Shown piece after piece: positions 1-64,000 of a stretch of 64,000 nucleotides of DNA. This stretch comes from Desulfomonilia bacterium. GTDB taxonomy: Bacteria; Desulfobacterota; Desulfomonilia; UBA1062. The position numbers and the translations under genes were made by a program. The first letter of the stretch is position 1; each line of letters begins with the position of its first letter. The stretch covers positions 864,001 to 928,000 of the forward strand of contig CAXXDQ010000003.1 of assembly GCA_963664325.2 (NCBI GenBank). Direction: 5' to 3'. Below the pieces are notes generated by a model. The model was not told the DNA's origin and searched no databases. It saw only the letters and a list, made by a program, of their open reading frames with translations.

Positions 1-277
1 CAAAAATGTAAAGCTCTTCGAAATCAGGTCTCAACAGCGGCTCTCCGCCGGTGAATCTTACCTTCATACATCCGAGCCTTTCGGCCTGAATGAGTATCTC
101 CTTTATTTGTGCGGTGCCCATCTCGCTGTCTTTGGCCCTTCTGTCGTTTGCTGGTAGATTGATGCAGCAGTGGATGCAGTCGTTGTTGCACCTTTCGGTC
201 AGTTCTATATCAAGACTGCCTAACTTTGGGGCAATCGGCTTATACATTCCTTTTATCTGCCTGATATATTCGCTCAT
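1..277 (-). CDS. Radical SAM protein, N-terminal part only (runs off the window edge; missing from the ORF track)
   Basis: Manual translation from ATG at 277: MSEYIRQIKGMYKPIAPKLGSLDIELTERCNNDCIHCCINLPANDRRAKDSEMGTAQIKEILIQAERLGCMKVRFTGGEPLLRPDFEELYIF. It has the CxxxCxxC motif and GGEPLLR, and clearly parallels the N-terminus of 487..2508. Confidence 0.9.
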   Translation of the reverse strand, partial: MSEYIRQIKGMYKPIAPKLGSLDIELTERCNNDCIHCCINLPANDRRAKDSEMGTAQIKEILIQAERLGCMKVRFTGGEPLLRPDFEELYIF

Positions 278-293
278 AGTTGTTATTGTAATA

Positions 294-467
294 TTAACTC
301 AATAGAATTTCACTGCATGTATCACAAGCTTGGTAACACACCCCGCTTTCATCTGCGGGTGAACTTATCGGCTCAACCCCTTTACAGGATGCCAGTGCCA
401 TCTCTTCATGATTGCTCCGCACAAGTATGGTCAGTTCAGGTTTTTGCCATTCCTTTTTCTCTTCCAT
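294..467 (-). CDS. Putative RiPP precursor peptide, 57 aa (below the ORF-track cutoff)
   Basis: Manual translation: MEEKKEWQKPELTILVRSNHEEMALASCKGVEPISSPADESGVCYQACDTCSEILLS*. It has a WxxPxL leader motif, 4 Cys and a C-terminal Ser, and fills the gap between two co-oriented radical SAM genes (19 nt and 16 nt spacers). Confidence 0.8.
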   Translation of the reverse strand: MEEKKEWQKPELTILVRSNHEEMALASCKGVEPISSPADESGVCYQACDTCSEILLS

Positions 468-486
468 CACTATTCTCGTTTTAAAA

Positions 487-2508
487 TTATTTTACACGCG
501 CAGAAATCAGCATCTTTTCAATTTTTTCAACAATTACAGCTGACTTGTCAAAGTGCATTGTGAAGCATGGGATCTCATTTACTATCTGCTCCAGTACATC
601 GAGTTCCTTTCGCCACCATTCGGCAGTTACCATTGGCCGTATAAGCGTTGCGAGAAGCCCTTTCCATACTGCCTTTTTATCGGAGAGAGGTTCGATTTTG
701 TTTTTTGTGTCCTGTTTCAGAAAAAGGATCGCCTTTAGCGGAGCTGTTGAAGGAGATACATCTGCCGTAGTGCCGTGGCTCCATGTGCCGTGGACACGCC
801 AGCCTTCAGGCCATTTTCTTATGACATTCCTGTCGTCGCAAAGGATCTCGGCATTCAATCCGCTTTCTTTCCTGGCCGCCTTCAGTATTTCCATTGCCGT
901 TGACTTTCCCGCCTCGGAATGACCGACAAATACCAGGCCATGGCCGTTTATAATGGCGGCAGCCGAGTGTATGAGCACGGCGTTTCTGTCTGCAAGCAAG
1001 GGCCCAAGCCATATCTGGTCGGTCGGAAAGAGCGAGAGGGATTGAAATCCGGTATCTATTGTTCGCTCTTCGTCTCGTGGCGGGCTGTAGATTGTGGCAT
1101 GGGTATGGTCTGAATTGAATACAGCCACACGGTGCAGGCTGGGATCTTCGGGCCGGGGTGAGATGCCGAGATAATAGAACGCCCCGTTCTTTTCCGAGAT
1201 GGCCCATGGCGGCTTGCGGTAGATTTCCCGGCCAAGGTCTTTGCCGGTGAGGTCGGGAAGTTCGAAGTGGTGTCTTAATGTTACATTGTCATCGCCGGGT
1301 CCTGACACCTCGAATGCCTTCAGTTCTTCCTTGATTTTTATTATACTTAAATCAAGATCGCTTTCAATACGTACCGTGATGCCTGCAATCTGAAAATATT
1401 TTCTATGATTTTTCTTCCACATGGTCTTGAATTTCTGCGCTTCCTTCGCAACCTCACACAGATAAGGTACAGGTGCCGAAAACCTGCCTGTTTCAAGATA
1501 GGAATAAACCGCGCACCAGCGGCAGTCGGAACGATTGTCACACGAGCCGCAATTGTTGCGCCATTCCTCGCCTCCCCGAACCTTATCTGCGCAGGACGGG
1601 ATGAAAGCATCCCAGGCCTCTTTGAATGACCCTTTACGAATGTCATACCTCAAGGCAGGGTCTTTTATGAAGCTGCACCAGGACATCCCTCCATAGGGGT
1701 CGATATGAAAATCCCGGCGGCCTTCAATGCACCTGGCAAACAAACGGTCATCTCCGGGGGCGACAGATCCGCAGGCCGGATCATCTACTGCATTGTCATT
1801 CAATTCAGTTGTACGTTCATAATGCGAAAGATCTGGTTTGTCGAGTTCTATCACGTCACAGGGCTTAAGACGCTGACATGCAATTTCATGATTTCTCTCA
1901 GGGGAACCGCTGGATGACAGGTAGAGCCAGGGGGCACCGACACGCCAGTGTTTGCTGAGATGTTTCGCGAGTTCGATCATCTTATTCCACTGATGCCAAT
2001 TGGCGGCCATTGGAATGAGCTGGACTATAAAACCTGCACCTGCTTTCTTGAGATACGAAAAGCCCTGCATGACCTGTTCGAATCCGTGAGGATTGCCTGT
2101 AACATCCTCATATACCTTCGGGTCCGCTCCATAGAGGGCTATCATTTTACTGCCCTTGCGGGTAAGAAGACGGGCGATTTCATGGGTGATCAGCGTGCCG
2201 TTGGTGTTTATTGTGTATCCTATGGATTTGTTTGTTATGTAGTCGAATATATCGGCAAAATCCGGCCTGAGCATGGGCTCGCCGCCTGAAATTCCCCATT
2301 TCCTGCAGCCCATGCTTCGGGCTTCATCGATAATCCGCCTTATATTGTCAAAAGACATTTCTTCATTTTTCTCAGGGGAGTCCGCCGGAATCCTGAGCCA
2401 GCAGTGCCGGCACCGGTTGTTGCAGCGGTAGGTAAGATCTATATTCCCTTCAAGCGGGAGACGGGGCATGTATGAACACTTTCTTGATATATATGTCTTA
2501 TTATTCAT
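487..2508 (-). CDS. Radical SAM/SPASM protein fused to a C-terminal HprK-related P-loop kinase domain
   Basis: CNNRCRHC and GGEPMLR; SPASM cysteines (CIEG...SWC, CGSCDNRSDCRWC...YLC); C-terminal LIHSAA...GHSEAGKST (Walker A) and ILCDDR, typical of HPr kinase-like proteins. Confidence 0.85.
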   Translation of the reverse strand: MNNKTYISRKCSYMPRLPLEGNIDLTYRCNNRCRHCWLRIPADSPEKNEEMSFDNIRRIIDEARSMGCRKWGISGGEPMLRPDFADIFDYITNKSIGYTINTNGTLITHEIARLLTRKGSKMIALYGADPKVYEDVTGNPHGFEQVMQGFSYLKKAGAGFIVQLIPMAANWHQWNKMIELAKHLSKHWRVGAPWLYLSSSGSPERNHEIACQRLKPCDVIELDKPDLSHYERTTELNDNAVDDPACGSVAPGDDRLFARCIEGRRDFHIDPYGGMSWCSFIKDPALRYDIRKGSFKEAWDAFIPSCADKVRGGEEWRNNCGSCDNRSDCRWCAVYSYLETGRFSAPVPYLCEVAKEAQKFKTMWKKNHRKYFQIAGITVRIESDLDLSIIKIKEELKAFEVSGPGDDNVTLRHHFELPDLTGKDLGREIYRKPPWAISEKNGAFYYLGISPRPEDPSLHRVAVFNSDHTHATIYSPPRDEERTIDTGFQSLSLFPTDQIWLGPLLADRNAVLIHSAAAIINGHGLVFVGHSEAGKSTAMEILKAARKESGLNAEILCDDRNVIRKWPEGWRVHGTWSHGTTADVSPSTAPLKAILFLKQDTKNKIEPLSDKKAVWKGLLATLIRPMVTAEWWRKELDVLEQIVNEIPCFTMHFDKSAVIVEKIEKMLISARVK

Positions 2509-2884
2509 TTAATAATTTCATATATATTATTTTGTATTTATCAATAAGATTTATAGGCCAACGAATAAAAATGGTATGAAACAAGTATTCAACGTGATAC
2601 TTGAATCATATGCTGAAATCCCCCCGGTTACATATATGAATCTTCCCGGTATAGATATAGGAATATCAGCCCTTGAACCTGTTGTTTAGAATTGTTTTAA
2701 GATAGGTCATACTTCGGAACAGGGCGGTTATGATGTCATGGCCCGATCCATCAAATTTTTAAAATAATGCTAGAAAATATCAATGTGCTATAAAAGCATT
2801 ATATCAAGAGGGCTTGTCTTGTAGGCATATACTGCTATTATTAAAATATTATATAATTGTTTATTCAATTTGTGAGGGACGGAT

Positions 2885-4366
2885 ATGAAAAAATTGATCC
2901 TGCTTGTTTCAGTTCTGTTTGCCGGTTGTGTTCCTGCTGCAGTAAATGACGGAAAAGAACCGCCGGCCAACCAGTATCTTGCCGATTCACCATGGAATAT
3001 GACTCACCGGAATCCCTACTGCCAGGCGTCTTCCCCATATCCCGGACCGGACAAAGGCATAAGCGGCAAGGATTACATAATCGGGACGCCCGGCTGTATC
3101 ACCATGCCCATTTCAGGAAAATATCCTGACGGCAGCCGTGTCGTGTGGGGCAACAACCTGACAAATGTCTTCAAGCTGGGCACGAAAAACAACAAGTTAT
3201 CCGAGATCGATGAAATAAAAAAAGACTCAAGCGGCAGCGGAGACGGCGGCCTCGTCGAGAAGGGAATATCAGGTGCATATACTCTTATTGACAGGGACGG
3301 GGTGTTTTTCGTGCCCGATATGACAAGGATATTTGCATACTGCGATTCAGTAACGGGCGACCCGGGGTCAAAGATCAAAATAAAGGGTGTTTACAGCATT
3401 CCTGCCGGGTATCTGCATGGAGGTACGGATAAAATTGTCGGCCTTGTCATGACATATGACGGCATGCTCGTATTTGCAACGAACACGGGATTGATAGGTG
3501 CAGTTTCGCGAGGCTTCGACAGGGCATATTTCCTTTATCTCGGTGAGGATGATGAGTTGTCCAATTCAATTGCCTGCGATGAACAGGGTGGTATCTATGT
3601 CGTAACGAGCAGGAAGATGTACCGTGTCCAATGGACGGGGGCAGAGCTTACGACCGATGAAGCAAAAGGGGGCTGGACTGCCGATTATGAAACAGGCAGT
3701 GACCAGTCGGGGATTCGCCTCGGCAAGGGCTCAGGCACAACCCCGACACTTATGGGCGTGGGCAGACAGGACAGGTTTGTAGCCATAACCGACGGGAGTG
3801 AACTCATGAACATGGTTTTGTTCTGGCGTGATAAGATTCCTGAAGGCTGGCAACAGATTCCAGGTACAAAAGACAGGAGGATTGCAGCGCAGGTGCCGGT
3901 AAGGTTCGGCGACTCTGATGCGAAGCATTCGCAGACGGACCAGTCTCTGTGTGTCCGCGGTTACGGTGCCGTTGTTGTCAACAATGAACTCGGTGCAGAT
4001 CTTGGCAGCCGGACGCTCAACATCATTATTTCCGGGGTCCCAGGCATAGCACCCAAGGGCATTGAAAAATTCGAATGGAATCCTGAAACAAGGACGCTCT
4101 CATCTGTCTGGGCAAACAGGCAGATATCGATACCCAACGGCATACCCTGCATGAGCGCCGCAACCGGCCTTTGCTATGCAATCGGAAAGCGAGGCATATT
4201 CTGGACGCTCGAGGCTCTTGACTGGAATACAGGAGAATCTGTTTTTTATTCAAACATAGGAATAGGCCTTCAATACAACAGCGCATATGCAGCGACGCAG
4301 GTAGGGCTTGAAGGTTGCATATACTCCGGAACGGCAATCGGGCTTGTAAATCTCAGGCCTGAATAA
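2885..4366 (+). CDS. Lipoprotein of unknown function, probably beta-propeller-like
   Basis: 493-aa ORF; lipobox LFAGC; GAGGGA RBS; beta-rich, Gly/Asp/Trp-rich composition. Confidence 0.6.
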   Translation: MKKLILLVSVLFAGCVPAAVNDGKEPPANQYLADSPWNMTHRNPYCQASSPYPGPDKGISGKDYIIGTPGCITMPISGKYPDGSRVVWGNNLTNVFKLGTKNNKLSEIDEIKKDSSGSGDGGLVEKGISGAYTLIDRDGVFFVPDMTRIFAYCDSVTGDPGSKIKIKGVYSIPAGYLHGGTDKIVGLVMTYDGMLVFATNTGLIGAVSRGFDRAYFLYLGEDDELSNSIACDEQGGIYVVTSRKMYRVQWTGAELTTDEAKGGWTADYETGSDQSGIRLGKGSGTTPTLMGVGRQDRFVAITDGSELMNMVLFWRDKIPEGWQQIPGTKDRRIAAQVPVRFGDSDAKHSQTDQSLCVRGYGAVVVNNELGADLGSRTLNIIISGVPGIAPKGIEKFEWNPETRTLSSVWANRQISIPNGIPCMSAATGLCYAIGKRGIFWTLEALDWNTGESVFYSNIGIGLQYNSAYAATQVGLEGCIYSGTAIGLVNLRPE

Positions 4367-4429
4367 TATAGTTCAATTTAAAAACTCTGCGGCAGGTGAT
4401 CCTGTCATAACATGGCTTGGAGGTTGGGG

Positions 4430-6064
4430 ATGAGGAATGTAAGGGTAACTGGTTGTATTCCGGTTTTTATTCTGCTGCTGGCCGTTGCTGTTGCCGGATG
4501 CAATGTTTCCGGAAAGGTTACCGAAGCGGGCACTGGCATTGCCGGCCTTGCCGTGAAATTGAGCGGAGACAAAACCGCAAGCACAGTAACCGATGCCCAG
4601 GGCAATTATAAGTTTTCAGTCGGCTATGGGAGTTATACCGTAATCCCGGGCCCTGACGGGGGTGAGGTTTTCTTGCCTGCCGCCAGACAGGTCTATGTGA
4701 GAAGCTTTGGAGGGGCAAAAGCCGATTTTTCAAGGCTAAGCGATAACAACGTTTACTGGGACCCGTCGCTTGTGGTGCCGATCCAGTCACATCCTGATAT
4801 TCGTGGATTCAAAGTAATCAGGGGCCTGATCCATATGCACTCGATATATTCGCATGACGCGTGCGACAACAAACCTTTCATTGACGGCAAGCCCAACACG
4901 GAATGCCTTTGCCAGCTTCGCGAGGCTGTTTGCACGACCAATCAGCAGTTTGTGATGATGTCCGACCATTCCGACAATTTCGCATGGCATGAATTCCCCG
5001 ATGTATTGCTCTATCAGCCCGAAGAAGGTGACGAACTGGTCTATAAGGATGGCAGGCCGGTAGCGAATATAATCAAATGCGACTGCGGAAACAATACAAT
5101 AATAACTGCCGGAAGCGAAAACAACCTCATGCCCATAGGGCTCAAAAGGATGCCTGACGGCACTCCTGAAGAGCGGAACACGTTATTTAGGAGTACGAGT
5201 GTAGATACGGTGGATAAACTTCATGCATTAGGCGCCATGGTTTTTGTTACACACCCGGAAAGCTGGATAACTTCAGATCTGCTTGACCTGCCGATAGACG
5301 GCATCGACGTCTACAACCTGCATGCTAATATTGATCCCGGCATCAGAGAGGATTATTTAGGGCTTCCATCCCTTGGATTTATTCCGGGCATACTGGATAT
5401 GCTTACACCTTCATGGGCCGATGCCCACCCGGACCTTTTGCTGCTGAGTTTTCTTGAAGAATTGAAGCCCGATCTTACCCATTGGGACAAGCTCCTTTAC
5501 TATCGCCACACGACCGGTTTTATGGCAACGGATGCCCACCGGAATTCCCTGCCTTTCCTTCTTCCGGACGGAGACAGGGGTGACAGCTACCGCCGTATGA
5601 TGAGATGGTTTGCCAACTATGTCCTTGTAACGGACCGGGGTCTTGAAGAAATAGAAAACGCCGTCTATAAAGGCCGCATGTATGGTGCTTTCCAGGTGTT
5701 CGGTGAGCCGGTCGGATTTGATTTTTATGCCGAAGCAGGTAGCCAAACCTTTGAAATGGGAGATAATGTATCTTTGGCCGAGTCTCCCGTACTGCATATA
5801 AAAGCCCCCGAATTTTTCAGAATGGATCCTAGCCTCGATAAACCCGAACTGAGGATCAGCCTTATAAAGGCAGGTCAGGACGGAGGAACGGTGGTGGCAG
5901 GGAGTCTGAATTCAGACCTTGCTTACGCTGTGACCGAAAAAGGTGCATATAGAGCTGAAATCAGGATTGTTCCCTACCATCTCAGGAAATGGCTTGGAGA
6001 CCATACCAAACCGTTTATAAAGGAGTACCCCTTTATTTATGCAAACCCTATTTTTATAAATTGA
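4430..6064 (+). CDS. Lipoprotein with carboxypeptidase-regulatory-like (Ig-like) domain and PHP-fold metallohydrolase domain
   Basis: GGAGG at 4419-4423 supports ATG 4430; lipobox VAGC; SGKVT...TVTDAQGNYKF; PHP motifs HMHSIYSHD, SDH, THP, TDAH. Confidence 0.7.
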   Translation: MRNVRVTGCIPVFILLLAVAVAGCNVSGKVTEAGTGIAGLAVKLSGDKTASTVTDAQGNYKFSVGYGSYTVIPGPDGGEVFLPAARQVYVRSFGGAKADFSRLSDNNVYWDPSLVVPIQSHPDIRGFKVIRGLIHMHSIYSHDACDNKPFIDGKPNTECLCQLREAVCTTNQQFVMMSDHSDNFAWHEFPDVLLYQPEEGDELVYKDGRPVANIIKCDCGNNTIITAGSENNLMPIGLKRMPDGTPEERNTLFRSTSVDTVDKLHALGAMVFVTHPESWITSDLLDLPIDGIDVYNLHANIDPGIREDYLGLPSLGFIPGILDMLTPSWADAHPDLLLLSFLEELKPDLTHWDKLLYYRHTTGFMATDAHRNSLPFLLPDGDRGDSYRRMMRWFANYVLVTDRGLEEIENAVYKGRMYGAFQVFGEPVGFDFYAEAGSQTFEMGDNVSLAESPVLHIKAPEFFRMDPSLDKPELRISLIKAGQDGGTVVAGSLNSDLAYAVTEKGAYRAEIRIVPYHLRKWLGDHTKPFIKEYPFIYANPIFIN

Positions 6065-6083
6065 TTGAATATTGAGTAAGTAA

Positions 6084-6130
6084 AGTTCATGACAGCGGAG
6101 ATCAGGACATCTGTTCCGGTGTCATGAACT
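6084..6130 (+). terminator. Stem-loop downstream of the lipoprotein gene
   Basis: AGTTCATGACA-G-CGGA ... TCCG-G-TGTCATGAACT inverted repeat; no strong U-tract. Confidence 0.45.
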
Positions 6131-6245
6131 CATTCATAAGGAAATTCCCGGGAAATTAAAAAAATCCTAATCCTATTAAGAAAAAAGCCGTTAAGTAAAT
6201 CATCAATAGCCACAGGCAAATAATCTATAAATATGGGGGTTTATA

Positions 6246-7337
6246 ATGGATCCTTCTGAAGCGGCTGTAACTCCTTTCAAAATTGATGAAATCCTCAGGA
6301 GAATGGTAGATTCAAAAGCCTCCGACCTTCATCTTGTAGTGGGTTCTCCGCCCAATGCCCGTATAGACGGCAAGCTTGTTTCGCTTTCGGAGTACGGTAT
6401 TATAAATAATGAAATGCTCAAGGAGGCCCTTTATTCTGTGATTTCAGATGAACAGAAAAAGGCATTTGAAAAAAACAGGGAACTTGATTTTTCCTACAGT
6501 ATGCCCAAGATTTCACGTTTCAGAGGGAACATGCTCTACCAGCGCAATACTCTTGGCGCAGTATTCCGTGCAATTCCTGCTAACCCGCCTACGATCGAGG
6601 AATTGAATCTTCCTGCGATAATCACAACGCTGAGCAAAAAACCCCGTGGACTCGTCCTCGTAACGGGCCCGACCGGGAGCGGCAAGTCAACGACATTAGC
6701 ATCCATGGTGGATTATATAAACAGGACAAGGGCCGAACATATCGTAACCATAGAAGACCCGATAGAGTTTTTGCATAAAAACCAGAAAAGCATAATAAGA
6801 CAGAGAGAACTTGGAAGCGATACGCTTTCTTTCGAAGAAGCATTAAAGCATGTTCTCAGGCAGGACCCCGATGTTATTCTCGTAGGCGAAATGAGGGACC
6901 TGGAAACCATATCACTGGCAGTAACTTCGGCCGAAACAGGACATCTTGTCTTCGCAACACTGCATACAACTAGCGCAGCTTCGACAATTGACAGGATCAT
7001 TGACGTATTTCCTCCGGGTCAGCAGGCCCAGATCAGAATGCAACTGTCCACCACACTGGAAGGGATCATCTGTCAGACGCTTGTGCCAAAAAAGGAAGGT
7101 AAGGGGAGGGCATGCGCAATGGAGATCCTTGTTGGTACAATGGGTGTCAGAAATCTGATCAGGGAAGGTAAAACGCATATGATAGTTAACATGCTGCAGG
7201 CCGGAGTAAAAGACGGCATGCAGACCCTTAACTCGGCTCTTCACAAGCTTGTCGTAAGCGGTGCAATTTCTGTGGATGATGCGCTGTTAAAGTCCAGCCA
7301 GCCTGATGAACTCAAAAACCTCCTGGGGAGGGCTTAA
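6246..7337 (+). CDS. pilT: Type IV pilus retraction ATPase PilT
   Basis: ASDLHL, GPTGSGKST, TIEDPIE, LRQDPDVILVGEMRD, TGHLVFATLHT and VRNLIRE motifs. Confidence 0.93.
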   Translation: MDPSEAAVTPFKIDEILRRMVDSKASDLHLVVGSPPNARIDGKLVSLSEYGIINNEMLKEALYSVISDEQKKAFEKNRELDFSYSMPKISRFRGNMLYQRNTLGAVFRAIPANPPTIEELNLPAIITTLSKKPRGLVLVTGPTGSGKSTTLASMVDYINRTRAEHIVTIEDPIEFLHKNQKSIIRQRELGSDTLSFEEALKHVLRQDPDVILVGEMRDLETISLAVTSAETGHLVFATLHTTSAASTIDRIIDVFPPGQQAQIRMQLSTTLEGIICQTLVPKKEGKGRACAMEILVGTMGVRNLIREGKTHMIVNMLQAGVKDGMQTLNSALHKLVVSGAISVDDALLKSSQPDELKNLLGRA

Positions 7338-7501
7338 ACAGTAATTTAAGCCAGGCAATGCAGCCTAATGCATATCCCTCCGGAAACAACCTGCCATAAA
7401 GCATGACGTGATCAGCCTGTATGAGGGCTCATGCAGCCCTGTATATGAAGATTTCCGGATGTCATGTTAAATGATACAATAAAATGCCAAGAAAACCTTA
7501 T

Positions 7502-7519
7502 TGATACAATATTGAATCA
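7502..7519. promoter_or_regulatory. Imperfect palindrome, candidate enhancer-binding-protein site upstream of the amtB sigma-54 promoter
   Basis: TGATACAAT-ATTGAATCA (1 mismatch); a second TGATACAAT half-site lies at 7472-7480. Confidence 0.45.
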
Positions 7520-7570
7520 TATAAATCGATAAATAATAAATATATGTAATAAATCAAACCAGTTATAACG

Positions 7571-7586
7571 TGGCATAGCTCTTGCT
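7571..7586 (+). promoter_or_regulatory. Sigma-54 (-24/-12) promoter of the amtB-glnK operon
   Basis: TGGCAT-AGCTC-TTGCT matches TGGCAC-N5-TTGCW, about 40 nt before the amtB ATG. Confidence 0.8.
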
Positions 7587-7625
7587 GTTATTAGTCTGAC
7601 AAAACAACAAAGGGAGGAAACAGTT

Positions 7626-9198
<1,573 letters not shown>

Positions 9199-9204
9199 TC
9201 ATGA

Positions 9205-9240
9205 CAGGGACGGAATCGGGATTCAATCCTTCCGTCCCTG
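9205..9240 (+). terminator. Stem-loop between glnK and the second P-II gene
   Basis: CAGGGACGGAA ... TTCCGTCCCTG perfect 11-bp stem followed by CTTT. Confidence 0.6.
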
Positions 9241-9273
9241 CTTTAACAAACAGCAAAGGAGCAAAGATAACTC

Positions 9274-9612
9274 ATGAAGAGAATTGAAGCTGTGATTCGT
9301 CCTGATAAGGTTGAAAATGTATGTGAAACATTGAATAAATCGGGGCAAAAAGGGGTCATGCTTTCACTTATTGAGGACAGGAGCACGAACGATCATTTAA
9401 AGGCCCTGGTCAGGGGAAATTATTACAATATCGATACGATGATGGCAAAAATAGAGGTGACGGTAAAGGATGGCGAAGCAGCCATGGTGGCTGACTTAAT
9501 CAGAGAAGCTGCATCTACAGGCACAATCGGTGACGGTGAAATATTTATCCATCCTGTTGATGATACAATGATAGTCAGCACCGGTTTGTGGTCCGGCAGG
9601 AGGACAAGATAG
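9274..9612 (+). CDS. Divergent P-II family protein
   Basis: MKRIEAVIRP, KIEV and TGTIGDGEIF align with P-II; the effector-binding motifs are degenerate; AAGGAG RBS. Confidence 0.8.
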   Translation: MKRIEAVIRPDKVENVCETLNKSGQKGVMLSLIEDRSTNDHLKALVRGNYYNIDTMMAKIEVTVKDGEAAMVADLIREAASTGTIGDGEIFIHPVDDTMIVSTGLWSGRRTR

Positions 9613-9762
9613 CTTCTGCAACAGATATCATTTCCCTTGGTTAATATTTTTTTCAGAAACTTTTATTACAGATTAAATATTGTCAAGTCTGAAAAACCGG
9701 CTGATGTCTTGTGAAGAGAAAGATACAAATTCGATTACAAATTTATGAGAGGAGATATTCTT

Positions 9763-11013
9763 ATGACAAAAATGAAAGTCGATCTAAAGGGGTTAATAAT
9801 TTTAGCAGCTGTTTTGCTTTTGGCAGGGCCCGTATATGCAGGGGTGGACTTTAATGTTGCCGGTGCGAAGGCGACGCTGGGGGCAAGCGTGTGGGTCGAA
9901 GCGGGATGGGATTATCAGTTCCACGGAGATGTGCCGACCGATTACACCAGCGACAAGGAGACCCAGCAGTATATAGCCATTGACGATCCCAGCAACATCA
10001 ACATGAAAGTGGAGTATAAAAATCTGAACGCCTACACTGAAATCAGGTACCACAACAGTGCTGACTATAAGATAGAGCTGTATGCAATCTACGGGGCCTA
10101 CAACTTCTCTGACGAGAATCAGATACTGTTTGGCAAGGCACCTATAGTCTTCTCGGTGATGGCCCCGAAGCAGAACCTCTATAACGCCAACTGCCTGGAC
10201 GGTTACGGCGGACTTGATCCATGGAAAAGGTCTTTACAGGTACGCTTCAGCCATAAAAGCGAAAACCTGGGCTTTGACATCGCGCTGGAGGAAGTCAAGA
10301 CCGATTCCAGTATCGAGGACAGCTATGTGGAAAACAACGAACTTGACAATGGAGAATCCTTTCAGGTTCAAAACTATTTGCCGGCGCTGGCCTTGAACCT
10401 GACATGGAAGCCATTGGATCTTCTTACAATCAATCCGAGCGGATACATTCAGCAGTACCAGCTCAAGCCGAAGGGCATAGCGGATTTAAACAACACGGAC
10501 ATCCTTACATATGCGCTTTCCCTGGGGATCGAAGCGAATCTCAAACCGGTAAATATCCAGGCGGAAGGATGGTATGGCCAGAACCTCTCCGTATTGGAAG
10601 GGATTGACGCAAGGCCGTCTTTCTTTGATCCGATATATATAGCTGAATACGATGACAACCAGTATCTGACGCTCATGGGGACACCTCAATGGGACGGCAA
10701 CAAACTAAAGGACGTCATCACATACGGAGGATGGCTGCAGATCGAGGCGCCCATCAAGAATTTCACCCCGAGGATCGGAGGCGGTTACCAGAGGTCATCA
10801 ACGGGTATAGTTGCTGAAGGTTACGAGAGGCACATCTACACATGGAGCGCTTTCGCCAACTGCGACATCAAAATAAAGGACTACCTGACGGTATGCCCCG
10901 AATTTCTTTATATGTACAACGGCAGAGACGCAGACAAGAACTTCCTGGGCACTGGCTACAACAAACTCGGCTATGAGGCAATGGGCGGCGTTACTATGAT
11001 CCTGGCGTTCTGA
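9763..11013 (+). CDS. Outer-membrane beta-barrel (porin-like) protein
   Basis: GAGGAG RBS supports ATG 9763; signal peptide ending VYA; alternating amphipathic strands; C-terminal Phe (TMILAF). Confidence 0.65.
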   Translation: MTKMKVDLKGLIILAAVLLLAGPVYAGVDFNVAGAKATLGASVWVEAGWDYQFHGDVPTDYTSDKETQQYIAIDDPSNINMKVEYKNLNAYTEIRYHNSADYKIELYAIYGAYNFSDENQILFGKAPIVFSVMAPKQNLYNANCLDGYGGLDPWKRSLQVRFSHKSENLGFDIALEEVKTDSSIEDSYVENNELDNGESFQVQNYLPALALNLTWKPLDLLTINPSGYIQQYQLKPKGIADLNNTDILTYALSLGIEANLKPVNIQAEGWYGQNLSVLEGIDARPSFFDPIYIAEYDDNQYLTLMGTPQWDGNKLKDVITYGGWLQIEAPIKNFTPRIGGGYQRSSTGIVAEGYERHIYTWSAFANCDIKIKDYLTVCPEFLYMYNGRDADKNFLGTGYNKLGYEAMGGVTMILAF

Positions 11014-11080
11014 TTACAAACGAAGATGAATTACGTAAAAATATTATCTTGATAAACAGACATAATGGATTCTAAAAAAT

Positions 11081-11123
11081 TGAGACTGGGTGGGGCGAGT
11101 GTACCAGCTCCATCCAGTCTTAA
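11081..11123. terminator. Likely bidirectional terminator between convergent genes
   Basis: AGACTGGGTGGGGC ... GCTCCATCCAGTCT stem flanked by A- and T-rich tracts. Confidence 0.6.
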
Positions 11124-11190
11124 ATTGCTCTTTTTATAACATGTAGTTTTTTTGCCGGCGGCATATATTACATTCTGAGGTGAGGACCTT

Positions 11191-11781
11191 TTAGAGCAGG
11201 GAAAAAGCCTGTGCTATTTCAAGGCTCAATTTTCCAAGAGCGCTGCTCATGGCTGCAACATAATCGTTATATTCAAAACCCTTAACGTCAGATGTGATTA
11301 ATGACTTTTTAACCAGTATTGTTTTTTTCGTATCTTTATCAATTATAATCCAGCTTGCCTTTAATGTTACGCTTTTGCCGAGATTTCCATCGAACTGCTG
11401 TATGTCAACAACCAGCTGGTATGCAGAATCAATCCTCCGGCCGAGTTCATATGGTATAACCGTCTGAGATGGAAGAAGAACAGCGAGATTTTCAGTCAGA
11501 GTCCTTACAAGGCTGTCATTCAGGCTGCCGGCCCACCGGTCATATTCGGATATGATTACTGTGTTGCCGCCTGATAATATGGCGATCTGAGGCCTGTTGA
11601 GTACTACGGGAATAGTGATCGGGCCGACGCTGATGGTTCTATTTTGAGCAGGCAATTTTAAAGCCTGGATATCTTTAGCCGAGGAAGGGCTCAGCCTGTA
11701 AAATCTCGACGGTTGCGAAAAGCCGCATCCATTGGTGCTTATCATGAATATGATTAATAAAATGAAAACAAGTTTCTTCAT
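11191..11781 (-). CDS. PqiC-family ABC transport auxiliary lipoprotein
   Basis: Lipobox TNGC; SRFYRL, VGPITIP..LNRPQI, RWAGSL; last gene of an MlaE/F/D-type operon. Confidence 0.85.
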   Translation of the reverse strand: MKKLVFILLIIFMISTNGCGFSQPSRFYRLSPSSAKDIQALKLPAQNRTISVGPITIPVVLNRPQIAILSGGNTVIISEYDRWAGSLNDSLVRTLTENLAVLLPSQTVIPYELGRRIDSAYQLVVDIQQFDGNLGKSVTLKASWIIIDKDTKKTILVKKSLITSDVKGFEYNDYVAAMSSALGKLSLEIAQAFSLL

Positions 11782-12791
11782 TTATCTTCTCCTTTCATTT
11801 TTTCCTTGCCTCTCAGAATGGATTCGGGATGGCGTTCGAGATAGTCTGCCAGTGATTTCATGGAAGCGGCAATCTCGTTGAATTCTCTCAGGGTGTCTTC
11901 AGCCTGGAAGGAAACCTCTGTGTTTTCGGACATGAAACGGTTAATCGTTGCAAGGCTTTCATCAACCTTTTTCAGGGTATCCTGCGCCTTTTCAATCGTC
12001 TGTTTCGCATCCGCTGCTATCTGCCCGGGTGCTCCTTCTTCGAGTGCAAGCGTTTTCTGAGCCTGTACCATTGTCTGCCGAGCTGCCTGAGAGGTCTCTT
12101 TAATATCTGCAAGCAGCGGGATAATTTGAGCATCCATTTTCTGCAGAAGTTCATGTGCGGACTTGCCGGCAGCCATGTATGATTTGAGGCCTTCTTTGGT
12201 TTCGGGCGCATTTATAAAGCCTTCAATCCCATCTATCGTTTTAAGAAGTTTCTTTGCAGTTTCTTTAAGGTTGAGATCCTGAAGCGCCTGGGTGAAGAGT
12301 TCAAGCTGGGTCGGTATGGTCGGGATCTCCTGATATTCAGTCAGATAATGGTGGTATTCGGGTTTCATATCAGGGAAGAAATCCAGAATGATTATAAGCT
12401 GCGAGGTAACGATGCTCTGCATGGTAAGCTGGGCCTTAAGTCCCTTTCTTATGAAGATCGAAATCTCATCAGGGGTCCCCACAAGTTTCTTCCTGGTATC
12501 AAGGCTCATTACCGAATCCGGTTCGATTTCAATTATGACCACGCTGTGAAGCGTCTGATCATATTTCGTGTAAAATAGTTTTATGTTTTTTACGGACCCG
12601 ATCTGTACACCCCTGTAAAAAACACCGGCCCCTGGATTAAGCCCTCTGATGGACTCATCGAAATAAAGTGCGTACGGATAGCGCTGTTTGAAAAAATCGG
12701 CCCCGGTCAAGATGATTACTGTAATAAGCATCAGGCCTATCGCACCTATAACAAACAACCCGATCAGTTTGAAATTAGCCCTCTTGCTCAT
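11778..12791 (-). CDS. MlaD/MCE-family protein
   Basis: IGLFV N-terminal TM helix; FDESIRGLNPGAGVFYRGVQIGSV MCE motif; C-terminal YLERHPESILRG. Confidence 0.9.
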   Translation of the reverse strand: MSKRANFKLIGLFVIGAIGLMLITVIILTGADFFKQRYPYALYFDESIRGLNPGAGVFYRGVQIGSVKNIKLFYTKYDQTLHSVVIIEIEPDSVMSLDTRKKLVGTPDEISIFIRKGLKAQLTMQSIVTSQLIIILDFFPDMKPEYHHYLTEYQEIPTIPTQLELFTQALQDLNLKETAKKLLKTIDGIEGFINAPETKEGLKSYMAAGKSAHELLQKMDAQIIPLLADIKETSQAARQTMVQAQKTLALEEGAPGQIAADAKQTIEKAQDTLKKVDESLATINRFMSENTEVSFQAEDTLREFNEIAASMKSLADYLERHPESILRGKEKMKGEDK

Positions 12792-12818
12792 GATAATGCT
12801 CCTTTGGCAGAGTTAAAT

Positions 12819-13616
12819 TCATTGTAACTCCTCACATACCACCTCTGAAATAGTCATGCTCTCGGCCCGTGTCAGAAAACTCCTGACAGTAAGATTTGTC
12901 GATTCTTCAAGCAATTTCTTTGGGTTTCCGTGAGCAATCATGGTCTTTGTTGCCGCATCCAGAAATACGGAGTTGGTACCTATGGTAAAGATGCTTGGCA
13001 GTTCGTGCGTCACTACTACAATTGTTGTTCCCAGGCTGTCCCTTATCTGGAGTATCAGTTCATCCAGCAGCCTCGAACTTACCGGATCAAGTCCCGCGGA
13101 AGGCTCATCAAAAAACAGTATCTGAGGGTCCAGCGCCATCGCACGTGCGAGACCTGCCCGTTTTTTCATGCCTCCGCTGAGTTCGGAGGGATAATATTCA
13201 CCGAAGCCCTTTAGCCCTACAAGTGCAAGTTTGAGTGATACAATTTCATTTATTTCCTTTTTTGTGAGCTGTGTATACTCTTCCAGAGGTAATGCGATGT
13301 TCTCTGAGAGCGTCATGGAACTCCAAAGCGCACTGCTCTGGTAAAGTATCCCGAAAGACTTCATGATGCTCTCCTGTTCCTCGGGACTGCTTTTATAAAA
13401 ATCGATGCCATTATAATAAATTTTTCCCTGTTCCGGGGTTCTGAGACCGATCATATATTTCAGCAGGGTGCTTTTTCCGCACCCGCTTCCACCCATTATT
13501 ATAAAAATATCGCTCCTGTTTACGCTGAAGTTCAGATTGCTCTGGAGTACATAATCCCCGTATGCCATGGTCAGGTTTTTTACCGTTATATGTTCCTTCG
13601 GGGATTCGGCCTGCAT
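12819..13616 (-). CDS. ABC transporter ATP-binding protein (MlaF/Mkl family)
   Basis: GGSGCGKST, LSGGMKKRAGLARA, FFDEPSAGLDP and VVVTH motifs. Confidence 0.92.
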   Translation of the reverse strand: MQAESPKEHITVKNLTMAYGDYVLQSNLNFSVNRSDIFIIMGGSGCGKSTLLKYMIGLRTPEQGKIYYNGIDFYKSSPEEQESIMKSFGILYQSSALWSSMTLSENIALPLEEYTQLTKKEINEIVSLKLALVGLKGFGEYYPSELSGGMKKRAGLARAMALDPQILFFDEPSAGLDPVSSRLLDELILQIRDSLGTTIVVVTHELPSIFTIGTNSVFLDAATKTMIAHGNPKKLLEESTNLTVRSFLTRAESMTISEVVCEELQ

Positions 13617-13618
13617 TC

Positions 13619-14749
13619 TTATATCCCCAGGACGGCACAGATGTATGTAATGAAGGCGGTTGCCATGACAACGCTGACAATCCCTGTTACAACTGCCGAT
13701 GTGGTCGATTCGCCGACAGAGGCGGCACTTCTTTCACAGTGAAGCCCTTTGTAGCAGCCTGTAGTTGCAATAAGGAAGCCGAATACCGTGCTCATGATAA
13801 GCCCGATCCACAGGTCTTTGAATCTGATGGCGTTTATGGTCTGGTTATAATAACTTGTAAAACTGATATCGAACATCGAGGTCCCGACAATAAACCCCCC
13901 GAGTATACCGATGAAATTCGCATAAAGGGTTAAAAGCGGCATGGCTATTGTCAGGGCGATTACCCTCGGCAGAACAAGGAACTCTACAGGAGATATGCCC
14001 AGTGTCCTCAAGGCGTCGATCTCTTCATTGGTCTCCATTGTACCGAGGTGCGCAGCATATGAGGCGCCTGTCCTGCCTGCCATTATTATTCCGGTCATTA
14101 TTGCTCCCATTGAGCGCACAATCCCTATGCCGACCATGTTTGCAATGTATATCTGGGCTCCGAAGAGTTTGAGCTGGATTGATCCCACAAAGGCCAGAAT
14201 AAGACCTATAAGCAGGCTTATGAGCGATACGATCGGAAGGGCGTCAATACTGCATTCCTGAATTATGACGAAAAAATCCCTTGCCCTGAAACGGGCCATT
14301 CCTGCAAAGAATCTGCCGAATGAAACGGTCAACTCACCTGCAAAGATGAAAAAATCTCCGATAGAGCTCCAGAAACCATAAGATTTGTTTCCCAGTAATT
14401 CAAGAAAGGGAATCCTGGTGTCGGCATGTCTGGCATCTGTTCTTTCCGGGACCGCCAGAGCGAGTTTTATCAGGCCTGCAATCTCATGGGGAAGGCTTTC
14501 CTGACTGGTTGCAATTCCCAGCTTGTGAGAATATTCCAGTATGTTTATGATAAAGGCTATCAGTGCGCTGTCCCAGCCGGTAACGCCGGACAGATCAAAG
14601 CTCAGGCTGGTGAAAGGTTTCTGCGCATCAAGCTGTTTTATAATGGCAGAGGAGTCTTGAATCCCGGAAATGCCTTTCCATTCACCCGATAGCGACAGAA
14701 CAAGCGAGTCGTCCGAGCCTTTTTTCATTTCGCAACTGTTATTAGTCAT
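13619..14749 (-). CDS. MlaE-family ABC permease with N-terminal STAS-like domain
   Basis: AGRTGASYAAHLGTMETNEEIDAL, LVLPRV and VGESTTSAVV motifs. Confidence 0.92.
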   Translation of the reverse strand: MTNNSCEMKKGSDDSLVLSLSGEWKGISGIQDSSAIIKQLDAQKPFTSLSFDLSGVTGWDSALIAFIINILEYSHKLGIATSQESLPHEIAGLIKLALAVPERTDARHADTRIPFLELLGNKSYGFWSSIGDFFIFAGELTVSFGRFFAGMARFRARDFFVIIQECSIDALPIVSLISLLIGLILAFVGSIQLKLFGAQIYIANMVGIGIVRSMGAIMTGIIMAGRTGASYAAHLGTMETNEEIDALRTLGISPVEFLVLPRVIALTIAMPLLTLYANFIGILGGFIVGTSMFDISFTSYYNQTINAIRFKDLWIGLIMSTVFGFLIATTGCYKGLHCERSAASVGESTTSAVVTGIVSVVMATAFITYICAVLGI

Positions 14750-15026
14750 TACAGGTTAACATCGACTTTTTATTTGCGGAATATTAGTCCCAGACAAAAA
14801 AATATTAAAATTTCAAACAAATCAGCATTCCTCTCGATCATGGCTGTTACCTGACACCTTGCCCAAAAAATCGATTAGTTATCAAAGTTCCCCATCGACC
14901 TTTACCCCGGGCATTCTTTTGAGCGTCAGCAGTGATCATCGTATAACGGATCCTTTGCCTTATTTCCCTAACCGTGGTATTTTTAGGTGATACATTGATT
15001 AGCTTGGTTATTCTGGGAGGTGTCAT

Positions 15027-16661
15027 ATGAAAAGCAAACGGTACATCCTATTAGCCACCATAGTCCTTTTAATGGCAGCCGGCTGCCGGATATCCGGCAC
15101 GGTCACCCAGGATGGACAGGGCGTGGCCGGCGTGACCGTAGTCCTGATGGGACCGGTCGAGCAAACGGCGATAACCGACAGTTCAGGCCAATATGTCTTT
15201 TCTTATCTCGGGGCGGGCTCATATATTATTGGTGTAGATGAATGCCCGACCCTGCCCGAGCGCCAGGAGGTTAATAAATCCCATCTTTTTGAAAACGTGG
15301 ATGGGATCGATTTCGAGAAAGAAGCGGCGGGCCCGATGGCCAGCTTTGACCTGCGAAATATCGGGGCCGTCACCCCTGTAAAAATTCAGAAGGGGGGCAC
15401 ATGCTGGACGCATGCGACCATGGCCGCCATCGAGAGCAACATGCTGATGAATGATGTCTGGCGGGTTGCCGGAGAAGAAGGTGTCCCGAATCTGGCCGAA
15501 TATCATCTCGACTGGTGGAACGGTTTTAACCAGAACAACAATGACGACCTGTCACCCCCTGAGGGGAGCGGTCTCGAGGTACATATGGGGGGTGATTATC
15601 GCGTTGCCTCCGCCTATATCACACGGGGGGAAGGCGTGGTGCGCAATATTGACGCCCAATCCTACATCTTTGCCCCGCCACGTCGTTCTTCGAAATATCA
15701 TTACTTCTATGTTCCCGATATCGAATGGTTTGTCCTGCAGCCGAACCTGAGTAACATTGATCAATTCAAGCAGACCATTATGGACAACGGAGCGGTGGCG
15801 ACCTGCCTGTGCTCTGACAGCTCCTTCATTGACAAGCGTTATACCCATTATCAGCCCCCTTACAGCGATATGGATCCTAACCATGGTGTGGCTATTGTGG
15901 GCTGGAATGATTACAAGATAACCAGGGCCCCCGAGCGGGGAGCCTGGTTATGCAAGAACAGCTGGAGCGAGTTTCTCCAGATCAAGGGTTACTTCTGGAT
16001 TTCCTACTATGACAAGCATGCCGGCCATGATCCGGAGATGGGGGCCGTGGCGTTCAGGGGTGTTGAACCCATGCCCTATGACAGTATTTATTACCATGAC
16101 TATCACGGCTGGCGGGATACCCTGACTGACTGCAGCGAGGCGATGAACGCATTTAAGGCCAGCAGGGCGGAATACCTGAAAGCGGTCAGTTTTGCAACTG
16201 CCGCAGATGACGTCGAGTTCAAGGTGGCCGTGTACGACGGATTCGAAGGCGGCCAGCCCGCTGGCCTGCTTGGCACAGTCGAAGGGACCATCAGCCACAC
16301 AGGGTTTCATACCGTAGATCTGCCGGCCCCGATCGTCTTGAGCCCCGGGGATGATTTTTATATCTATGTCAAGCTTTCGCATGGCGGGCATCCCATTGAC
16401 CGTACATCGCTGGTACGTGTGCTTCTGGACGGTCCCCGATTTACGCTAGACCCCAATGAGGACTGGCATGACCCCTATTATTACTATGACAACCTCGACA
16501 CTGCTGAAGTTGCCACTTTGGTGGAGTCGTCCGCCCAGCCGGGCCAGAGCTATTATCTTAATAACGGGGAATGGCTCGACCTGTACTACCGCGATCTGGG
16601 AGAATATTCAGGCACAGCCAATTTCTGCATCAAGGGTCTGGCTGTCATGGAGGCGGATTGA
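15027..16661 (+). CDS. Lipoprotein papain-family (C1) cysteine peptidase with N-terminal Ig-like and C-terminal lectin-like domains
   Basis: Lipobox AAGC; FDLR, QKGGTCW (catalytic Cys), NHGVAIVGW (His), KNSW (Asn), GYFWISY; ends NFCIKG. Confidence 0.85.
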   Translation: MKSKRYILLATIVLLMAAGCRISGTVTQDGQGVAGVTVVLMGPVEQTAITDSSGQYVFSYLGAGSYIIGVDECPTLPERQEVNKSHLFENVDGIDFEKEAAGPMASFDLRNIGAVTPVKIQKGGTCWTHATMAAIESNMLMNDVWRVAGEEGVPNLAEYHLDWWNGFNQNNNDDLSPPEGSGLEVHMGGDYRVASAYITRGEGVVRNIDAQSYIFAPPRRSSKYHYFYVPDIEWFVLQPNLSNIDQFKQTIMDNGAVATCLCSDSSFIDKRYTHYQPPYSDMDPNHGVAIVGWNDYKITRAPERGAWLCKNSWSEFLQIKGYFWISYYDKHAGHDPEMGAVAFRGVEPMPYDSIYYHDYHGWRDTLTDCSEAMNAFKASRAEYLKAVSFATAADDVEFKVAVYDGFEGGQPAGLLGTVEGTISHTGFHTVDLPAPIVLSPGDDFYIYVKLSHGGHPIDRTSLVRVLLDGPRFTLDPNEDWHDPYYYYDNLDTAEVATLVESSAQPGQSYYLNNGEWLDLYYRDLGEYSGTANFCIKGLAVMEAD

Positions 16662-16695
16662 CGGGTGTATCTCGGGTGTATATTTAGGAGGTTTC

Positions 16696-17925
16696 ATGGA
16701 AAATGTTAATGTGTCCGTATCCCCTTACCGCTGGGTTGTGCTGGCGGTCTTCATGCTCAATACCGCCGTCTCCCAGATCATGTGGATGACCTTTGCCCCC
16801 ATAGCCAGGGATGCCGCCGCCATCTATACCCACGGCAACATCGACTACATTGACCTCCTGGCCATATTTGCCATGCTCGCCTGGCTCCCCTTCTGCATAC
16901 CGGCCTCCTGGTGCATCGATACCATCGGCCTGAAAAAAGGCGCCGGAATCGGTATCGTTCTTGTCGGGGTGTGCGGATTCCTGCGCATCTTCGCGCCGAA
17001 TTACGGCTGGCTCCTGGTATGCATGGCCGGCTGCGCCATCGCACAGCCTTTCGTACTCAATGCATTCACCAAGCTGGCGACGAACTGGTTCCCGAAAAAG
17101 GAGGAAGCTCTGGCGACGGGCCTCTTGACCATGTCCCTGTTCATAGGGTTTACGACGGTCATGTTCGCCACCGATTTCATCGTCGCGCATTACAAAAAGA
17201 TCGGTGCGGTCAGACAGGGTATCGACATGGTCCTGATTGTATACGGCATACCGGCCCTGGTAGGGATGATCCTGTATTTATTCCTGGTCAGGGAAAAGCC
17301 CAAGCTGCCGCCCAATGAGATCGCTGCGGAAACAAAGGTATCAATGACCATCGGCATGAAGGCCCTGTTCAAAAACCGTGACTTTCTCTATCTGTTAGGC
17401 TTGTTTTTTATCGGCGTGGGAACGTTGAACGCCATCCTTACCAAGATAGACTTCATATTCAAAAACCGGCCTCTGGACATCGAGTCGACGCTGGCCCCGG
17501 GTATTGTCGGCGGGCTGATTGTAATCGGCGGCATGTGCGGCGCCGTGATTATCTCAGCGCTTTCGGACAGGTACCAAAAAAGAAAGATTTTCCTGATCCT
17601 TGCGGCCGGCATGGCTGTGCCACTTTCCCTTCTGCTGCAGTACCTTACCTCGATAGTTCTTTTGGGGGTATGCGGTTTTGTCTTCGGCTTCTTTATCATC
17701 TCAGCCATGCCTGTGGGGCTGACCTACGCGGTTGAAAAGACTCACCCGGTCCCGGAAGCGACCTCCAACGGGATATTGATGCTGAGCGGCCAGATAAGCG
17801 GCCTTCCAATAGTTTTTCTCTTCAACATGACGGCGGTCACCGTGCTTTTCGGTGTCGCCTTTTTACTGGCGTTGCTGATGAGGGACATCACATCGCCCCG
17901 GACAGCCCCGGGTGCCGTTGATTAG
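16696..17925 (+). CDS. MFS transporter (FLVCR-like)
   Basis: AGGAGG RBS supports ATG 16696; YRWVVL, AQPF..N, WFPKKE, THPVPEATS; many TM helices. Confidence 0.85.
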   Translation: MENVNVSVSPYRWVVLAVFMLNTAVSQIMWMTFAPIARDAAAIYTHGNIDYIDLLAIFAMLAWLPFCIPASWCIDTIGLKKGAGIGIVLVGVCGFLRIFAPNYGWLLVCMAGCAIAQPFVLNAFTKLATNWFPKKEEALATGLLTMSLFIGFTTVMFATDFIVAHYKKIGAVRQGIDMVLIVYGIPALVGMILYLFLVREKPKLPPNEIAAETKVSMTIGMKALFKNRDFLYLLGLFFIGVGTLNAILTKIDFIFKNRPLDIESTLAPGIVGGLIVIGGMCGAVIISALSDRYQKRKIFLILAAGMAVPLSLLLQYLTSIVLLGVCGFVFGFFIISAMPVGLTYAVEKTHPVPEATSNGILMLSGQISGLPIVFLFNMTAVTVLFGVAFLLALLMRDITSPRTAPGAVD

Positions 17926-18144
17926 AATATAAGCTCGTCTCATATCGGGGTATGGGACTTGTTCTGATAATTTTTACGGTATCTTCATCAGGGCTTACCG
18001 GAATGATTTAAGGCAAACCTGTGGGACCTGACGTTTTTTTGCTAAACAATCTCTTGGAAAAATTCGATAAGAAATATTGTTGTTGGTGTGTATTTTTATT
18101 CCAGCCAGATGAACCGGGAGTCAAGTATTACCGGAGGGGTTTAG

Positions 18145-20049
18145 ATGGAGCTTGTTTTACTGCTGATAGCTGTTCCGTTGGTATCGGCCATCCTTGTGGC
18201 TGTTTTCAGGGCCCGGTCAATAAGGAATACCATTATCAGGGTGTCATTTGTTCTGATGACTGCGATTTCGATATGCCTGCTCATAACAATTTTAAAGAGT
18301 GATGCGGCTTATTTTGCTTTAGATTCACATCTGATCAGTGGAACCATGTTTGTAATCGAGGCGGCGATTGCAGCCTTCATAATTTTTCTAGGCATAAAAC
18401 ATAAAAAATATCTTGCCCCTCTTTTCGCAATCATCCAGTTGTCTCTGATGTCCTGGTATGAGTATAAAATTCCGGGCCAGACCGACAACCTGCCGGATCT
18501 TTTCATTGACAAACTTTCAATCATAATGGCGCTCATAATCGGTATAATAGGCGGCCTCATATGCGTCTACGCAATCGGCTATATGAGGGACTATCACAGT
18601 CACCACCCGGAAGTAAAAGACAGGCAGCCGGTTTTCTTCTTTATTATTTTTGTATTTCTGGCGGCAATGTTCGGCATAGTATTTTTAAACAGACTGCCAT
18701 GGCTCTTTTTCTGCTGGGAGATTACAACACTGTGCTCATTCCTGTTGATCGGGTACAGCCGGACCCCGGAGGCAACGGATAATGCATTTCTTGCGCTCAC
18801 CATGAATCTTGCAGGGGGTATCGCTTTCGCCCTTGCAATAGTCTGGCTGGCTTCGTCAGGGGTGCCTGTTTATCTTAATGAACTCATAAGCTCCCCGAAA
18901 GGCGCTGTCATGATACCGGTTGCGCTGATATGCTTTGCAGGCATAACGAAATCGGCCCAGCTGCCTTTTTCTTCATGGCTGCTTGGTGCAATGGTCGCAC
19001 CGACTCCGACATCCGCCCTGCTTCATTCAAGTACAATGGTAAAGGCAGGGGTCTATATAATCATCAGGCTGTCACCGCTGCTCAGCCATACGCTGACTGG
19101 CAGCATGGTATCTTTGATCGGGGCCATCACATTCCTTTTCGGGGCCTTTATTGCGGTATCACAATCAAATGCCAAAAAGATACTGGCCTGGTCGACGGTT
19201 TCGAACCTGGGGCTGATTGTGGCCTGTGCCGGAATAGGGACCTGGGAAACGGTATGGGCCGCCATGTTTCTTATTATATTCCATGCTGTTTCCAAGTCAC
19301 TGATGTTCCTTTGTGTGGGTACGGTTGAGAACAGGCTGGGCAGCCGCGACCTTGAGGATATGGATAATATAATAGTCAAATTGCCTACACTCGCGGTTAT
19401 GATGATCATCGGAATAGGCGGGATGTTTGTCGCACCATTCGGAATGCTTATCAGCAAATGGGCGGCAATCAGGGCATTTATTGATGCGAACCGCATATTG
19501 AGTCCCATCCTCCTTATCATACTTGCATACGGGAGTGCCGTAACCGTTTTGTTCTGGTCGAAATGGATCGGGAAGATGACATCGGCTTATACGCTCAGGA
19601 CTGCAAGAAATCCGATGGAAGACGAAATTTCAAGCGATGAGAGGTTTTCCCAGTGGGTTCATGCCATCCTGACGGTCTGCATATGCATCATGTTCCCCTT
19701 GATTTCAAGCTCGCTTGTCGAGCCCTATATTCTGAGCGTGTTTGGACATACATTTGACATAAACAGGAGCAATTTCGTTATAACGGGTATCATGATTGCA
19801 CTTGTAATTCTGCTGCCTGCCATTTCCGTACCGAGGCACAAAAGTCATTTTGAATATGCAGACCCGTACATGTCAGGTCGGAATGAGTATGCAGGCAGGG
19901 TATTTGAAGGGTCAATGGAGACCAGGAAGCAGCTTGAGCTGAGAAACTATTATCTTGGCAGGATTTTTGGCGAGAAAAAAACAGAGATGATCGGAAACAT
20001 CCTGGGGACATGCCTTATTGTCCTGTTATTCGGGGTAAGCCTTATATGA
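18145..20049 (+). CDS. echA: Ech hydrogenase subunit A (NuoL/MrpA-like antiporter subunit)
   Basis: KSAQLPFSSWLLGAMVAPTPTSALLHSSTMVKAG; first gene of a six-gene ech cluster. Confidence 0.9.
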   Translation: MELVLLLIAVPLVSAILVAVFRARSIRNTIIRVSFVLMTAISICLLITILKSDAAYFALDSHLISGTMFVIEAAIAAFIIFLGIKHKKYLAPLFAIIQLSLMSWYEYKIPGQTDNLPDLFIDKLSIIMALIIGIIGGLICVYAIGYMRDYHSHHPEVKDRQPVFFFIIFVFLAAMFGIVFLNRLPWLFFCWEITTLCSFLLIGYSRTPEATDNAFLALTMNLAGGIAFALAIVWLASSGVPVYLNELISSPKGAVMIPVALICFAGITKSAQLPFSSWLLGAMVAPTPTSALLHSSTMVKAGVYIIIRLSPLLSHTLTGSMVSLIGAITFLFGAFIAVSQSNAKKILAWSTVSNLGLIVACAGIGTWETVWAAMFLIIFHAVSKSLMFLCVGTVENRLGSRDLEDMDNIIVKLPTLAVMMIIGIGGMFVAPFGMLISKWAAIRAFIDANRILSPILLIILAYGSAVTVLFWSKWIGKMTSAYTLRTARNPMEDEISSDERFSQWVHAILTVCICIMFPLISSSLVEPYILSVFGHTFDINRSNFVITGIMIALVILLPAISVPRHKSHFEYADPYMSGRNEYAGRVFEGSMETRKQLELRNYYLGRIFGEKKTEMIGNILGTCLIVLLFGVSLI

Positions 20050-20902
20050 AGTACCTCGCGGTAGCAATAGCGTATATATTCCTGGCCCCTTTTATAGGGG
20101 GGATTCTCTTCGGAATTGACAGAAAGATAACGGCAAGAATGCAGAGAAGGGTTGGACCTCCGGTGCTCCAGCCGTTCTATGATGTCCTGAAGCTGGCGCA
20201 GAAGCATACCCAGGTTGTAAACAGGCTCCAGGTCCCGGCGGTCTTATGCCATCTGGTGTTCACTATGATGACAGGTTTCCTTTTCTTTGAAGGCAGCGAT
20301 GTCCTCTTGATCATTTTTGTCCTGACGCTCTCTGCCGTTTTTCTCATAATCGGCGCCTATTCTTCAAGCTCACCGTTCAGCTTCCTGGGTGCAGAAAGGG
20401 AGCTGATTCTAATGACCGCCTATGAACCCATGGTGCTTCTCACTCTTATCGGGATTTACAAGGTCATAGGCAGCTTCAGCCTTTATGGGATCATCAATAC
20501 AGGCATCCCCCTGATAGCTTATCTTCCCGGCATCTTTATCGGTTTTGTTTATATCCTGACGATGAAGCTGAGAAAATCCCCGTTTGACATATCGGCCTCC
20601 CACCACGCACACCAGGAAATTGTGAAGGGGCTCACCTCTGATTTTCGGGTTTGACCCTTGCCATGATTGAATTGGCCCATTGGTATGAAACAGTCTTTCT
20701 GCTTGGCCTGGTATATGTCTTTTTTGCATTCAATCCGCTAATAGGAGTTCTGGCTGCATTATTGACTTTCTTCCTTGAGATCCTTGTTGACAATACCTTT
20801 GCACGGTTCAAGTGGGACAAGATTCTTAATGAGGCCTGGCTTGTGGCCCTGATTTTAGGCGGCGGAAATATTGTCGCACTGTATATATTTATGAGAGGTT
20901 AG
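20046..20902 (+). pseudogene. echB: Ech hydrogenase subunit B (NuoH-like), split by a 1-nt deletion (real or sequencing error)
   Basis: DRKITARMQRRVGPP..QPFYD, KSPFD and HQEIVKG. Adding one T to the T4 run at 20642-20645 joins the two ORFs as ...TSDFSGLTLAMIE... Confidence 0.8.
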
Positions 20903-20903
20903 G

Positions 20904-21344
20904 ATGTCTTTTTTTAATAAATCACCATGGATAATTCATTATGACGGGTCGAGCTGCAATGGCTGTGATATAGAAGTGCTGGCATGTCTGACACCGCTAT
21001 ATGATATCGAACGCTTCGGTATCATCAATACGGGAAATCCCAAACATGCGGATATTCTGCTTATAACCGGTTCAGTGAACTTTCAGAATATTGATATCAT
21101 TAAAAACCTGTATTCACAGATTCCGGACCCCAAGGTTGTTGTCGCTGTGGGCATCTGTGCATGTTCGGGAGGCATTTTTGCCGAATGCTATAATGTCCTC
21201 GGGGGGGTGGACAAGGTGATACCAGTAGATGTTTATGTTCAGGGATGCGCGGCCAGGCCGGAAGCCATAATAGATGGCGTGGTGAAGTCGCTTGGCATCC
21301 TGGAAAAGCGTTTCAGTGATTTTAAAAAAGACAGGGCGGCTTGA
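20904..21344 (+). CDS. echC: Ech hydrogenase small subunit C
   Basis: SSCNGCDIE, GNPKHAD, GICACSGG and GCAARPE motifs. Confidence 0.93.
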   Translation: MSFFNKSPWIIHYDGSSCNGCDIEVLACLTPLYDIERFGIINTGNPKHADILLITGSVNFQNIDIIKNLYSQIPDPKVVVAVGICACSGGIFAECYNVLGGVDKVIPVDVYVQGCAARPEAIIDGVVKSLGILEKRFSDFKKDRAA

Positions 21345-21345
21345 G

Positions 21346-21759
21346 ATGGCGGCAGATAAAAAGATAATCGAGATAGAGATCAGAGAACTTATTGAAAGTG
21401 CTAGTACCATGAAGGAGGAGGGTGCCCGTCTGGTACAGATATGCTGTGTGAAAGAACCTGCAGGAAAGGGGCAGGCGTCTCATTTCGAACTTCATTATAC
21501 ATTCGACAAGACATATCATCTGACCGGCTACAAGTTGACGGTGGCACCCGAAACTGAAATTCCCAGCATAACCGGGATTTACCCCTGCGCATTTCTTTAT
21601 GAAAACGAAATGCACGATCTTTTTGGAATCAGGATAAAGGGTATCAACATCGATTATGAAGGGACGCTTTACAAGCTGGCCAGACCAAAGCCTTTCAACC
21701 CTGATGTTGAGAAACCAGATAAAGCTGCAGACAAAGCGGTGGAAATAAATGGAAAGTAG
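21346..21759 (+). CDS. echD: Ech hydrogenase subunit D (NuoC-like)
   Basis: RLVQIC and IPSIT.IYPCAFLYENEMHDLFGI; in-frame ATG at 21346, just after the echC stop. Confidence 0.88.
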   Translation: MAADKKIIEIEIRELIESASTMKEEGARLVQICCVKEPAGKGQASHFELHYTFDKTYHLTGYKLTVAPETEIPSITGIYPCAFLYENEMHDLFGIRIKGINIDYEGTLYKLARPKPFNPDVEKPDKAADKAVEINGK

Positions 21760-22843
21760 AGCGGACAAAAAACGGACCACCATCCCATTCGGCCCGCAGC
21801 ACCCGGTCCTGCCTGAGCCGATACATTTTGATTTTGTCCTTGATGATGAGACGGTTGTCGATGTCGTTCCGTCTATCGGTTACATACACCGGGGGCTGGA
21901 GACACTGGTTCAAAAGAGAGAATATACTGAATTTGTATACGTGGCGGAGCGTATATGCGGGATCTGCAGCTTTATACACGGTATGGGATATTGTGAGGCG
22001 ATAGAAGAGATAATGAAAGTGGAGATTCCTCCCAGGGCGAAATATCTGCGCGTTATATGGGGGGAACTTTCCAGACTCCACAGCCATTTGCTCTGGCTTG
22101 GTCTTGCAGCGGATGCGTTCGGGTTTGAAAACCTTTTCATGCAGGCCTGGCGGGCGCGTGAGACTATACTTGATATTGTTGAAGAAACGACAGGAGGACG
22201 TGTTATCTTCGGGGCGTGCAGAATCGGCGGGGTGAGAAGGGATATTGATGCCGACATGCTCAAGAGGATTATCGCTACGCTTTATGAATTTGAAAAGGAC
22301 GTCAGGGAGATAACGGATATCTTCCTCAATGACAGTTCCGTCAAGCACAGGCTTTGCGGAATAGGCGTCCTTTCGAAAGAAGATGCATATGCAGCCGGTG
22401 CGGTCGGGCCCATGCTCCGTGCAAGCGGGGTGGAATTTGACTGCAGAAAACTTGGCTACGATGCATACCCGGATATCAGTTTCGAGATAATTTCGGCAAG
22501 TGAAGGCGATTGCTATGCCAGGTGCAAGGTGCGTATTGGCGAGATATTCCAGTCGCTGGGAATTATCAGGCAGGCGGCAATAAGGATTCCGGAAGGCGAG
22601 GTTTCTATCCAGGTAAAAGGTTCACCGGAAGGCGAGGCGTTTGTAAGATTTGAACAGCCCAGGGGAGAAGTCGTCTATTTTGCAAAGGGGAACGGGACGA
22701 AATTTCTAAGCCGGTTCAGGGCAAGGACGCCGACATTTGCAAACATACCCGCCATGATTCAGGTCATGAAAGGCTGCAACTTTGCGGATGTCCCCAGCAT
22801 AATTCTGACAATAGACCCTTGCATAAGCTGTACTGAGAGGTAG
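21749..22843 (+). CDS. echE: Ech [NiFe]-hydrogenase large subunit E
   Basis: PFGPQHP; Ni-binding ERICGIC and C-terminal DPCISCTER with no cleavable extension. Confidence 0.95.
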   Translation: MESRADKKRTTIPFGPQHPVLPEPIHFDFVLDDETVVDVVPSIGYIHRGLETLVQKREYTEFVYVAERICGICSFIHGMGYCEAIEEIMKVEIPPRAKYLRVIWGELSRLHSHLLWLGLAADAFGFENLFMQAWRARETILDIVEETTGGRVIFGACRIGGVRRDIDADMLKRIIATLYEFEKDVREITDIFLNDSSVKHRLCGIGVLSKEDAYAAGAVGPMLRASGVEFDCRKLGYDAYPDISFEIISASEGDCYARCKVRIGEIFQSLGIIRQAAIRIPEGEVSIQVKGSPEGEAFVRFEQPRGEVVYFAKGNGTKFLSRFRARTPTFANIPAMIQVMKGCNFADVPSIILTIDPCISCTER

Positions 22844-22846
22844 GAC

Positions 22847-23236
22847 ATGCCCTATTTTATAATGGCCGGCAGAACAATGAAAAACCTTTTCAGCAGGCCT
22901 GCAACAAGGCTTTATCCCATAAAGAAGAGGCTGCCCTTTACCGTTTCAAGAGGGCACATCACCAATAATATGGAAACATGTATCTTCTGCGGAATCTGCC
23001 AGAAGAAATGTCCTACAGACGCCATATCAGTTGCCCGCAAAGAAAAGACATGGGAGATACAGAGGCTTAAGTGCATCGCCTGCGGTTGCTGTGTCGATGT
23101 ATGTCCGAAGAACAGTCTTACAATGAATAATGCATATTCATTGCCTGTAGCAGGAAATGAAAAGGATATGGCCAGAAACCTTTTCACGGCTGCAAATACA
23201 GCACAAACCGGGCAGTCAGAAAAAGAAGATACCTGA
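22847..23236 (+). CDS. echF: Ech hydrogenase subunit F (2x[4Fe-4S])
   Basis: CIFCGICQKKCP and CIACGCCVDVCP; PATRLYP. Confidence 0.92.
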   Translation: MPYFIMAGRTMKNLFSRPATRLYPIKKRLPFTVSRGHITNNMETCIFCGICQKKCPTDAISVARKEKTWEIQRLKCIACGCCVDVCPKNSLTMNNAYSLPVAGNEKDMARNLFTAANTAQTGQSEKEDT

Positions 23237-23238
23237 GG

Positions 23239-24687
23239 CTAGCCGGAGTTTTTATCGAGCATTTTGAGGTAATCGATATTTCCCTGCATGCCAACCCATC
23301 TTAGCGGTTCGGGTGGGATCGGTATCAGTGAGCGGTTGTAAAATGGCATATCCTTCCACTTTTCCGTCTCACCTGCATAAATATCAGAAATCATACGTCC
23401 GAAGAGAATTGACATGTTGACTCCATGTCCGCAGTATGCAAGGCCGTAATAGATATTGCCGTGCTTGCCCATTACGCCCACTGACTGGTTGAAATCGATG
23501 GTGAAACCCATCACTCCGCTCCAGATATATTCAAATTCCGTTTTAGACAGTTTTGGGTATATCCTGGACAGCTCTTTTTTTAAGATATCGTAAGGAACCT
23601 TTATGTCCCCTTTATAAGTAATGCCGTTATTGAAGAAATAATCCACATGCCCTGCGCCAATCAATATTCTTCCGTCTCTGGTATTGCCTGCATGAAACAG
23701 GATATTTCTCGTATCGGAAAACGGGATCCCGCTTGTCCAGCCTATATCGTTCAGAACAGATGGCGGCAGCTGAGGCGTTACTGCGATCTGCGTATGAACT
23801 GCCATCACTGAATATTTGAAAAAGCCGAGCTTTGAAGTGTATCCGTTGGTTGCCAGTACAATAGCCCCGGCCTTGACCCTGTTCTGGTTTTTGCCGGCTT
23901 TGAGTAATACTGTTTCTCCCTGTGTTATTTCGAAAACAGGACTGTCCTCATAAATAACGACACCGGAGGATATTGCGGTTTTCTTTAAGGCATTGACAAG
24001 TTTCATCGGATGAATCTGCCCGCCATTAGGTTCATACAATGAACCGTAGTAGACGTCGGTTCCGATAGCCTTTTTTGTTTTTTGCCTGTCCCAGAATTCC
24101 ACCGGGATACCCATTGTCTGAGCCTTCCTTACATATTCCAGCTGCTTTTCCACCTGATTTTTACTTACAATCACGAGCAGGATGCCTTTTAATGACAGGT
24201 CGCATTCAACCCCGGATTCCTTGACCAGTCTGATTATCTCCTTCTGGTTTTCAACAGTGATGCTGTATGTCATTTTATGGGTATCCGGATTTGAATACAC
24301 ATCCATATACTCCATATTCGGCTGCGGAAGGATCATCCCGCCGTTCCTGCCCGATGCCCCCTGGCCTGTACCGCGGGCTTCAAGCAGGACTATTTTCTTT
24401 CCAGGAAATCTTTTTTTCAGACAGCAGGCTGCAGAAAGTCCGGTATAGCCTCCACCGATAATTGCGATATCGGCTTCAATATCAGTCTCAAGAGGAGGAT
24501 TCTTTTCTGAGCTTGAAAGAGCCCAGTAGCTGTTGTTTGAATCAAATTCAAGTTTTTCCTTACAGACCAGCGGAGTGATTATTTCTGTGCCGGCTGTAAC
24601 AGCGGCTGCACCACCGACAACTGCCGCTCCGCGTTTTAGGAAACTTCTCCTGGAAATTTTATTTTCCAAAGCCAACCTCCTATTCAA
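23239..24687 (-). CDS. Tat-exported FAD-dependent oxidoreductase (DadA/PuuB amine oxidase family)
   Basis: SRRSFLK twin-Arg signal; IIGGGYTG, GASGRNGG, VLATNGY and YCGHG motifs. Confidence 0.85.
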   Translation of the reverse strand: MNRRLALENKISRRSFLKRGAAVVGGAAAVTAGTEIITPLVCKEKLEFDSNNSYWALSSSEKNPPLETDIEADIAIIGGGYTGLSAACCLKKRFPGKKIVLLEARGTGQGASGRNGGMILPQPNMEYMDVYSNPDTHKMTYSITVENQKEIIRLVKESGVECDLSLKGILLVIVSKNQVEKQLEYVRKAQTMGIPVEFWDRQKTKKAIGTDVYYGSLYEPNGGQIHPMKLVNALKKTAISSGVVIYEDSPVFEITQGETVLLKAGKNQNRVKAGAIVLATNGYTSKLGFFKYSVMAVHTQIAVTPQLPPSVLNDIGWTSGIPFSDTRNILFHAGNTRDGRILIGAGHVDYFFNNGITYKGDIKVPYDILKKELSRIYPKLSKTEFEYIWSGVMGFTIDFNQSVGVMGKHGNIYYGLAYCGHGVNMSILFGRMISDIYAGETEKWKDMPFYNRSLIPIPPEPLRWVGMQGNIDYLKMLDKNSG

Positions 24688-24816
24688 AATTCAAATTTAC
24701 CAATTTTCTTATACCATCTGTCAGCCGGAATATACATGACTAGTTTTGTTCATCACTGGACTATTGGTACCGCAGCATTATTTTTTTGAATATCTTATTT
24801 TTCCCAGGAGGCGGAT

Positions 24817-25932
24817 ATGTTGTTTGCCTGGAGGATGTTCTGGTTTTATGTGGGGGTGTCAACATTGATCCTGTGCGCCTGCAGTTCCGGCAGCAGCAGT
24901 TTTGAAGAAGCGGGACAGACATCAGGTAACGAATCTGTAAAATCAGAATGCCAAGACGTGATCCCCGCAGCATATGCGCTGTGGAGCGAATTTTTACCTG
25001 TTGATGAAGTTATTTCGAAAATCCCGGTTTTATATGAAAAAGGCATAGCCCTTTATCAGGCGATACCTTCAGACAAGATTGGTGACAAAGAGATTGCCCG
25101 TCTGCTGGGTGAAGTTTCTTGCAGCGGTATCGAGTTAAGGGCCTGGCTCACTCTTCCCAATGAACAAGGCTACTGGCCGAACGAAAAAAATGCCGGGCTG
25201 TTTTCCAAGAAGGCTCTTGAACTTGCAGGGTGGATAAAACAATCCGGCTGGAATATAGATTGGATCGTTGTTGATATGGAACCTGATTATGCAATGTTGA
25301 AATCTTTATTCGAATCTCTGGGCTCCGGTAATTTAATTGAAGCTGTCAAGATACTTAAAGAAAATCATAATCCAGAGATGTATGAAAATTCCGTTAAAAC
25401 ATTCAGAAAGCTTGTGGATGATCTTCATGCAATGGGATTCAGGGTTATGGTTGTAACATTTCCCATGGTGCTGGATGACATGTTTGACGGGGACAGCAGC
25501 ATACAGAATCTGTTGAATATACCGGTATCGGGGATTGACTGGGACATGGTTTCCTTTATGACCTATTCTACAATCTTCGAAATGATTCTGGGAAGTGATG
25601 TGAATGAATATCTCGTTTATTCCTATGGAAGGGATGCCGTAAGGTTTTTTGGAAACAGGGCGGCTGTTGAACTTGGAATTATTGGCGGTGGCGGTATGAT
25701 CGAAAATATCGGCATAACTGATACGGGAAAACTTGAAGAACAGGTTGCTGCTGCCAAATATGCCGGTATTAAAGCGATTCACGCATACTCTCTCGATGGA
25801 ATATTAAGCCTGGATGAAAACGATGGATTCTTTGATATTTTCAATGCATCAGCACATACCAGGCCCGAAACTCAATTTTCCATACTTGTAATCCGGAACG
25901 CCCTAAAATTATTGGATAAACTTATTGATTAA
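24817..25932 (+). CDS. Hypothetical lipoprotein, possibly a TIM-barrel hydrolase
   Basis: AGGAGG RBS; LCAC lipobox with Ser-rich linker; VVDMEP motif. Confidence 0.55.
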   Translation: MLFAWRMFWFYVGVSTLILCACSSGSSSFEEAGQTSGNESVKSECQDVIPAAYALWSEFLPVDEVISKIPVLYEKGIALYQAIPSDKIGDKEIARLLGEVSCSGIELRAWLTLPNEQGYWPNEKNAGLFSKKALELAGWIKQSGWNIDWIVVDMEPDYAMLKSLFESLGSGNLIEAVKILKENHNPEMYENSVKTFRKLVDDLHAMGFRVMVVTFPMVLDDMFDGDSSIQNLLNIPVSGIDWDMVSFMTYSTIFEMILGSDVNEYLVYSYGRDAVRFFGNRAAVELGIIGGGGMIENIGITDTGKLEEQVAAAKYAGIKAIHAYSLDGILSLDENDGFFDIFNASAHTRPETQFSILVIRNALKLLDKLID

Positions 25933-25937
25933 ATGAT

Positions 25938-25980
25938 AAAGAGGAAAAGCCTTTTATTCCTAAGGCATTTCCTCTTTTTT
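25938..25980. terminator. Bidirectional intrinsic terminator
   Basis: AAAGAGGAAAAGCCTT ... AAGGCATTTCCTCTTTTTT between convergent genes. Confidence 0.7.
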
Positions 25981-26012
25981 ATAACTAAAATCAAATAACA
26001 TTCAGAAGAATT

Positions 26013-26591
26013 TTATTTCCGGTTTCTTTTCCTTGCGGCAAAGCCTGCACCGATCATCCCGATTCCGAGAAGTGTCAATGTCGCCGGTTCAGGGACCGGG
26101 GCCGGAGCTGCCGGATTGTAGGTAAGCTTGAAATCCGCTCCGGTTACATAGAAATCAGAAAGGCATTGCCCTGTATCGTCAACCCTGACAACAACCTGAC
26201 CATTTATAACCTGAGCAGTAAATACAAGGTTCATGGTGTCAATTTCCCTGCGCATTACTTCTGTTCCATTGATAAATGCCCTTCCGTATTCCAGCCATAT
26301 GTCTCCATCATCTTTGAATTTTATGGTGAGGCTGCCGGTTATTGGAGAGTCGTCAGCAGGCGGATTGAATGTAAATGAATGTGACCATGTCAGGAAATCC
26401 CCACCCTTTTCGAGCAGATTCACTTTGCAGCCGCCATAGCCAAGAAGTTTTGCAACACCATCGCCTGTTGATATGGTGTCGCTTGGGGCACTTCCGAAAC
26501 TTATGTGATTTTCAAGAGTGATGGGTGCTGCGAATAGAGGACCGGCTAGCATGAAAATCATTGCTGATAAAATAACGACCACCTTTTTCAT
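26013..26591 (-). CDS. PEP-CTERM sorting-domain protein
   Basis: Signal peptide; C-terminal VPEPATLTLLGIGMIGAGFAARKRNRK (PEP, TM helix, basic tail). Confidence 0.93.
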   Translation of the reverse strand: MKKVVVILSAMIFMLAGPLFAAPITLENHISFGSAPSDTISTGDGVAKLLGYGGCKVNLLEKGGDFLTWSHSFTFNPPADDSPITGSLTIKFKDDGDIWLEYGRAFINGTEVMRREIDTMNLVFTAQVINGQVVVRVDDTGQCLSDFYVTGADFKLTYNPAAPAPVPEPATLTLLGIGMIGAGFAARKRNRK

Positions 26592-26644
26592 TAAAAAAAT
26601 CCTCCGTTGTATTTCTTATGATGTGTCAAACTGATAATATTATT

Positions 26645-26660
26645 AGCAACAGGCATGCCT
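26645..26660 (-). promoter_or_regulatory. Sigma-54 promoter of the PEP-CTERM gene
   Basis: Minus strand AGGCAT-GCCTG-TTGCT (GG-N10-GC), about 55 nt upstream of the start; candidate enhancer TGTAAAGGATCTGATACA at 26757-26774. Confidence 0.65.
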
Positions 26661-26884
26661 AAATACTGAGATAGATGGATTAGAATATATTAAAATATAT
26701 AACTATAAGATATTGCACAGCAAATAGATTTGAATTGGGCAATATTCATGTCTGGATGTAAAGGATCTGATACAAGTGCATCAGCTGAATTTTATCAGGT
26801 GCAGGGAAATGTTTCCCATTGAAAGAAAAAAATTCTCTTGTCTGTTCGTTTTTTTCTTATTTCTTTTATGCACTGCATAAAATA

Positions 26885-29227
26885 TCACTCTACAAGAAAA
26901 TCATAATCAATCTTGAAACTGCCCTGCGGCAGGCCTTCCATGCTGGACATGATTGAAAGTGTGAGTTCATGCGGCTCCTGGGTTTCAGGGGTGGTAAATT
27001 TAACCGGGCATATTTCATTGAAGCCATGCCGGACCTTTCTTGTGAATGTATTACTGGCAATTATATTACCGTCAGTTTCATCCGTTACGGTCCAGGTGAT
27101 TGTCTGTGGCGTATCAGGCATGAAGGAATCATTCATGATCACTAATGTACGATTTATTGTCCTTGCTGCAGGCAGGAGGACGGGACCGAATGTTCCGTCA
27201 GGATTGGATTTTGTTCTTGTATAATCATAATCGAAAACAGCGATCGGATGATATGACTGGCGTAAATTTTTTACCAGAGCGTCTTTCTGCTCCAGGGAAT
27301 AAAGCGAGTGATAGTAAAGGCTCCAGGGATGCTCTTTCCCTTCCGGGTCAAAGAAATGCCAGGCCCAGTTCATTTTATAGGGTCTCATGTCTGAAAAACC
27401 CAGGATCCTCATGGCCCTGACCGCTATACCCTGCATAGCCTTCGTCTGGTCAGGCGTATGTTTTGTCCAGTCACGGTTGCGCACAACCATTGTCTCACCA
27501 ACCCCGCATGGCACATCCTTGACAAGAAACGGCCTGAAATTACATATCGCATCATCATACCACTCGATGTCTGGGTCATCAGTGAAAAGAAGTCCTGTAA
27601 GTGAAGGATAATGCCAGTTTACAGTTTCGGGTTTAAATCCGGAAAGCCTTAAAAGTCCCGAATCACCATCCCAGTTCACAGGGCGCGGTTCGGTCCATTT
27701 GTTGTCAGGCCGTTTTATTGTATCAGCCTCTTTTGCGGGATATTTAAGCTTGTCTATCTGGCATAGAGAGAGATCGAGGATATATAAGAACATCTCGTTT
27801 TCCAGAGACCACATAATTATTGACGGATGATTCCTGGTTGCCTTCACCCATGCATCGATGAAGGTCAGGCTGTTCTCAATATATTTAAAATCCAGCCAGG
27901 ATAACGGCGGGATTATATCAATGCGTGCATATACGGCGGATTCGGAGATGACGAGGATGCCAAGTTCATCGCATAAAGAATAAACAGACTCTTCAGGAGG
28001 CGCCTGATGGAACCGGATTGTATTTATGTTCAAGTCCTTGATCCTCTTGAGCGTATCTCTCACAGTATCAGCCGAAAAATATTTCAATGCCCAGTATCTT
28101 GGACGTGATGCCTGATCATCGACATTGTCACCAATCAGGTTCATGCGCATGCCGTTAAGCATGAAATTGCCGTTTTCTATCCACACTTCCCTGAAGCCGA
28201 AACGGTCTTCCCTCAAATCAACAGGTTGGCCTGCTTCATCTGTAAGCAGAGTTCTGAGTTTATAAAGATGCGGATTTACCGGTGACCAGCAGATGGGGTT
28301 ATCCCATCTCTCAACCACGACCGTCTTTATGCTCGAGTGAGCAGGCACAATTACTTTTTGAGCTTTTGTCTCGATGGCAGGTTTGCTGTTATTGTCCTCT
28401 GCCCGGCTGATAATCCAAACACTCTGTTCAATCTCGAGCGAATTGGTCAGTGTGTATTCGAGAGTGATTTCTTTTTGCCTGACCGAAGAAACTATGAATA
28501 CATCATTTATATATACTGAAGGTCTTGTCTGAATTGCGACCGGCCTGTAAAGCCCTGTGATATCAGTATGGCTGTAGTATCCGGCAGGCCATGAAGGATG
28601 AGTGCTCTTGCCGTCCATCAAAGCGGAACCGTCTGTCAGTTCAACCCTGAGCCTGTTTTTGCCGCTTCTGACCGCTCTTGAAACATCAAATGAAACCTTC
28701 ATATACGGACCTGTATGTGACCCGCAGTATACATCGTTGAAATAAACATCTGCTTTGTGATGGATTGATTCAAATTCTATCTTTGTAACTGCCCCCGGCT
28801 CCGGTATTTCTATATCACGCAGGTAAGTCCCCTTATGAATTATCCTTTTTTCCCAGTTCACACCTTCAATAATGTCGAGCTGATAGTCAGGTGTGCCGTC
28901 CAAATAACCGGGAAAGCTTTTATATCCTTCCCACTTGGGATATGCCTCCCAAAATCCTGGCACTTCAACTTCGCGCGGTTGGTACCCTTCCGGGATAAAC
29001 GTCCATGTTCCGTTGAGGCTGCTTTCTGATCTGAGGGTCTTGTCCGGTTCCTGCCAATGGGGGATAAAATTCGTCTCGGTACTATTTAATCCGGAAACAG
29101 TTCCATCCCGGATGTCTGCTGTTGCAGATTCATTATTATCGGCTGAGCACGAAACAAACGTAAGAAATAAAGAAAGTAAACATATGGGTAACAGAAAATA
29201 ATTTTTAAACAAGTTCCCATTCCTCAT
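26885..29227 (-). CDS. Glycoside hydrolase family 2 lipoprotein
   Basis: Lipobox FVSC; SLNGTW, GLYRPV, FGFRE, INTIRFH and RNHPSIIMWSLENE (acid/base Glu). Confidence 0.88.
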   Translation of the reverse strand: MRNGNLFKNYFLLPICLLSLFLTFVSCSADNNESATADIRDGTVSGLNSTETNFIPHWQEPDKTLRSESSLNGTWTFIPEGYQPREVEVPGFWEAYPKWEGYKSFPGYLDGTPDYQLDIIEGVNWEKRIIHKGTYLRDIEIPEPGAVTKIEFESIHHKADVYFNDVYCGSHTGPYMKVSFDVSRAVRSGKNRLRVELTDGSALMDGKSTHPSWPAGYYSHTDITGLYRPVAIQTRPSVYINDVFIVSSVRQKEITLEYTLTNSLEIEQSVWIISRAEDNNSKPAIETKAQKVIVPAHSSIKTVVVERWDNPICWSPVNPHLYKLRTLLTDEAGQPVDLREDRFGFREVWIENGNFMLNGMRMNLIGDNVDDQASRPRYWALKYFSADTVRDTLKRIKDLNINTIRFHQAPPEESVYSLCDELGILVISESAVYARIDIIPPLSWLDFKYIENSLTFIDAWVKATRNHPSIIMWSLENEMFLYILDLSLCQIDKLKYPAKEADTIKRPDNKWTEPRPVNWDGDSGLLRLSGFKPETVNWHYPSLTGLLFTDDPDIEWYDDAICNFRPFLVKDVPCGVGETMVVRNRDWTKHTPDQTKAMQGIAVRAMRILGFSDMRPYKMNWAWHFFDPEGKEHPWSLYYHSLYSLEQKDALVKNLRQSYHPIAVFDYDYTRTKSNPDGTFGPVLLPAARTINRTLVIMNDSFMPDTPQTITWTVTDETDGNIIASNTFTRKVRHGFNEICPVKFTTPETQEPHELTLSIMSSMEGLPQGSFKIDYDFLVE

Positions 29228-29371
29228 GGCAGCGATCCCCTTTTACGGATATCATGACAAATTATAGAATTAGATTATATGTCCATAAAAATAATAATTA
29301 AACAGTTTTTTTCTATCCCTGTATTGTATATTTCAATATAATCATCGCATGTTCATCCTAGGAGTTGTTGA

Positions 29372-30193
29372 ATGAAAGGCTTTCCCAAGTGGCTTGTGAA
29401 GCTTAATTTCTTCCTGGCTGTGCCTGTTGTGAATTTTGGCAAGCATGCAGGGAGGCTGCCTGTTATAAAAAATATTGTAAATCTGTTTTTTATAAAATCC
29501 TTCAACCAGGTTACCGCGATTCCAATCAGCAGGCATGTTGCTGTTAATGAAAGTATCGATGCACGAAGCACAACGCTGCCTTTAGGTATGATTGACAAAC
29601 TTGTTGAAGCGGCCTCGTACGTCATGATCCTGAATGAATGTGTATGCAGGTCATATTACAGGAAAGGGCCGGTTGATATCGGCTGCATGGTGCTTGGGAA
29701 AGCTGCCCTCGATATTCATCCGTCAAACGGACGTATCATTAATACAATCGAGGCCAAAGCCCATGTTAGAAAAGCTGCGGACGCAGGTCTTGTAGCAAAT
29801 GTTGCTCATGTTTGGATTGACCCCGTCGGTTTTGGCGTTACAAGCTTTAAGAACATGCTTTTTATATGCTTCTGCGGGCATGACTCATGCCTTTACACGG
29901 ACAACCTTAATAAGCGGTGTCCGAACCTGGACAATGCTTATAAAAAGCTGGACGGCATGTCTGTTGTTATTGATGAATCATTGTGTTCAGGCTGCGGATT
30001 ATGTGCCGAAAAATGTTTTGTTTCGGCAATTAAGATGAATAACGGCAAGGCTGTCATCGGTGATGTATGCAAGGGATGCGGGAGGTGCATCAGCGAGTGC
30101 CCTGAAAAAGCGATGGGTCTTAGAATAGATGATTTTGACAGTGTTTATAGTCAGCTTCTAAAAAGGGTTTCTTGTTTTGCGGATATCGGGTAG
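29372..30193 (+). CDS. 4Fe-4S dicluster domain-containing protein
   Basis: CVCR, ICFC and C-terminal CSGCGLCAEKC / CKGCGRCISECP. Confidence 0.85.
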   Translation: MKGFPKWLVKLNFFLAVPVVNFGKHAGRLPVIKNIVNLFFIKSFNQVTAIPISRHVAVNESIDARSTTLPLGMIDKLVEAASYVMILNECVCRSYYRKGPVDIGCMVLGKAALDIHPSNGRIINTIEAKAHVRKAADAGLVANVAHVWIDPVGFGVTSFKNMLFICFCGHDSCLYTDNLNKRCPNLDNAYKKLDGMSVVIDESLCSGCGLCAEKCFVSAIKMNNGKAVIGDVCKGCGRCISECPEKAMGLRIDDFDSVYSQLLKRVSCFADIG

Positions 30194-30207
30194 GGATGCG
30201 TTTAAAA

Positions 30208-30987
30208 TTATTTCAGTTCTCTGGTTTTTGCTTTATTGAGGATCGCTGAAGATATTTCTTTAAAGTTTCGGGATATCATATACCTGTGAAGTTCATACGG
30301 ATCAGCATTCGAATTCAAAGGTAAATCAATCTGACCCCATACTATCGTGAAGGCATATTTGTAGCCGGCCTCCTTGAGCATTGTTTTCGCTGAGGCGTTT
30401 CTTACCCCGTTGGGAAATATAAAGACATCGACATTGAGTCCTAATTTCTCAAAAAGCATTTTTTTTGACTTGAAGATCTCATTTGTGAACGCCTTCTTGT
30501 CTGAAATGTAAAGCTTGTCATTCAGCGGAAGGTGGTAATAACCGTGAGATGCAATACCAAAACCTTCGTCATACAGCTTTTTAAGTTCTTCCCAGTTTAG
30601 TGCGTAATCCTTTTTGCCTATGATATTAGGATAGATGCCAAGCAGCGGTTTAATGCCCATCGGTTTGAAAACCTTCTCATCAGCCTCAAGAATGCTGTGG
30701 TTTCCATCATCAATTGTGATCAGAATATTTCTGTGGCCCTTTATAAGACCTTTTTCTATTTGCGATAACGTAACAAACTGAAAGCCGTTTTTTTTAAGGA
30801 AATTTAACTGATCCTTCAGTTCATTAGTGGAAACGTCCGTGGGGATTTTCTCTTTTCCCAGGAAAGAGTGGTAACATAAGGCGAAGACGCTCCCGTCAGT
30901 GGCATTCTGAGCCCTGCATACCCCGAGCTCCGCCAAGGACACAATAAGAAACGCTGTTAAAACAAAGACAGTCATCCGTTTTTTCAT
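30208..30987 (-). CDS. Secreted polysaccharide deacetylase (CE4/NodB-like)
   Basis: Signal peptide; LCYH, ITIDDG, SHGYYH, FIFPNG and GYKYAFT motifs. Confidence 0.85.
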   Translation of the reverse strand: MKKRMTVFVLTAFLIVSLAELGVCRAQNATDGSVFALCYHSFLGKEKIPTDVSTNELKDQLNFLKKNGFQFVTLSQIEKGLIKGHRNILITIDDGNHSILEADEKVFKPMGIKPLLGIYPNIIGKKDYALNWEELKKLYDEGFGIASHGYYHLPLNDKLYISDKKAFTNEIFKSKKMLFEKLGLNVDVFIFPNGVRNASAKTMLKEAGYKYAFTIVWGQIDLPLNSNADPYELHRYMISRNFKEISSAILNKAKTRELK

Positions 30988-31082
30988 AGAATTAATAAAT
31001 CATGGAATGATGATCCATGCAACCGGGATGATAATTATTATTTCAAAGTGTTCTGAATTACAGCTGTTCTCAAAAAACATGC

Positions 31083-31111
31083 TTGCATTATGAATCACGA
31101 TTCATTAGTAT
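31083..31111 (+). promoter_or_regulatory. Sigma-70-type promoter of the F0 operon with a palindrome in the spacer
   Basis: TTGCAT-N17-TAGTAT; the spacer contains the perfect inverted repeat ATGAATC-AC-GATTCAT (31090-31105). Confidence 0.55.
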
Positions 31112-31140
31112 TAGCGCTCATTATTGGGGAGCGGGCATTA

Positions 31141-31401
31141 ATGGGTAATCCAAAGAAAGATAAATCGATTCTTCAAATGGCAGACCTTGTAACAATGGGT
31201 ATGGCTATGGTGCTGTCCATTGTTTTAGGGCTTGTCGCAGGAATATATTTGGATAAATGGATGGGTACCGAGCCGATATTCACCCTTGTTTTCATATTCG
31301 GTGGAATTCTTGCCGGTTTCAGGATCATGTACAAGACTTATATGAAGTTTTTTGCCCAGGAAAATTCAAGGGAATCCGAAAATGATTCAGACAATGGCTA
31401 G
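31141..31401 (+). CDS. AtpZ/AtpI-family ATP synthase accessory protein
   Basis: G..AGIYLDKWMGT.P.FTL...GGILAGF motif; first gene of the F0 cluster. Confidence 0.85.
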   Translation: MGNPKKDKSILQMADLVTMGMAMVLSIVLGLVAGIYLDKWMGTEPIFTLVFIFGGILAGFRIMYKTYMKFFAQENSRESENDSDNG

Positions 31402-31768
31402 AGATCCTTCGATAAACAGTGTTGTATATCTTATAATAGCCATATGGATCGGGTTGTGCCTCATAAGCCTTCCTTTTGGCGGATGGGATTACGGGCTCGG
31501 GATATTTGTCGGAGGGGCGATAGTTTTCATAAATTTCAACTGGATGCATTCACAGGCTAAAGTGGCAGTTACAATGAGGGGAAGAAAAGCCAGCATCTAC
31601 ATGGTGCTGAAATATTTCTTCCGGCTTGCTGTAACGGCGGCGGTGATATACGCCCTGATAGTTCATACCAGGGTAAATATACCGGCGCTGCTTATTGGTA
31701 TATCAACAGTCGTGTTAAGCATTTTTGCTTATACATGCTTCTCGATAATATTCAACAGAGGGGAGTAG
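31382..31768 (+). CDS. atpI: ATP synthase subunit I
   Basis: Four-TM protein with KYFFRL...ALLIG directly upstream of atpB; exact start uncertain (31382 or 31394). Confidence 0.75.
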   Translation: MIQTMARDPSINSVVYLIIAIWIGLCLISLPFGGWDYGLGIFVGGAIVFINFNWMHSQAKVAVTMRGRKASIYMVLKYFFRLAVTAAVIYALIVHTRVNIPALLIGISTVVLSIFAYTCFSIIFNRGE

Positions 31769-31771
31769 TAT

Positions 31772-32515
31772 ATGGAACATGGTTTTTTATGGCTTAATTT
31801 TATCAGCGGTCCTTTAACCGAGTTTTTTAATAACCTTTTCGCGCCGTTTGTTGCCGCACATCCCGGATGGGCTCCCTTTTTCAAGGACAGCAATATGTAT
31901 AATCAGGTTGTTTACATGTGGCTTTACATGCTGTTTCTTATCGTGATAGGGTTCTTGGCGACCAGGGCGATCAAGATGGTTCCGGGAGTCCTTCAGAACT
32001 TCATGGAAGTTGTTGTTGAAGGGCTCAGGGGACTTCTGCTCGACAACATGGGTGAACATGGAATGAGGTTCTTCCCGCTTATTGCAACAATTGCAGTTTT
32101 TATTTTCACCGCGAACATGGCGGGTATCATCCCGGGGTTCTTCTCTCCGACAGCTAACATGAACACAAACGCTGCAATGGCCCTAGTTGTATTCTTGCTT
32201 ACACATGTAGTCGGAATAAGAATACATGGTTTTAAATATTTAAAACAATTCATGGGACCGGTCTGGTGGATGGCGCCTATTATGGTACCCATCGAGCTTA
32301 TCGGACATCTGGCGCGTCCCTTGTCCCTTACGATGCGTCTCTTCGGTAATATTGCGGGCGAAGACCTTGTCCTCGGCGTTCTCCTTTTACTTGTGCCGTA
32401 TGTAGTTCCGCTGCCATTCCTTGCGCTCATGATATTTACATCCGTACTCCAGTCATTCGTCTTCTCTCTCCTTGCAATGATGTACATAAGCGGGGCGATG
32501 GAGGAAGCGCATTAA
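31772..32515 (+). CDS. atpB: F0F1 ATP synthase subunit a
   Basis: PG.LQNFME, SPTAN, ARPLSLTMRLFGN and LQSFVF.LL.MMY motifs. Confidence 0.96.
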   Translation: MEHGFLWLNFISGPLTEFFNNLFAPFVAAHPGWAPFFKDSNMYNQVVYMWLYMLFLIVIGFLATRAIKMVPGVLQNFMEVVVEGLRGLLLDNMGEHGMRFFPLIATIAVFIFTANMAGIIPGFFSPTANMNTNAAMALVVFLLTHVVGIRIHGFKYLKQFMGPVWWMAPIMVPIELIGHLARPLSLTMRLFGNIAGEDLVLGVLLLLVPYVVPLPFLALMIFTSVLQSFVFSLLAMMYISGAMEEAH

Positions 32516-32560
32516 TTTTAAAAATACAATTTTGAAAAATATATCTGGGAGGAAAGGTTT

Positions 32561-32917
32561 ATGAAGAATGTTTTTCGTATTGCAGGGTTGGTTGGATTGT
32601 TTGTTATGGCCGGAACATCAGTGCTGATGGCTGCCGGAGGCGCAGCAAGCCCAGAAGCGATCAGCTTTTTAAGCTGGTGTGCAATGGCCGCAGGTATTGG
32701 TATAGGAATAGCTGCTGTAGGGACCGGTATCGGCCAGGGTTTTGGCGTACGCGGGGCATGCGAAGGCATTTCCAGGAATCCGGAAGCATCCGGCAAAATC
32801 ATCACGGCACTTATCCTTGGTCTGGCCATGATGGAATCCCTGGCTATTTATGCCCTTGTTGTCGAGCTTATTCTTCTCTATGCAAATCCGTTCATCAAGT
32901 ATGTAATTGCTGCCTAG
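32561..32917 (+). CDS. atpE: F0F1 ATP synthase subunit c with N-terminal hydrophobic extension
   Basis: GTGIGQG, RNPEA and [10 protein letters not shown] motifs. Confidence 0.95.
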
Positions 32918-32937
32918 AAAAAAGATTTAGAAATCAT

Positions 32938-32976
32938 AAGGTGTGCAGTCCCAAGGATTGCATGCCTTTTTATTTT
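32938..32976 (+). terminator. Intrinsic terminator after atpE
   Basis: AAGGTGTGCAGTCC-CAA-GGATTGCATGCCTT followed by TTTATTTT. Confidence 0.7.
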
Positions 32977-32978
32977 AA

Positions 32979-34421
32979 TCACCCTTTGATTATACCTGTC
33001 GGTTTAAGCCGTGCTATCTTGGTTGCGATACCGGCTCCTGAAATAGTATCCACAACCTTTGATACATCTTTATAGGCCTCGGGCATTTCCTCAACAACGG
33101 TGGCGCGTGATGCTGCCATTATGTGAATTCCCTTTATCCTCAGGTTGTCGATTACGTTTTTCTCTTTTGCCTGCCTTTTGGCTTCACTTCGTGACATGAG
33201 TCTGCCGGCGCCGTGGCATGCGCTGAAGAAAGTGTCTTTAGCTTTTCCTGAACCTACAAGTATATATGATTCCCTTCCCATATCACCGGGAACGAGTACG
33301 GGCTGGCCTGTTCTTATAAACCTTTCAGGGAGTCTTTTATCCCCTGACAGCAAAGCCCTGGTCGCCCCTTTCCTGTGTATGCATACCTCTGTTTCATGTC
33401 CTTCAGACTTTATTTTTTCAATTTTGGCTATGTTATGACAGCAGTCATAAAGCAGATTCATTCCAAGTTTTTCGAAGCTCTTAAAGAATATTTTTTCAAA
33501 ACATTCCCTTATAAGGAAGGTGATAATTTCGCGGTTTGCAAAAGCGAAGTTTGCCGCTGATGCCATTGCTTCAAGATATCTTTTTGCTTCTGAGGAGGCA
33601 AGATATGCACATGCAAGTTGCCTGTCGGGAAGGACTATACCTTCTTTTGCCGCCACAGCTATCATCTGGTGCACGTAATCATCGCATACCTGATGGCCTA
33701 GGCCCCTTGAGCCTGTATGCACCTGGACAACAACCTGATTTTCAAACAGGCCGAAAGTCCGGGCGATGTCCTTATCAAAGATTTCGTCAACGGTATCGAT
33801 TTCTATGAAATGGTTGCCTGAGCCTAAAGTGCCAAGTTCAGGAAGCCCTCTCTCTATAGCTTTTGTTGATACTGAATCAGGGTTTGCGCCGTCAATGCAG
33901 CCATAGTCTTCATGGCATTCAAGGTCTTCTTCAGGGGCGAACCCCTGCCTTGTAACCCAGGATGCACCCTGAACAAGTATCCGACTGAAATCCGGCTGGC
34001 TTATTTTGAATGATTTGTTTTTTGATCCCACACCTGACGGAACGGTGTTGAACAACGCGGCAATAAGGCGTTCAATAGCTGGTGAAACCTGGTCATATGT
34101 TAGGTTTGTTTTTAAGCAGCGTATCCCGCAGTTGATATCGTACCCTACTCCTCCGGGAGAGACGATCCCGTCTTTCCTGGAAAAGGCAGCTACCCCTCCA
34201 ATAGGAAAACCATATCCCCAGTGGATATCAGGCATTGCCATTGAGGGTCCCACAATTCCCGGAAGGCATGCGACATTTGCCACCTGGTTCAGGGCCTGGT
34301 CATTGAGCAGGTGATTTTCAATGTCGCTGTTCGCATATACTATCCCATGGGTAAGCATCTCTCCCTGCTTTTCAACTCTAAGCCGCCAGGGGTCGATGCG
34401 TGTAATTTTTATTTCTTTCAT
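32979..34421 (-). CDS. rtcB: RNA-splicing ligase RtcB
   Basis: MPDIHWGYGFPIGGV, GYDINCG, GSGNHF, HTGSRG, HRKGAT and HGAGR; ATG 34421 follows the archease stop. Confidence 0.95.
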   Translation of the reverse strand: MKEIKITRIDPWRLRVEKQGEMLTHGIVYANSDIENHLLNDQALNQVANVACLPGIVGPSMAMPDIHWGYGFPIGGVAAFSRKDGIVSPGGVGYDINCGIRCLKTNLTYDQVSPAIERLIAALFNTVPSGVGSKNKSFKISQPDFSRILVQGASWVTRQGFAPEEDLECHEDYGCIDGANPDSVSTKAIERGLPELGTLGSGNHFIEIDTVDEIFDKDIARTFGLFENQVVVQVHTGSRGLGHQVCDDYVHQMIAVAAKEGIVLPDRQLACAYLASSEAKRYLEAMASAANFAFANREIITFLIRECFEKIFFKSFEKLGMNLLYDCCHNIAKIEKIKSEGHETEVCIHRKGATRALLSGDKRLPERFIRTGQPVLVPGDMGRESYILVGSGKAKDTFFSACHGAGRLMSRSEAKRQAKEKNVIDNLRIKGIHIMAASRATVVEEMPEAYKDVSKVVDTISGAGIATKIARLKPTGIIKG

Positions 34422-34428
34422 AATGCGA

Positions 34429-34830
34429 TTATACATCAAAGATGATGGTTGTCTCGTATCCATTGTCCAGCTTGGTTATTGCCAGGTCGTGATAAGTGGC
34501 TGCCTTGATGTTTTCTTTGAGAGGCGTGCTGCCGGCCGTCCCCTTTACTGCTGCCCTGATATTGGTTTCATTAAGGCTCGTGATGTCAAGGCCTGACACA
34601 CGGAGGTTTTTTGTCTGAATTTCATAAAGCAGACCGTTTAGAAATACGACAAGCAGGTCTTCGTAATCATAACCGTTAACCTCAATTATGGAGGTATTAT
34701 CTTCAGATGGGGTACCTGCACCTAGCTCCGCTACCAAGGCCTGCGCCGCCTCGAGGAAAAGGTCTTTCATATCTGCACCGGTTATCCTGATGCCGATATC
34801 AGCGGTATGGTCTATCAATGTATAGGGCAT
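34429..34830 (-). CDS. Archease
   Basis: DHTAD N-terminus, IKAATYH, C-terminal FDV; directly upstream of rtcB. Confidence 0.93.
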   Translation of the reverse strand: MPYTLIDHTADIGIRITGADMKDLFLEAAQALVAELGAGTPSEDNTSIIEVNGYDYEDLLVVFLNGLLYEIQTKNLRVSGLDITSLNETNIRAAVKGTAGSTPLKENIKAATYHDLAITKLDNGYETTIIFDV

Positions 34831-34862
34831 ACAAGATTAATCGACATTCTTTCTTTTAAGTA

Positions 34863-35444
34863 TTAAAGGCCTTTCAGGATAACCTTCAATTCCTCAAGCG
34901 CTTTCCTTCTGTGGCTGATTTTATTTTTTTCCTCCTGGGAAAGCTCTGCAAACGTCAGCCGGGATTCCGGGTCGAGAAATACGGGGTCATAGCCGAAACC
35001 GCCTGTTCCCACAGGGCAGGCAGTGATAACGCCGGGGCACTCCCCGCCGGCGGTTACAATGTGTCCGTCAGTCAGGGCAAGCGCAAGTACGCAGACGAAT
35101 TTTGCCCTCCTGTCCTTTTTCCCTTCCATAAGCCTCAGCAGCTTCAGGATGTTTTTTTCATCGGTCGCATCAGCACCCGAGAACCGGGCCGAGATTACGC
35201 CGGGCATCCCGCCAAGCGCATCGACACAGAGACCTGAATCGTCTGCCAGGACGTTCATCCCTGAGGCGTTTCTTAATGCCACAGCCTTCTTTATAGCGTT
35301 TTCTTCAAAGGTGTGCCCGTCTTCCAGGACATTTATTATTATTCCAGTTTCGTCAGGGGAAATGATTATCAGGTCTTCATCTTCGAGGATTTCACGAATC
35401 TCTCTCAGCTTGCCTTTGTTCCCGGTTGCCGCAAGTATTTTCAT
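34863..35444 (-). CDS. rdgB: dITP/XTP pyrophosphatase (RdgB/HAM1)
   Basis: ATGNKGK, ADDSGL, GFGYDPVF and KNKISHR motifs. Confidence 0.95.
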   Translation of the reverse strand: MKILAATGNKGKLREIREILEDEDLIIISPDETGIIINVLEDGHTFEENAIKKAVALRNASGMNVLADDSGLCVDALGGMPGVISARFSGADATDEKNILKLLRLMEGKKDRRAKFVCVLALALTDGHIVTAGGECPGVITACPVGTGGFGYDPVFLDPESRLTFAELSQEEKNKISHRRKALEELKVILKGL

Positions 35445-35454
35445 TTTATCAGGT

Positions 35455-36228
35455 TCATCCCCTTAATGCGGCGACCTGCTTTTCCATAAGTTCGCGTATG
35501 CCTTTTTCAGCAAGATCGAGCATTTCAAGAAGCTCCTTTCTCGAAAAGGGCTGGCCTTCAGCCGTACCCTGGACTTCTATCAGGCTGCCTTTGCCGGTCA
35601 TGATTACATTCATATCGACTTCCGCTTTTGAATCCTCGTTATAATTAAGGTCGAGCACAGGCATTTCTTCTACGATTCCGACCGATATTGCTGCCACCTG
35701 GTCAATCATGGGATTGCGGGATATCAGACCCTGTCTGATCATTGCCCTGACTGCGTCATCAAGGGCCACCCATGCGCCGGTGATTGAGGCCGTCCTTGTC
35801 CCGCCGTCCGCCTGCAGGACGTCACAGTCTATCCAGATGGTCTTTTCTCCAAGCAGCCTTGTGTCGATGGCAGCCCTCAAGGCCCTTCCTATAAGCCTCT
35901 GAATTTCATGAGTCCTTCCGCCTACTTTTCCACGTGAGGATTCCCTTGTGCTCCTGGGGTTCGTTGAGGAGGGCAGCATCCCATACTCGGCTGTAACCCA
36001 TCCGGTTCCTGTATTTTTTATATGCGGTGGGACTTTTTCTTCCATATTTGCGGCGCAGATCACCCTGGTATCACCCATTTCTATAAGGCAGGAACCAAGG
36101 GCATGCTTGCTGACTCCTCTGGTAATATTTACTTCCCTTATCTGGTCCGGCTCCCTGCCGTCATATCTTTTTGAGACCTTTGGAGCTGTTACGCCTTTGT
36201 TCTTCAGGATTTCTTCTATGGACGCCAT
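35455..36228 (-). CDS. rph: Ribonuclease PH
   Basis: [32 protein letters not shown] and EVQGTAE motifs. Confidence 0.97.
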
Positions 36229-36347
36229 ATGCTACCCCTTTATTTGGTCTTAAGGTCATACTGTAAAGAAGAGTTGCATGTCAACGGCCAGATAGCTGCT
36301 TGACACATATGGGGTGCGCATGTAAACCCTTTATTCTGGAGGTTCGA

Positions 36348-37874
36348 TTGAGATTTTTAAAATATCTTTTATCCTTCATATTTATCCTTGTACTTTCAAC
36401 AATAGCGTTTTCTCCATTTCTTATCTTGAATACCGCCCAGCCGGATGAGGCATGGCTTGTCAATGCTGCAAGGGAAATGAGCCGGAGTTTCAGCATGATA
36501 CCAAGGCTTGACGGCTTTATACTGGGGAATCAGAATCCTCTGGTGATCATGCTCTATTCGCTGACCGGCGGCGATTTGCATGTTTCCAGGCTGGCTACGA
36601 TTTCACTCGGTATCATTATGGGGATTTCCGTCATGATATTTGCCGGAAGCATGCGGGGTTTAAAAGCGGGTCTGATCTCATCGGTATTTACCGTTACAAG
36701 CATAGGTATAATCACTTTATTCGGAAAAACCAACCCATCGGCCTTGCCCGTCCTGATGTGTGCCGTATCTTTCATGATTTTTTCAGCCGTCTATATGAAG
36801 AATCTCAGTAAAGCTATATACATCCCTGCTTATATACTCGCGGTTGTTTCTGTAATAACAGGCGGCCCCGTTTATCTGTTTTTCTTCCTGATGTCAGGGG
36901 TCCTGCTGGTCCTTCTTGACCTTTCGCCCAAAGAGCTTCTGAAGGTAAAACCCGTGGCTGCAGCCTTCCTTCTGGCAGGCGGTTTGACGGCTGTCTATAT
37001 TGTTTTCTGGATAACTGGCGGAAGGGTTTACATGAGGGGCGCAATTTCCCAGGGAAAGGACATGGGGTTTTTTATTTCGCTCTGGCTGGTTTTTAAAAAC
37101 GGCCTTCCCTGGATACCGCTTCTTGTTCCCGCCTGGATATATTCCGCCAGGCCGGCTGAATTCATTAAATGGAGAGAACTTCTGCCGGCAAAGATTGCAT
37201 TTGTCTCATGTCTGGCAATACTCTGGCTTTCGGGCAAATGTCCTGAGAGCTTTTCGGTGCTTGCTGTACCTTTTGCAGCGACAATGATCGCATGCTGGGT
37301 AACAGACGGCAGAAATGCCTTTGAAAAAGCCGGTAAAACCTGGCTTGCCGCTGCCGTTGTCCTTGTGATGTCAGTCTTCCTGATTCCTGTTGTGTATATT
37401 CTCAAATTTCCTTTCAAATCGCTTCACCCAGGCATCCTTGATGCGGTGGTGATTTTATGCCTTATAATCTGCTGTACGGCCGCTTTTGTTGCTGTGCTGA
37501 AAAAAAGGGTCAATGCCGTCGTCATATTCATGGTTCTTGCCGTACTGGGTATGTCATGGCTCAGGCCGTTCTACGAAATGAAGCTGAACGATCCGACAGG
37601 TGTTCTATCTTACTGTTCATATCAGAAACCGCTCGTGGTCTTTGATGATGACCTAGTCATGAGGGGCAGTCTCGCTTTTGCACACCCCGTTGTGGTTGGA
37701 AGATGTTTTGTTCCTGTCGGCGGAGAGGCTTATATAGCTGCGTCAACCGAAAACACCAAAAAACTCATTCAGGATATCAGTAAAAATATGTCAGCGGAAC
37801 TCAGGGCGAGGCAGATACTGGACAGGGATTACCTGCTCATAAGGGTCTGGCCGAAAGGTTTCATTTCGAACTGA
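36348..37874 (+). CDS. ArnT-like GT-C membrane glycosyltransferase (divergent)
   Basis: GGAGG then TTG 36348; PDEA...AAREM...IPRLDG N-terminal motif; LPW..L..P; about 12 TM helices. Confidence 0.7.
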   Translation: MRFLKYLLSFIFILVLSTIAFSPFLILNTAQPDEAWLVNAAREMSRSFSMIPRLDGFILGNQNPLVIMLYSLTGGDLHVSRLATISLGIIMGISVMIFAGSMRGLKAGLISSVFTVTSIGIITLFGKTNPSALPVLMCAVSFMIFSAVYMKNLSKAIYIPAYILAVVSVITGGPVYLFFFLMSGVLLVLLDLSPKELLKVKPVAAAFLLAGGLTAVYIVFWITGGRVYMRGAISQGKDMGFFISLWLVFKNGLPWIPLLVPAWIYSARPAEFIKWRELLPAKIAFVSCLAILWLSGKCPESFSVLAVPFAATMIACWVTDGRNAFEKAGKTWLAAAVVLVMSVFLIPVVYILKFPFKSLHPGILDAVVILCLIICCTAAFVAVLKKRVNAVVIFMVLAVLGMSWLRPFYEMKLNDPTGVLSYCSYQKPLVVFDDDLVMRGSLAFAHPVVVGRCFVPVGGEAYIAASTENTKKLIQDISKNMSAELRARQILDRDYLLIRVWPKGFISN

Positions 37875-39732
37875 GCCTGTTCAACCTTGATCTGATTTCA
37901 GCTATAGCCCCGGTATCTTTAAGCATTGTCAAAAGAGAGGTGTACGCATCGGCAGCTATATCTTTTCTGCCCATGCTTGTTGCGGTTTCAGCAATAGGTA
38001 TGAGGAATTCCGGATGCCCGCTGGAATAAGCGTATGCCTTTTCCAGCAATTTATCCGATCTGGCCCTGTTGCCTAGCTTGTATGATGCAAAGGCAAGCCT
38101 GGCAGACACAATCCCGGCATGGGGGGAATTTTCAAGACTGAAACCGGATCTGATAAGGTCAAGGTATATATTGTATGAAGTATTCCAGTCGCCTTTTTGC
38201 CAGAAGCAGTTGGCGAGCCCGATTTTAGCTTTATCCATATCAGGCCTGAGCTTGAGGGCCTCTTCGTAGTTGTGGATCGCGTTGTCGTACTGACCCATAA
38301 GCATCTGCGCAAGCGCCAGGTTGGAGATGGCAAAATAGTCGTAAGGCAGCTCCTTGATTGCGTTGACACAAAGCTGCTGGGCTTCTTTATATCTGCCCTG
38401 TTCGATGTATACTACCGAAAGGTTCACGTTTGCAGAGTTTGAGTTCGGAAATCTGGCAACGGTGTTCTCCCATAGAATCTGCGAATTCCGCCATATAAAG
38501 GTCTGCCTGTAGGTCATCAGGGAGTATGCAAAGACAATCATGCATAACAGGCTGAAGGCGACAAGCGCAGGCAGGTTTGGTGGCAATTTTTTAAGGTTCA
38601 GGCGCTTCTGCCATAATGAGGTAAGGACATATCCCAGGAGTACGCACCAGCTAAGAGAGGACAGGAATGCATACCTGTCGGCAAGGGTCTGTGAAATCGG
38701 GAATATGTGCGATACCGGCAGGACAAAGATATAATGCCATGCCACGAAAATCGGTAGAATATACCTGCGTTTCAGGAGAAAAACGACTGCGGTTGCTATC
38801 AGGGCCAGATTACCTGACATGAACATCCATGCCTGCCAGTCCCTGACTGATGTGTAGAGTTTTATGGGGTAATCGGCGACATAATTGAGGGTAAAGGCAG
38901 AGAGTTTTATATACTCTATAAGAATCTGGGATACCGCCAGGAGGTTTCCCCAGAATGTTCCGCCGTGATATGGTTTTACGCCACCCGCCGAGTACATCAT
39001 TTTTACAAGCCAGAAGGAAAAGGGCAGGACAAACAGGAGTGCGCAGGCGAAGAACAGGGCACGTCTTTTCCAGAATCCCCTTTCAGGGTTGTGCATCTGA
39101 ATGGCAATATCGACCGTGAGCATCGCAGCTGGGATGACAAGAGCCGTGGGTTTGGAAAAGACCGCCAGAACAAGGGCTAATGCACTTGCAATGAAATACC
39201 CCGGATGTCCTGTCCTTGCCCTGACAAACGCCCACATGCTGAGCATGGTGAACAATCCAAGCAGTTGTTCTTTTCTGGCATAGATCCATGCAACAGATTC
39301 GACATGGACCGGGTGCACCGCAAATATCATCGTTGATACGGCAGAAATGATAAAGGCCGTTTCTTCACCCTTTCCCAGGGCTGAAAACAGTTCATACAAA
39401 AACATGAAAACGGCAAGCGTAAGAAAGAAATAAAGCAGTATGCTGTGGATATGAATTGCCAGTACAGGGTTCTTGGGGAGCAGTGTGTGATCGATTACAT
39501 ATGAAAAATCGCGAACCGGCTGCCATGTTCCGCTTCCTGTAAGGGTAAATATCCTGCTGATGTTGTCCATGGTTAAGGAATAATTCTGGGGGTTTTGAAT
39601 CAGGTACGGATCATCCCAGTTTGTGGGCCGGTTAAAAATAATATTGAAATAGAGTCCGTAAACAAGAACGCCAAGCACAGCAATAAAAACAATTCTTTTC
39701 AGCCGTATTTCCATTCCGTTAAGCTTTACCAT
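37861..39732 (-). CDS. TMTC-like GT-C glycosyltransferase with C-terminal TPR repeats
   Basis: NWDD, WQPV, AVHPVHVESVAW...RK, SKP, ADRY and W.NS..LW, then TPR repeats; start uncertain (39732 or 39714). Confidence 0.85.
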   Translation of the reverse strand: MVKLNGMEIRLKRIVFIAVLGVLVYGLYFNIIFNRPTNWDDPYLIQNPQNYSLTMDNISRIFTLTGSGTWQPVRDFSYVIDHTLLPKNPVLAIHIHSILLYFFLTLAVFMFLYELFSALGKGEETAFIISAVSTMIFAVHPVHVESVAWIYARKEQLLGLFTMLSMWAFVRARTGHPGYFIASALALVLAVFSKPTALVIPAAMLTVDIAIQMHNPERGFWKRRALFFACALLFVLPFSFWLVKMMYSAGGVKPYHGGTFWGNLLAVSQILIEYIKLSAFTLNYVADYPIKLYTSVRDWQAWMFMSGNLALIATAVVFLLKRRYILPIFVAWHYIFVLPVSHIFPISQTLADRYAFLSSLSWCVLLGYVLTSLWQKRLNLKKLPPNLPALVAFSLLCMIVFAYSLMTYRQTFIWRNSQILWENTVARFPNSNSANVNLSVVYIEQGRYKEAQQLCVNAIKELPYDYFAISNLALAQMLMGQYDNAIHNYEEALKLRPDMDKAKIGLANCFWQKGDWNTSYNIYLDLIRSGFSLENSPHAGIVSARLAFASYKLGNRARSDKLLEKAYAYSSGHPEFLIPIAETATSMGRKDIAADAYTSLLTMLKDTGAIAEIRSRLNRLSSK

Positions 39733-39784
39733 GCTGTACAGCCGTCTACAACCCTGATATACTTTGCAGGTATTTGGAGGCGAC

Positions 39785-40945
39785 ATGTTTATATCTGATC
39801 AGATGAAGGGCTATTCGGAAAAATCGTCATGGATAAGAAAGATGTTCGAGGAAGGGGCCGGTCTCAAGAAAGAGTTCGGGGCGGATAATGTTTACGACTT
39901 CAGCCTCGGGAACCCGGATGTACCGCCAAGAGAGGAAGTGCTCGCTTCGATAGAGCGTCTTGTCCGCGAAATGAGCCACGGCTATATGCCCAATGCGGGG
40001 TATCCCCAGGTCAGACAGTGTATCGCTGACTTTGTCAGCCGGGAATATGATGTAAAGATCACGGGTGATGATATCGTGATGACCTGCGGTGCAGGCGGGG
40101 CCATGAACGTTGTTCTTCGGTCCATTCTCAACCCAGGTGATGAGGTGATTGCCCTTGCTCCCTATTTTGTCGAATACGGATTTTATGCCGAAAACTTTGG
40201 CGGAAAGCTTGCTGTAGTAAGATGCGGCGATGACTTTATGCCTGAACCGAGTAATATCAGGAAAGCGATAACAAAGAATACAAAGGCAATAATTGTAAAC
40301 TCTCCGAACAATCCGACCGGAAGGATATACCCGCAAACCGTTTTTGATGATTTGAAAGAACTGCTCGGGGAATATCCGCAGATACTTCTCATATCAGATG
40401 AACCCTACAGGCGCATTGTGTACGACGGCGCCAGGCTGCCGTCGGTGCTGGCAACGGTCCCGAATTCCGTCATAGTAACATCCGCCTCCAAGGACCTCTC
40501 CCTTCCGGGCCAGCGAATAGGCTACATAGCTGTAAATCCGTTGATAAAGGATAAAGAGGAATTAATGAGCACTCTCATAATGGCAAACAGAATACTGGGT
40601 TTTGTAAACGCTCCGGCAATTATGCAAATGGTAATGGCGGAATGCATTGACATGAACATTGACATCGTGAATTACCGGAAGAGAAGGGACCTCATTACCG
40701 GCGTAATGGATGATGCAGGCCTGACCTATGCCAAACCGGAAGGCGCTTTCTATCTGTTTGTAAAGTCACCCGTGGATGATGATGTTGCGTTTTGCAGGGC
40801 GCTTACCGGGGAAAAAATTCTGGCTGTGCCGGGCACTGGCTTCGGCTGGCCGGGATATGTCCGGTTTGCATATTGCACATCTGAAAATGCGATAACAGGA
40901 ATGGCGCCGGGGCTGAAAAGGGTCGTGCAGAAACTGAAGGGCTAG
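39785..40945 (+). CDS. PLP-dependent aminotransferase class I/II (aspartate aminotransferase-like)
   Basis: GGAGG RBS; SWIRKMFEEG, NSPNNPTG, SDEPY and SASKDLSLPGQRIG (PLP Lys). Confidence 0.93.
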   Translation: MFISDQMKGYSEKSSWIRKMFEEGAGLKKEFGADNVYDFSLGNPDVPPREEVLASIERLVREMSHGYMPNAGYPQVRQCIADFVSREYDVKITGDDIVMTCGAGGAMNVVLRSILNPGDEVIALAPYFVEYGFYAENFGGKLAVVRCGDDFMPEPSNIRKAITKNTKAIIVNSPNNPTGRIYPQTVFDDLKELLGEYPQILLISDEPYRRIVYDGARLPSVLATVPNSVIVTSASKDLSLPGQRIGYIAVNPLIKDKEELMSTLIMANRILGFVNAPAIMQMVMAECIDMNIDIVNYRKRRDLITGVMDDAGLTYAKPEGAFYLFVKSPVDDDVAFCRALTGEKILAVPGTGFGWPGYVRFAYCTSENAITGMAPGLKRVVQKLKG

Positions 40946-41038
40946 ACTGAAAATAGATTTCCGGCCTCATTCCTTTATGGGTATCAGGCTTTGATATTAG
41001 CCTGTTAACAGGGTACGAAGTCTTCCGCAGGATTTTCC

Positions 41039-42289
41039 ATGGATAAGGATGAATTACAAGGCATATCGAATATAAAATTTTTATTGAGGGCCTTCAGACA
41101 CAGGAATTACCGGCTGTTCTTTTCAGGTCAGGGGCTTTCGCTCATAGGCACATGGATGCAGCAGATCGCCATGGGCTGGCTTGTATACCGCATTACGAAC
41201 TCGACCTTTTACCTGGGGCTTATAGGCTTTACGGGCCAGGTGCCTATATTCCTTTTTGCATCGCTGGCAGGGGTATACGCCGACAGGCACAACCGCCGAA
41301 ATATTCTTTTGATAACCCAGGCCGTCTCAATGCTTCAGTCGCTTGCGCTTACTATTCTGACATTCACAGGCATGGTGGGCGTCTGGCATCTTATCGTGCT
41401 GAGCATGGTGCTGGGAATTGCGAATGCCTTCGACATGCCGGCCAGACAGTCTTTCGTCATCGACATTGTCGAGCAGAAGGAAGATCTCGGCAATGCCATT
41501 GCCTTCAACTCATTCATGTTCAACGGTGCCCGCCTGATAGGACCTTCCATTGCAGGGATTGTCATTGCATACGCAGGGGAGGGCATGTGCTTTCTTGTCA
41601 ATACATTAAGCTTTATGACAATAATCTTCGCACTTCTGGCCATGAAACTTCCGCTGAAGGAGAAATCATCTGGAAACAAAAGCATATTGAAGGGGCTTGT
41701 TGAAGGATACAGCTACTCCTTCAGGCATATACCGATCAGGAACATCCTTCTTCACCTCTGCATCATGAGTTTCATCGGCATGCCCGCAACTGTCCTGATG
41801 CCTTATTTCGCACGTGACCAGCTACACGGAGGCCCTGGCACGCTGGGTCTTCTTTCATCCTTTTCAGGGCTCGGCGCGCTGATCGGCGTTTTATACCTTG
41901 CATCAAGGAAGGATACCTTTGGACTGACCAGGCTTATAGCGATAACTTCGGCAGTATTCGGTATAGGCCTTGTTGGGTTTTCCTTTTCATCATTTTATAT
42001 CTTGTCATTGACGCTTGTTTTTTTCATGGGATTCGGAATGATAGTGCAGATGGCCTCCTGCAACACCATCCTTCAGACGGTTGTCAAAGAGGAGATGAGG
42101 GGAAGGGTAATGAGCCTTTATGCAATGGCCATAGCCGGTATGGTCCCTTTCGGGAGCCTTATTGTAGGGATGCTCTCATCAAAGCTCGGTTCGCCGCATA
42201 CAGTCCTTATCTGCGGGCTGTCCTGTATGGCTGCATCGGTCCTGTTTTCAATCAGGTCCGGCAGGTCAGGAAGGGTTCATCAGGGATAG
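41039..42289 (+). CDS. MFS transporter
   Basis: RNYRLFFSGQ, GVYADR, FDMPARQ and RGRVMS motifs. Confidence 0.9.
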   Translation: MDKDELQGISNIKFLLRAFRHRNYRLFFSGQGLSLIGTWMQQIAMGWLVYRITNSTFYLGLIGFTGQVPIFLFASLAGVYADRHNRRNILLITQAVSMLQSLALTILTFTGMVGVWHLIVLSMVLGIANAFDMPARQSFVIDIVEQKEDLGNAIAFNSFMFNGARLIGPSIAGIVIAYAGEGMCFLVNTLSFMTIIFALLAMKLPLKEKSSGNKSILKGLVEGYSYSFRHIPIRNILLHLCIMSFIGMPATVLMPYFARDQLHGGPGTLGLLSSFSGLGALIGVLYLASRKDTFGLTRLIAITSAVFGIGLVGFSFSSFYILSLTLVFFMGFGMIVQMASCNTILQTVVKEEMRGRVMSLYAMAIAGMVPFGSLIVGMLSSKLGSPHTVLICGLSCMAASVLFSIRSGRSGRVHQG

Positions 42290-42291
42290 AT

Positions 42292-44163
42292 TCATTTCCT
42301 GGGCCACACCTTGACCGTAACCGCCTCTCCTTTTGCATCGTGGATTAAAAGGATCTGATTTTCGTTGCACTGTTCGATCCTTCCTGATGAAGCCTCAACC
42401 CGGTACCCATCCGGATACTGATAATGCGGCAGGAAAATTTCAGTCGGGGCTTTTATCCTTTCATCTGCCCTGAAGGTGAGGGTGAATATTCTCTTCTTAA
42501 GGTCAAAATTCATTGACAATGGTATGCCGGCTGTTCTGCGGGCATATGGCCTGCAAAAACCGGCAATGGCCCTGCCTCCGGAGTCTATATCGGACGGGTT
42601 GTCCTGCTGGTCGCGAGAAAATATCGAATTGTCCTCCTCGTTCCAGTTGTCTCCGTGAAGGTTATTGTTGTCAGCGGTGTATGTCCAGATTGTTGCGCTT
42701 GCAAGATTTTCATCCATGGCGCCGAAATATGAATCGAGCGCCTGAATATGTTTCTTGTAATTGCCCGTGCGGTAGGCTTTGCCATCGTAGAGTTTGTACA
42801 TCAGACCGAATTCGCCAATGAGTGTGGGAGCGCCCCTGAGGTTGTTTCTGCTGAATCCCTTGATATGCGCTATCTGTCTAGCCATGGACTTGAGTACTCT
42901 CTTTTTCCCGATGACAAGCTTTTCCGTATATACATCTCCGGTGAACCAGGGGCTGAACCTGTTGCGATAGACCATGAGCACATCATACCAGTGGCTTGCG
43001 TTTACAATATCACCTGCATCGTCCGGTTCCATGTCAGGGAAATCCTTTCCGGGGACTGCCTCAATAAACACGAATGCCTCAGGGCTTATGCTCCTTATCT
43101 CACGCGCGAACCGGTTCACAAAGGGCTTGATGTAGTCATTTACAAAGCTCACCTTCCTGCCGTTTATTGTGTTGAAATAGTCAGGCTTCAGGATTTTAGG
43201 CCTGCCGTCAACAATGTCCCAGACGCCGTGCTCTTTCCACACGCACTCGAAGCCGTCTTTCCAGAGTTTTGCCCCCTCAGGATTGATCGTTACTTTACCA
43301 ATCTTTTTGGAGCCTGTAATGCGCATGATATACCGGTCGACTTCCTGCGGAATGCCGTCAGCCGCAGCCATGGATTGAAGAGGGCCGGGCGCAGCCTCGC
43401 CTATAAAGCGCATGTCTTTGAGTCCAGAAAGATCTTTGAATTCGATATACCCGCACTGCGGTTCGTTGAGGCTGCCGTATCCCACGATGTTCGGCAAATC
43501 CTTCAGCCTTTCCGCAAGATGCTTTATTGCATTTATATAGTGGCTCTGGAGGAATTCCTGCACGTTAACGCCTTCTATCATTCGCTTTGGAGCAAAGTCT
43601 TTTCCGCCGAAAAAAAGCGTAAACATGGTGCATGTGCCGAATTTGTAGTTGTTGGTGTCCCATATCATGTGAGGAATTGGGTTGCCCTGGATGTTATGGA
43701 CATAGGCGGCGCCCGTCTCGTGCATCTTCGTTATATCCATGCCGAGCAGTTCCATCGTCCACGCGGGCGCTCCATCGCCGCCGGTCCAGCGGCTCCACAC
43801 GTCCTGATGAGGGTCTATGAAAACGTCTATCCCGTATTTCGCGGCCTTCTCGAGAACGGCCATTACATAATCGATGTAAGCCTCGTCATATATCCCGGGA
43901 CCCGCATGCTCGATAGCCTCCCATGTAACTATGAAGCGCTCGAACGTGAGCCCCCAATGCCTGAGCCGCGCAAAATGTTCGTCAGCCTCGTTTAGCGGAA
44001 AAGGCCTGCCGATAAACGAAACATCCTTATAATTAAAAAATCCCTCCTTTATCCATGTCCCGCCGGGTTTTACCGGAATTTTGCTGCTCCCTCCGAGATT
44101 CACCCCGCGCAGCAAAAGCGTGCGGCCTTCATCGTCTTTGAACCATTCACCGTCGATTCTCAT
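42292..44163 (-). CDS. Glycoside hydrolase family 5, endoglycoceramidase/steryl-glucosidase-like
   Basis: LRGVNL, TWEAIEH, IDPHQDVWSR, LNEP (acid/base), IGEFG (nucleophile), WNEEDNS and RPYAR..AG.P. Confidence 0.88.
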   Translation of the reverse strand: MRIDGEWFKDDEGRTLLLRGVNLGGSSKIPVKPGGTWIKEGFFNYKDVSFIGRPFPLNEADEHFARLRHWGLTFERFIVTWEAIEHAGPGIYDEAYIDYVMAVLEKAAKYGIDVFIDPHQDVWSRWTGGDGAPAWTMELLGMDITKMHETGAAYVHNIQGNPIPHMIWDTNNYKFGTCTMFTLFFGGKDFAPKRMIEGVNVQEFLQSHYINAIKHLAERLKDLPNIVGYGSLNEPQCGYIEFKDLSGLKDMRFIGEAAPGPLQSMAAADGIPQEVDRYIMRITGSKKIGKVTINPEGAKLWKDGFECVWKEHGVWDIVDGRPKILKPDYFNTINGRKVSFVNDYIKPFVNRFAREIRSISPEAFVFIEAVPGKDFPDMEPDDAGDIVNASHWYDVLMVYRNRFSPWFTGDVYTEKLVIGKKRVLKSMARQIAHIKGFSRNNLRGAPTLIGEFGLMYKLYDGKAYRTGNYKKHIQALDSYFGAMDENLASATIWTYTADNNNLHGDNWNEEDNSIFSRDQQDNPSDIDSGGRAIAGFCRPYARRTAGIPLSMNFDLKKRIFTLTFRADERIKAPTEIFLPHYQYPDGYRVEASSGRIEQCNENQILLIHDAKGEAVTVKVWPRK

Positions 44164-44181
44164 AAATATATCCTGGAATTG

Positions 44182-44326
44182 AGTAGACTGGAGACAGTAG
44201 ACAGGAGACAGAATAAAGGCAAAAAAGGGCTTCTTTTTATCTCGCCACCAATATTATAAAATCGTTTTAGTATCCAAATGGTTTTATGCATTTCTACTGT
44301 CTCCTATCTCCTGTCTACTGTCTTCT
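44182..44326. repeat. Inverted pair of heptamer tandem arrays
   Basis: Left arm AGTAGAC-TGGAGAC-AGTAGAC-AGGAGAC (44182-44209); right arm 44292-44326 is five units in reverse complement. Confidence 0.75.
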
Positions 44327-44334
44327 TATATATC

Positions 44335-45801
44335 TTAAAACGGATTCTCCGTCCGATACGGCTGGTCCTCCGGCTGGTTATAATAAATATCCTTGACGCC
44401 GAGCATCTTGAGCGCCTCGAAGATGGTTTTACCTGCAGGAGCCTGGACGACTGCGGTGTGGTGAGGGAAGCGTTTTTCGACGAGCACGTGGCGGTAGAAG
44501 CGGGCCATTTCCTTTATTGCGATAACAGCAATGGAGCCGAAGGACGGGGTGTCGTGGTCTATTATCCTGCCCTGCGCAATATAGGCGTTCAGTTTTGCGT
44601 CTGCGGTTCCCTGGAGCCTGAATATGGTAGCCTTACCCGGAGTCATTCTGCCTTCCATGGTACCGCGCGTGATGTCCGGGTCTTTGCCGTTTTCAAGGAG
44701 CCGGTGCATGATGAGCTGATATTTGAGCTCCGGATTCACCAGACATACAGACGGAGTATTACCGCAGTGGAAGCCCATGAAGAGGTCGGTAGGTTTGTAT
44801 TTTTTAAGCGCCTGGGATTTCTTATACATCTGGGCCGGGATGGTGTTGTTGATGTCCAGCAGCGTTGCGGGCATGAGGCCTGCACAGAGCGCGATATATT
44901 CACTGAGTGCGCCGTATATGTCCACCTCGCAGCTTACAGGTATGCCCTGGCCGGCGAGACGTGAGTTTATATAGCAGGGCACGAAGCCGAAGAACCTCTC
45001 GAATGCGGGCCAGCACTTGTTTGCGAAAACACCGTAAGAGCTTGCACCCAGGTTCCTGTCCATGAACTCGAGCAGGGCCGCCTCATATCTGGCCAGTTTG
45101 GGAATCAGGTCGGGGTAGGGGAAAGAGGCGATTTCCTTTTTCATGGAGGCCTCTATCTTTTTTGTGAGCGGGCTGCTTTTGGTATCCTCGTATATCTCAA
45201 GGAGATCGAGTTCGCTGTTTTCCATTATCTCTATGCCGAGGTCATAAATCGGCTTTATAGGGGCATTGCAGGCGAGGAAGTCCTGCGGCCTGGGGCCGAA
45301 CGTGAATATCTTCAGATATTTGAGTCCGAGCATTACTCTTGCGATTGGTATGAAATCCGCGATCATCCCGCTCACTTCCGACGGCGTTCCAACCGGGTAT
45401 TCCGGGATATAGGGGCACAGACCTCTCAGTCCGAGGTTGTATGAGGCGTTCAGCATGCCGCAGTATGCATCGCCCCTGCCTCCCATCAGGTCGCCGTCCT
45501 CTGCCGCAGCCACGAACATCACCGGACCGTCGAAACGCTGTGCGAGTAGGGTTTCTGGGCCTTCCGGTCCGAAGTTCCCGAGATATACAATCAGCGCGTT
45601 GACGCCTGCCTCGATGAGTTCGTCCTCGGCCCTTACAATGTCGTTTTCGGTCTCTACTATTGTGCTGATCTTCTTGATCTTAAGCCCTGATTCCGAGCAT
45701 TGTTTGCAGACCTCATCCCTGCGCCTTTTGGAGAGTTCGACAGGGAAGCAGTTTCGGCTTACAGCGACTATGCCGGGTACCACAAAAGGGATGTTTCTCA
45801 T
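44335..45801 (-). CDS. L-fucose/L-arabinose isomerase family protein
   Basis: NFGPE, RGDAYCG, KCWP, CEVDIYG, FHCG and FPHH motifs. Confidence 0.85.
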   Translation of the reverse strand: MRNIPFVVPGIVAVSRNCFPVELSKRRRDEVCKQCSESGLKIKKISTIVETENDIVRAEDELIEAGVNALIVYLGNFGPEGPETLLAQRFDGPVMFVAAAEDGDLMGGRGDAYCGMLNASYNLGLRGLCPYIPEYPVGTPSEVSGMIADFIPIARVMLGLKYLKIFTFGPRPQDFLACNAPIKPIYDLGIEIMENSELDLLEIYEDTKSSPLTKKIEASMKKEIASFPYPDLIPKLARYEAALLEFMDRNLGASSYGVFANKCWPAFERFFGFVPCYINSRLAGQGIPVSCEVDIYGALSEYIALCAGLMPATLLDINNTIPAQMYKKSQALKKYKPTDLFMGFHCGNTPSVCLVNPELKYQLIMHRLLENGKDPDITRGTMEGRMTPGKATIFRLQGTADAKLNAYIAQGRIIDHDTPSFGSIAVIAIKEMARFYRHVLVEKRFPHHTAVVQAPAGKTIFEALKMLGVKDIYYNQPEDQPYRTENPF

Positions 45802-45982
45802 CTACTGATTCCTCCTGAAGTGAAAGATATGAATCATATTTTCTTACTTGCGCCAGATGTCAAGAGAAAGGAAACACCCGATACCATGGAATCTTATTTT
45901 AAAACAAAAAATGCTAATTGATTATGAAATCCTGACGATAAGCAATGTATATGCGCTCGTTAAAAAGAAGGAGGCAATCGAA

Positions 45983-46354
45983 ATGAAGGCAGGGATGATA
46001 CGGGTAACATTTATTATGATAGCGGGTCTATTGCTGACTTTCAGCACTGCATCTGCTTACAAGCCGACGGCGATAAAGATGAACTACGACCTTCAAAGCC
46101 AGTCGCTTTCGGTCTGGGTCGGCTATCATACTGGAGCCCGCTATACCAGCTATGTAAAGACTATAGAAATAAAGGTAAACGGCAAAACCTGCCAGAAATA
46201 CAACTACACACATCAAGCCTTCACAACCGGAACTGTCACACATTCCTTCAAGGTCGAGGCGAATCCTGGCGACGTCATAGAAGTGACTGCCACGAGCAGC
46301 ACGACAAATGAGTCTTTGACAAAAAGCCTGACTGTCGAAAAGGCCGGGCAGTAG
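45983..46354 (+). CDS. Small secreted beta-sandwich protein of unknown function
   Basis: AAGGAGG RBS supports ATG 45983; signal peptide ending ASA; beta-rich mature region. Confidence 0.65.
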   Translation: MKAGMIRVTFIMIAGLLLTFSTASAYKPTAIKMNYDLQSQSLSVWVGYHTGARYTSYVKTIEIKVNGKTCQKYNYTHQAFTTGTVTHSFKVEANPGDVIEVTATSSTTNESLTKSLTVEKAGQ

Positions 46355-46430
46355 GGATTAACTGGCAATAACAAAGTCATTCTTGCCATTAATGATAATG
46401 AAAATTATTGAATGAGAAATCAGCTCGTCA

Positions 46431-46460
46431 TTGACAAATCCTCAAGTCGCCTGCTAATCT
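46431..46460 (+). promoter_or_regulatory. Sigma-70 promoter of the cobalamin uptake operon
   Basis: TTGACA (46431) - N18 - TAATCT with an extended TG, ending about 12 nt before the riboswitch. Confidence 0.65.
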
Positions 46461-46472
46461 GATTTCACCCTG

Positions 46473-46750
46473 CTGCGGATTCAAGGGAACCCGGTGAGAT
46501 TCCGGGACGGGGCCCGCCGCTGTAAACGGGGACGGAAAAGGCTTTAAAAATAACGCCACTGTTAATTTAGCTGGACGTTAGAACAAAGCGGACCGCGAAG
46601 CGACGAAGCCGAGAAGCGAGGCATACTTTTAGCGTATGCCGCAGCGACCTTGGCAAGGAGCGACAAAGGTATGCGAAGTTATAACGTATAGCATACGGGA
46701 AGGCGATGCCTGATACCGGACGATCCGTAAGTCAGAAGACCTATCCGCAG
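46473..46750 (+). ncRNA. Cobalamin riboswitch (atypical, with a large insert)
   Basis: AAGGGAA-CCCGG-TGAGATT-CCGGG, CCGCCGCTGTAA, GCCACTG, GGGAAGG and AGTCAGAAGACCT (B12 box); closing stem CTGCGGAT/ATCCGCAG; lies upstream of a TonB receptor. Confidence 0.9.
46570..46692. repeat. 123-nt inverted-repeat-bounded (MITE/REP-like) element inside the riboswitch
   Basis: Termini GCTGGACGTTAGAAC and GTTATAACGTATAGC (12/15 complementary); nested stems GCCGAG/CTTGGC and GGCATAC/GTATGCC. Confidence 0.6.
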
Positions 46751-46810
46751 GAATGAAGGCTGTTATCTGTCGGGCTCAGGACAATTGACCTTGGGGCAGG
46801 AAAGACCCCA

Positions 46811-48688
46811 ATGAGAAAAATAGTTTTTTTAATCCTTGCTGTGCTTGCCGTTTTCGGAGCAGCAGAGCTCCATGCCGATACGATCTATGTCATTTCATCG
46901 CCTGAAAAAGAAGATTCCAATGAAGTTGCGGAGGAACCGTCCGCCTTCGGCCAGTCCATAGATGCGACAAAACTTTCAGACAGATATTCCACGACCGAAG
47001 ACGTACTCGACCGCGCTGCCGGCGCGAATGTCCGCTCCATGGGCGGGCTTGGCAGCTATTCAAGCATCACCATGCGCGGGGCAGGATCAAACCAGTGTCT
47101 TGTTCTGCTGGACGGTCAGCGTCTTAACTCGCCTGCAGGCGGAGGCGTCGACCTTTCAAAACTTTCCCTGTCCCAGGTTGAAAGGATTGACATAATCCGG
47201 GGCAGCGACTCGGCGATATTCGGCGAAAGCGCCATGGGCGGCATTGTCAATATCGTCACCAAAGACCCTTCCGGTAAACCGCAGGCCGATGCGTCTTTGA
47301 CATATGGCTCCTATGATACATTAGACGCCAGGGCCAACGCCTCGGCGCCGTTAGGGGATCACCTGGGAATAACGGCAAACCTAACCGGCAGAAAATCCGA
47401 CGGCGATTTCACCTACATCAACAACAACGGGACCGAATATGATGATTCGGATGATTTTGAGGATGTGAGGCGCAACAACGCCTTCAGAGAATTTTCCTGC
47501 ATGGGCAAGGTCAATGCAAAAGGGGATATATGGAAGGCCTCTCTTTCAGGCGCAGGCAGCACATCAAGAAAACAGATTCCAGGTATTGTTACAAACCCCA
47601 CACCCGACGCATGGCAGGATTTCAGAATCAACAGCTTCAACCTTCTGGGAGGCATTAAAGCGGGAAAGCTCGACATCGACCTGAACGCCGGGAGGGTATG
47701 GCAGCACGACATATACAGGGACCCTGACGCCCCTCTTTATGCGGATACTCTGAGCACAACATATCAGGGGAACCTGGGCGCCGCATATCCACTTGGGCCC
47801 GTAAGGATCAAACCCGGGATCTCCTATCTGTATGAAAATATGGATGACAATATGTCCGGGGAATACAGCAGAACGACGCAGTCCGGTCTCCTGAGCGCTG
47901 AATACAGCCCGTGGCAGTTCGACCTGTCCGGCACCTTGCGCTATGACAACCCGTCATCATTCTCAGGGGAATGGCTGTACCGCCTCGGCGTTGTGTGGAA
48001 TACGGCTGATTTCCTGAAGATCAAGGCGAATGCCGGTACCGGCTACCGGGTTCCCGGATTTTATGAACTTTATTACAACCACGGCTTTATTGTGGGTAAT
48101 CCAGAACTTCTGCCTGAAAAATCATTCAGCTTTGACATCGGGCCTGTGGTGGAATTCGAGAAGGTGAGGGTCTCTCTAAACTACTTTGACCAGCGCTATA
48201 CCGACCAGATCGTATACGTGCTGCAGTCCGGGCTTTATTACAAGCCGTACAACGACAGCCAGTCAAAGGCCCAGGGCATGGAGCTGTCGATAGTGTTTAA
48301 GCCTCTCGAATGGTGCACACTTAGCGGGAACTATACCTATAACCGCGCAATCGATACGTCAGGCGAGCCGAACAGGGACGGCAACCAGATTCCGGGCCAG
48401 CCCAGAAACATTGCCAATATCCAGGTGGATTTCGATTATAAGGTAAAGGGGATCGGCCTGGGCGCATGGGCCTCATACAACTATACCGAGGGGAATTTCG
48501 TTACATGGGCGAACACCAAAAAACTGCCTGACAGGGATATCTACAATATCGGAGTCAAGGCCGGCCCGTACAGGCATGTAAGCATTAGCGCCGAGATAAA
48601 GAATCTCACGGACGAAATGGCGGTAGATCTGAGAGGCTTTCCGCTCGAAGGCAGGACATATTATGCCACGGTCCAGGCGGCATTTTAG
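46811..48688 (+). CDS. TonB-dependent receptor, BtuB-like cobalamin transporter
   Basis: Plug motifs (RGAGSNQ, LDGQ, ERIDIIRG, GGIVNIVT), GNPELLPE, NLTD and C-terminal Phe; downstream of a B12 riboswitch. Confidence 0.9.
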   Translation: MRKIVFLILAVLAVFGAAELHADTIYVISSPEKEDSNEVAEEPSAFGQSIDATKLSDRYSTTEDVLDRAAGANVRSMGGLGSYSSITMRGAGSNQCLVLLDGQRLNSPAGGGVDLSKLSLSQVERIDIIRGSDSAIFGESAMGGIVNIVTKDPSGKPQADASLTYGSYDTLDARANASAPLGDHLGITANLTGRKSDGDFTYINNNGTEYDDSDDFEDVRRNNAFREFSCMGKVNAKGDIWKASLSGAGSTSRKQIPGIVTNPTPDAWQDFRINSFNLLGGIKAGKLDIDLNAGRVWQHDIYRDPDAPLYADTLSTTYQGNLGAAYPLGPVRIKPGISYLYENMDDNMSGEYSRTTQSGLLSAEYSPWQFDLSGTLRYDNPSSFSGEWLYRLGVVWNTADFLKIKANAGTGYRVPGFYELYYNHGFIVGNPELLPEKSFSFDIGPVVEFEKVRVSLNYFDQRYTDQIVYVLQSGLYYKPYNDSQSKAQGMELSIVFKPLEWCTLSGNYTYNRAIDTSGEPNRDGNQIPGQPRNIANIQVDFDYKVKGIGLGAWASYNYTEGNFVTWANTKKLPDRDIYNIGVKAGPYRHVSISAEIKNLTDEMAVDLRGFPLEGRTYYATVQAAF

Positions 48689-48703
48689 AGACAAGGAGGG
48701 CAT

Positions 48704-50827
48704 ATGAAAAGGCTGTGTATATTTATTGTAATCGCATTCGTTTTTTTATACGGATGCGACAAGGCAGGGACAAATGCAGACATCGTTGGAGAGAGCCTTG
48801 ACAGCGGTTCGGTGGATTTGTCCCAAAGCGTTATCATTGCGAACTCGCTTGCGGAGACGCTCTCGGTCCTTGATGACAACGGTGCCATACACAATAACGT
48901 TCAGGTCACCGGTGCTGCCCCCAACTCGATTTTGTATGAAACGCCTTATGTCTATGTAATAAATTCCCAGAGCAATTCGGTACTGGTCCTGAACGAAAAG
49001 GACCTTTCAATTGCGGGCGAAATTTCAGTGGGCACGAACAAAAACCCCATGTATGCAGCAGTTGCGGGTGAACATATTCTGGCTGTAAGTGGTTTTATTT
49101 CTCAAACCCTGGACATTCTCGACACCAGCCAGAAAAAGGTAACCTCAAGCATCGACCTTTCGGCCATAACGCTGCCCTGCGATGTCGCCGGCATTGCCGG
49201 GAAAAGCTACCCTCAGGGTGTGGCCGTAACCGAAGGCAGGATATTTGTGGCATTGTCCAATCTTACCGATTACTATGGCGGCCTGACAGCCGCAGGTTCC
49301 GGGGTTGTAGCCGTATTTGACGCCGCCACGCTTGAAAGCCTCGGCACCGTTGTACTGGAAGGCGCCGATCCGGTTGATGTCAAGGCTGTCGGCGGAAAGG
49401 TGATAGTCGCCTGCGCTGGCCACTATGAAGGGGATATCACCAAACCGCAGAGCAAGGGCTTCAAGGGGGACGGCACCATCGAGATTATTGATGCGGCATC
49501 TCTGGGCCTTGATAAATCATATCACCTCTCAGCCGCACCGTTTTCTTTCTCCGTATCTTCTTCGGGCATCATTTATGCGACAAACGCCATGGGCGGGAAT
49601 ATCCCGGAAATCGACCTTGCCACAGGGGACATCTCATACCTGAACCTTGCAAGTGCGTTCATATCCTCGGTCCTCAGCGTAGACGGCATGCTTTATGCGC
49701 TGGATTTTTCCAATGACAGGCTTTATGTCTTGAATTCAGGCGGGACTGTTCAGACCCAATATACGGTCGGGGACGGCCCGATCGCCATGCTGTCCATTGC
49801 CCAGGTAACCGCAGGTAATTATATAATACCGAAATTGAGCATCAATCCGGTCCCGGCCCCGGCCGGCGCTGAAGTGACCTTCGACGCATCAGAGAGCCTG
49901 GTACCTGACGGCAGTTATGTTTTTACGTGGGATTTCGGAGACGGCCGGACCGCCGCCGGCGAGACGGTCAAACATGCCTATGACGAAGTAGGCGAATATC
50001 CTGTAACGCTTACGATATCCGGGGAAAAAGGCACCGCTTCGTCTTCACCGCTGCCTGTGATGATCGTTAAAAACTCTCCGTTTGCATCATCTGTGATCAG
50101 TTTTTCTCCTGCACCCGGGCAGTTTTTTAATGATCCCCAATACAATGATCCCGACAAGGCGCTCGGCCGGCCCTATGGCGGGACAAATCCGTATGTCCCT
50201 GACAACTCTTCGATAGTGAGCCTTGGAGGCTTCGGGGGTTTTATCACCCTGGCCTTTGATCATGAGGTGATAAATAACCCGGACGGTCCGGACTTTATTG
50301 TCTATGGGAATGCAATGTATGCCCCATATCCCATACGATGGATACAGCCCGGAATCGTCGAGATAAGCCGGGACAACGTTAGCTGGTATCTTATTGCCGG
50401 ATCATCGCTTGAAGGCTCGCCAGGCTCTCCTGCATATGCAAGGGTTGAGAAATATTACGCGGAAACCGGCCAGACAATGAGCGCCTATAAGCTTCCGTCA
50501 ACGCTGGCCGATAATATCGCAGACAATAAATATCTTATCTGGGGTTATGCCAATCTCAGCCCGGTGCTGGCGCTGCCTTCCGGCGCTGATCCCTTGGTTT
50601 TCTACACAACGCCTGATAATCCTTTCAATATTGGGATTGATCCTGGAACAGGCGGCGGCGATGCTTTTGATATCGAATGGGCAGTCGATCCCATAACCGG
50701 CGAAAAGGCGCATCTCGCGGGATTCAGATATATCCGGATCACAACTGCAATTGATGCGCAGCACGGAAACGGTCTCGGCGAGTACCGTACCAATATCGAT
50801 GCGGTCGCGGATATTGGAATCGAATAA
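48704..50827 (+). CDS. Lipoprotein: beta-propeller + PKD + C-terminal APGQF-type domain (candidate cobamide-binding surface protein)
   Basis: Lipobox LYGC; YVTN/YncE-like repeats; WDFGDG; FSPAPGQF, SLGGFGG, DFIVYGNA and FDIEWAVD. Confidence 0.75.
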   Translation: MKRLCIFIVIAFVFLYGCDKAGTNADIVGESLDSGSVDLSQSVIIANSLAETLSVLDDNGAIHNNVQVTGAAPNSILYETPYVYVINSQSNSVLVLNEKDLSIAGEISVGTNKNPMYAAVAGEHILAVSGFISQTLDILDTSQKKVTSSIDLSAITLPCDVAGIAGKSYPQGVAVTEGRIFVALSNLTDYYGGLTAAGSGVVAVFDAATLESLGTVVLEGADPVDVKAVGGKVIVACAGHYEGDITKPQSKGFKGDGTIEIIDAASLGLDKSYHLSAAPFSFSVSSSGIIYATNAMGGNIPEIDLATGDISYLNLASAFISSVLSVDGMLYALDFSNDRLYVLNSGGTVQTQYTVGDGPIAMLSIAQVTAGNYIIPKLSINPVPAPAGAEVTFDASESLVPDGSYVFTWDFGDGRTAAGETVKHAYDEVGEYPVTLTISGEKGTASSSPLPVMIVKNSPFASSVISFSPAPGQFFNDPQYNDPDKALGRPYGGTNPYVPDNSSIVSLGGFGGFITLAFDHEVINNPDGPDFIVYGNAMYAPYPIRWIQPGIVEISRDNVSWYLIAGSSLEGSPGSPAYARVEKYYAETGQTMSAYKLPSTLADNIADNKYLIWGYANLSPVLALPSGADPLVFYTTPDNPFNIGIDPGTGGGDAFDIEWAVDPITGEKAHLAGFRYIRITTAIDAQHGNGLGEYRTNIDAVADIGIE

Positions 50828-50853
50828 AACATTATACAAACTGGAGGATGGAT

Positions 50854-52035
50854 ATGAAAAGACTTTTACTGGTTTCGATGACGGCGGTATTTTTTATGGC
50901 AGCAGGCTGTATGCCGGTTGCGGATGCTGGGAAAGACCTGAAAATTCTGAACGGCCTCGATGTAACCCTTGACGGTTCGAATTCCACGGTCAAGATCGGA
51001 AAAATTACAAATTATGGCTGGGATTTCGGGGATGGTGTGCAGGCAAACGGCATAACCGTTAAACATAAATATGCCGCTGCGGGTTCGTATGAAGTCACTC
51101 TTACCGTAAAAGACAATACCGGATTCAAAGCAACGGACAAGGCCACAGTAAGTGTCATCGACTGGGACGTCCTGGCAACGCCTGTCAATGCAGGCGGGCA
51201 TGTCATACAGGCCCCTCTGGTCGACTTTCTCCCTGACGGCAGGATGGTGATCGCCGAGGGCAACAGCGCAACCGAGATTGAGATTGCAGTAGAGACATCA
51301 GAGAACAGCAAGACCTTCAATTATGTAACGAGCATTATACCCGGGACCCAATCCAGTTTCGGCAGCTTTATAAAAGCATCTGATGCGGATACGGTTGTCC
51401 TGGGCGCCAGCACGCATATCTATAAAATCAATCTTGTTACCGGGGAGCATTCAACACTGGCTGCAGCCGCCAATTTCGATGCGGTCCTCTCAGGTTCCAG
51501 GCTTTACTTTACATGGTCGAGCTATAATCCCGACTGGTCCGCAAACAGCCATGTGAGCAGTCTCGATATTGATGCTCCGGGAACGGTTGCAGAGGTGATT
51601 TCGGATATCCCCGGTGCATCTGCCGGGGTCTGCCTGGACGGCGGCGGCAATATCTATACGGGCAATGGCTACTCCAATTACGGCATCCCCAATGAGACCG
51701 GGCTTATTAAACGCTTTGCGCTTTCGGATTCGCCTCAAACATGGGCTGACGGTGATTCAGTGGCCAAAGTATTGAGTGCCACGCCTTTGATCTATGCCGG
51801 GAACGATACAATCCTTACGGCCGGGGGCGATATCTTCGGAACCGGTGATGCCAACTATTTTGCAGCAATTGACGCTTCAACAGGAGACGAGATATTCAAG
51901 CTCGATCCCGATTCATCTGAGGATTCATACTACAAGCTGAGTGCCGGTAACGGACGCTTCACGGCTTCGATATGGAATTATACAAACAGCGTAGGGACTC
52001 TGTATCTGCTGCCCTTTGAGGCGCTCGGCCTGTAA
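50854..52035 (+). CDS. PKD-domain lipoprotein with probable C-terminal beta-propeller
   Basis: GGAGG RBS; lipobox AAGC; ADAG..., WDFGDG, LPDGR and GNIYTGNG; third gene of the B12 operon. Confidence 0.75.
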   Translation: MKRLLLVSMTAVFFMAAGCMPVADAGKDLKILNGLDVTLDGSNSTVKIGKITNYGWDFGDGVQANGITVKHKYAAAGSYEVTLTVKDNTGFKATDKATVSVIDWDVLATPVNAGGHVIQAPLVDFLPDGRMVIAEGNSATEIEIAVETSENSKTFNYVTSIIPGTQSSFGSFIKASDADTVVLGASTHIYKINLVTGEHSTLAAAANFDAVLSGSRLYFTWSSYNPDWSANSHVSSLDIDAPGTVAEVISDIPGASAGVCLDGGGNIYTGNGYSNYGIPNETGLIKRFALSDSPQTWADGDSVAKVLSATPLIYAGNDTILTAGGDIFGTGDANYFAAIDASTGDEIFKLDPDSSEDSYYKLSAGNGRFTASIWNYTNSVGTLYLLPFEALGL

Positions 52036-52093
52036 ATGGCGTCACGTCTTTGCATATCAATGCCGTTTCTCATCGAGGTCATTGAGGCAAAGA

Positions 52094-52176
52094 TAAGTTT
52101 TTGAGCTGTTAAGCTGTTGAGCGAAACCTTGTTGTGTTGTTGTTTCTGCTTAGCTGCTTAATGGCTCATCAGCTTA
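52094..52176. repeat. Inverted pair of octamer tandem arrays after the B12 operon
   Basis: TAAGTTTT-TGAGCTGT-TAAGCTGT-TGAGC versus TCTGCTTA-GCTGCTTA-ATGGCTCA-TCAGCTTA. Confidence 0.55.
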
Positions 52177-52547
52177 TTTGTTAAATTGTAAGCCGCATTC
52201 CTCGATTTCGACGCAACCCGGTCTCCCTTGATTCGGGCTATGGCGGCCCTGAACCTTCGGGCGTTCATGCGGTGCGTAAATTCTCATAATGAATTGTTGT
52301 TACGCACTTTAATGATGGCTTATAGATCGTTTTACTTTGCCATCCTGGAATCCTTATTGAAATTACCAAATGAAAACTTAAGCATTAACCAAGCAGATAT
52401 AACTTCAAGATATCTGAATTATTACAAGCCTAAGAAATGAAAACTTTCATGCCATACTGGAAACTGAAGCATAAATGGCTTTTAGTTCATATCAGCAGCG
52501 GAGATTATAAGTTTTACAATCCTCTTACATATGTAATTTCTGCATTG

Positions 52548-53393
52548 TCAATTTTGCTTGGTGGTCACGAAAGCCTCGACGCCTGCAACGCCCAGGCCTG
52601 GATTGAAATTTGCCCAGGTCCAGTTTAAAATTATCCCGCATCCGCGATCATGCCATTTAACTTCCGAAGCCCTGAGCTGAATGGCCGTGCCGACTAACCA
52701 ACCTAGTACTGGAGGTTCAATAAAATACTTGCAGCAGACAGCGGTGATTGATGCAGCATAACCGGCAATTTGTGTGTCGCCGTGATCAAGGTAAAACTGC
52801 AATCCCCACCAGTGGTGTAATAATTTCGTAAAATTTTCCTTGCATTTGGTTTTAGACCCTTCAAGCCCCGAATCACATGTTTTCAGCTCTTCAAGCGTCT
52901 GATATTGAGGTTGTTCTCTGAAATAAGCAAAACCTGCATCGTTTTCAACAATCTGCCAGTAAATTTCACAGTTAAGGTCGGCATAATTCTGGTTCAGCGC
53001 AGTTTCAAGGTCGCTCAATATCAGATTTGCATCACCGTGTTTTTCTGAGAGACGGTACGCATTCAGAAAGTCGTCACCTCCATCGTTTGGATAAATCATG
53101 TTGAATTGGGATAACGTAGCATCCCATCCAGCCTCATCACCCATTGCATATTCAATCTGGGCTTTCAGCAGCAATGCATCCCTTAATTGAGTGTATGAAA
53201 TTGAAGTATTTACGTCTGCAAGCGCTTGAAGCTGATTTCCGCTCTGTAAATCCTGATATGCACTCTCAAGATACTGGTTTGCAAGTCCTACATCATCCGT
53301 ATTACTACTGCTGCTCCCGCAGCTTGAAATAGCTGCAATATACATAGACAGAAGAATATATTCCCCGATCGTGACTGCTTTTCTCATAATCAT
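52548..53393 (-). CDS. Hypothetical lipoprotein with TPR-like helical region and hydrophobic C-terminal domain
   Basis: GAGGA RBS; ISSC lipobox with Ser linker; helical repeats; lower GC than its neighbours. Confidence 0.6.
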   Translation of the reverse strand: MIMRKAVTIGEYILLSMYIAAISSCGSSSSNTDDVGLANQYLESAYQDLQSGNQLQALADVNTSISYTQLRDALLLKAQIEYAMGDEAGWDATLSQFNMIYPNDGGDDFLNAYRLSEKHGDANLILSDLETALNQNYADLNCEIYWQIVENDAGFAYFREQPQYQTLEELKTCDSGLEGSKTKCKENFTKLLHHWWGLQFYLDHGDTQIAGYAASITAVCCKYFIEPPVLGWLVGTAIQLRASEVKWHDRGCGIILNWTWANFNPGLGVAGVEAFVTTKQN

Positions 53394-53824
53394 TCGTCCT
53401 CTTGATTTTTGTTGGAGCTTATCCCCGAAGTTGTGTCGAGTTAATCCATCGGCAAAAAAGTGACATATCTTTAACTGATAAGGTTTTGAACAAGAATGGT
53501 CTGCATGGAAAGTCTGGATTTACCGCGTATAATCCGGGCTGGCTGTGAGCTCATGTATCTTATCCGGCAAAACATCGTATTACCATGTCGTGGCCTGCCT
53601 TTACTCTATCCACTATAAGTCACAATTGGGGATTGTAAATTACAGATCCTTGAAATGCTTTTTGTGGTTTTCTGCATCATATCAAATTGCAGACCGGATT
53701 ATGACGGTAATATAAATTTTAATTATCAAACGATCCGATACTCATGCGGCAATAAGAATGAAGCAAAAGAGATTACCGGGAAACCAGCCATTCTTTTCAT
53801 ATCCGCTTTTAGAGGTTATTGTTT

Positions 53825-54973
53825 TTATTTTCGAACTGAAAATTTATAAATCGTCGTCTGCTGGTATCTTTCTCCCGGACGAAGGACAACGCTCGGGAAT
53901 ATCGGCTCGTTGGGCGAGTCGGGAAGGTGCTCGGCTTCAAGAACGAGCCCGCAATGTTTGGAATAGGCAATGCCGTTCCTGCCAGGTATTCCTTCCATGT
54001 AATTACCGGTGTATATCTGTAGCGCCGGTTCGGTCGAAAGAAGAGTTAAAACACGACCGGAATCCGGATCGTACAACTCCAGAAATGGTCTGGGCCTTGT
54101 CGATGGACCATACAGTCCCTTTATAATCCAGCAGTGGTCATAACCGCCTCCCGCAATTTTCAACTGCTCATCATCAGCATGGATGTCTTTGCCCAAGGTC
54201 TTCGGTTTCTTGAAATCAAAGGGCGTAGAGTCGACTTTGAGCATTTCGCCGGTCGGGATGCGTGTGCTGTCTACAGGCAGGTAGAGGTCTGAAAAGATTT
54301 TGAGCTGCTCGTTCAATACAGGCGTTTTCCCAGCATCCTTCAGATTGAAATACGGATGGAATGATAGGGCGACAATAGTCGGCTCGGTCGTGGCAGCTCT
54401 GTAGTCGATGACCAGTTCGTCATTATCTGTAAGGGTGTATATAACATGTACTGTCAGTTTTCCCGGGTAGCCCTGGTCACCGTCGTCGCTTACAAGTTTG
54501 AAAACGGCTGAATTACCGTCAGATCCATCATATATCCACAGCTTTTTATTGAACCCCTCCACGCCTCCATGGAGATGGTTAGGGCCGTTGTTTGTCGCCA
54601 GCGCATATTTTTTGCCGTTCAGTTCGAACCTGCCTTTGGCTATGCGGTTTGCATATCTGCCGACAATGACGCCGAAGTATGAAAGCGGCCTGTCGGTAAA
54701 ATAATCTTGAAGCGTATCATACCCGAGTGTCACTTCATCTGTTTTACCGTTTCTGTCAGGTGTCTTGATTGAAGTGACGGTCGCGCCGAAGTCCATGACC
54801 TTAACCTGCATGCCGTTCTTGTTGGTCATTGTATATTCATAGACAGTCCTGCCGTCTGCAAGCATGCCGAACTCTTTTTTCTCAATACCTGAACTGGCAA
54901 AAACATAATTGGGCAACATTATCAGCACAGTAAAGATAAACAAAATGGAATCAGGTCTTTTTATAATTTCCAC
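53825..54973 (-). CDS. galM: Aldose 1-epimerase (galactose mutarotase), signal-peptide-bearing
   Basis: GRYANRI, NHLHGG, HPYFNL, GYDH and QIYTGN; GGGAGG then GTG start. Confidence 0.93.
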   Translation of the reverse strand: MEIIKRPDSILFIFTVLIMLPNYVFASSGIEKKEFGMLADGRTVYEYTMTNKNGMQVKVMDFGATVTSIKTPDRNGKTDEVTLGYDTLQDYFTDRPLSYFGVIVGRYANRIAKGRFELNGKKYALATNNGPNHLHGGVEGFNKKLWIYDGSDGNSAVFKLVSDDGDQGYPGKLTVHVIYTLTDNDELVIDYRAATTEPTIVALSFHPYFNLKDAGKTPVLNEQLKIFSDLYLPVDSTRIPTGEMLKVDSTPFDFKKPKTLGKDIHADDEQLKIAGGGYDHCWIIKGLYGPSTRPRPFLELYDPDSGRVLTLLSTEPALQIYTGNYMEGIPGRNGIAYSKHCGLVLEAEHLPDSPNEPIFPSVVLRPGERYQQTTIYKFSVRK

Positions 54974-55569
54974 GATAACCTCCCTAATTGAGAAATTTAT
55001 CTGAGTTTGCGGATAAGTGTTACAACTATAATTCTATTTGATGATTTTTTATAGCGGCTCTTTTCCTGTTTATGTAATCTGTGATTATCCATTATTGAAT
55101 ATATGATCTGAAGTTCCGGGCAACCGGACCAAAAAGCGAAACTGAATAGTTCTGTAAGGCAATGATGCTCCTGCCAGAGTATACATATCTGCAATAGATG
55201 ACAGATTATTGATCCTTTAAAATGTGAATATATCGTTTTGAAATCAATCTCCCTGAATATAAGTTTCATACTATCCATCCTGGCGAGCGATAAGAGAAAA
55301 GTGATTTTACGGATTCACGACCAGTCAGATTTATTCGGTATGGTGCAACTACATACGGAAAATGCGAATGAATAATCATTACATCTTTATAACATGCAGC
55401 ATCAGGTCCCCTCACATTCCCAAATGACATTAGCATAATATGACTATTCGTATCGGCAACCGGACAATATGTTGATTTAGTTGGAAACCTCAATTATATA
55501 TAAGCATATTCGATTGATATGATATTCTGATTCTGCTGCCAATAAGCAAGGTTTTAAAGGAGACCGTCA

Positions 55570-57897
55570 ATGACAGACAAAAAGGCGGGAAAAGGAAAAC
55601 CTGCTGTCCTGAGAAAATCATACGAATTCTTTGACAACCTGCCGGAAGGCTGCCAGATCATAGATTTCGACTGGCGCTATGTTTATATAAACGATGCCGC
55701 GCTGACGCATAGCCGGCTTCCGAAAGAGGAAATGATCGGCAACAAATATATGGAAATGTGGCCCGGCATTGAAGAAACGGAAGTCTTCGACAGAATCCGG
55801 CACTGTATGGAAGACCGCGTTTCCGATCAGATTGAGAACCTGGTCGTTTTCCCTGACGGGTTAAAGGGCTGGTACAAGCTGAGCATTCAGCCTGTTCCGG
55901 AAGGCGTCTTCATCCTGTCCATGGATATTACCGAACGAAAACAGGCGGAGGAGGAAATAAAGGAAGCCAAGGCGTTTCTGGACAAGGTCATCGATATGAG
56001 CCCGTTCGCCACATGGATTTCAGACAGGGAAGGGACAGTCATAAGGGTAAACCGTTCCCTGTGCGAAACAATTAATCTCTCGGGGGACAAGATAGTCGGC
56101 AAATACAATGTGCTAAGGGATGTAAACCTTGAGAATCAGGGTGTCATGCCCGGGATAAAGGCTATATTCGAGAGGCACGTGCCGACGCGCTTCAGTATCC
56201 CCTGGAAGGCCACAGATGCCGGTGATGTGAGTTTCAATAGCGCGCGGGATATGTTCATTGACGTATCCATGTTCCCTATACTGAACATGCAAGGGGAGCT
56301 CACGAATGTGGTGTGCCACTGGGTTGATCTGACGGAACACAAGCGTGCGCAGGAGGTGCTGCAAGAGAGCGAGGAGCGCTTCCGGACCCTTGTCGACGGG
56401 GCACCGGACGGTATTTTCGTACAGGGCGATGGGCGTATGCTGTACATAAATCCGGCCATGGTGAGGCTCCTCGGAGCAGAGCGGGCCGAGGACCTGCTGG
56501 GAACGGAATTCATTGCGCTGATCGCCCCGGAGTACCTGGAGGCCGTCCGTGACCGTATCCGGGTCCAGCGTGAAACGGGCCTGCCGGTGCTGCCCATGGA
56601 GCAGGAATATCTGAGGGTCGACGGCTTGCGGGTTGCGGTCGAAACGGTGGCGGTGCCTTTGCGGTTTCAGGGCCGCGACGCACACCTGGTTTTTGTGCGC
56701 GACTGTACGGCACGGCGGAAAGCCGAGGAGGAGAAGGAGAGCCTCCAGACCCAGCTTCAGCAGGTTCAAAAGATTGAGTCGATAGGACGCCTGGCCGGTG
56801 GTGTGGCCCATGACTTCAACAATATGCTTGGAGTGATTCTCGGCCGTACGGAAATGGCTATGGACAGGGCGGAGCTGTCTCACCCGCTCCGTAACGATCT
56901 GGAAGAGATCAGCAAGGCGGCCAGACGGTCGGCTGATCTTACCCGGCAACTTCTTGCCTTTGCGAGGAAGCAGACGATAGCTCCCAGGATGCTGGACCTT
57001 AATGAAACTGTGGAAGGTATGCTTAAAATGCTTCAGCGCCTTATCGGTGAAGATATAAAACTGGCCTGGATTCCCGGCAGGAACCTGTGGCCGGTAAACG
57101 TGGACCCGTCACAGATCGACCAGATACTGGCCAATCATTGCATTAATTCCCGCGATGCCATCTCGTCCGGCATGGGCAAAATCACTATTGAAACATGCAA
57201 CAGCGTCTTCGATGACGACTACTGCACTTCTCATCCCGGCTATGTTCCGGGAGAATACGTGATGCTGGCCGTGAGCGACAACGGCGCAGGCATGGACAGG
57301 GAAATGCTGCTCCACATTTTCGAACCGTTCTTCACAACAAAGGAAATCGGAAGAGGCACCGGCCTTGGACTGTCCACCGTATACGGTATTGTCAAGCAGA
57401 ACAACGGCTTCATCAACGTATATAGCGAACCTGGACAGGGAACGACTTTCAAGATCTATATGCCCCGCCATACTACCATTTATGCTGATGCACCCAAGGA
57501 AACGCAGGAGGAGCATGCTGTGAGCGGTCATGAAACCATACTGCTGGTCGAGGATGAACAGGCCATCCTGAAAATGACCGCGACTATGCTCGAGAAACAA
57601 GGCTATAACGTAATTTCTGCCCTTTCTCCGGATGAGGCACTCCGTCTGGCAAAGGAATACAAAGGCGATATTCACCTTGTCATGACCGACGTGGTCATGC
57701 CCGGGATGAACGGCAGGGAACTTGTAGAAAATCTATTGTCTCAATACCCAGGGATCAAGAGCCTGTACATGTCGGGATATACGGCCAATGCGATCGCCCA
57801 CCATGGAGTCCTTGGCCCCGGCGTCAATTTCATCATGAAGCCGTTCGCAATAAAAACCCTGGCTTCTACTGTACGCAGGACACTTGACGGCAAGTAA
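55570..57897 (+). CDS. Hybrid sensor histidine kinase/response regulator with three PAS domains
   Basis: Three PAS/PAC segments; AGGVAHDFNN, DNGAGM, FEPFFTTK, GTGLGL; REC domain (VEDE, TDVVMP); no TM helix. Confidence 0.95.
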   Translation: MTDKKAGKGKPAVLRKSYEFFDNLPEGCQIIDFDWRYVYINDAALTHSRLPKEEMIGNKYMEMWPGIEETEVFDRIRHCMEDRVSDQIENLVVFPDGLKGWYKLSIQPVPEGVFILSMDITERKQAEEEIKEAKAFLDKVIDMSPFATWISDREGTVIRVNRSLCETINLSGDKIVGKYNVLRDVNLENQGVMPGIKAIFERHVPTRFSIPWKATDAGDVSFNSARDMFIDVSMFPILNMQGELTNVVCHWVDLTEHKRAQEVLQESEERFRTLVDGAPDGIFVQGDGRMLYINPAMVRLLGAERAEDLLGTEFIALIAPEYLEAVRDRIRVQRETGLPVLPMEQEYLRVDGLRVAVETVAVPLRFQGRDAHLVFVRDCTARRKAEEEKESLQTQLQQVQKIESIGRLAGGVAHDFNNMLGVILGRTEMAMDRAELSHPLRNDLEEISKAARRSADLTRQLLAFARKQTIAPRMLDLNETVEGMLKMLQRLIGEDIKLAWIPGRNLWPVNVDPSQIDQILANHCINSRDAISSGMGKITIETCNSVFDDDYCTSHPGYVPGEYVMLAVSDNGAGMDREMLLHIFEPFFTTKEIGRGTGLGLSTVYGIVKQNNGFINVYSEPGQGTTFKIYMPRHTTIYADAPKETQEEHAVSGHETILLVEDEQAILKMTATMLEKQGYNVISALSPDEALRLAKEYKGDIHLVMTDVVMPGMNGRELVENLLSQYPGIKSLYMSGYTANAIAHHGVLGPGVNFIMKPFAIKTLASTVRRTLDGK

Positions 57898-58014
57898 GGA
57901 CATAAACGGCTTAGCTGTTACACAATGGCTCAAGTTGACACAAACCTGTTTGTGATTGTGATTTATCCATCCCTGTGTGAATATACTGTTCGAGGGATAC
58001 CGGCACTCCTTTTG

Positions 58015-58959
58015 CTATCGGGGGATATCCGATAACGGCATGATAAAAACTCCCCTGCCGTTCATATTCATGCTCCTGCCCTTCAAACCAAACTCAGTGA
58101 TATAAAGAAAATCCGGGCGGAAGCCGGGTCCTTTGCCGAATTTGCAGGAAGAAGGTGCCTTCAGGTCACCAGTCCTGTAGCCGATGCTTACAACTCCGTC
58201 CTTGACAGGGACTATAGCCTGTTCCGAATTGAAGCACATCCACACGGTTCCATCCTGTGCCGTATCCATGTCATCAAATAAATGAAACTTTCCCGGGGCA
58301 TAAAGAATTTTTTTCTGCCTCGTTTTCATGTCAAGCTCGATAAGCCTGCCGTCAAGGTTTGTTATATAAAGCCTGGATTCATCAGGCGAAAAGGCAAGGC
58401 CATTTGTTATGCCTCCGGTCTCGATAAAAATCTCCGGATTTGTAAAACTCCCGTCATCTCCGATTTTTGAACGCAAGACCCTGCCTTTCGGGTTCAAAAT
58501 AGACATGTTGGATGAAGCAATATAGAGATAGCCGTCCCTGTCCTGAGCCATGCCGTTCAACCCTTCGACAGGGGAGGATACGGGAGAGGCGTTTGTGAAA
58601 TCCTTGTTAACCCGGTAAATCCTGTGCTCATCCTTATCGTTTAAAACACCCACATAGAGCTTGCCATCAGGACCGACCTCTACATCCAGGCACATTTTGC
58701 CCATTTTTCTTTTATCCGTGATTCTGCCTGTATAGGGGTCCTCTGTCGGAACAACCCGGTATATCATTCCATCAAGCCCGGTTACGAACATATTGCCCAG
58801 ACCGTCGAATGCAAGGTTTTCGGCTCCATGCATGCCGGATACATAAGGTTTTATCCAGGGCTTGTCCTGGCCGATGCTGATGATTTTCAGTCCGCTCGAG
58901 CAGGCTGATAGAAAAAACAGGCAAGAAATAATATAATATGTCTTGGTCTCGACTCTCAT
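58015..58959 (-). CDS. SMP-30/gluconolactonase/LRE-family lipoprotein
   Basis: Lipobox LSAC; AENLAFD, NGMA, NGLAFSPD, PSSCKFG and LYIT motifs. Confidence 0.8.
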   Translation of the reverse strand: MRVETKTYYIISCLFFLSACSSGLKIISIGQDKPWIKPYVSGMHGAENLAFDGLGNMFVTGLDGMIYRVVPTEDPYTGRITDKRKMGKMCLDVEVGPDGKLYVGVLNDKDEHRIYRVNKDFTNASPVSSPVEGLNGMAQDRDGYLYIASSNMSILNPKGRVLRSKIGDDGSFTNPEIFIETGGITNGLAFSPDESRLYITNLDGRLIELDMKTRQKKILYAPGKFHLFDDMDTAQDGTVWMCFNSEQAIVPVKDGVVSIGYRTGDLKAPSSCKFGKGPGFRPDFLYITEFGLKGRSMNMNGRGVFIMPLSDIPR

Positions 58960-59210
58960 ATTAATATTTTTGATCCCTCTGATCCTTTTAAATTGTCGAT
59001 CCAGGATAGCTGTTATTGTAAATAAAGCTTATATCTGAATTGTCAGCCAGTTCAACGTAATTATCGTTAACAAGATATTTCCGGTAATAAAGTCCGTTAC
59101 AGATCATTTCAAATCGGCAAATGATCTTTTCCCTCGGGTTGCTGCATGAAAGTAAAGAAAAGGCTACCCCTCAGGATGGAAAAAAGCTAGATGTTTTAAA
59201 AGGAGTGAGC

Positions 59211-59792
59211 ATGCGTCTGGCGTTATTCGATTTCGACGGCACCATATCAAATAAGGATACTACCTCGGACTTCATTGTTCGCTCGTGCGGAAGGCGCAAG
59301 GCCCTTCTCGGCCTCATCCGCCTGAGCCCCATTTTCCTGGCCTACAGCCTGAAACGCATCTCCCATCATGAGGCCAAACAGGCGACCATACAACATTATT
59401 TCGGGGACTGGGGAAAAGAGTCATTCATAGCGGCGGCCCATTGCTATGCCCGGAACGTCATACCGGCGATTCTCCGGCCTGAGGCGCTGAATAGGATCAA
59501 CTGGCACCTTCAAAGGGGTCATATTGTCGCTGTCGTCACCGGTTCACTTGAAATCCTGCTGGAAGAATGGTGCGCGGGTCTGGGTATCGATCTGATAGCC
59601 ACAGGAGTAGACCTGACTGGCGAACGAATTGACCTGTCAACGCGCAACTGCTTCAAGGAGGAAAAGGCCAGACGCATCCGGGAAAAATATGTCCTGGAGG
59701 GCTTTGAACTCATCTATGCCTACGGGGACAGCCCGGGCGACCGGGAAATGCTGGCCTTGGCTGACAGGAAATATTACAAACGCTTTGGGTGA
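59211..59792 (+). CDS. HAD-IB family hydrolase
   Basis: AAGGAG RBS; FDFDGT, VVTGS, NC...EK and AYGDSPGD motifs. Confidence 0.9.
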   Translation: MRLALFDFDGTISNKDTTSDFIVRSCGRRKALLGLIRLSPIFLAYSLKRISHHEAKQATIQHYFGDWGKESFIAAAHCYARNVIPAILRPEALNRINWHLQRGHIVAVVTGSLEILLEEWCAGLGIDLIATGVDLTGERIDLSTRNCFKEEKARRIREKYVLEGFELIYAYGDSPGDREMLALADRKYYKRFG

Positions 59793-59882
59793 TCCGCCGG
59801 GAACTCCCGGATGATGCTTCTGGCACGGATATAATAACGCCAGGGATCTTAGGCTATTAAGACTTCCATACGATATAAAGGA

Positions 59883-62441
59883 CTAATCCCGCATGATTGT
59901 TTCAACAGCTTTCACCCGGATGCCGTCGCTCCATGACCCCATGTCGAATACAACCTCGTTCAGGCCGTCGAGCATGGCATCCGTGGCCGCGTAATAGGCG
60001 CGGAAATCCAGAGCATTTTCTTCCGAAAGCAGACACTCGCCGCTTCCCGGCACAACGGAGCAGCCGATCAGAATAGGGGCGCAGTGATCGGCCGTCAGCC
60101 CGGGTTTGCCATGATAGTCGCTGTGAACCATATAAAGGATTTTTGAGGGGGCGTTTGTCAGGGACTCGTAGGTAGCCGTGGTATCGCTTTCAGGTGCGAT
60201 GGTGTCGGCATCCGCGCTGAACAGGATCACAGGGCATTTCACCGCAGGCCCCTTGGCCTCGAAATTCAGCATGGTCATCTTATCCCGCACGAACGCCGGG
60301 ACATTCTGGTTGGTAACCGATGGGTTCTGCAGGATCATGCCCCTTGGCCTGATTCCGCCGGCAGCTTCCCAGCACAGAGACAGCAGACCTCCAAGAGAAT
60401 GGCCGACGATGAGTATGTCATTGAGATCAGCCTTGCCGCCAACTTCAGAAAGCGCAAGGTTTGTCAGGCTGATGGCACGCTCAAGCATCAGGTTCTGGTC
60501 AAGGTCGTTGAGGAAATCCAGGCCGGTGAGGCCGAACTGGGGGAAGACCACTATGCATCCCTGGCGGACATAGTGCCTGATCTGGCCCATGCTTATAGAG
60601 GGATCGGTCTGCGAGAAGCCATGAAGGACGATGATGACAGGGGCCTTGCCGCCCTTTTTCAGGAGTTCCGGCACATAGTACCACACGGCAGTTCCATCCG
60701 ACCGGGGAAGCTTTACGGTTGAAAAGTCTTCACAGATATAGCGCGCGGCTGATCCAAAGCCTGATGCAGGCTGGCCGGGCGGGGTGGGCTCAGGAAGGCT
60801 GTTGAGCTCGGAGTCGAGGATTATCTTCTTGAAGCCATCCGGTTTTTTTGACCACGCAGGCCATGAATAGCCGCCAGGGTAATTGGGGTTCCCGTTTCTT
60901 GCGAACTGCGCCCAGTAGTTTGACATCGCTTCCGAGAGCTCCATGCGCCCGGCAAGGTTCGCGCTGCTCCAGGCGAAGCGGAAAAGGTCCTCGGCCGTGC
61001 GGCCGAAATTGCTGAAAGCAAACGGGATCTCTATGGCATGCCCGGCCCCGATGAGTGTGTCAAGCGGCGCCGGCTCCTCGTCCCAGGCGAATTCGTAGAC
61101 GTAGAGGTCTTCCTGCTGGGCGGCCAGCTTGCGTGCAAGGCTTTCGGTGCTCAACTTTTGCGCAAGGGCATCCGAGAAATCCGCCATCGGATCATAGAGC
61201 AGAAGCCAGAGAGGGTCGAGTATATCAGAAAGCTCAAGATTGGGGCTGTCCGGGTCGAAGGTCATGATCAGATCGTGAAAGGCCACCTCGACGGGGATAT
61301 CCCCGTTCTTGAGCTTGGAGACCACGAGCGGCAGGAATATCTTGGCCTCGTCCTTGTTACTGCCTAATATCATCGGCACATGGTTGAAATTCCCCTTATT
61401 TATGCGGTCAGCAATATTATCTCGTATGACAGTCCCGTCCTCGAAAATGCTTGACCACCCGCTGCCAAGCATCCCTGCAATGCCTGGCGTGAGGCAGGCA
61501 TAGATGTCCTGCCACGGCTTGCCGCGCAGGTATGTCGCGGGATCGTTCCTGCGAGGGTCGTCAGCTGGAACATTGTCAAGTTCAAAGAGCTTGTCAAGGA
61601 CCGTGGAGGAGACCTTGTCGCCGTCTGCCAGTGCCGTCGATCCCGGGCCGCCGCTCTGCGCGATTGCCTTCTGGAAGAGCTCTTCAGCAAGGGGGCTGAC
61701 AAGCAGGGAAAAAACGTTCTGGGCTCCGCCCGACTGCCCGTCAATGGTCACATTGCCCGGGTCACCGCCAAAAGATGCAATATTGTTGTGAATCCATGAA
61801 AGTGCCTTGATTATGTCGAGGGTACCGTAGTTGCCTGATGCGTCGAACTGGTCTCCAACGCGAAGTGATGGATGGGTGAACCAGCCCATTGCACCAACAC
61901 GGTAGTTTATGCTCACGAAAACAATGTTCTTACGTACGGCGAAATTGGCTCCGTAGTACATGGTCATATTGGCCTGGCCTGAGAAGTTCCCGCCACCGTG
62001 AATCCAGAATAGCACGGGAAGATTCCCGTCATCGGACTTGGGCCTCCAGATATTCAGATAGAGGCAGTCCTCGCTGCCGACCGCCTTCCCGAAGGTGTTC
62101 GGATCCATGAATCCCATGAGGCCGCCGTACTGGGGACAGGCACTGCAAAAACCCTGAGCCGGGCGCACGCCTGTCCAGGAAATCGGGTCCTGGGGGGCTC
62201 TCCAACGAAGATTGCCCACCGGGGGTTGTGCGTAAGGGATACCCAGCCAGGCGTATGCCTGTCCGTCTTCGCGGCCCTGTACGAAACCGAATCTCGTTTC
62301 GCGCACGAGGGGATCGGAAACTACCGCTTCGTTCTCAGTTTCGGAACCTTCGGATGGTGCACTGCCCGATGATGATCCGCAACCGTAAAGGCTTATGGCC
62401 AAGAAAGTAATGACGATAAATATCCGGATGGCATGTCCCAT
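59883..62441 (-). CDS. Lipoprotein with two esterase domains: type-B carboxylesterase plus a C-terminal alpha/beta hydrolase
   Basis: Lipobox LYGC; GIPYAQPP, EDCLYLN, HGGG, GQSGG and GAGHAIE; then LHGF, GHSLGG, D and ADH; GAGGT RBS supports ATG 62441. Confidence 0.85.
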   Translation of the reverse strand: MGHAIRIFIVITFLAISLYGCGSSSGSAPSEGSETENEAVVSDPLVRETRFGFVQGREDGQAYAWLGIPYAQPPVGNLRWRAPQDPISWTGVRPAQGFCSACPQYGGLMGFMDPNTFGKAVGSEDCLYLNIWRPKSDDGNLPVLFWIHGGGNFSGQANMTMYYGANFAVRKNIVFVSINYRVGAMGWFTHPSLRVGDQFDASGNYGTLDIIKALSWIHNNIASFGGDPGNVTIDGQSGGAQNVFSLLVSPLAEELFQKAIAQSGGPGSTALADGDKVSSTVLDKLFELDNVPADDPRRNDPATYLRGKPWQDIYACLTPGIAGMLGSGWSSIFEDGTVIRDNIADRINKGNFNHVPMILGSNKDEAKIFLPLVVSKLKNGDIPVEVAFHDLIMTFDPDSPNLELSDILDPLWLLLYDPMADFSDALAQKLSTESLARKLAAQQEDLYVYEFAWDEEPAPLDTLIGAGHAIEIPFAFSNFGRTAEDLFRFAWSSANLAGRMELSEAMSNYWAQFARNGNPNYPGGYSWPAWSKKPDGFKKIILDSELNSLPEPTPPGQPASGFGSAARYICEDFSTVKLPRSDGTAVWYYVPELLKKGGKAPVIIVLHGFSQTDPSISMGQIRHYVRQGCIVVFPQFGLTGLDFLNDLDQNLMLERAISLTNLALSEVGGKADLNDILIVGHSLGGLLSLCWEAAGGIRPRGMILQNPSVTNQNVPAFVRDKMTMLNFEAKGPAVKCPVILFSADADTIAPESDTTATYESLTNAPSKILYMVHSDYHGKPGLTADHCAPILIGCSVVPGSGECLLSEENALDFRAYYAATDAMLDGLNEVVFDMGSWSDGIRVKAVETIMRD

Positions 62442-62554
62442 AACAGACCTCATATTCATATGATTTAAAAAATTATTATATATGTCCACAATAAGCATTG
62501 GTGATGCCAAGTCAACATAAAATCTGACTTTGTAGCGTTGGTGGAATTATTTTT

Positions 62555-62914
62555 TTAAAAAGAAACCGAGACGGTCAAGTTCATATATGAAGAAGGTATC
62601 GCCACATCTGAAATGTTATTGGGGCTGGTGCACCTTGTTTTGCTCCTCAAGCCTGAGGCGAAGAGAAAATGCTGATTGATCCCATGTTCATCGAACTGCT
62701 CGCGAAGGACATTGGAATAAGCGGTCATTGCAGCCGCCTCGAGTCCTGTGACTGCAATTAGCTTATGATCCTGGTTTTCCTTGTCAGCGCAGTTCTTAGG
62801 GTCCATTGTAACCACGGCCGCCGGTTTGAATTTTCTTATAAGCCTTACCATGTCCTGAAGAAAGGGCAGCCTGCCGCGTCCCGGGACAAGCCCGATGTTA
62901 TTGTATTGCCATCT
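62555..62914 (-). pseudogene. Fragment of a PIG-L/LmbE-family deacetylase
   Basis: MVRLIRKFKPAAVVTMDP...ENQDH...EAA resembles the central PIG-L region; the N-terminal HPDD motif is absent. Confidence 0.5.
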
Positions 62915-62948
62915 TATTAATGTACTGCCTCTATAAGCATTCTTTCGT

Positions 62949-63644
62949 TCACGGCTTTCCCCTGGGGCAGACAGAGACGCAAATGCCGCAGAGGCTTATG
63001 CGTTCGTTTAAATTGACAAGAGAAAGTTCCCGGCATTTTTCCCTGCATTTGAAGGCGTTGTAAAAAGCGTCCCTGTCGGTTTTTATATTCCACAGATCCC
63101 CTGTCGCGGCCTGGGCAGGACAGTTGATCACGCATACCTCGCAATCTCCGCACAGGCTCTCTTCAATAGGCGTTCCAGGTTTTAAAATATTTGTTTTGAG
63201 CAGGATGCTTGCAAGCCTTACCCTGGGACCGAATTCCTTCGTAACGAGAAGGTCTGTTTTGCCTATCCATCCGAGACCGGCCCTGGTTGCCGCCATCTTG
63301 TGGGAGAACGGCATTCTCAGGGTTTTATGGTAATCATCGGCGAGCATATCGTCCGTGACGGTAGGAATGATAGGGATGTTTTCATAACCCCTTTCAGCAA
63401 GCATGGCCGATATGTTTTGAATAGATTCCGCCAGCTCCCGGTTGACCTCGTTGTAATGGTCGAAATAGGCCTTGTTCGGCCCGCTGCTGATGGAATCGAT
63501 GACAGGCATGTCAAGTCGTCTGGCTAAAGAAATTGCATAACCGTATCCAGTGTATTTTTCATGCAGCAGACCTCTCATGTCTGCAAAACCGGTAATGTAT
63601 TTCGATTTGTCAGGCAGTGCATCAGTAATGAGATTTTTTGTCAT
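62949..63644 (-). CDS. Epoxyqueuosine reductase-like 4Fe-4S double-cluster protein
   Basis: SHKMAATRAGLGWIGK, FGPRVRL, CGDCEVCVINCP and CGICVSVCP motifs. Confidence 0.85.
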   Translation of the reverse strand: MTKNLITDALPDKSKYITGFADMRGLLHEKYTGYGYAISLARRLDMPVIDSISSGPNKAYFDHYNEVNRELAESIQNISAMLAERGYENIPIIPTVTDDMLADDYHKTLRMPFSHKMAATRAGLGWIGKTDLLVTKEFGPRVRLASILLKTNILKPGTPIEESLCGDCEVCVINCPAQAATGDLWNIKTDRDAFYNAFKCREKCRELSLVNLNERISLCGICVSVCPRGKP

Positions 63645-64000
63645 AGGGAGGCCCTTTCTAAAAGTTCCAGTAATGAGATTTCAGCAAGAGAACCGAGTCT
63701 AAGGTCAGCCGCATTATCCGGTATCAGCGAGTGTGTCACGGGGTTGGGTACTGCGACGCAGAACAGCCCGGCGGCTTTGGCCGCCCTTATGCCGTTTGGC
63801 GAATCCTCGATGGCGATTGCCTCGCCCGGTGTGCAGCCAAGCCTTTCAACAGCGGCAAGGTAAGGTTCGGGGAAGGGCTTGTGGCGCATGGTGTCCTCCC
63901 TGCAGATGATCGTGTCAAACCTGTCAAGGAGCCTTCTCCGTCCCAGATGCTCATTAATCCAGGCATGGTTCGCGCTTGAGGCGATGCCGAGTTTCAGGCC
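63641..64000 (-). CDS. HAD-IA family hydrolase, C-terminal part (starts beyond the window)
   Basis: Frame open from 64000: GLKLGIASSA...KPFPEPY...AIEDSPNGIRAAKAAG. Confidence 0.88.
   Translation of the reverse strand, partial: GLKLGIASSANHAWINEHLGRRRLLDRFDTIICREDTMRHKPFPEPYLAAVERLGCTPGEAIAIEDSPNGIRAAKAAGLFCVAVPNPVTHSLIPDNAADLRLGSLAEISLLELLERASL

Follow-up and report, generated by a model that had tools for sequence, protein, structure and literature searches.

An apparent divergent sister of the SynChlorMet cassette in a Desulfomonilia bacterium and its probable products: small secreted peptides with crosslinked cysteines and phosphorylated serine

The window analyzed here (64,000 nucleotides of contig CAXXDQ010000003.1, assembly GCA_963664325.2, from a Desulfomonilia bacterium) begins, at positions 1-2508, with three minus-strand genes separated by gaps of 16 bases each, the tight arrangement that a previous sequence-only reading of this DNA had described. 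The gene transcribed first (487-2508, 673 aa) encodes a radical SAM (rSAM)/SPASM domain (residues 1-368; 1405-2508) fused to a ScmC/HprK-like P-loop, kinase-like domain (residues 369-673 and the stop codon; 487-1404). It is followed by a gene for a Cys-rich precursor peptide, A1 (294-470), and by the first 92 codons (1-277; ORF 2-277) of a second rSAM/SPASM enzyme, recognizable already on the fragment (PF04055, E 2.4e-11). As that reading noted, the latter gene runs off the window; its remainder lies to the left, and the complete gene (387 aa) occupies positions 14114-15277 of locus L003. Upstream of the fusion gene, an AT-rich intergenic stretch (2509-2884; GC content 0.34 in the window segment 2501-3000 vs 0.44-0.52 within genes) contains two sigma-70-like matches on the minus strand, at 2848-2876 (10/12) and 2755-2783 (9/12); the promoter and terminator scan as a whole did not rise above shuffled sequences (21 found vs 16.8 expected overall), and we regard this stretch as a candidate operon promoter region only.

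The three genes open a ten-gene cluster of approximately 10.4 kb (L003 7158-17508), of which window positions 1-2508 form the promoter-proximal end. On the minus strand, the order is the rSAM/SPASM-ScmC-like fusion, precursor A1, rSAM/SPASM no. 2, precursor A2, a discrete PqqD protein, rSAM/SPASM no. 3 and one further precursor; on the plus strand, two precursor genes, the one intact and the other broken, precede a SipW-type peptidase fused to a GNAT domain, and the cluster ends with an MsbA-like ABC exporter and a PF14907 nucleotidyltransferase. The proposal that the window holds the 5' end of a RiPP cluster with accessory genes to the left is supported, including the anticipated PqqD protein (PF05402, E 4.6e-14, 52.9 bits), the peptidase (S24, or archaeal-type signal peptidase I; Peptidase_S24 24.5 bits, cut-off 23.3; best NCBIfam row TIGR02228, 42.4 bits, under its cut-off of 51.85), the nucleotidyltransferase (PF14907, E 2.3e-26, 93.3 bits) and the exporter (ABC_membrane and ABC_tran; TIGR02204, 278 bits). 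The third rSAM/SPASM enzyme and three more precursors to the left of the window go beyond what had been predicted. The complete second rSAM/SPASM enzyme (PF04055, E 2.6e-22) shares 37% identity with the third enzyme and 29% with the fused enzyme. We are highly confident that this is a RiPP cassette of this kind, with precursors, rSAM/SPASM enzymes, PqqD, peptidase and exporter.

The N-terminal half of the fusion protein matches Radical_SAM (PF04055, E 1.5e-24), with a CX3CX2C motif at residues 29-36 and a SPASM-type CX2CX5CX2C motif at residues 320-332; C29, C33, C36, C260, C278, C320, C323, C329, C332 and C351 are all kept in each of 38 full-length homologues. The Foldseek neighbors of the modeled domain are PqqE (6c8v, E 3.8e-11), SuiB, SkfB, CteB and anSME. 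The first cluster motif, located already at residue 29, leaves no space for an RRE at the N-terminus. The true start of the protein is likely Met14 (position 2469); the public gene call (P0002) has 660 aa, and residues 1-12 have pLDDT below 50.

For the C-terminal half, the ScmC model TIGR04249 yields E 9.7e-8 (31.7 bits, short of the cut-off of 125) and the HprK-related kinase B model (HprK_rel_B) E 0.0034, also below cut-off; standalone relatives of this domain at other loci score 29.7-41.2 bits against TIGR04249. The precomputed Pfam label of the fusion is PF27840, named ScmC in the Atlas. An hhalign comparison of the domain with ten true ScmC proteins supports homology (99.0%, E 3.4e-18, 203 columns). 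The AF2 model (pLDDT 91.3) adopts a PEPCK/HprK-like fold, with Z 12.4 over 239 residues (rmsd 5.9) against PEPCK and a modest likeness to Lactobacillus casei HprK/P (1kkl_B, E 5.3e-6, TMt 0.48), and three motifs, G-H-S-x-x-G-K-S-T, L-C-D-D-R and G-T-W-S-H-G, are invariant in 29 sequences. The Pfam HPr kinase C-terminal model, which we take to be PF07475, did not match the domain in a scan up to E 1, where only ABC_tran appeared (E 0.2); among PDB chain sequences, the domain profile matched nothing but P-loop segments of ABC transporters (best E 2.4e-4), which is uninformative on the fold. Taken together, the profiles, fold and motifs uphold the description of this protein as an rSAM/SPASM-HprK-like fusion.

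At least 120 homologues of the fusion, including the window's own, were listed, all at least 61% identical, and 117 of these 120 are labeled PF27840. The cassette was found at 39 genome loci in many phyla: Thermodesulfobacteriota, Acidobacteriota, Myxococcota, Chloroflexota, Planctomycetota, Synergistota, Spirochaetota, Bacillota and Actinomycetota, and in one Methanolinea archaeon. In tblastn searches, a PqqD gene adjoins the homologous gene at 29 of the 39 loci, an S24-type peptidase at 20 and a PF14907-like gene at 10, counts that include 11 loci on contigs shorter than 8 kb. The fusion homologues keep neighboring small ORFs.

The hidden Cys-rich peptide pointed out in the sequence-only reading withstood scrutiny. 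The A1 ORF encodes 58 aa from a GTG codon or 57 aa from the ATG at 467 and comprises the leader K-x-W-x-K-P-E-L...E-E-x-x-L-x-x-C-K, three core Cys and a C-x5-S ending. This small ORF is not a chance occurrence because seven further intact paralogues with the same leader are present in its own genome (eight intact genes in total) and homologues at 25 of the 39 related loci. Across 34 aligned precursors, W7, P10, E22, L25, C28, K29, C44, C51 and S57 are invariant, the terminal Ser being the sole invariant hydroxyl residue; the leader is nearly invariant in the family (W-x-K-P-E-L-x-V-L-V-R ... E-E-x-V-L-x-x-C-K) and the core is hypervariable, save for two or three Cys and the C-x5-S ending. A pattern search yielded 42 precursors; Ser is the last residue of 38, and in 37 a C-x5-S ending places it exactly six residues past the last Cys, but these counts lean toward the search pattern, which was written from the first examples, and the sequences are related to one another rather than independent. 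Ser, Thr and Gly are frequent in the seven residues following C-K, and no Ser or Thr near this junction is invariant. In its own genome, all seven pattern matches and an eighth precursor found later contain three core Cys; at other loci with three rSAM genes, 19 of 26 precursors contain three and six contain two (one frame is broken), and at loci with two rSAM genes, eight of nine matches contain two (one is truncated). Compared with NCBIfam, A1, A2 and A3 gave no family besides a weak row for the paeninodin leader (for A1, NF033524, E 0.034, 13.9 bits, cut-off 27), and A1 has no Pfam family either.

A predicted complex of PqqD with A1 scored 0.41, compared with 0.01 for the best of three controls, with runs agreeing in at least 93% of contacts and partner pLDDT of at least 50. 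The mark used was passed by 116 of 157 solved complexes and by 2 of 215 mismatched pairs; the passes at scores up to 0.60 include 18 of the 157 solved complexes and both mismatches. RRE-leader complexes have already been solved, and therefore this pass may reflect structures already known to the predictor; the prediction lends weak backing to leader binding.

The closest catalogued relative is the SynChlorMet cassette, defined by the models ScmA (TIGR04252), ScmC (TIGR04249), ScmD (TIGR04248), ScmE (TIGR04250), ScmF (TIGR04251) and Pfam PF27840. The two share a Cys-rich precursor, a discrete PqqD protein, a pair of rSAM/SPASM paralogues and a P-loop protein of the ScmC type, and the SynChlorMet loci examined also carry an S24-type peptidase, an ABC pump and a PF14907-like gene. 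However, every Scm model scores far under its cut-off in this cluster: ScmF 82.1 bits for the second rSAM enzyme and 77.6 for the fusion, ScmE 86.2 bits for the third and 54.4 for the fusion (all vs 400), ScmD 26.5 bits vs 100; the ScmA model (cut-off 35 bits) found no match genome-wide among 40 candidates scored at E up to 1. All NCBIfam models stay below cut-off for the enzymes of the cluster. In contrast to the SynChlorMet pair, there is a third rSAM/SPASM enzyme, fused to the ScmC-like domain; the leader has W-x-K-P-E-L instead of the Y-E-x-P of the Scm-type precursors examined, and the latter have Gly/Asn/Cys repeats without a terminal Ser, as opposed to the C-x5-S ending. Another contig of the same genome encodes a near-canonical SynChlorMet cassette (153.7, 54.4, 391.7 and 313.6 bits with the Scm models), in which ScmC is fused to a peptidase. 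By these sequence comparisons, the cluster is a distant, divergent sister of the catalogued SynChlorMet cassette.

The accessory genes connect the cluster with the linear polyphosphorylated peptides (LPP) of the lpp cluster of Paenibacillus alginolyticus (Popov et al., Nat Commun 2026, PMC13381572), which combines a TIGR02228 peptidase, a discrete RRE, an HprK-related kinase, PF14907 and an MsbA-like pump, and whose domain table lists TIGR04249 in 67 neighborhoods of the main cluster (126 members). There, the kinase LppK polyphosphorylates one Ser, Ser3 of the core; the peptidase requires the RRE and cleaves unphosphorylated LppA poorly (PMC13381572). All five LPP core functions are present in our cluster, with the signal peptidase I-like enzyme as the peptidase, and the P-loop G-H-S-x-A-G-K-S-T and the leader motif [Y/W]-x-x-P-x-L are common to both. 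The LPP clusters, however, are without a radical-SAM enzyme (the words radical, SPASM and rSAM do not occur in the main text of PMC13381572), as opposed to three rSAM/SPASM enzymes here, and the LPP leader, Y-x-x-P-x-V-L-x-H-Q-x-I-x-F-E-T-x-x-S, is not matched by W-x-K-P-E-L-x-V-L-V-R...C-K. LPP products are read as linear, phosphorylated at Ser3, and are reported from Bacillota, whereas our cluster combines a Trp leader with Cys-rich cores that end in an invariant Ser, has a GNAT-peptidase fusion, and occurs mostly in anaerobes of other phyla. The sequence-only description of a candidate undescribed RiPP system is therefore retained as to the RiPP cluster but not as to its being undescribed, given that this is a divergent SynChlorMet sister with an accessory module common to LPP (PMC13381572).

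Phosphorylated lasso peptides (paeninodin, pseudomycoidin) are similar in pairing a conserved C-terminal Ser with an HprK-like kinase and in having a Trp-type leader motif, a discrete RRE and a PF14907-type enzyme. PadeK, ThcoK, SyanK and PsmK phosphorylate the C-terminal Ser of the precursor, which is described as "extremely conserved" wherever a gene for a kinase of this type occurs (PMC9266682); the D158A/D159A mutant of PsmK is inactive, and PsmN places a hexose on the phosphate (PMC6993621). Unlike in lasso clusters, no macrolactam synthetase (C) or B2 cysteine protease was detected among the eight left proteins (E<=0.001) and the three window proteins (E<=0.01), and any rings would be formed by rSAM chemistry rather than by a lasso cyclase. 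The maturases of sactipeptides and ranthipeptides (CteB, SkfB, AlbA, PapB) share the rSAM/SPASM fold, the auxiliary-cluster Cys and Cys-rich substrates, and the RRE is a protein by itself, the arrangement known from PqqE/PqqD. In contrast to those maturases, each cluster has three paralogues rather than a single enzyme, with one fused to a kinase-like domain; the precursor family differs, and the StsB, AlbA and PapB models score far under cut-off on the rSAM enzymes of the cluster (43-80 bits vs 340-850).

Most likely, the cluster makes small cysteine-crosslinked, serine-phosphorylated secreted peptides, and our best overall explanation, in which we have moderate confidence, is a cassette that matures ribosomal peptides as follows. 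PqqD would bind the W-x-x-P-x-L leader and hand the peptide over to the three rSAM/SPASM paralogues, each of which lacks an RRE and would introduce one crosslink, most likely a thioether, at one core Cys. The P-loop domain would use ATP to phosphorylate the side chain of the C-terminal Ser, similarly to the HprK-like kinases of paeninodin-type lasso peptides, and the PF14907 enzyme might decorate this phosphate; the peptidase, with the help of the RRE, would remove the leader, the fused GNAT domain would acetylate the new N-terminus and the ABC pump would export the product. Both L-x-x-C|K and x-[A/S/T/G]|C-K satisfy small-residue rules as cleavage sites, and by analogy with LppA, cleavage would occur after E-E. 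For Cys crosslinks made one per rSAM enzyme, the chances appear evenly balanced. The six two-Cys peptides in three-rSAM clusters run against such a count, which also leaves the invariant Cys of the C-K motif without a role. We give phosphorylation of the terminal Ser the same even odds; the LPP kinase, for its part, acts on core Ser3 and not on the last residue.

Several alternatives have to be considered. AhbD is the top NCBIfam row for both the fusion (107.5 bits) and the third rSAM enzyme (101.5 bits), so that one could assign these enzymes to alternative heme or heme d1 synthesis (AhbD/NirJ) and dismiss the small ORFs as chance. These scores amount to a fifth of the 500-bit cut-off, no other heme-pathway NCBIfam model comes near its own, conservation of the small ORFs extends across phyla and includes nine invariant positions, and PqqD, peptidase and exporter travel with the rSAM enzymes; a heme-pathway identity can be considered ruled out. 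PqqA and MftA, which act with PqqE/PqqD and MftC/MftB, respectively, are cofactor precursors with conserved cores. The enzymes of the cluster resemble PqqE and the mycofactocin maturase to about the same degree as they do any peptide maturase, and the PqqD protein is discrete, but an intracellular redox cofactor as the product, instead of secreted peptides, is very improbable in view of eight intact precursor genes with hypervariable cores in one genome and of a dedicated exporter and leader peptidase kept in the cassette. Elimination of phospho-Ser to dehydroalanine followed by Cys addition is the logic of class III/IV lanthipeptide synthetases. A terminal phospho-Ser attacked in this manner by the Cys six residues upstream would yield a C-terminal ring of fixed size, which would fit the spacing that is fixed in 37 of 42 peptides while the residues between vary, as well as the presence of a kinase-like domain. 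Nevertheless, we consider this scenario improbable given that the rSAM enzymes suffice to explain the Cys residues, that no lyase or cyclase domain was detected among the eight neighboring proteins scanned, and that the PF14907 enzyme implies a phosphate that is kept and decorated (PMC6993621).

The most serious competitor, although in our estimate still unlikely, retains the same cassette and changes the role of the P-loop domain, which would phosphorylate a Ser or Thr near the leader-core junction and thereby license cleavage, as LppK does on Ser3 (PMC13381572), or would be an ATP-driven scaffold; the C-x5-S ending would then be needed elsewhere, for example for the peptide to be recognized by an rSAM enzyme or by the exporter. 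This scenario is compatible with the abundance of Ser, Thr and Gly after C-K and with the ScmC-peptidase fusion in the other cassette of this genome, which ties the phosphorylation and cleavage steps together. Furthermore, none of seven precursors (picked by eye, with the leader Y-x-x-P) located beside true ScmC genes ends in Ser, and therefore the ancestral function of ScmC cannot be specific to a C-terminal Ser. Conversely, the last Ser is invariant and no junction Ser or Thr is, and a conserved C-terminal Ser is the hallmark of lasso precursors paired with HprK-like kinases (PMC9266682).

If the terminal-Ser and one-crosslink-per-enzyme assignments are taken jointly, the cassette would represent an unnamed RiPP class with one SPASM paralogue per crosslinked core Cys and a paeninodin-like, perhaps glycosylated, C-terminal phospho-Ser, a reading that we put forward only tentatively. 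The third paralogue would have been gained via the fusion with the kinase-like domain, together with the third Cys, the phospho-Ser would be held six residues from the last crosslinked Cys, and Cys crosslinking and C-terminal phospho-Ser would be chemistries never reported together. Our literature search found no paper that joins HprK or 'HPr kinase' with SPASM, or that combines radical SAM, signal peptidase, nucleotidyltransferase and kinase in one RiPP context; the matches for rSAM and HprK were irrelevant by title or abstract, and 'HPr kinase' was absent from the listed matches on radical SAM, precursor peptide and PqqD. The same search found no paper on the SynChlorMet product or on any product of the ScmC-like domain family, and ScmC, ScmD, ScmE and ScmF as words were unrelated acronyms among the matches listed.

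The cassette offers several handles, namely precursor genes with a defined leader, a likely kinase target in the invariant last Ser, and a number of rSAM paralogues linked to the number of core Cys, and it links the SynChlorMet cassettes to the studied accessory enzymes of LPP and paeninodin. If the tentative joint reading is true, ScmC proteins in general would be peptide kinases and the long-catalogued SynChlorMet cassettes rSAM-bearing cousins of the LPP peptides. The presence of Trp-leader and Tyr-leader cassettes in one genome provides a natural test, outside Bacillota, of the idea of leader discrimination put forward by Popov et al.

On the tree of the ScmC-like domain, the fused and standalone states require four changes, at least two of which are forced by well-supported branches. 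Searched against 1.84 billion representative proteins, the profile of this domain retrieved 211 clusters at E<=1e-30 and 2958 clusters at E<=1e-10, a large family distributed over many anaerobic phyla and including one or more methanogens; the cassette family is common in anaerobes and only partly catalogued.

The three minus-strand ORFs that the sequence-only reading placed at window positions 1..2508 are present as described in the ORF listing, namely the gene of the 673-aa fusion protein (window 487-2508; 15487-17508 in L003, the DNA reaching left of the window, where window position equals L003 position minus 15000), precursor A1 (window 294-470; L003 15294-15470; 58 aa from a GTG or 57 aa from an ATG at 467) and the 5' part of rSAM/SPASM no. 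2 (window 2-277; 92 codons, open at the window edge), which is complete in L003 as a 387-aa gene (14114-15277). Given that the public gene call for the fusion protein (P0002) comprises 660 aa and that residues 1-12 have pLDDT <50 in the AF2 model, Met14 (window 2469) may be the true start; no clear ribosome-binding site was found at either candidate start of this gene. Two large, divergent ORFs with lipoprotein-like N-termini are located just upstream of the operon (2885-4366 and 4412-6064, plus strand; 493 and 550 aa) and were not seen beside the cassette in other loci.

The PqqD/RRE protein, S24-type peptidase, nucleotidyltransferase and ABC exporter that had been forecast to the left of the window are all present in L003. 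There, the minus strand encodes precursor A2 (13882-14058), PqqD (13556-13855; PF05402, E 4.6e-14), rSAM/SPASM no. 3 (12434-13546; PF04055, and SPASM PF13186 at 21.9 bits), a further precursor (12045-12233), an MsbA-like ABC exporter (8371-10242) and a PF14907 nucleotidyltransferase (7158-8420; E 2.3e-26), beyond which the next gene is carA, unrelated to the cluster. The plus strand carries an intact precursor (10333-10527), a broken precursor (10592-10726) that has a leader without Trp and an early stop, its frame ending where the intact counterpart in the homologous locus L008 (5850-6056) runs on to a Cys-rich end, and the gene of a 352-aa protein (10823-11881) in which a Peptidase_S24 / archaeal-type signal peptidase I domain (TIGR02228, E 6e-11) is followed by a GNAT domain (PF00583, E 2.5e-15). 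The peptidase domain contains G-F-S-M-H-P, V-H-R-I-V and G-D-N, which we take to be the Ser/His boxes of SipW-type peptidases. The peptidase-GNAT fusion is not constant: among standalone-type loci (L034, L037, L038, L042 and L043), several match the peptidase part only, and in L042 (12412-14127; 14147-14587), a GNAT-like stretch is located after the third rSAM gene.

The N-terminal half of the fusion protein is a radical-SAM/SPASM enzyme: it matches PF04055 (E 1.5e-24) and contains the cluster motifs CX3CX2C (residues 29-36) and CX2CX5CX2C (320-332), and all 38 full-length homologues aligned retain the three core Cys as well as Cys 260, 278, 320, 323, 329, 332 and 351. The solved structures nearest to the full-length AF2 model (pLDDT 87.2, pTM 0.79) are PqqE, SuiB, MoaA, BlsE, SkfB, CteB and anSME. 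No NCBIfam model comes near its cut-off for this half, the best being AhbD with 107.5 bits vs 500. The first cluster motif lies at residues 29-33 in each of the three rSAM enzymes, which leaves no space for an N-terminal RRE in any of them and would agree with reliance on the separate PqqD protein. Complex prediction for PqqD and A1 (0.41 vs 0.01 for the best control) lends weak support to an interaction of the two.

For the C-terminal half, the label "HprK-like" is justified as far as fold and superfamily go, given the match to HprK-related kinase B (E 0.0034), the motifs G-H-S-x-x-G-K-S-T, L-C-D-D-R and G-T-W-S-H-G, invariant in an alignment of 29 such domains, and the similarity of the domain model (pLDDT 91.3) to PEP carboxykinases (Foldseek E 2.7e-7; VIA Z 12.4, rmsd 5.9, 239 residues aligned) and to L. 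casei HprK/P (E 5.3e-6, TMt 0.48). The nearest named family is ScmC: TIGR04249 matches with E 9.7e-8 and 31.7 bits, under the cut-off of 125, the precomputed Pfam label of the protein is PF27840, named ScmC in Atlas, and a profile comparison with ten proteins over the ScmC cut-off extended over 203 columns at 99.0% probability (E 3.4e-18) and brought both P-loop and C-D-D motif into register.

Precursors were searched for with a pattern written from the first examples and run over the genome and 39 homologous loci, where it matched 8 and 35 places, respectively, the latter in 25 loci. One of the 8 genomic matches was obviously false and was dropped, and an eighth intact precursor, missed by the pattern, was recovered with tblastn, so that this genome encodes eight intact precursors, four in the cassette and four as orphans (C2:160028-160231, C3:1033103-1033285, C5:181904-182083 and C5:185575-185760). 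Ser is the last residue in 38 of the 42 kept pattern matches; of the other four, one is truncated to 40 aa, one carries a frameshift and two end in Thr and Leu, respectively. Exactly six residues follow the last Cys in 37 of the 42. In the alignment of 34 intact precursors (mean column identity 34%), the only invariant positions are six leader residues (W, P, E, L, C and K), the last Ser and two Cys in the core; by position counts, the leader length from W to C-K is fixed and the core is otherwise without conserved residues, which makes the last Ser the only invariant hydroxyl residue.

In these related sequences, as captured by the pattern that we wrote, the number of core Cys tracks the number of rSAM enzymes. 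Three core Cys are present in all 7 kept pattern matches of this genome and in the eighth precursor; among the 26 matches from other fused loci, 19 have three Cys, 6 have two and one is a broken frame, and among the nine from standalone loci (including L036) 8 have two and one is truncated. Among the 42 matches, those from two-rSAM clusters never have three core Cys. The Cys of the C-K motif is invariant, yet it falls outside the count of one enzyme per core Cys.

A stretch of the same genome far from both of its cassettes (L004, G000:C5:178000-194000) holds a "precursor island" in which four orphan precursors, two with a Trp leader and two with a Tyr leader and Gly/Asn/Cys repeats, lie within at most 5 kb (3905-4153, minus; 7576-7761, plus; 7891-8229 and 8302-8607, minus). 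It adjoins a GT1 glycosyltransferase and a GH123-like gene, and no maturation enzymes were found near it.

The kind of system described here is already catalogued as SynChlorMet, and its accessory module has already been studied in LPP (linear polyphosphorylated peptides; Popov et al. 2026, PMC13381572) and paeninodin. The sequences place the window's cluster in a distinct sister family of SynChlorMet, not within it, since every Scm model scores far under its cut-off for this cluster and for its standalone relatives, the leaders and termini of the precursors differ, and the genome has a much closer Scm cassette elsewhere. TIGR04249 is over its cut-off in 18 of 401 genomes of the host's phylum, and this genome is one of the 18, with the match on another contig. 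This second, near-canonical cassette (G000:C7:475200-481100, minus strand; L064 7200-13084) encodes a 509-aa fusion of ScmC with signal peptidase I (153.7 and 60.6 bits, each exceeding its cut-off), along with ScmE (391.7 bits), ScmF (313.6) and the PqqD protein ScmD (54.4), each the top match and each under cut-off, and two precursors with a Y-E-A-P leader and Gly/Asn/Cys repeats. Precursors picked by eye here and in six other true-ScmC stretches share a Y-E-x-P leader and such repeats; none of the 7 has a terminal Ser and none matches ScmA. Thus, the genome combines Trp-leader and Tyr-leader systems with a separate PqqD for each, a pair that echoes the W/Y leader discrimination shown in Bacillota LPP systems (PMC13381572).

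The family labels of LPP clusters include TIGR02228, an RRE family, TIGR04352, PF14907 and TIGR02204, and TIGR04249 is listed in 67 neighborhoods of the main LPP cluster, with 126 members; LppK places several phosphates on Ser3, LppS, which acts poorly on unphosphorylated peptide, removes the leader, and radical SAM is not mentioned in the main text (PMC13381572). Lasso HprK-like kinases target the side chain of the precursor's C-terminal Ser, a residue described as "extremely conserved" in the presence of a gene for such a kinase (PMC9266682). The D158A/D159A mutant of the kinase PsmK is inactive, and PsmN adds a hexose to the phosphate (PMC6993621); the invariant D-D of the ScmC-like domain may be the counterpart of this Asp pair. 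Our search, with subscription journals mostly outside it, found no paper that links SPASM enzymes to ScmC or to an HprK-like protein, and no NCBIfam model is over its cut-off for the enzymes or precursors of the cluster.

Three fusions argue for coupling of the maturation steps: that of rSAM and ScmC-like domain in the window, that of ScmC and peptidase in the near-canonical cassette, and that of peptidase and GNAT in the window's cassette. Judging by the last of these, GNAT would acetylate the N-terminus of the peptide; microviridin and goadsporin provide precedents for such N-terminal acetylation.

At least 120 fusion homologues, including the window's own protein, are listed, with identities of 61% or more and, in nearly every case, coverage of 96-100% of the fusion; 117 of the 120 carry PF27840. 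The genome scan yielded 39 loci in MAGs of many phyla, 11 of them contigs <8 kb; tblastn with the proteins of this cluster detected PqqD in 29, the peptidase in 20 and PF14907 in 10 of the 39. In most loci, the order is ScmC-like, rSAM no. 2, precursor(s), PqqD, peptidase, rSAM no. 3, ABC pump and PF14907. The ScmC-like domain follows the rSAM core motif in one frame in 22 of the 39 loci, a further six (L008, L026, L031, L039, L040 and L041) also have the fusion, though truncated at a contig end or disrupted by frameshifts, and 10 (L029, L030, L032-L035, L037, L038, L042 and L043) encode a standalone ScmC-like protein of ~300 aa in clusters with two rSAM genes only; L036, which ends at a contig edge, was counted as standalone.

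When 1.84 billion representatives were searched with a profile, 211 clusters matched at E<=1e-30 and 2958 at E<=1e-10. Among the best 150, 17 are at least 590 aa long (15 of these with the N-terminal rSAM motif), 92 fall at 270-399 aa, 9 at 400-589 aa and 32 are fragments, a length distribution by which the standalone form is more diverse than the fused form. A tree built from 29 domains requires four changes between the fused and standalone states, and well-supported branches force at least two of them. One locus (L019, 7120-15054) comes from a Methanolinea archaeon, and its kinase-like domain is placed among bacterial copies on this tree, which suggests transfer between domains of life. This archaeal fused cassette has four precursors, and its gene order differs, running PqqD, peptidase, rSAM no. 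3, fusion and rSAM no. 2.
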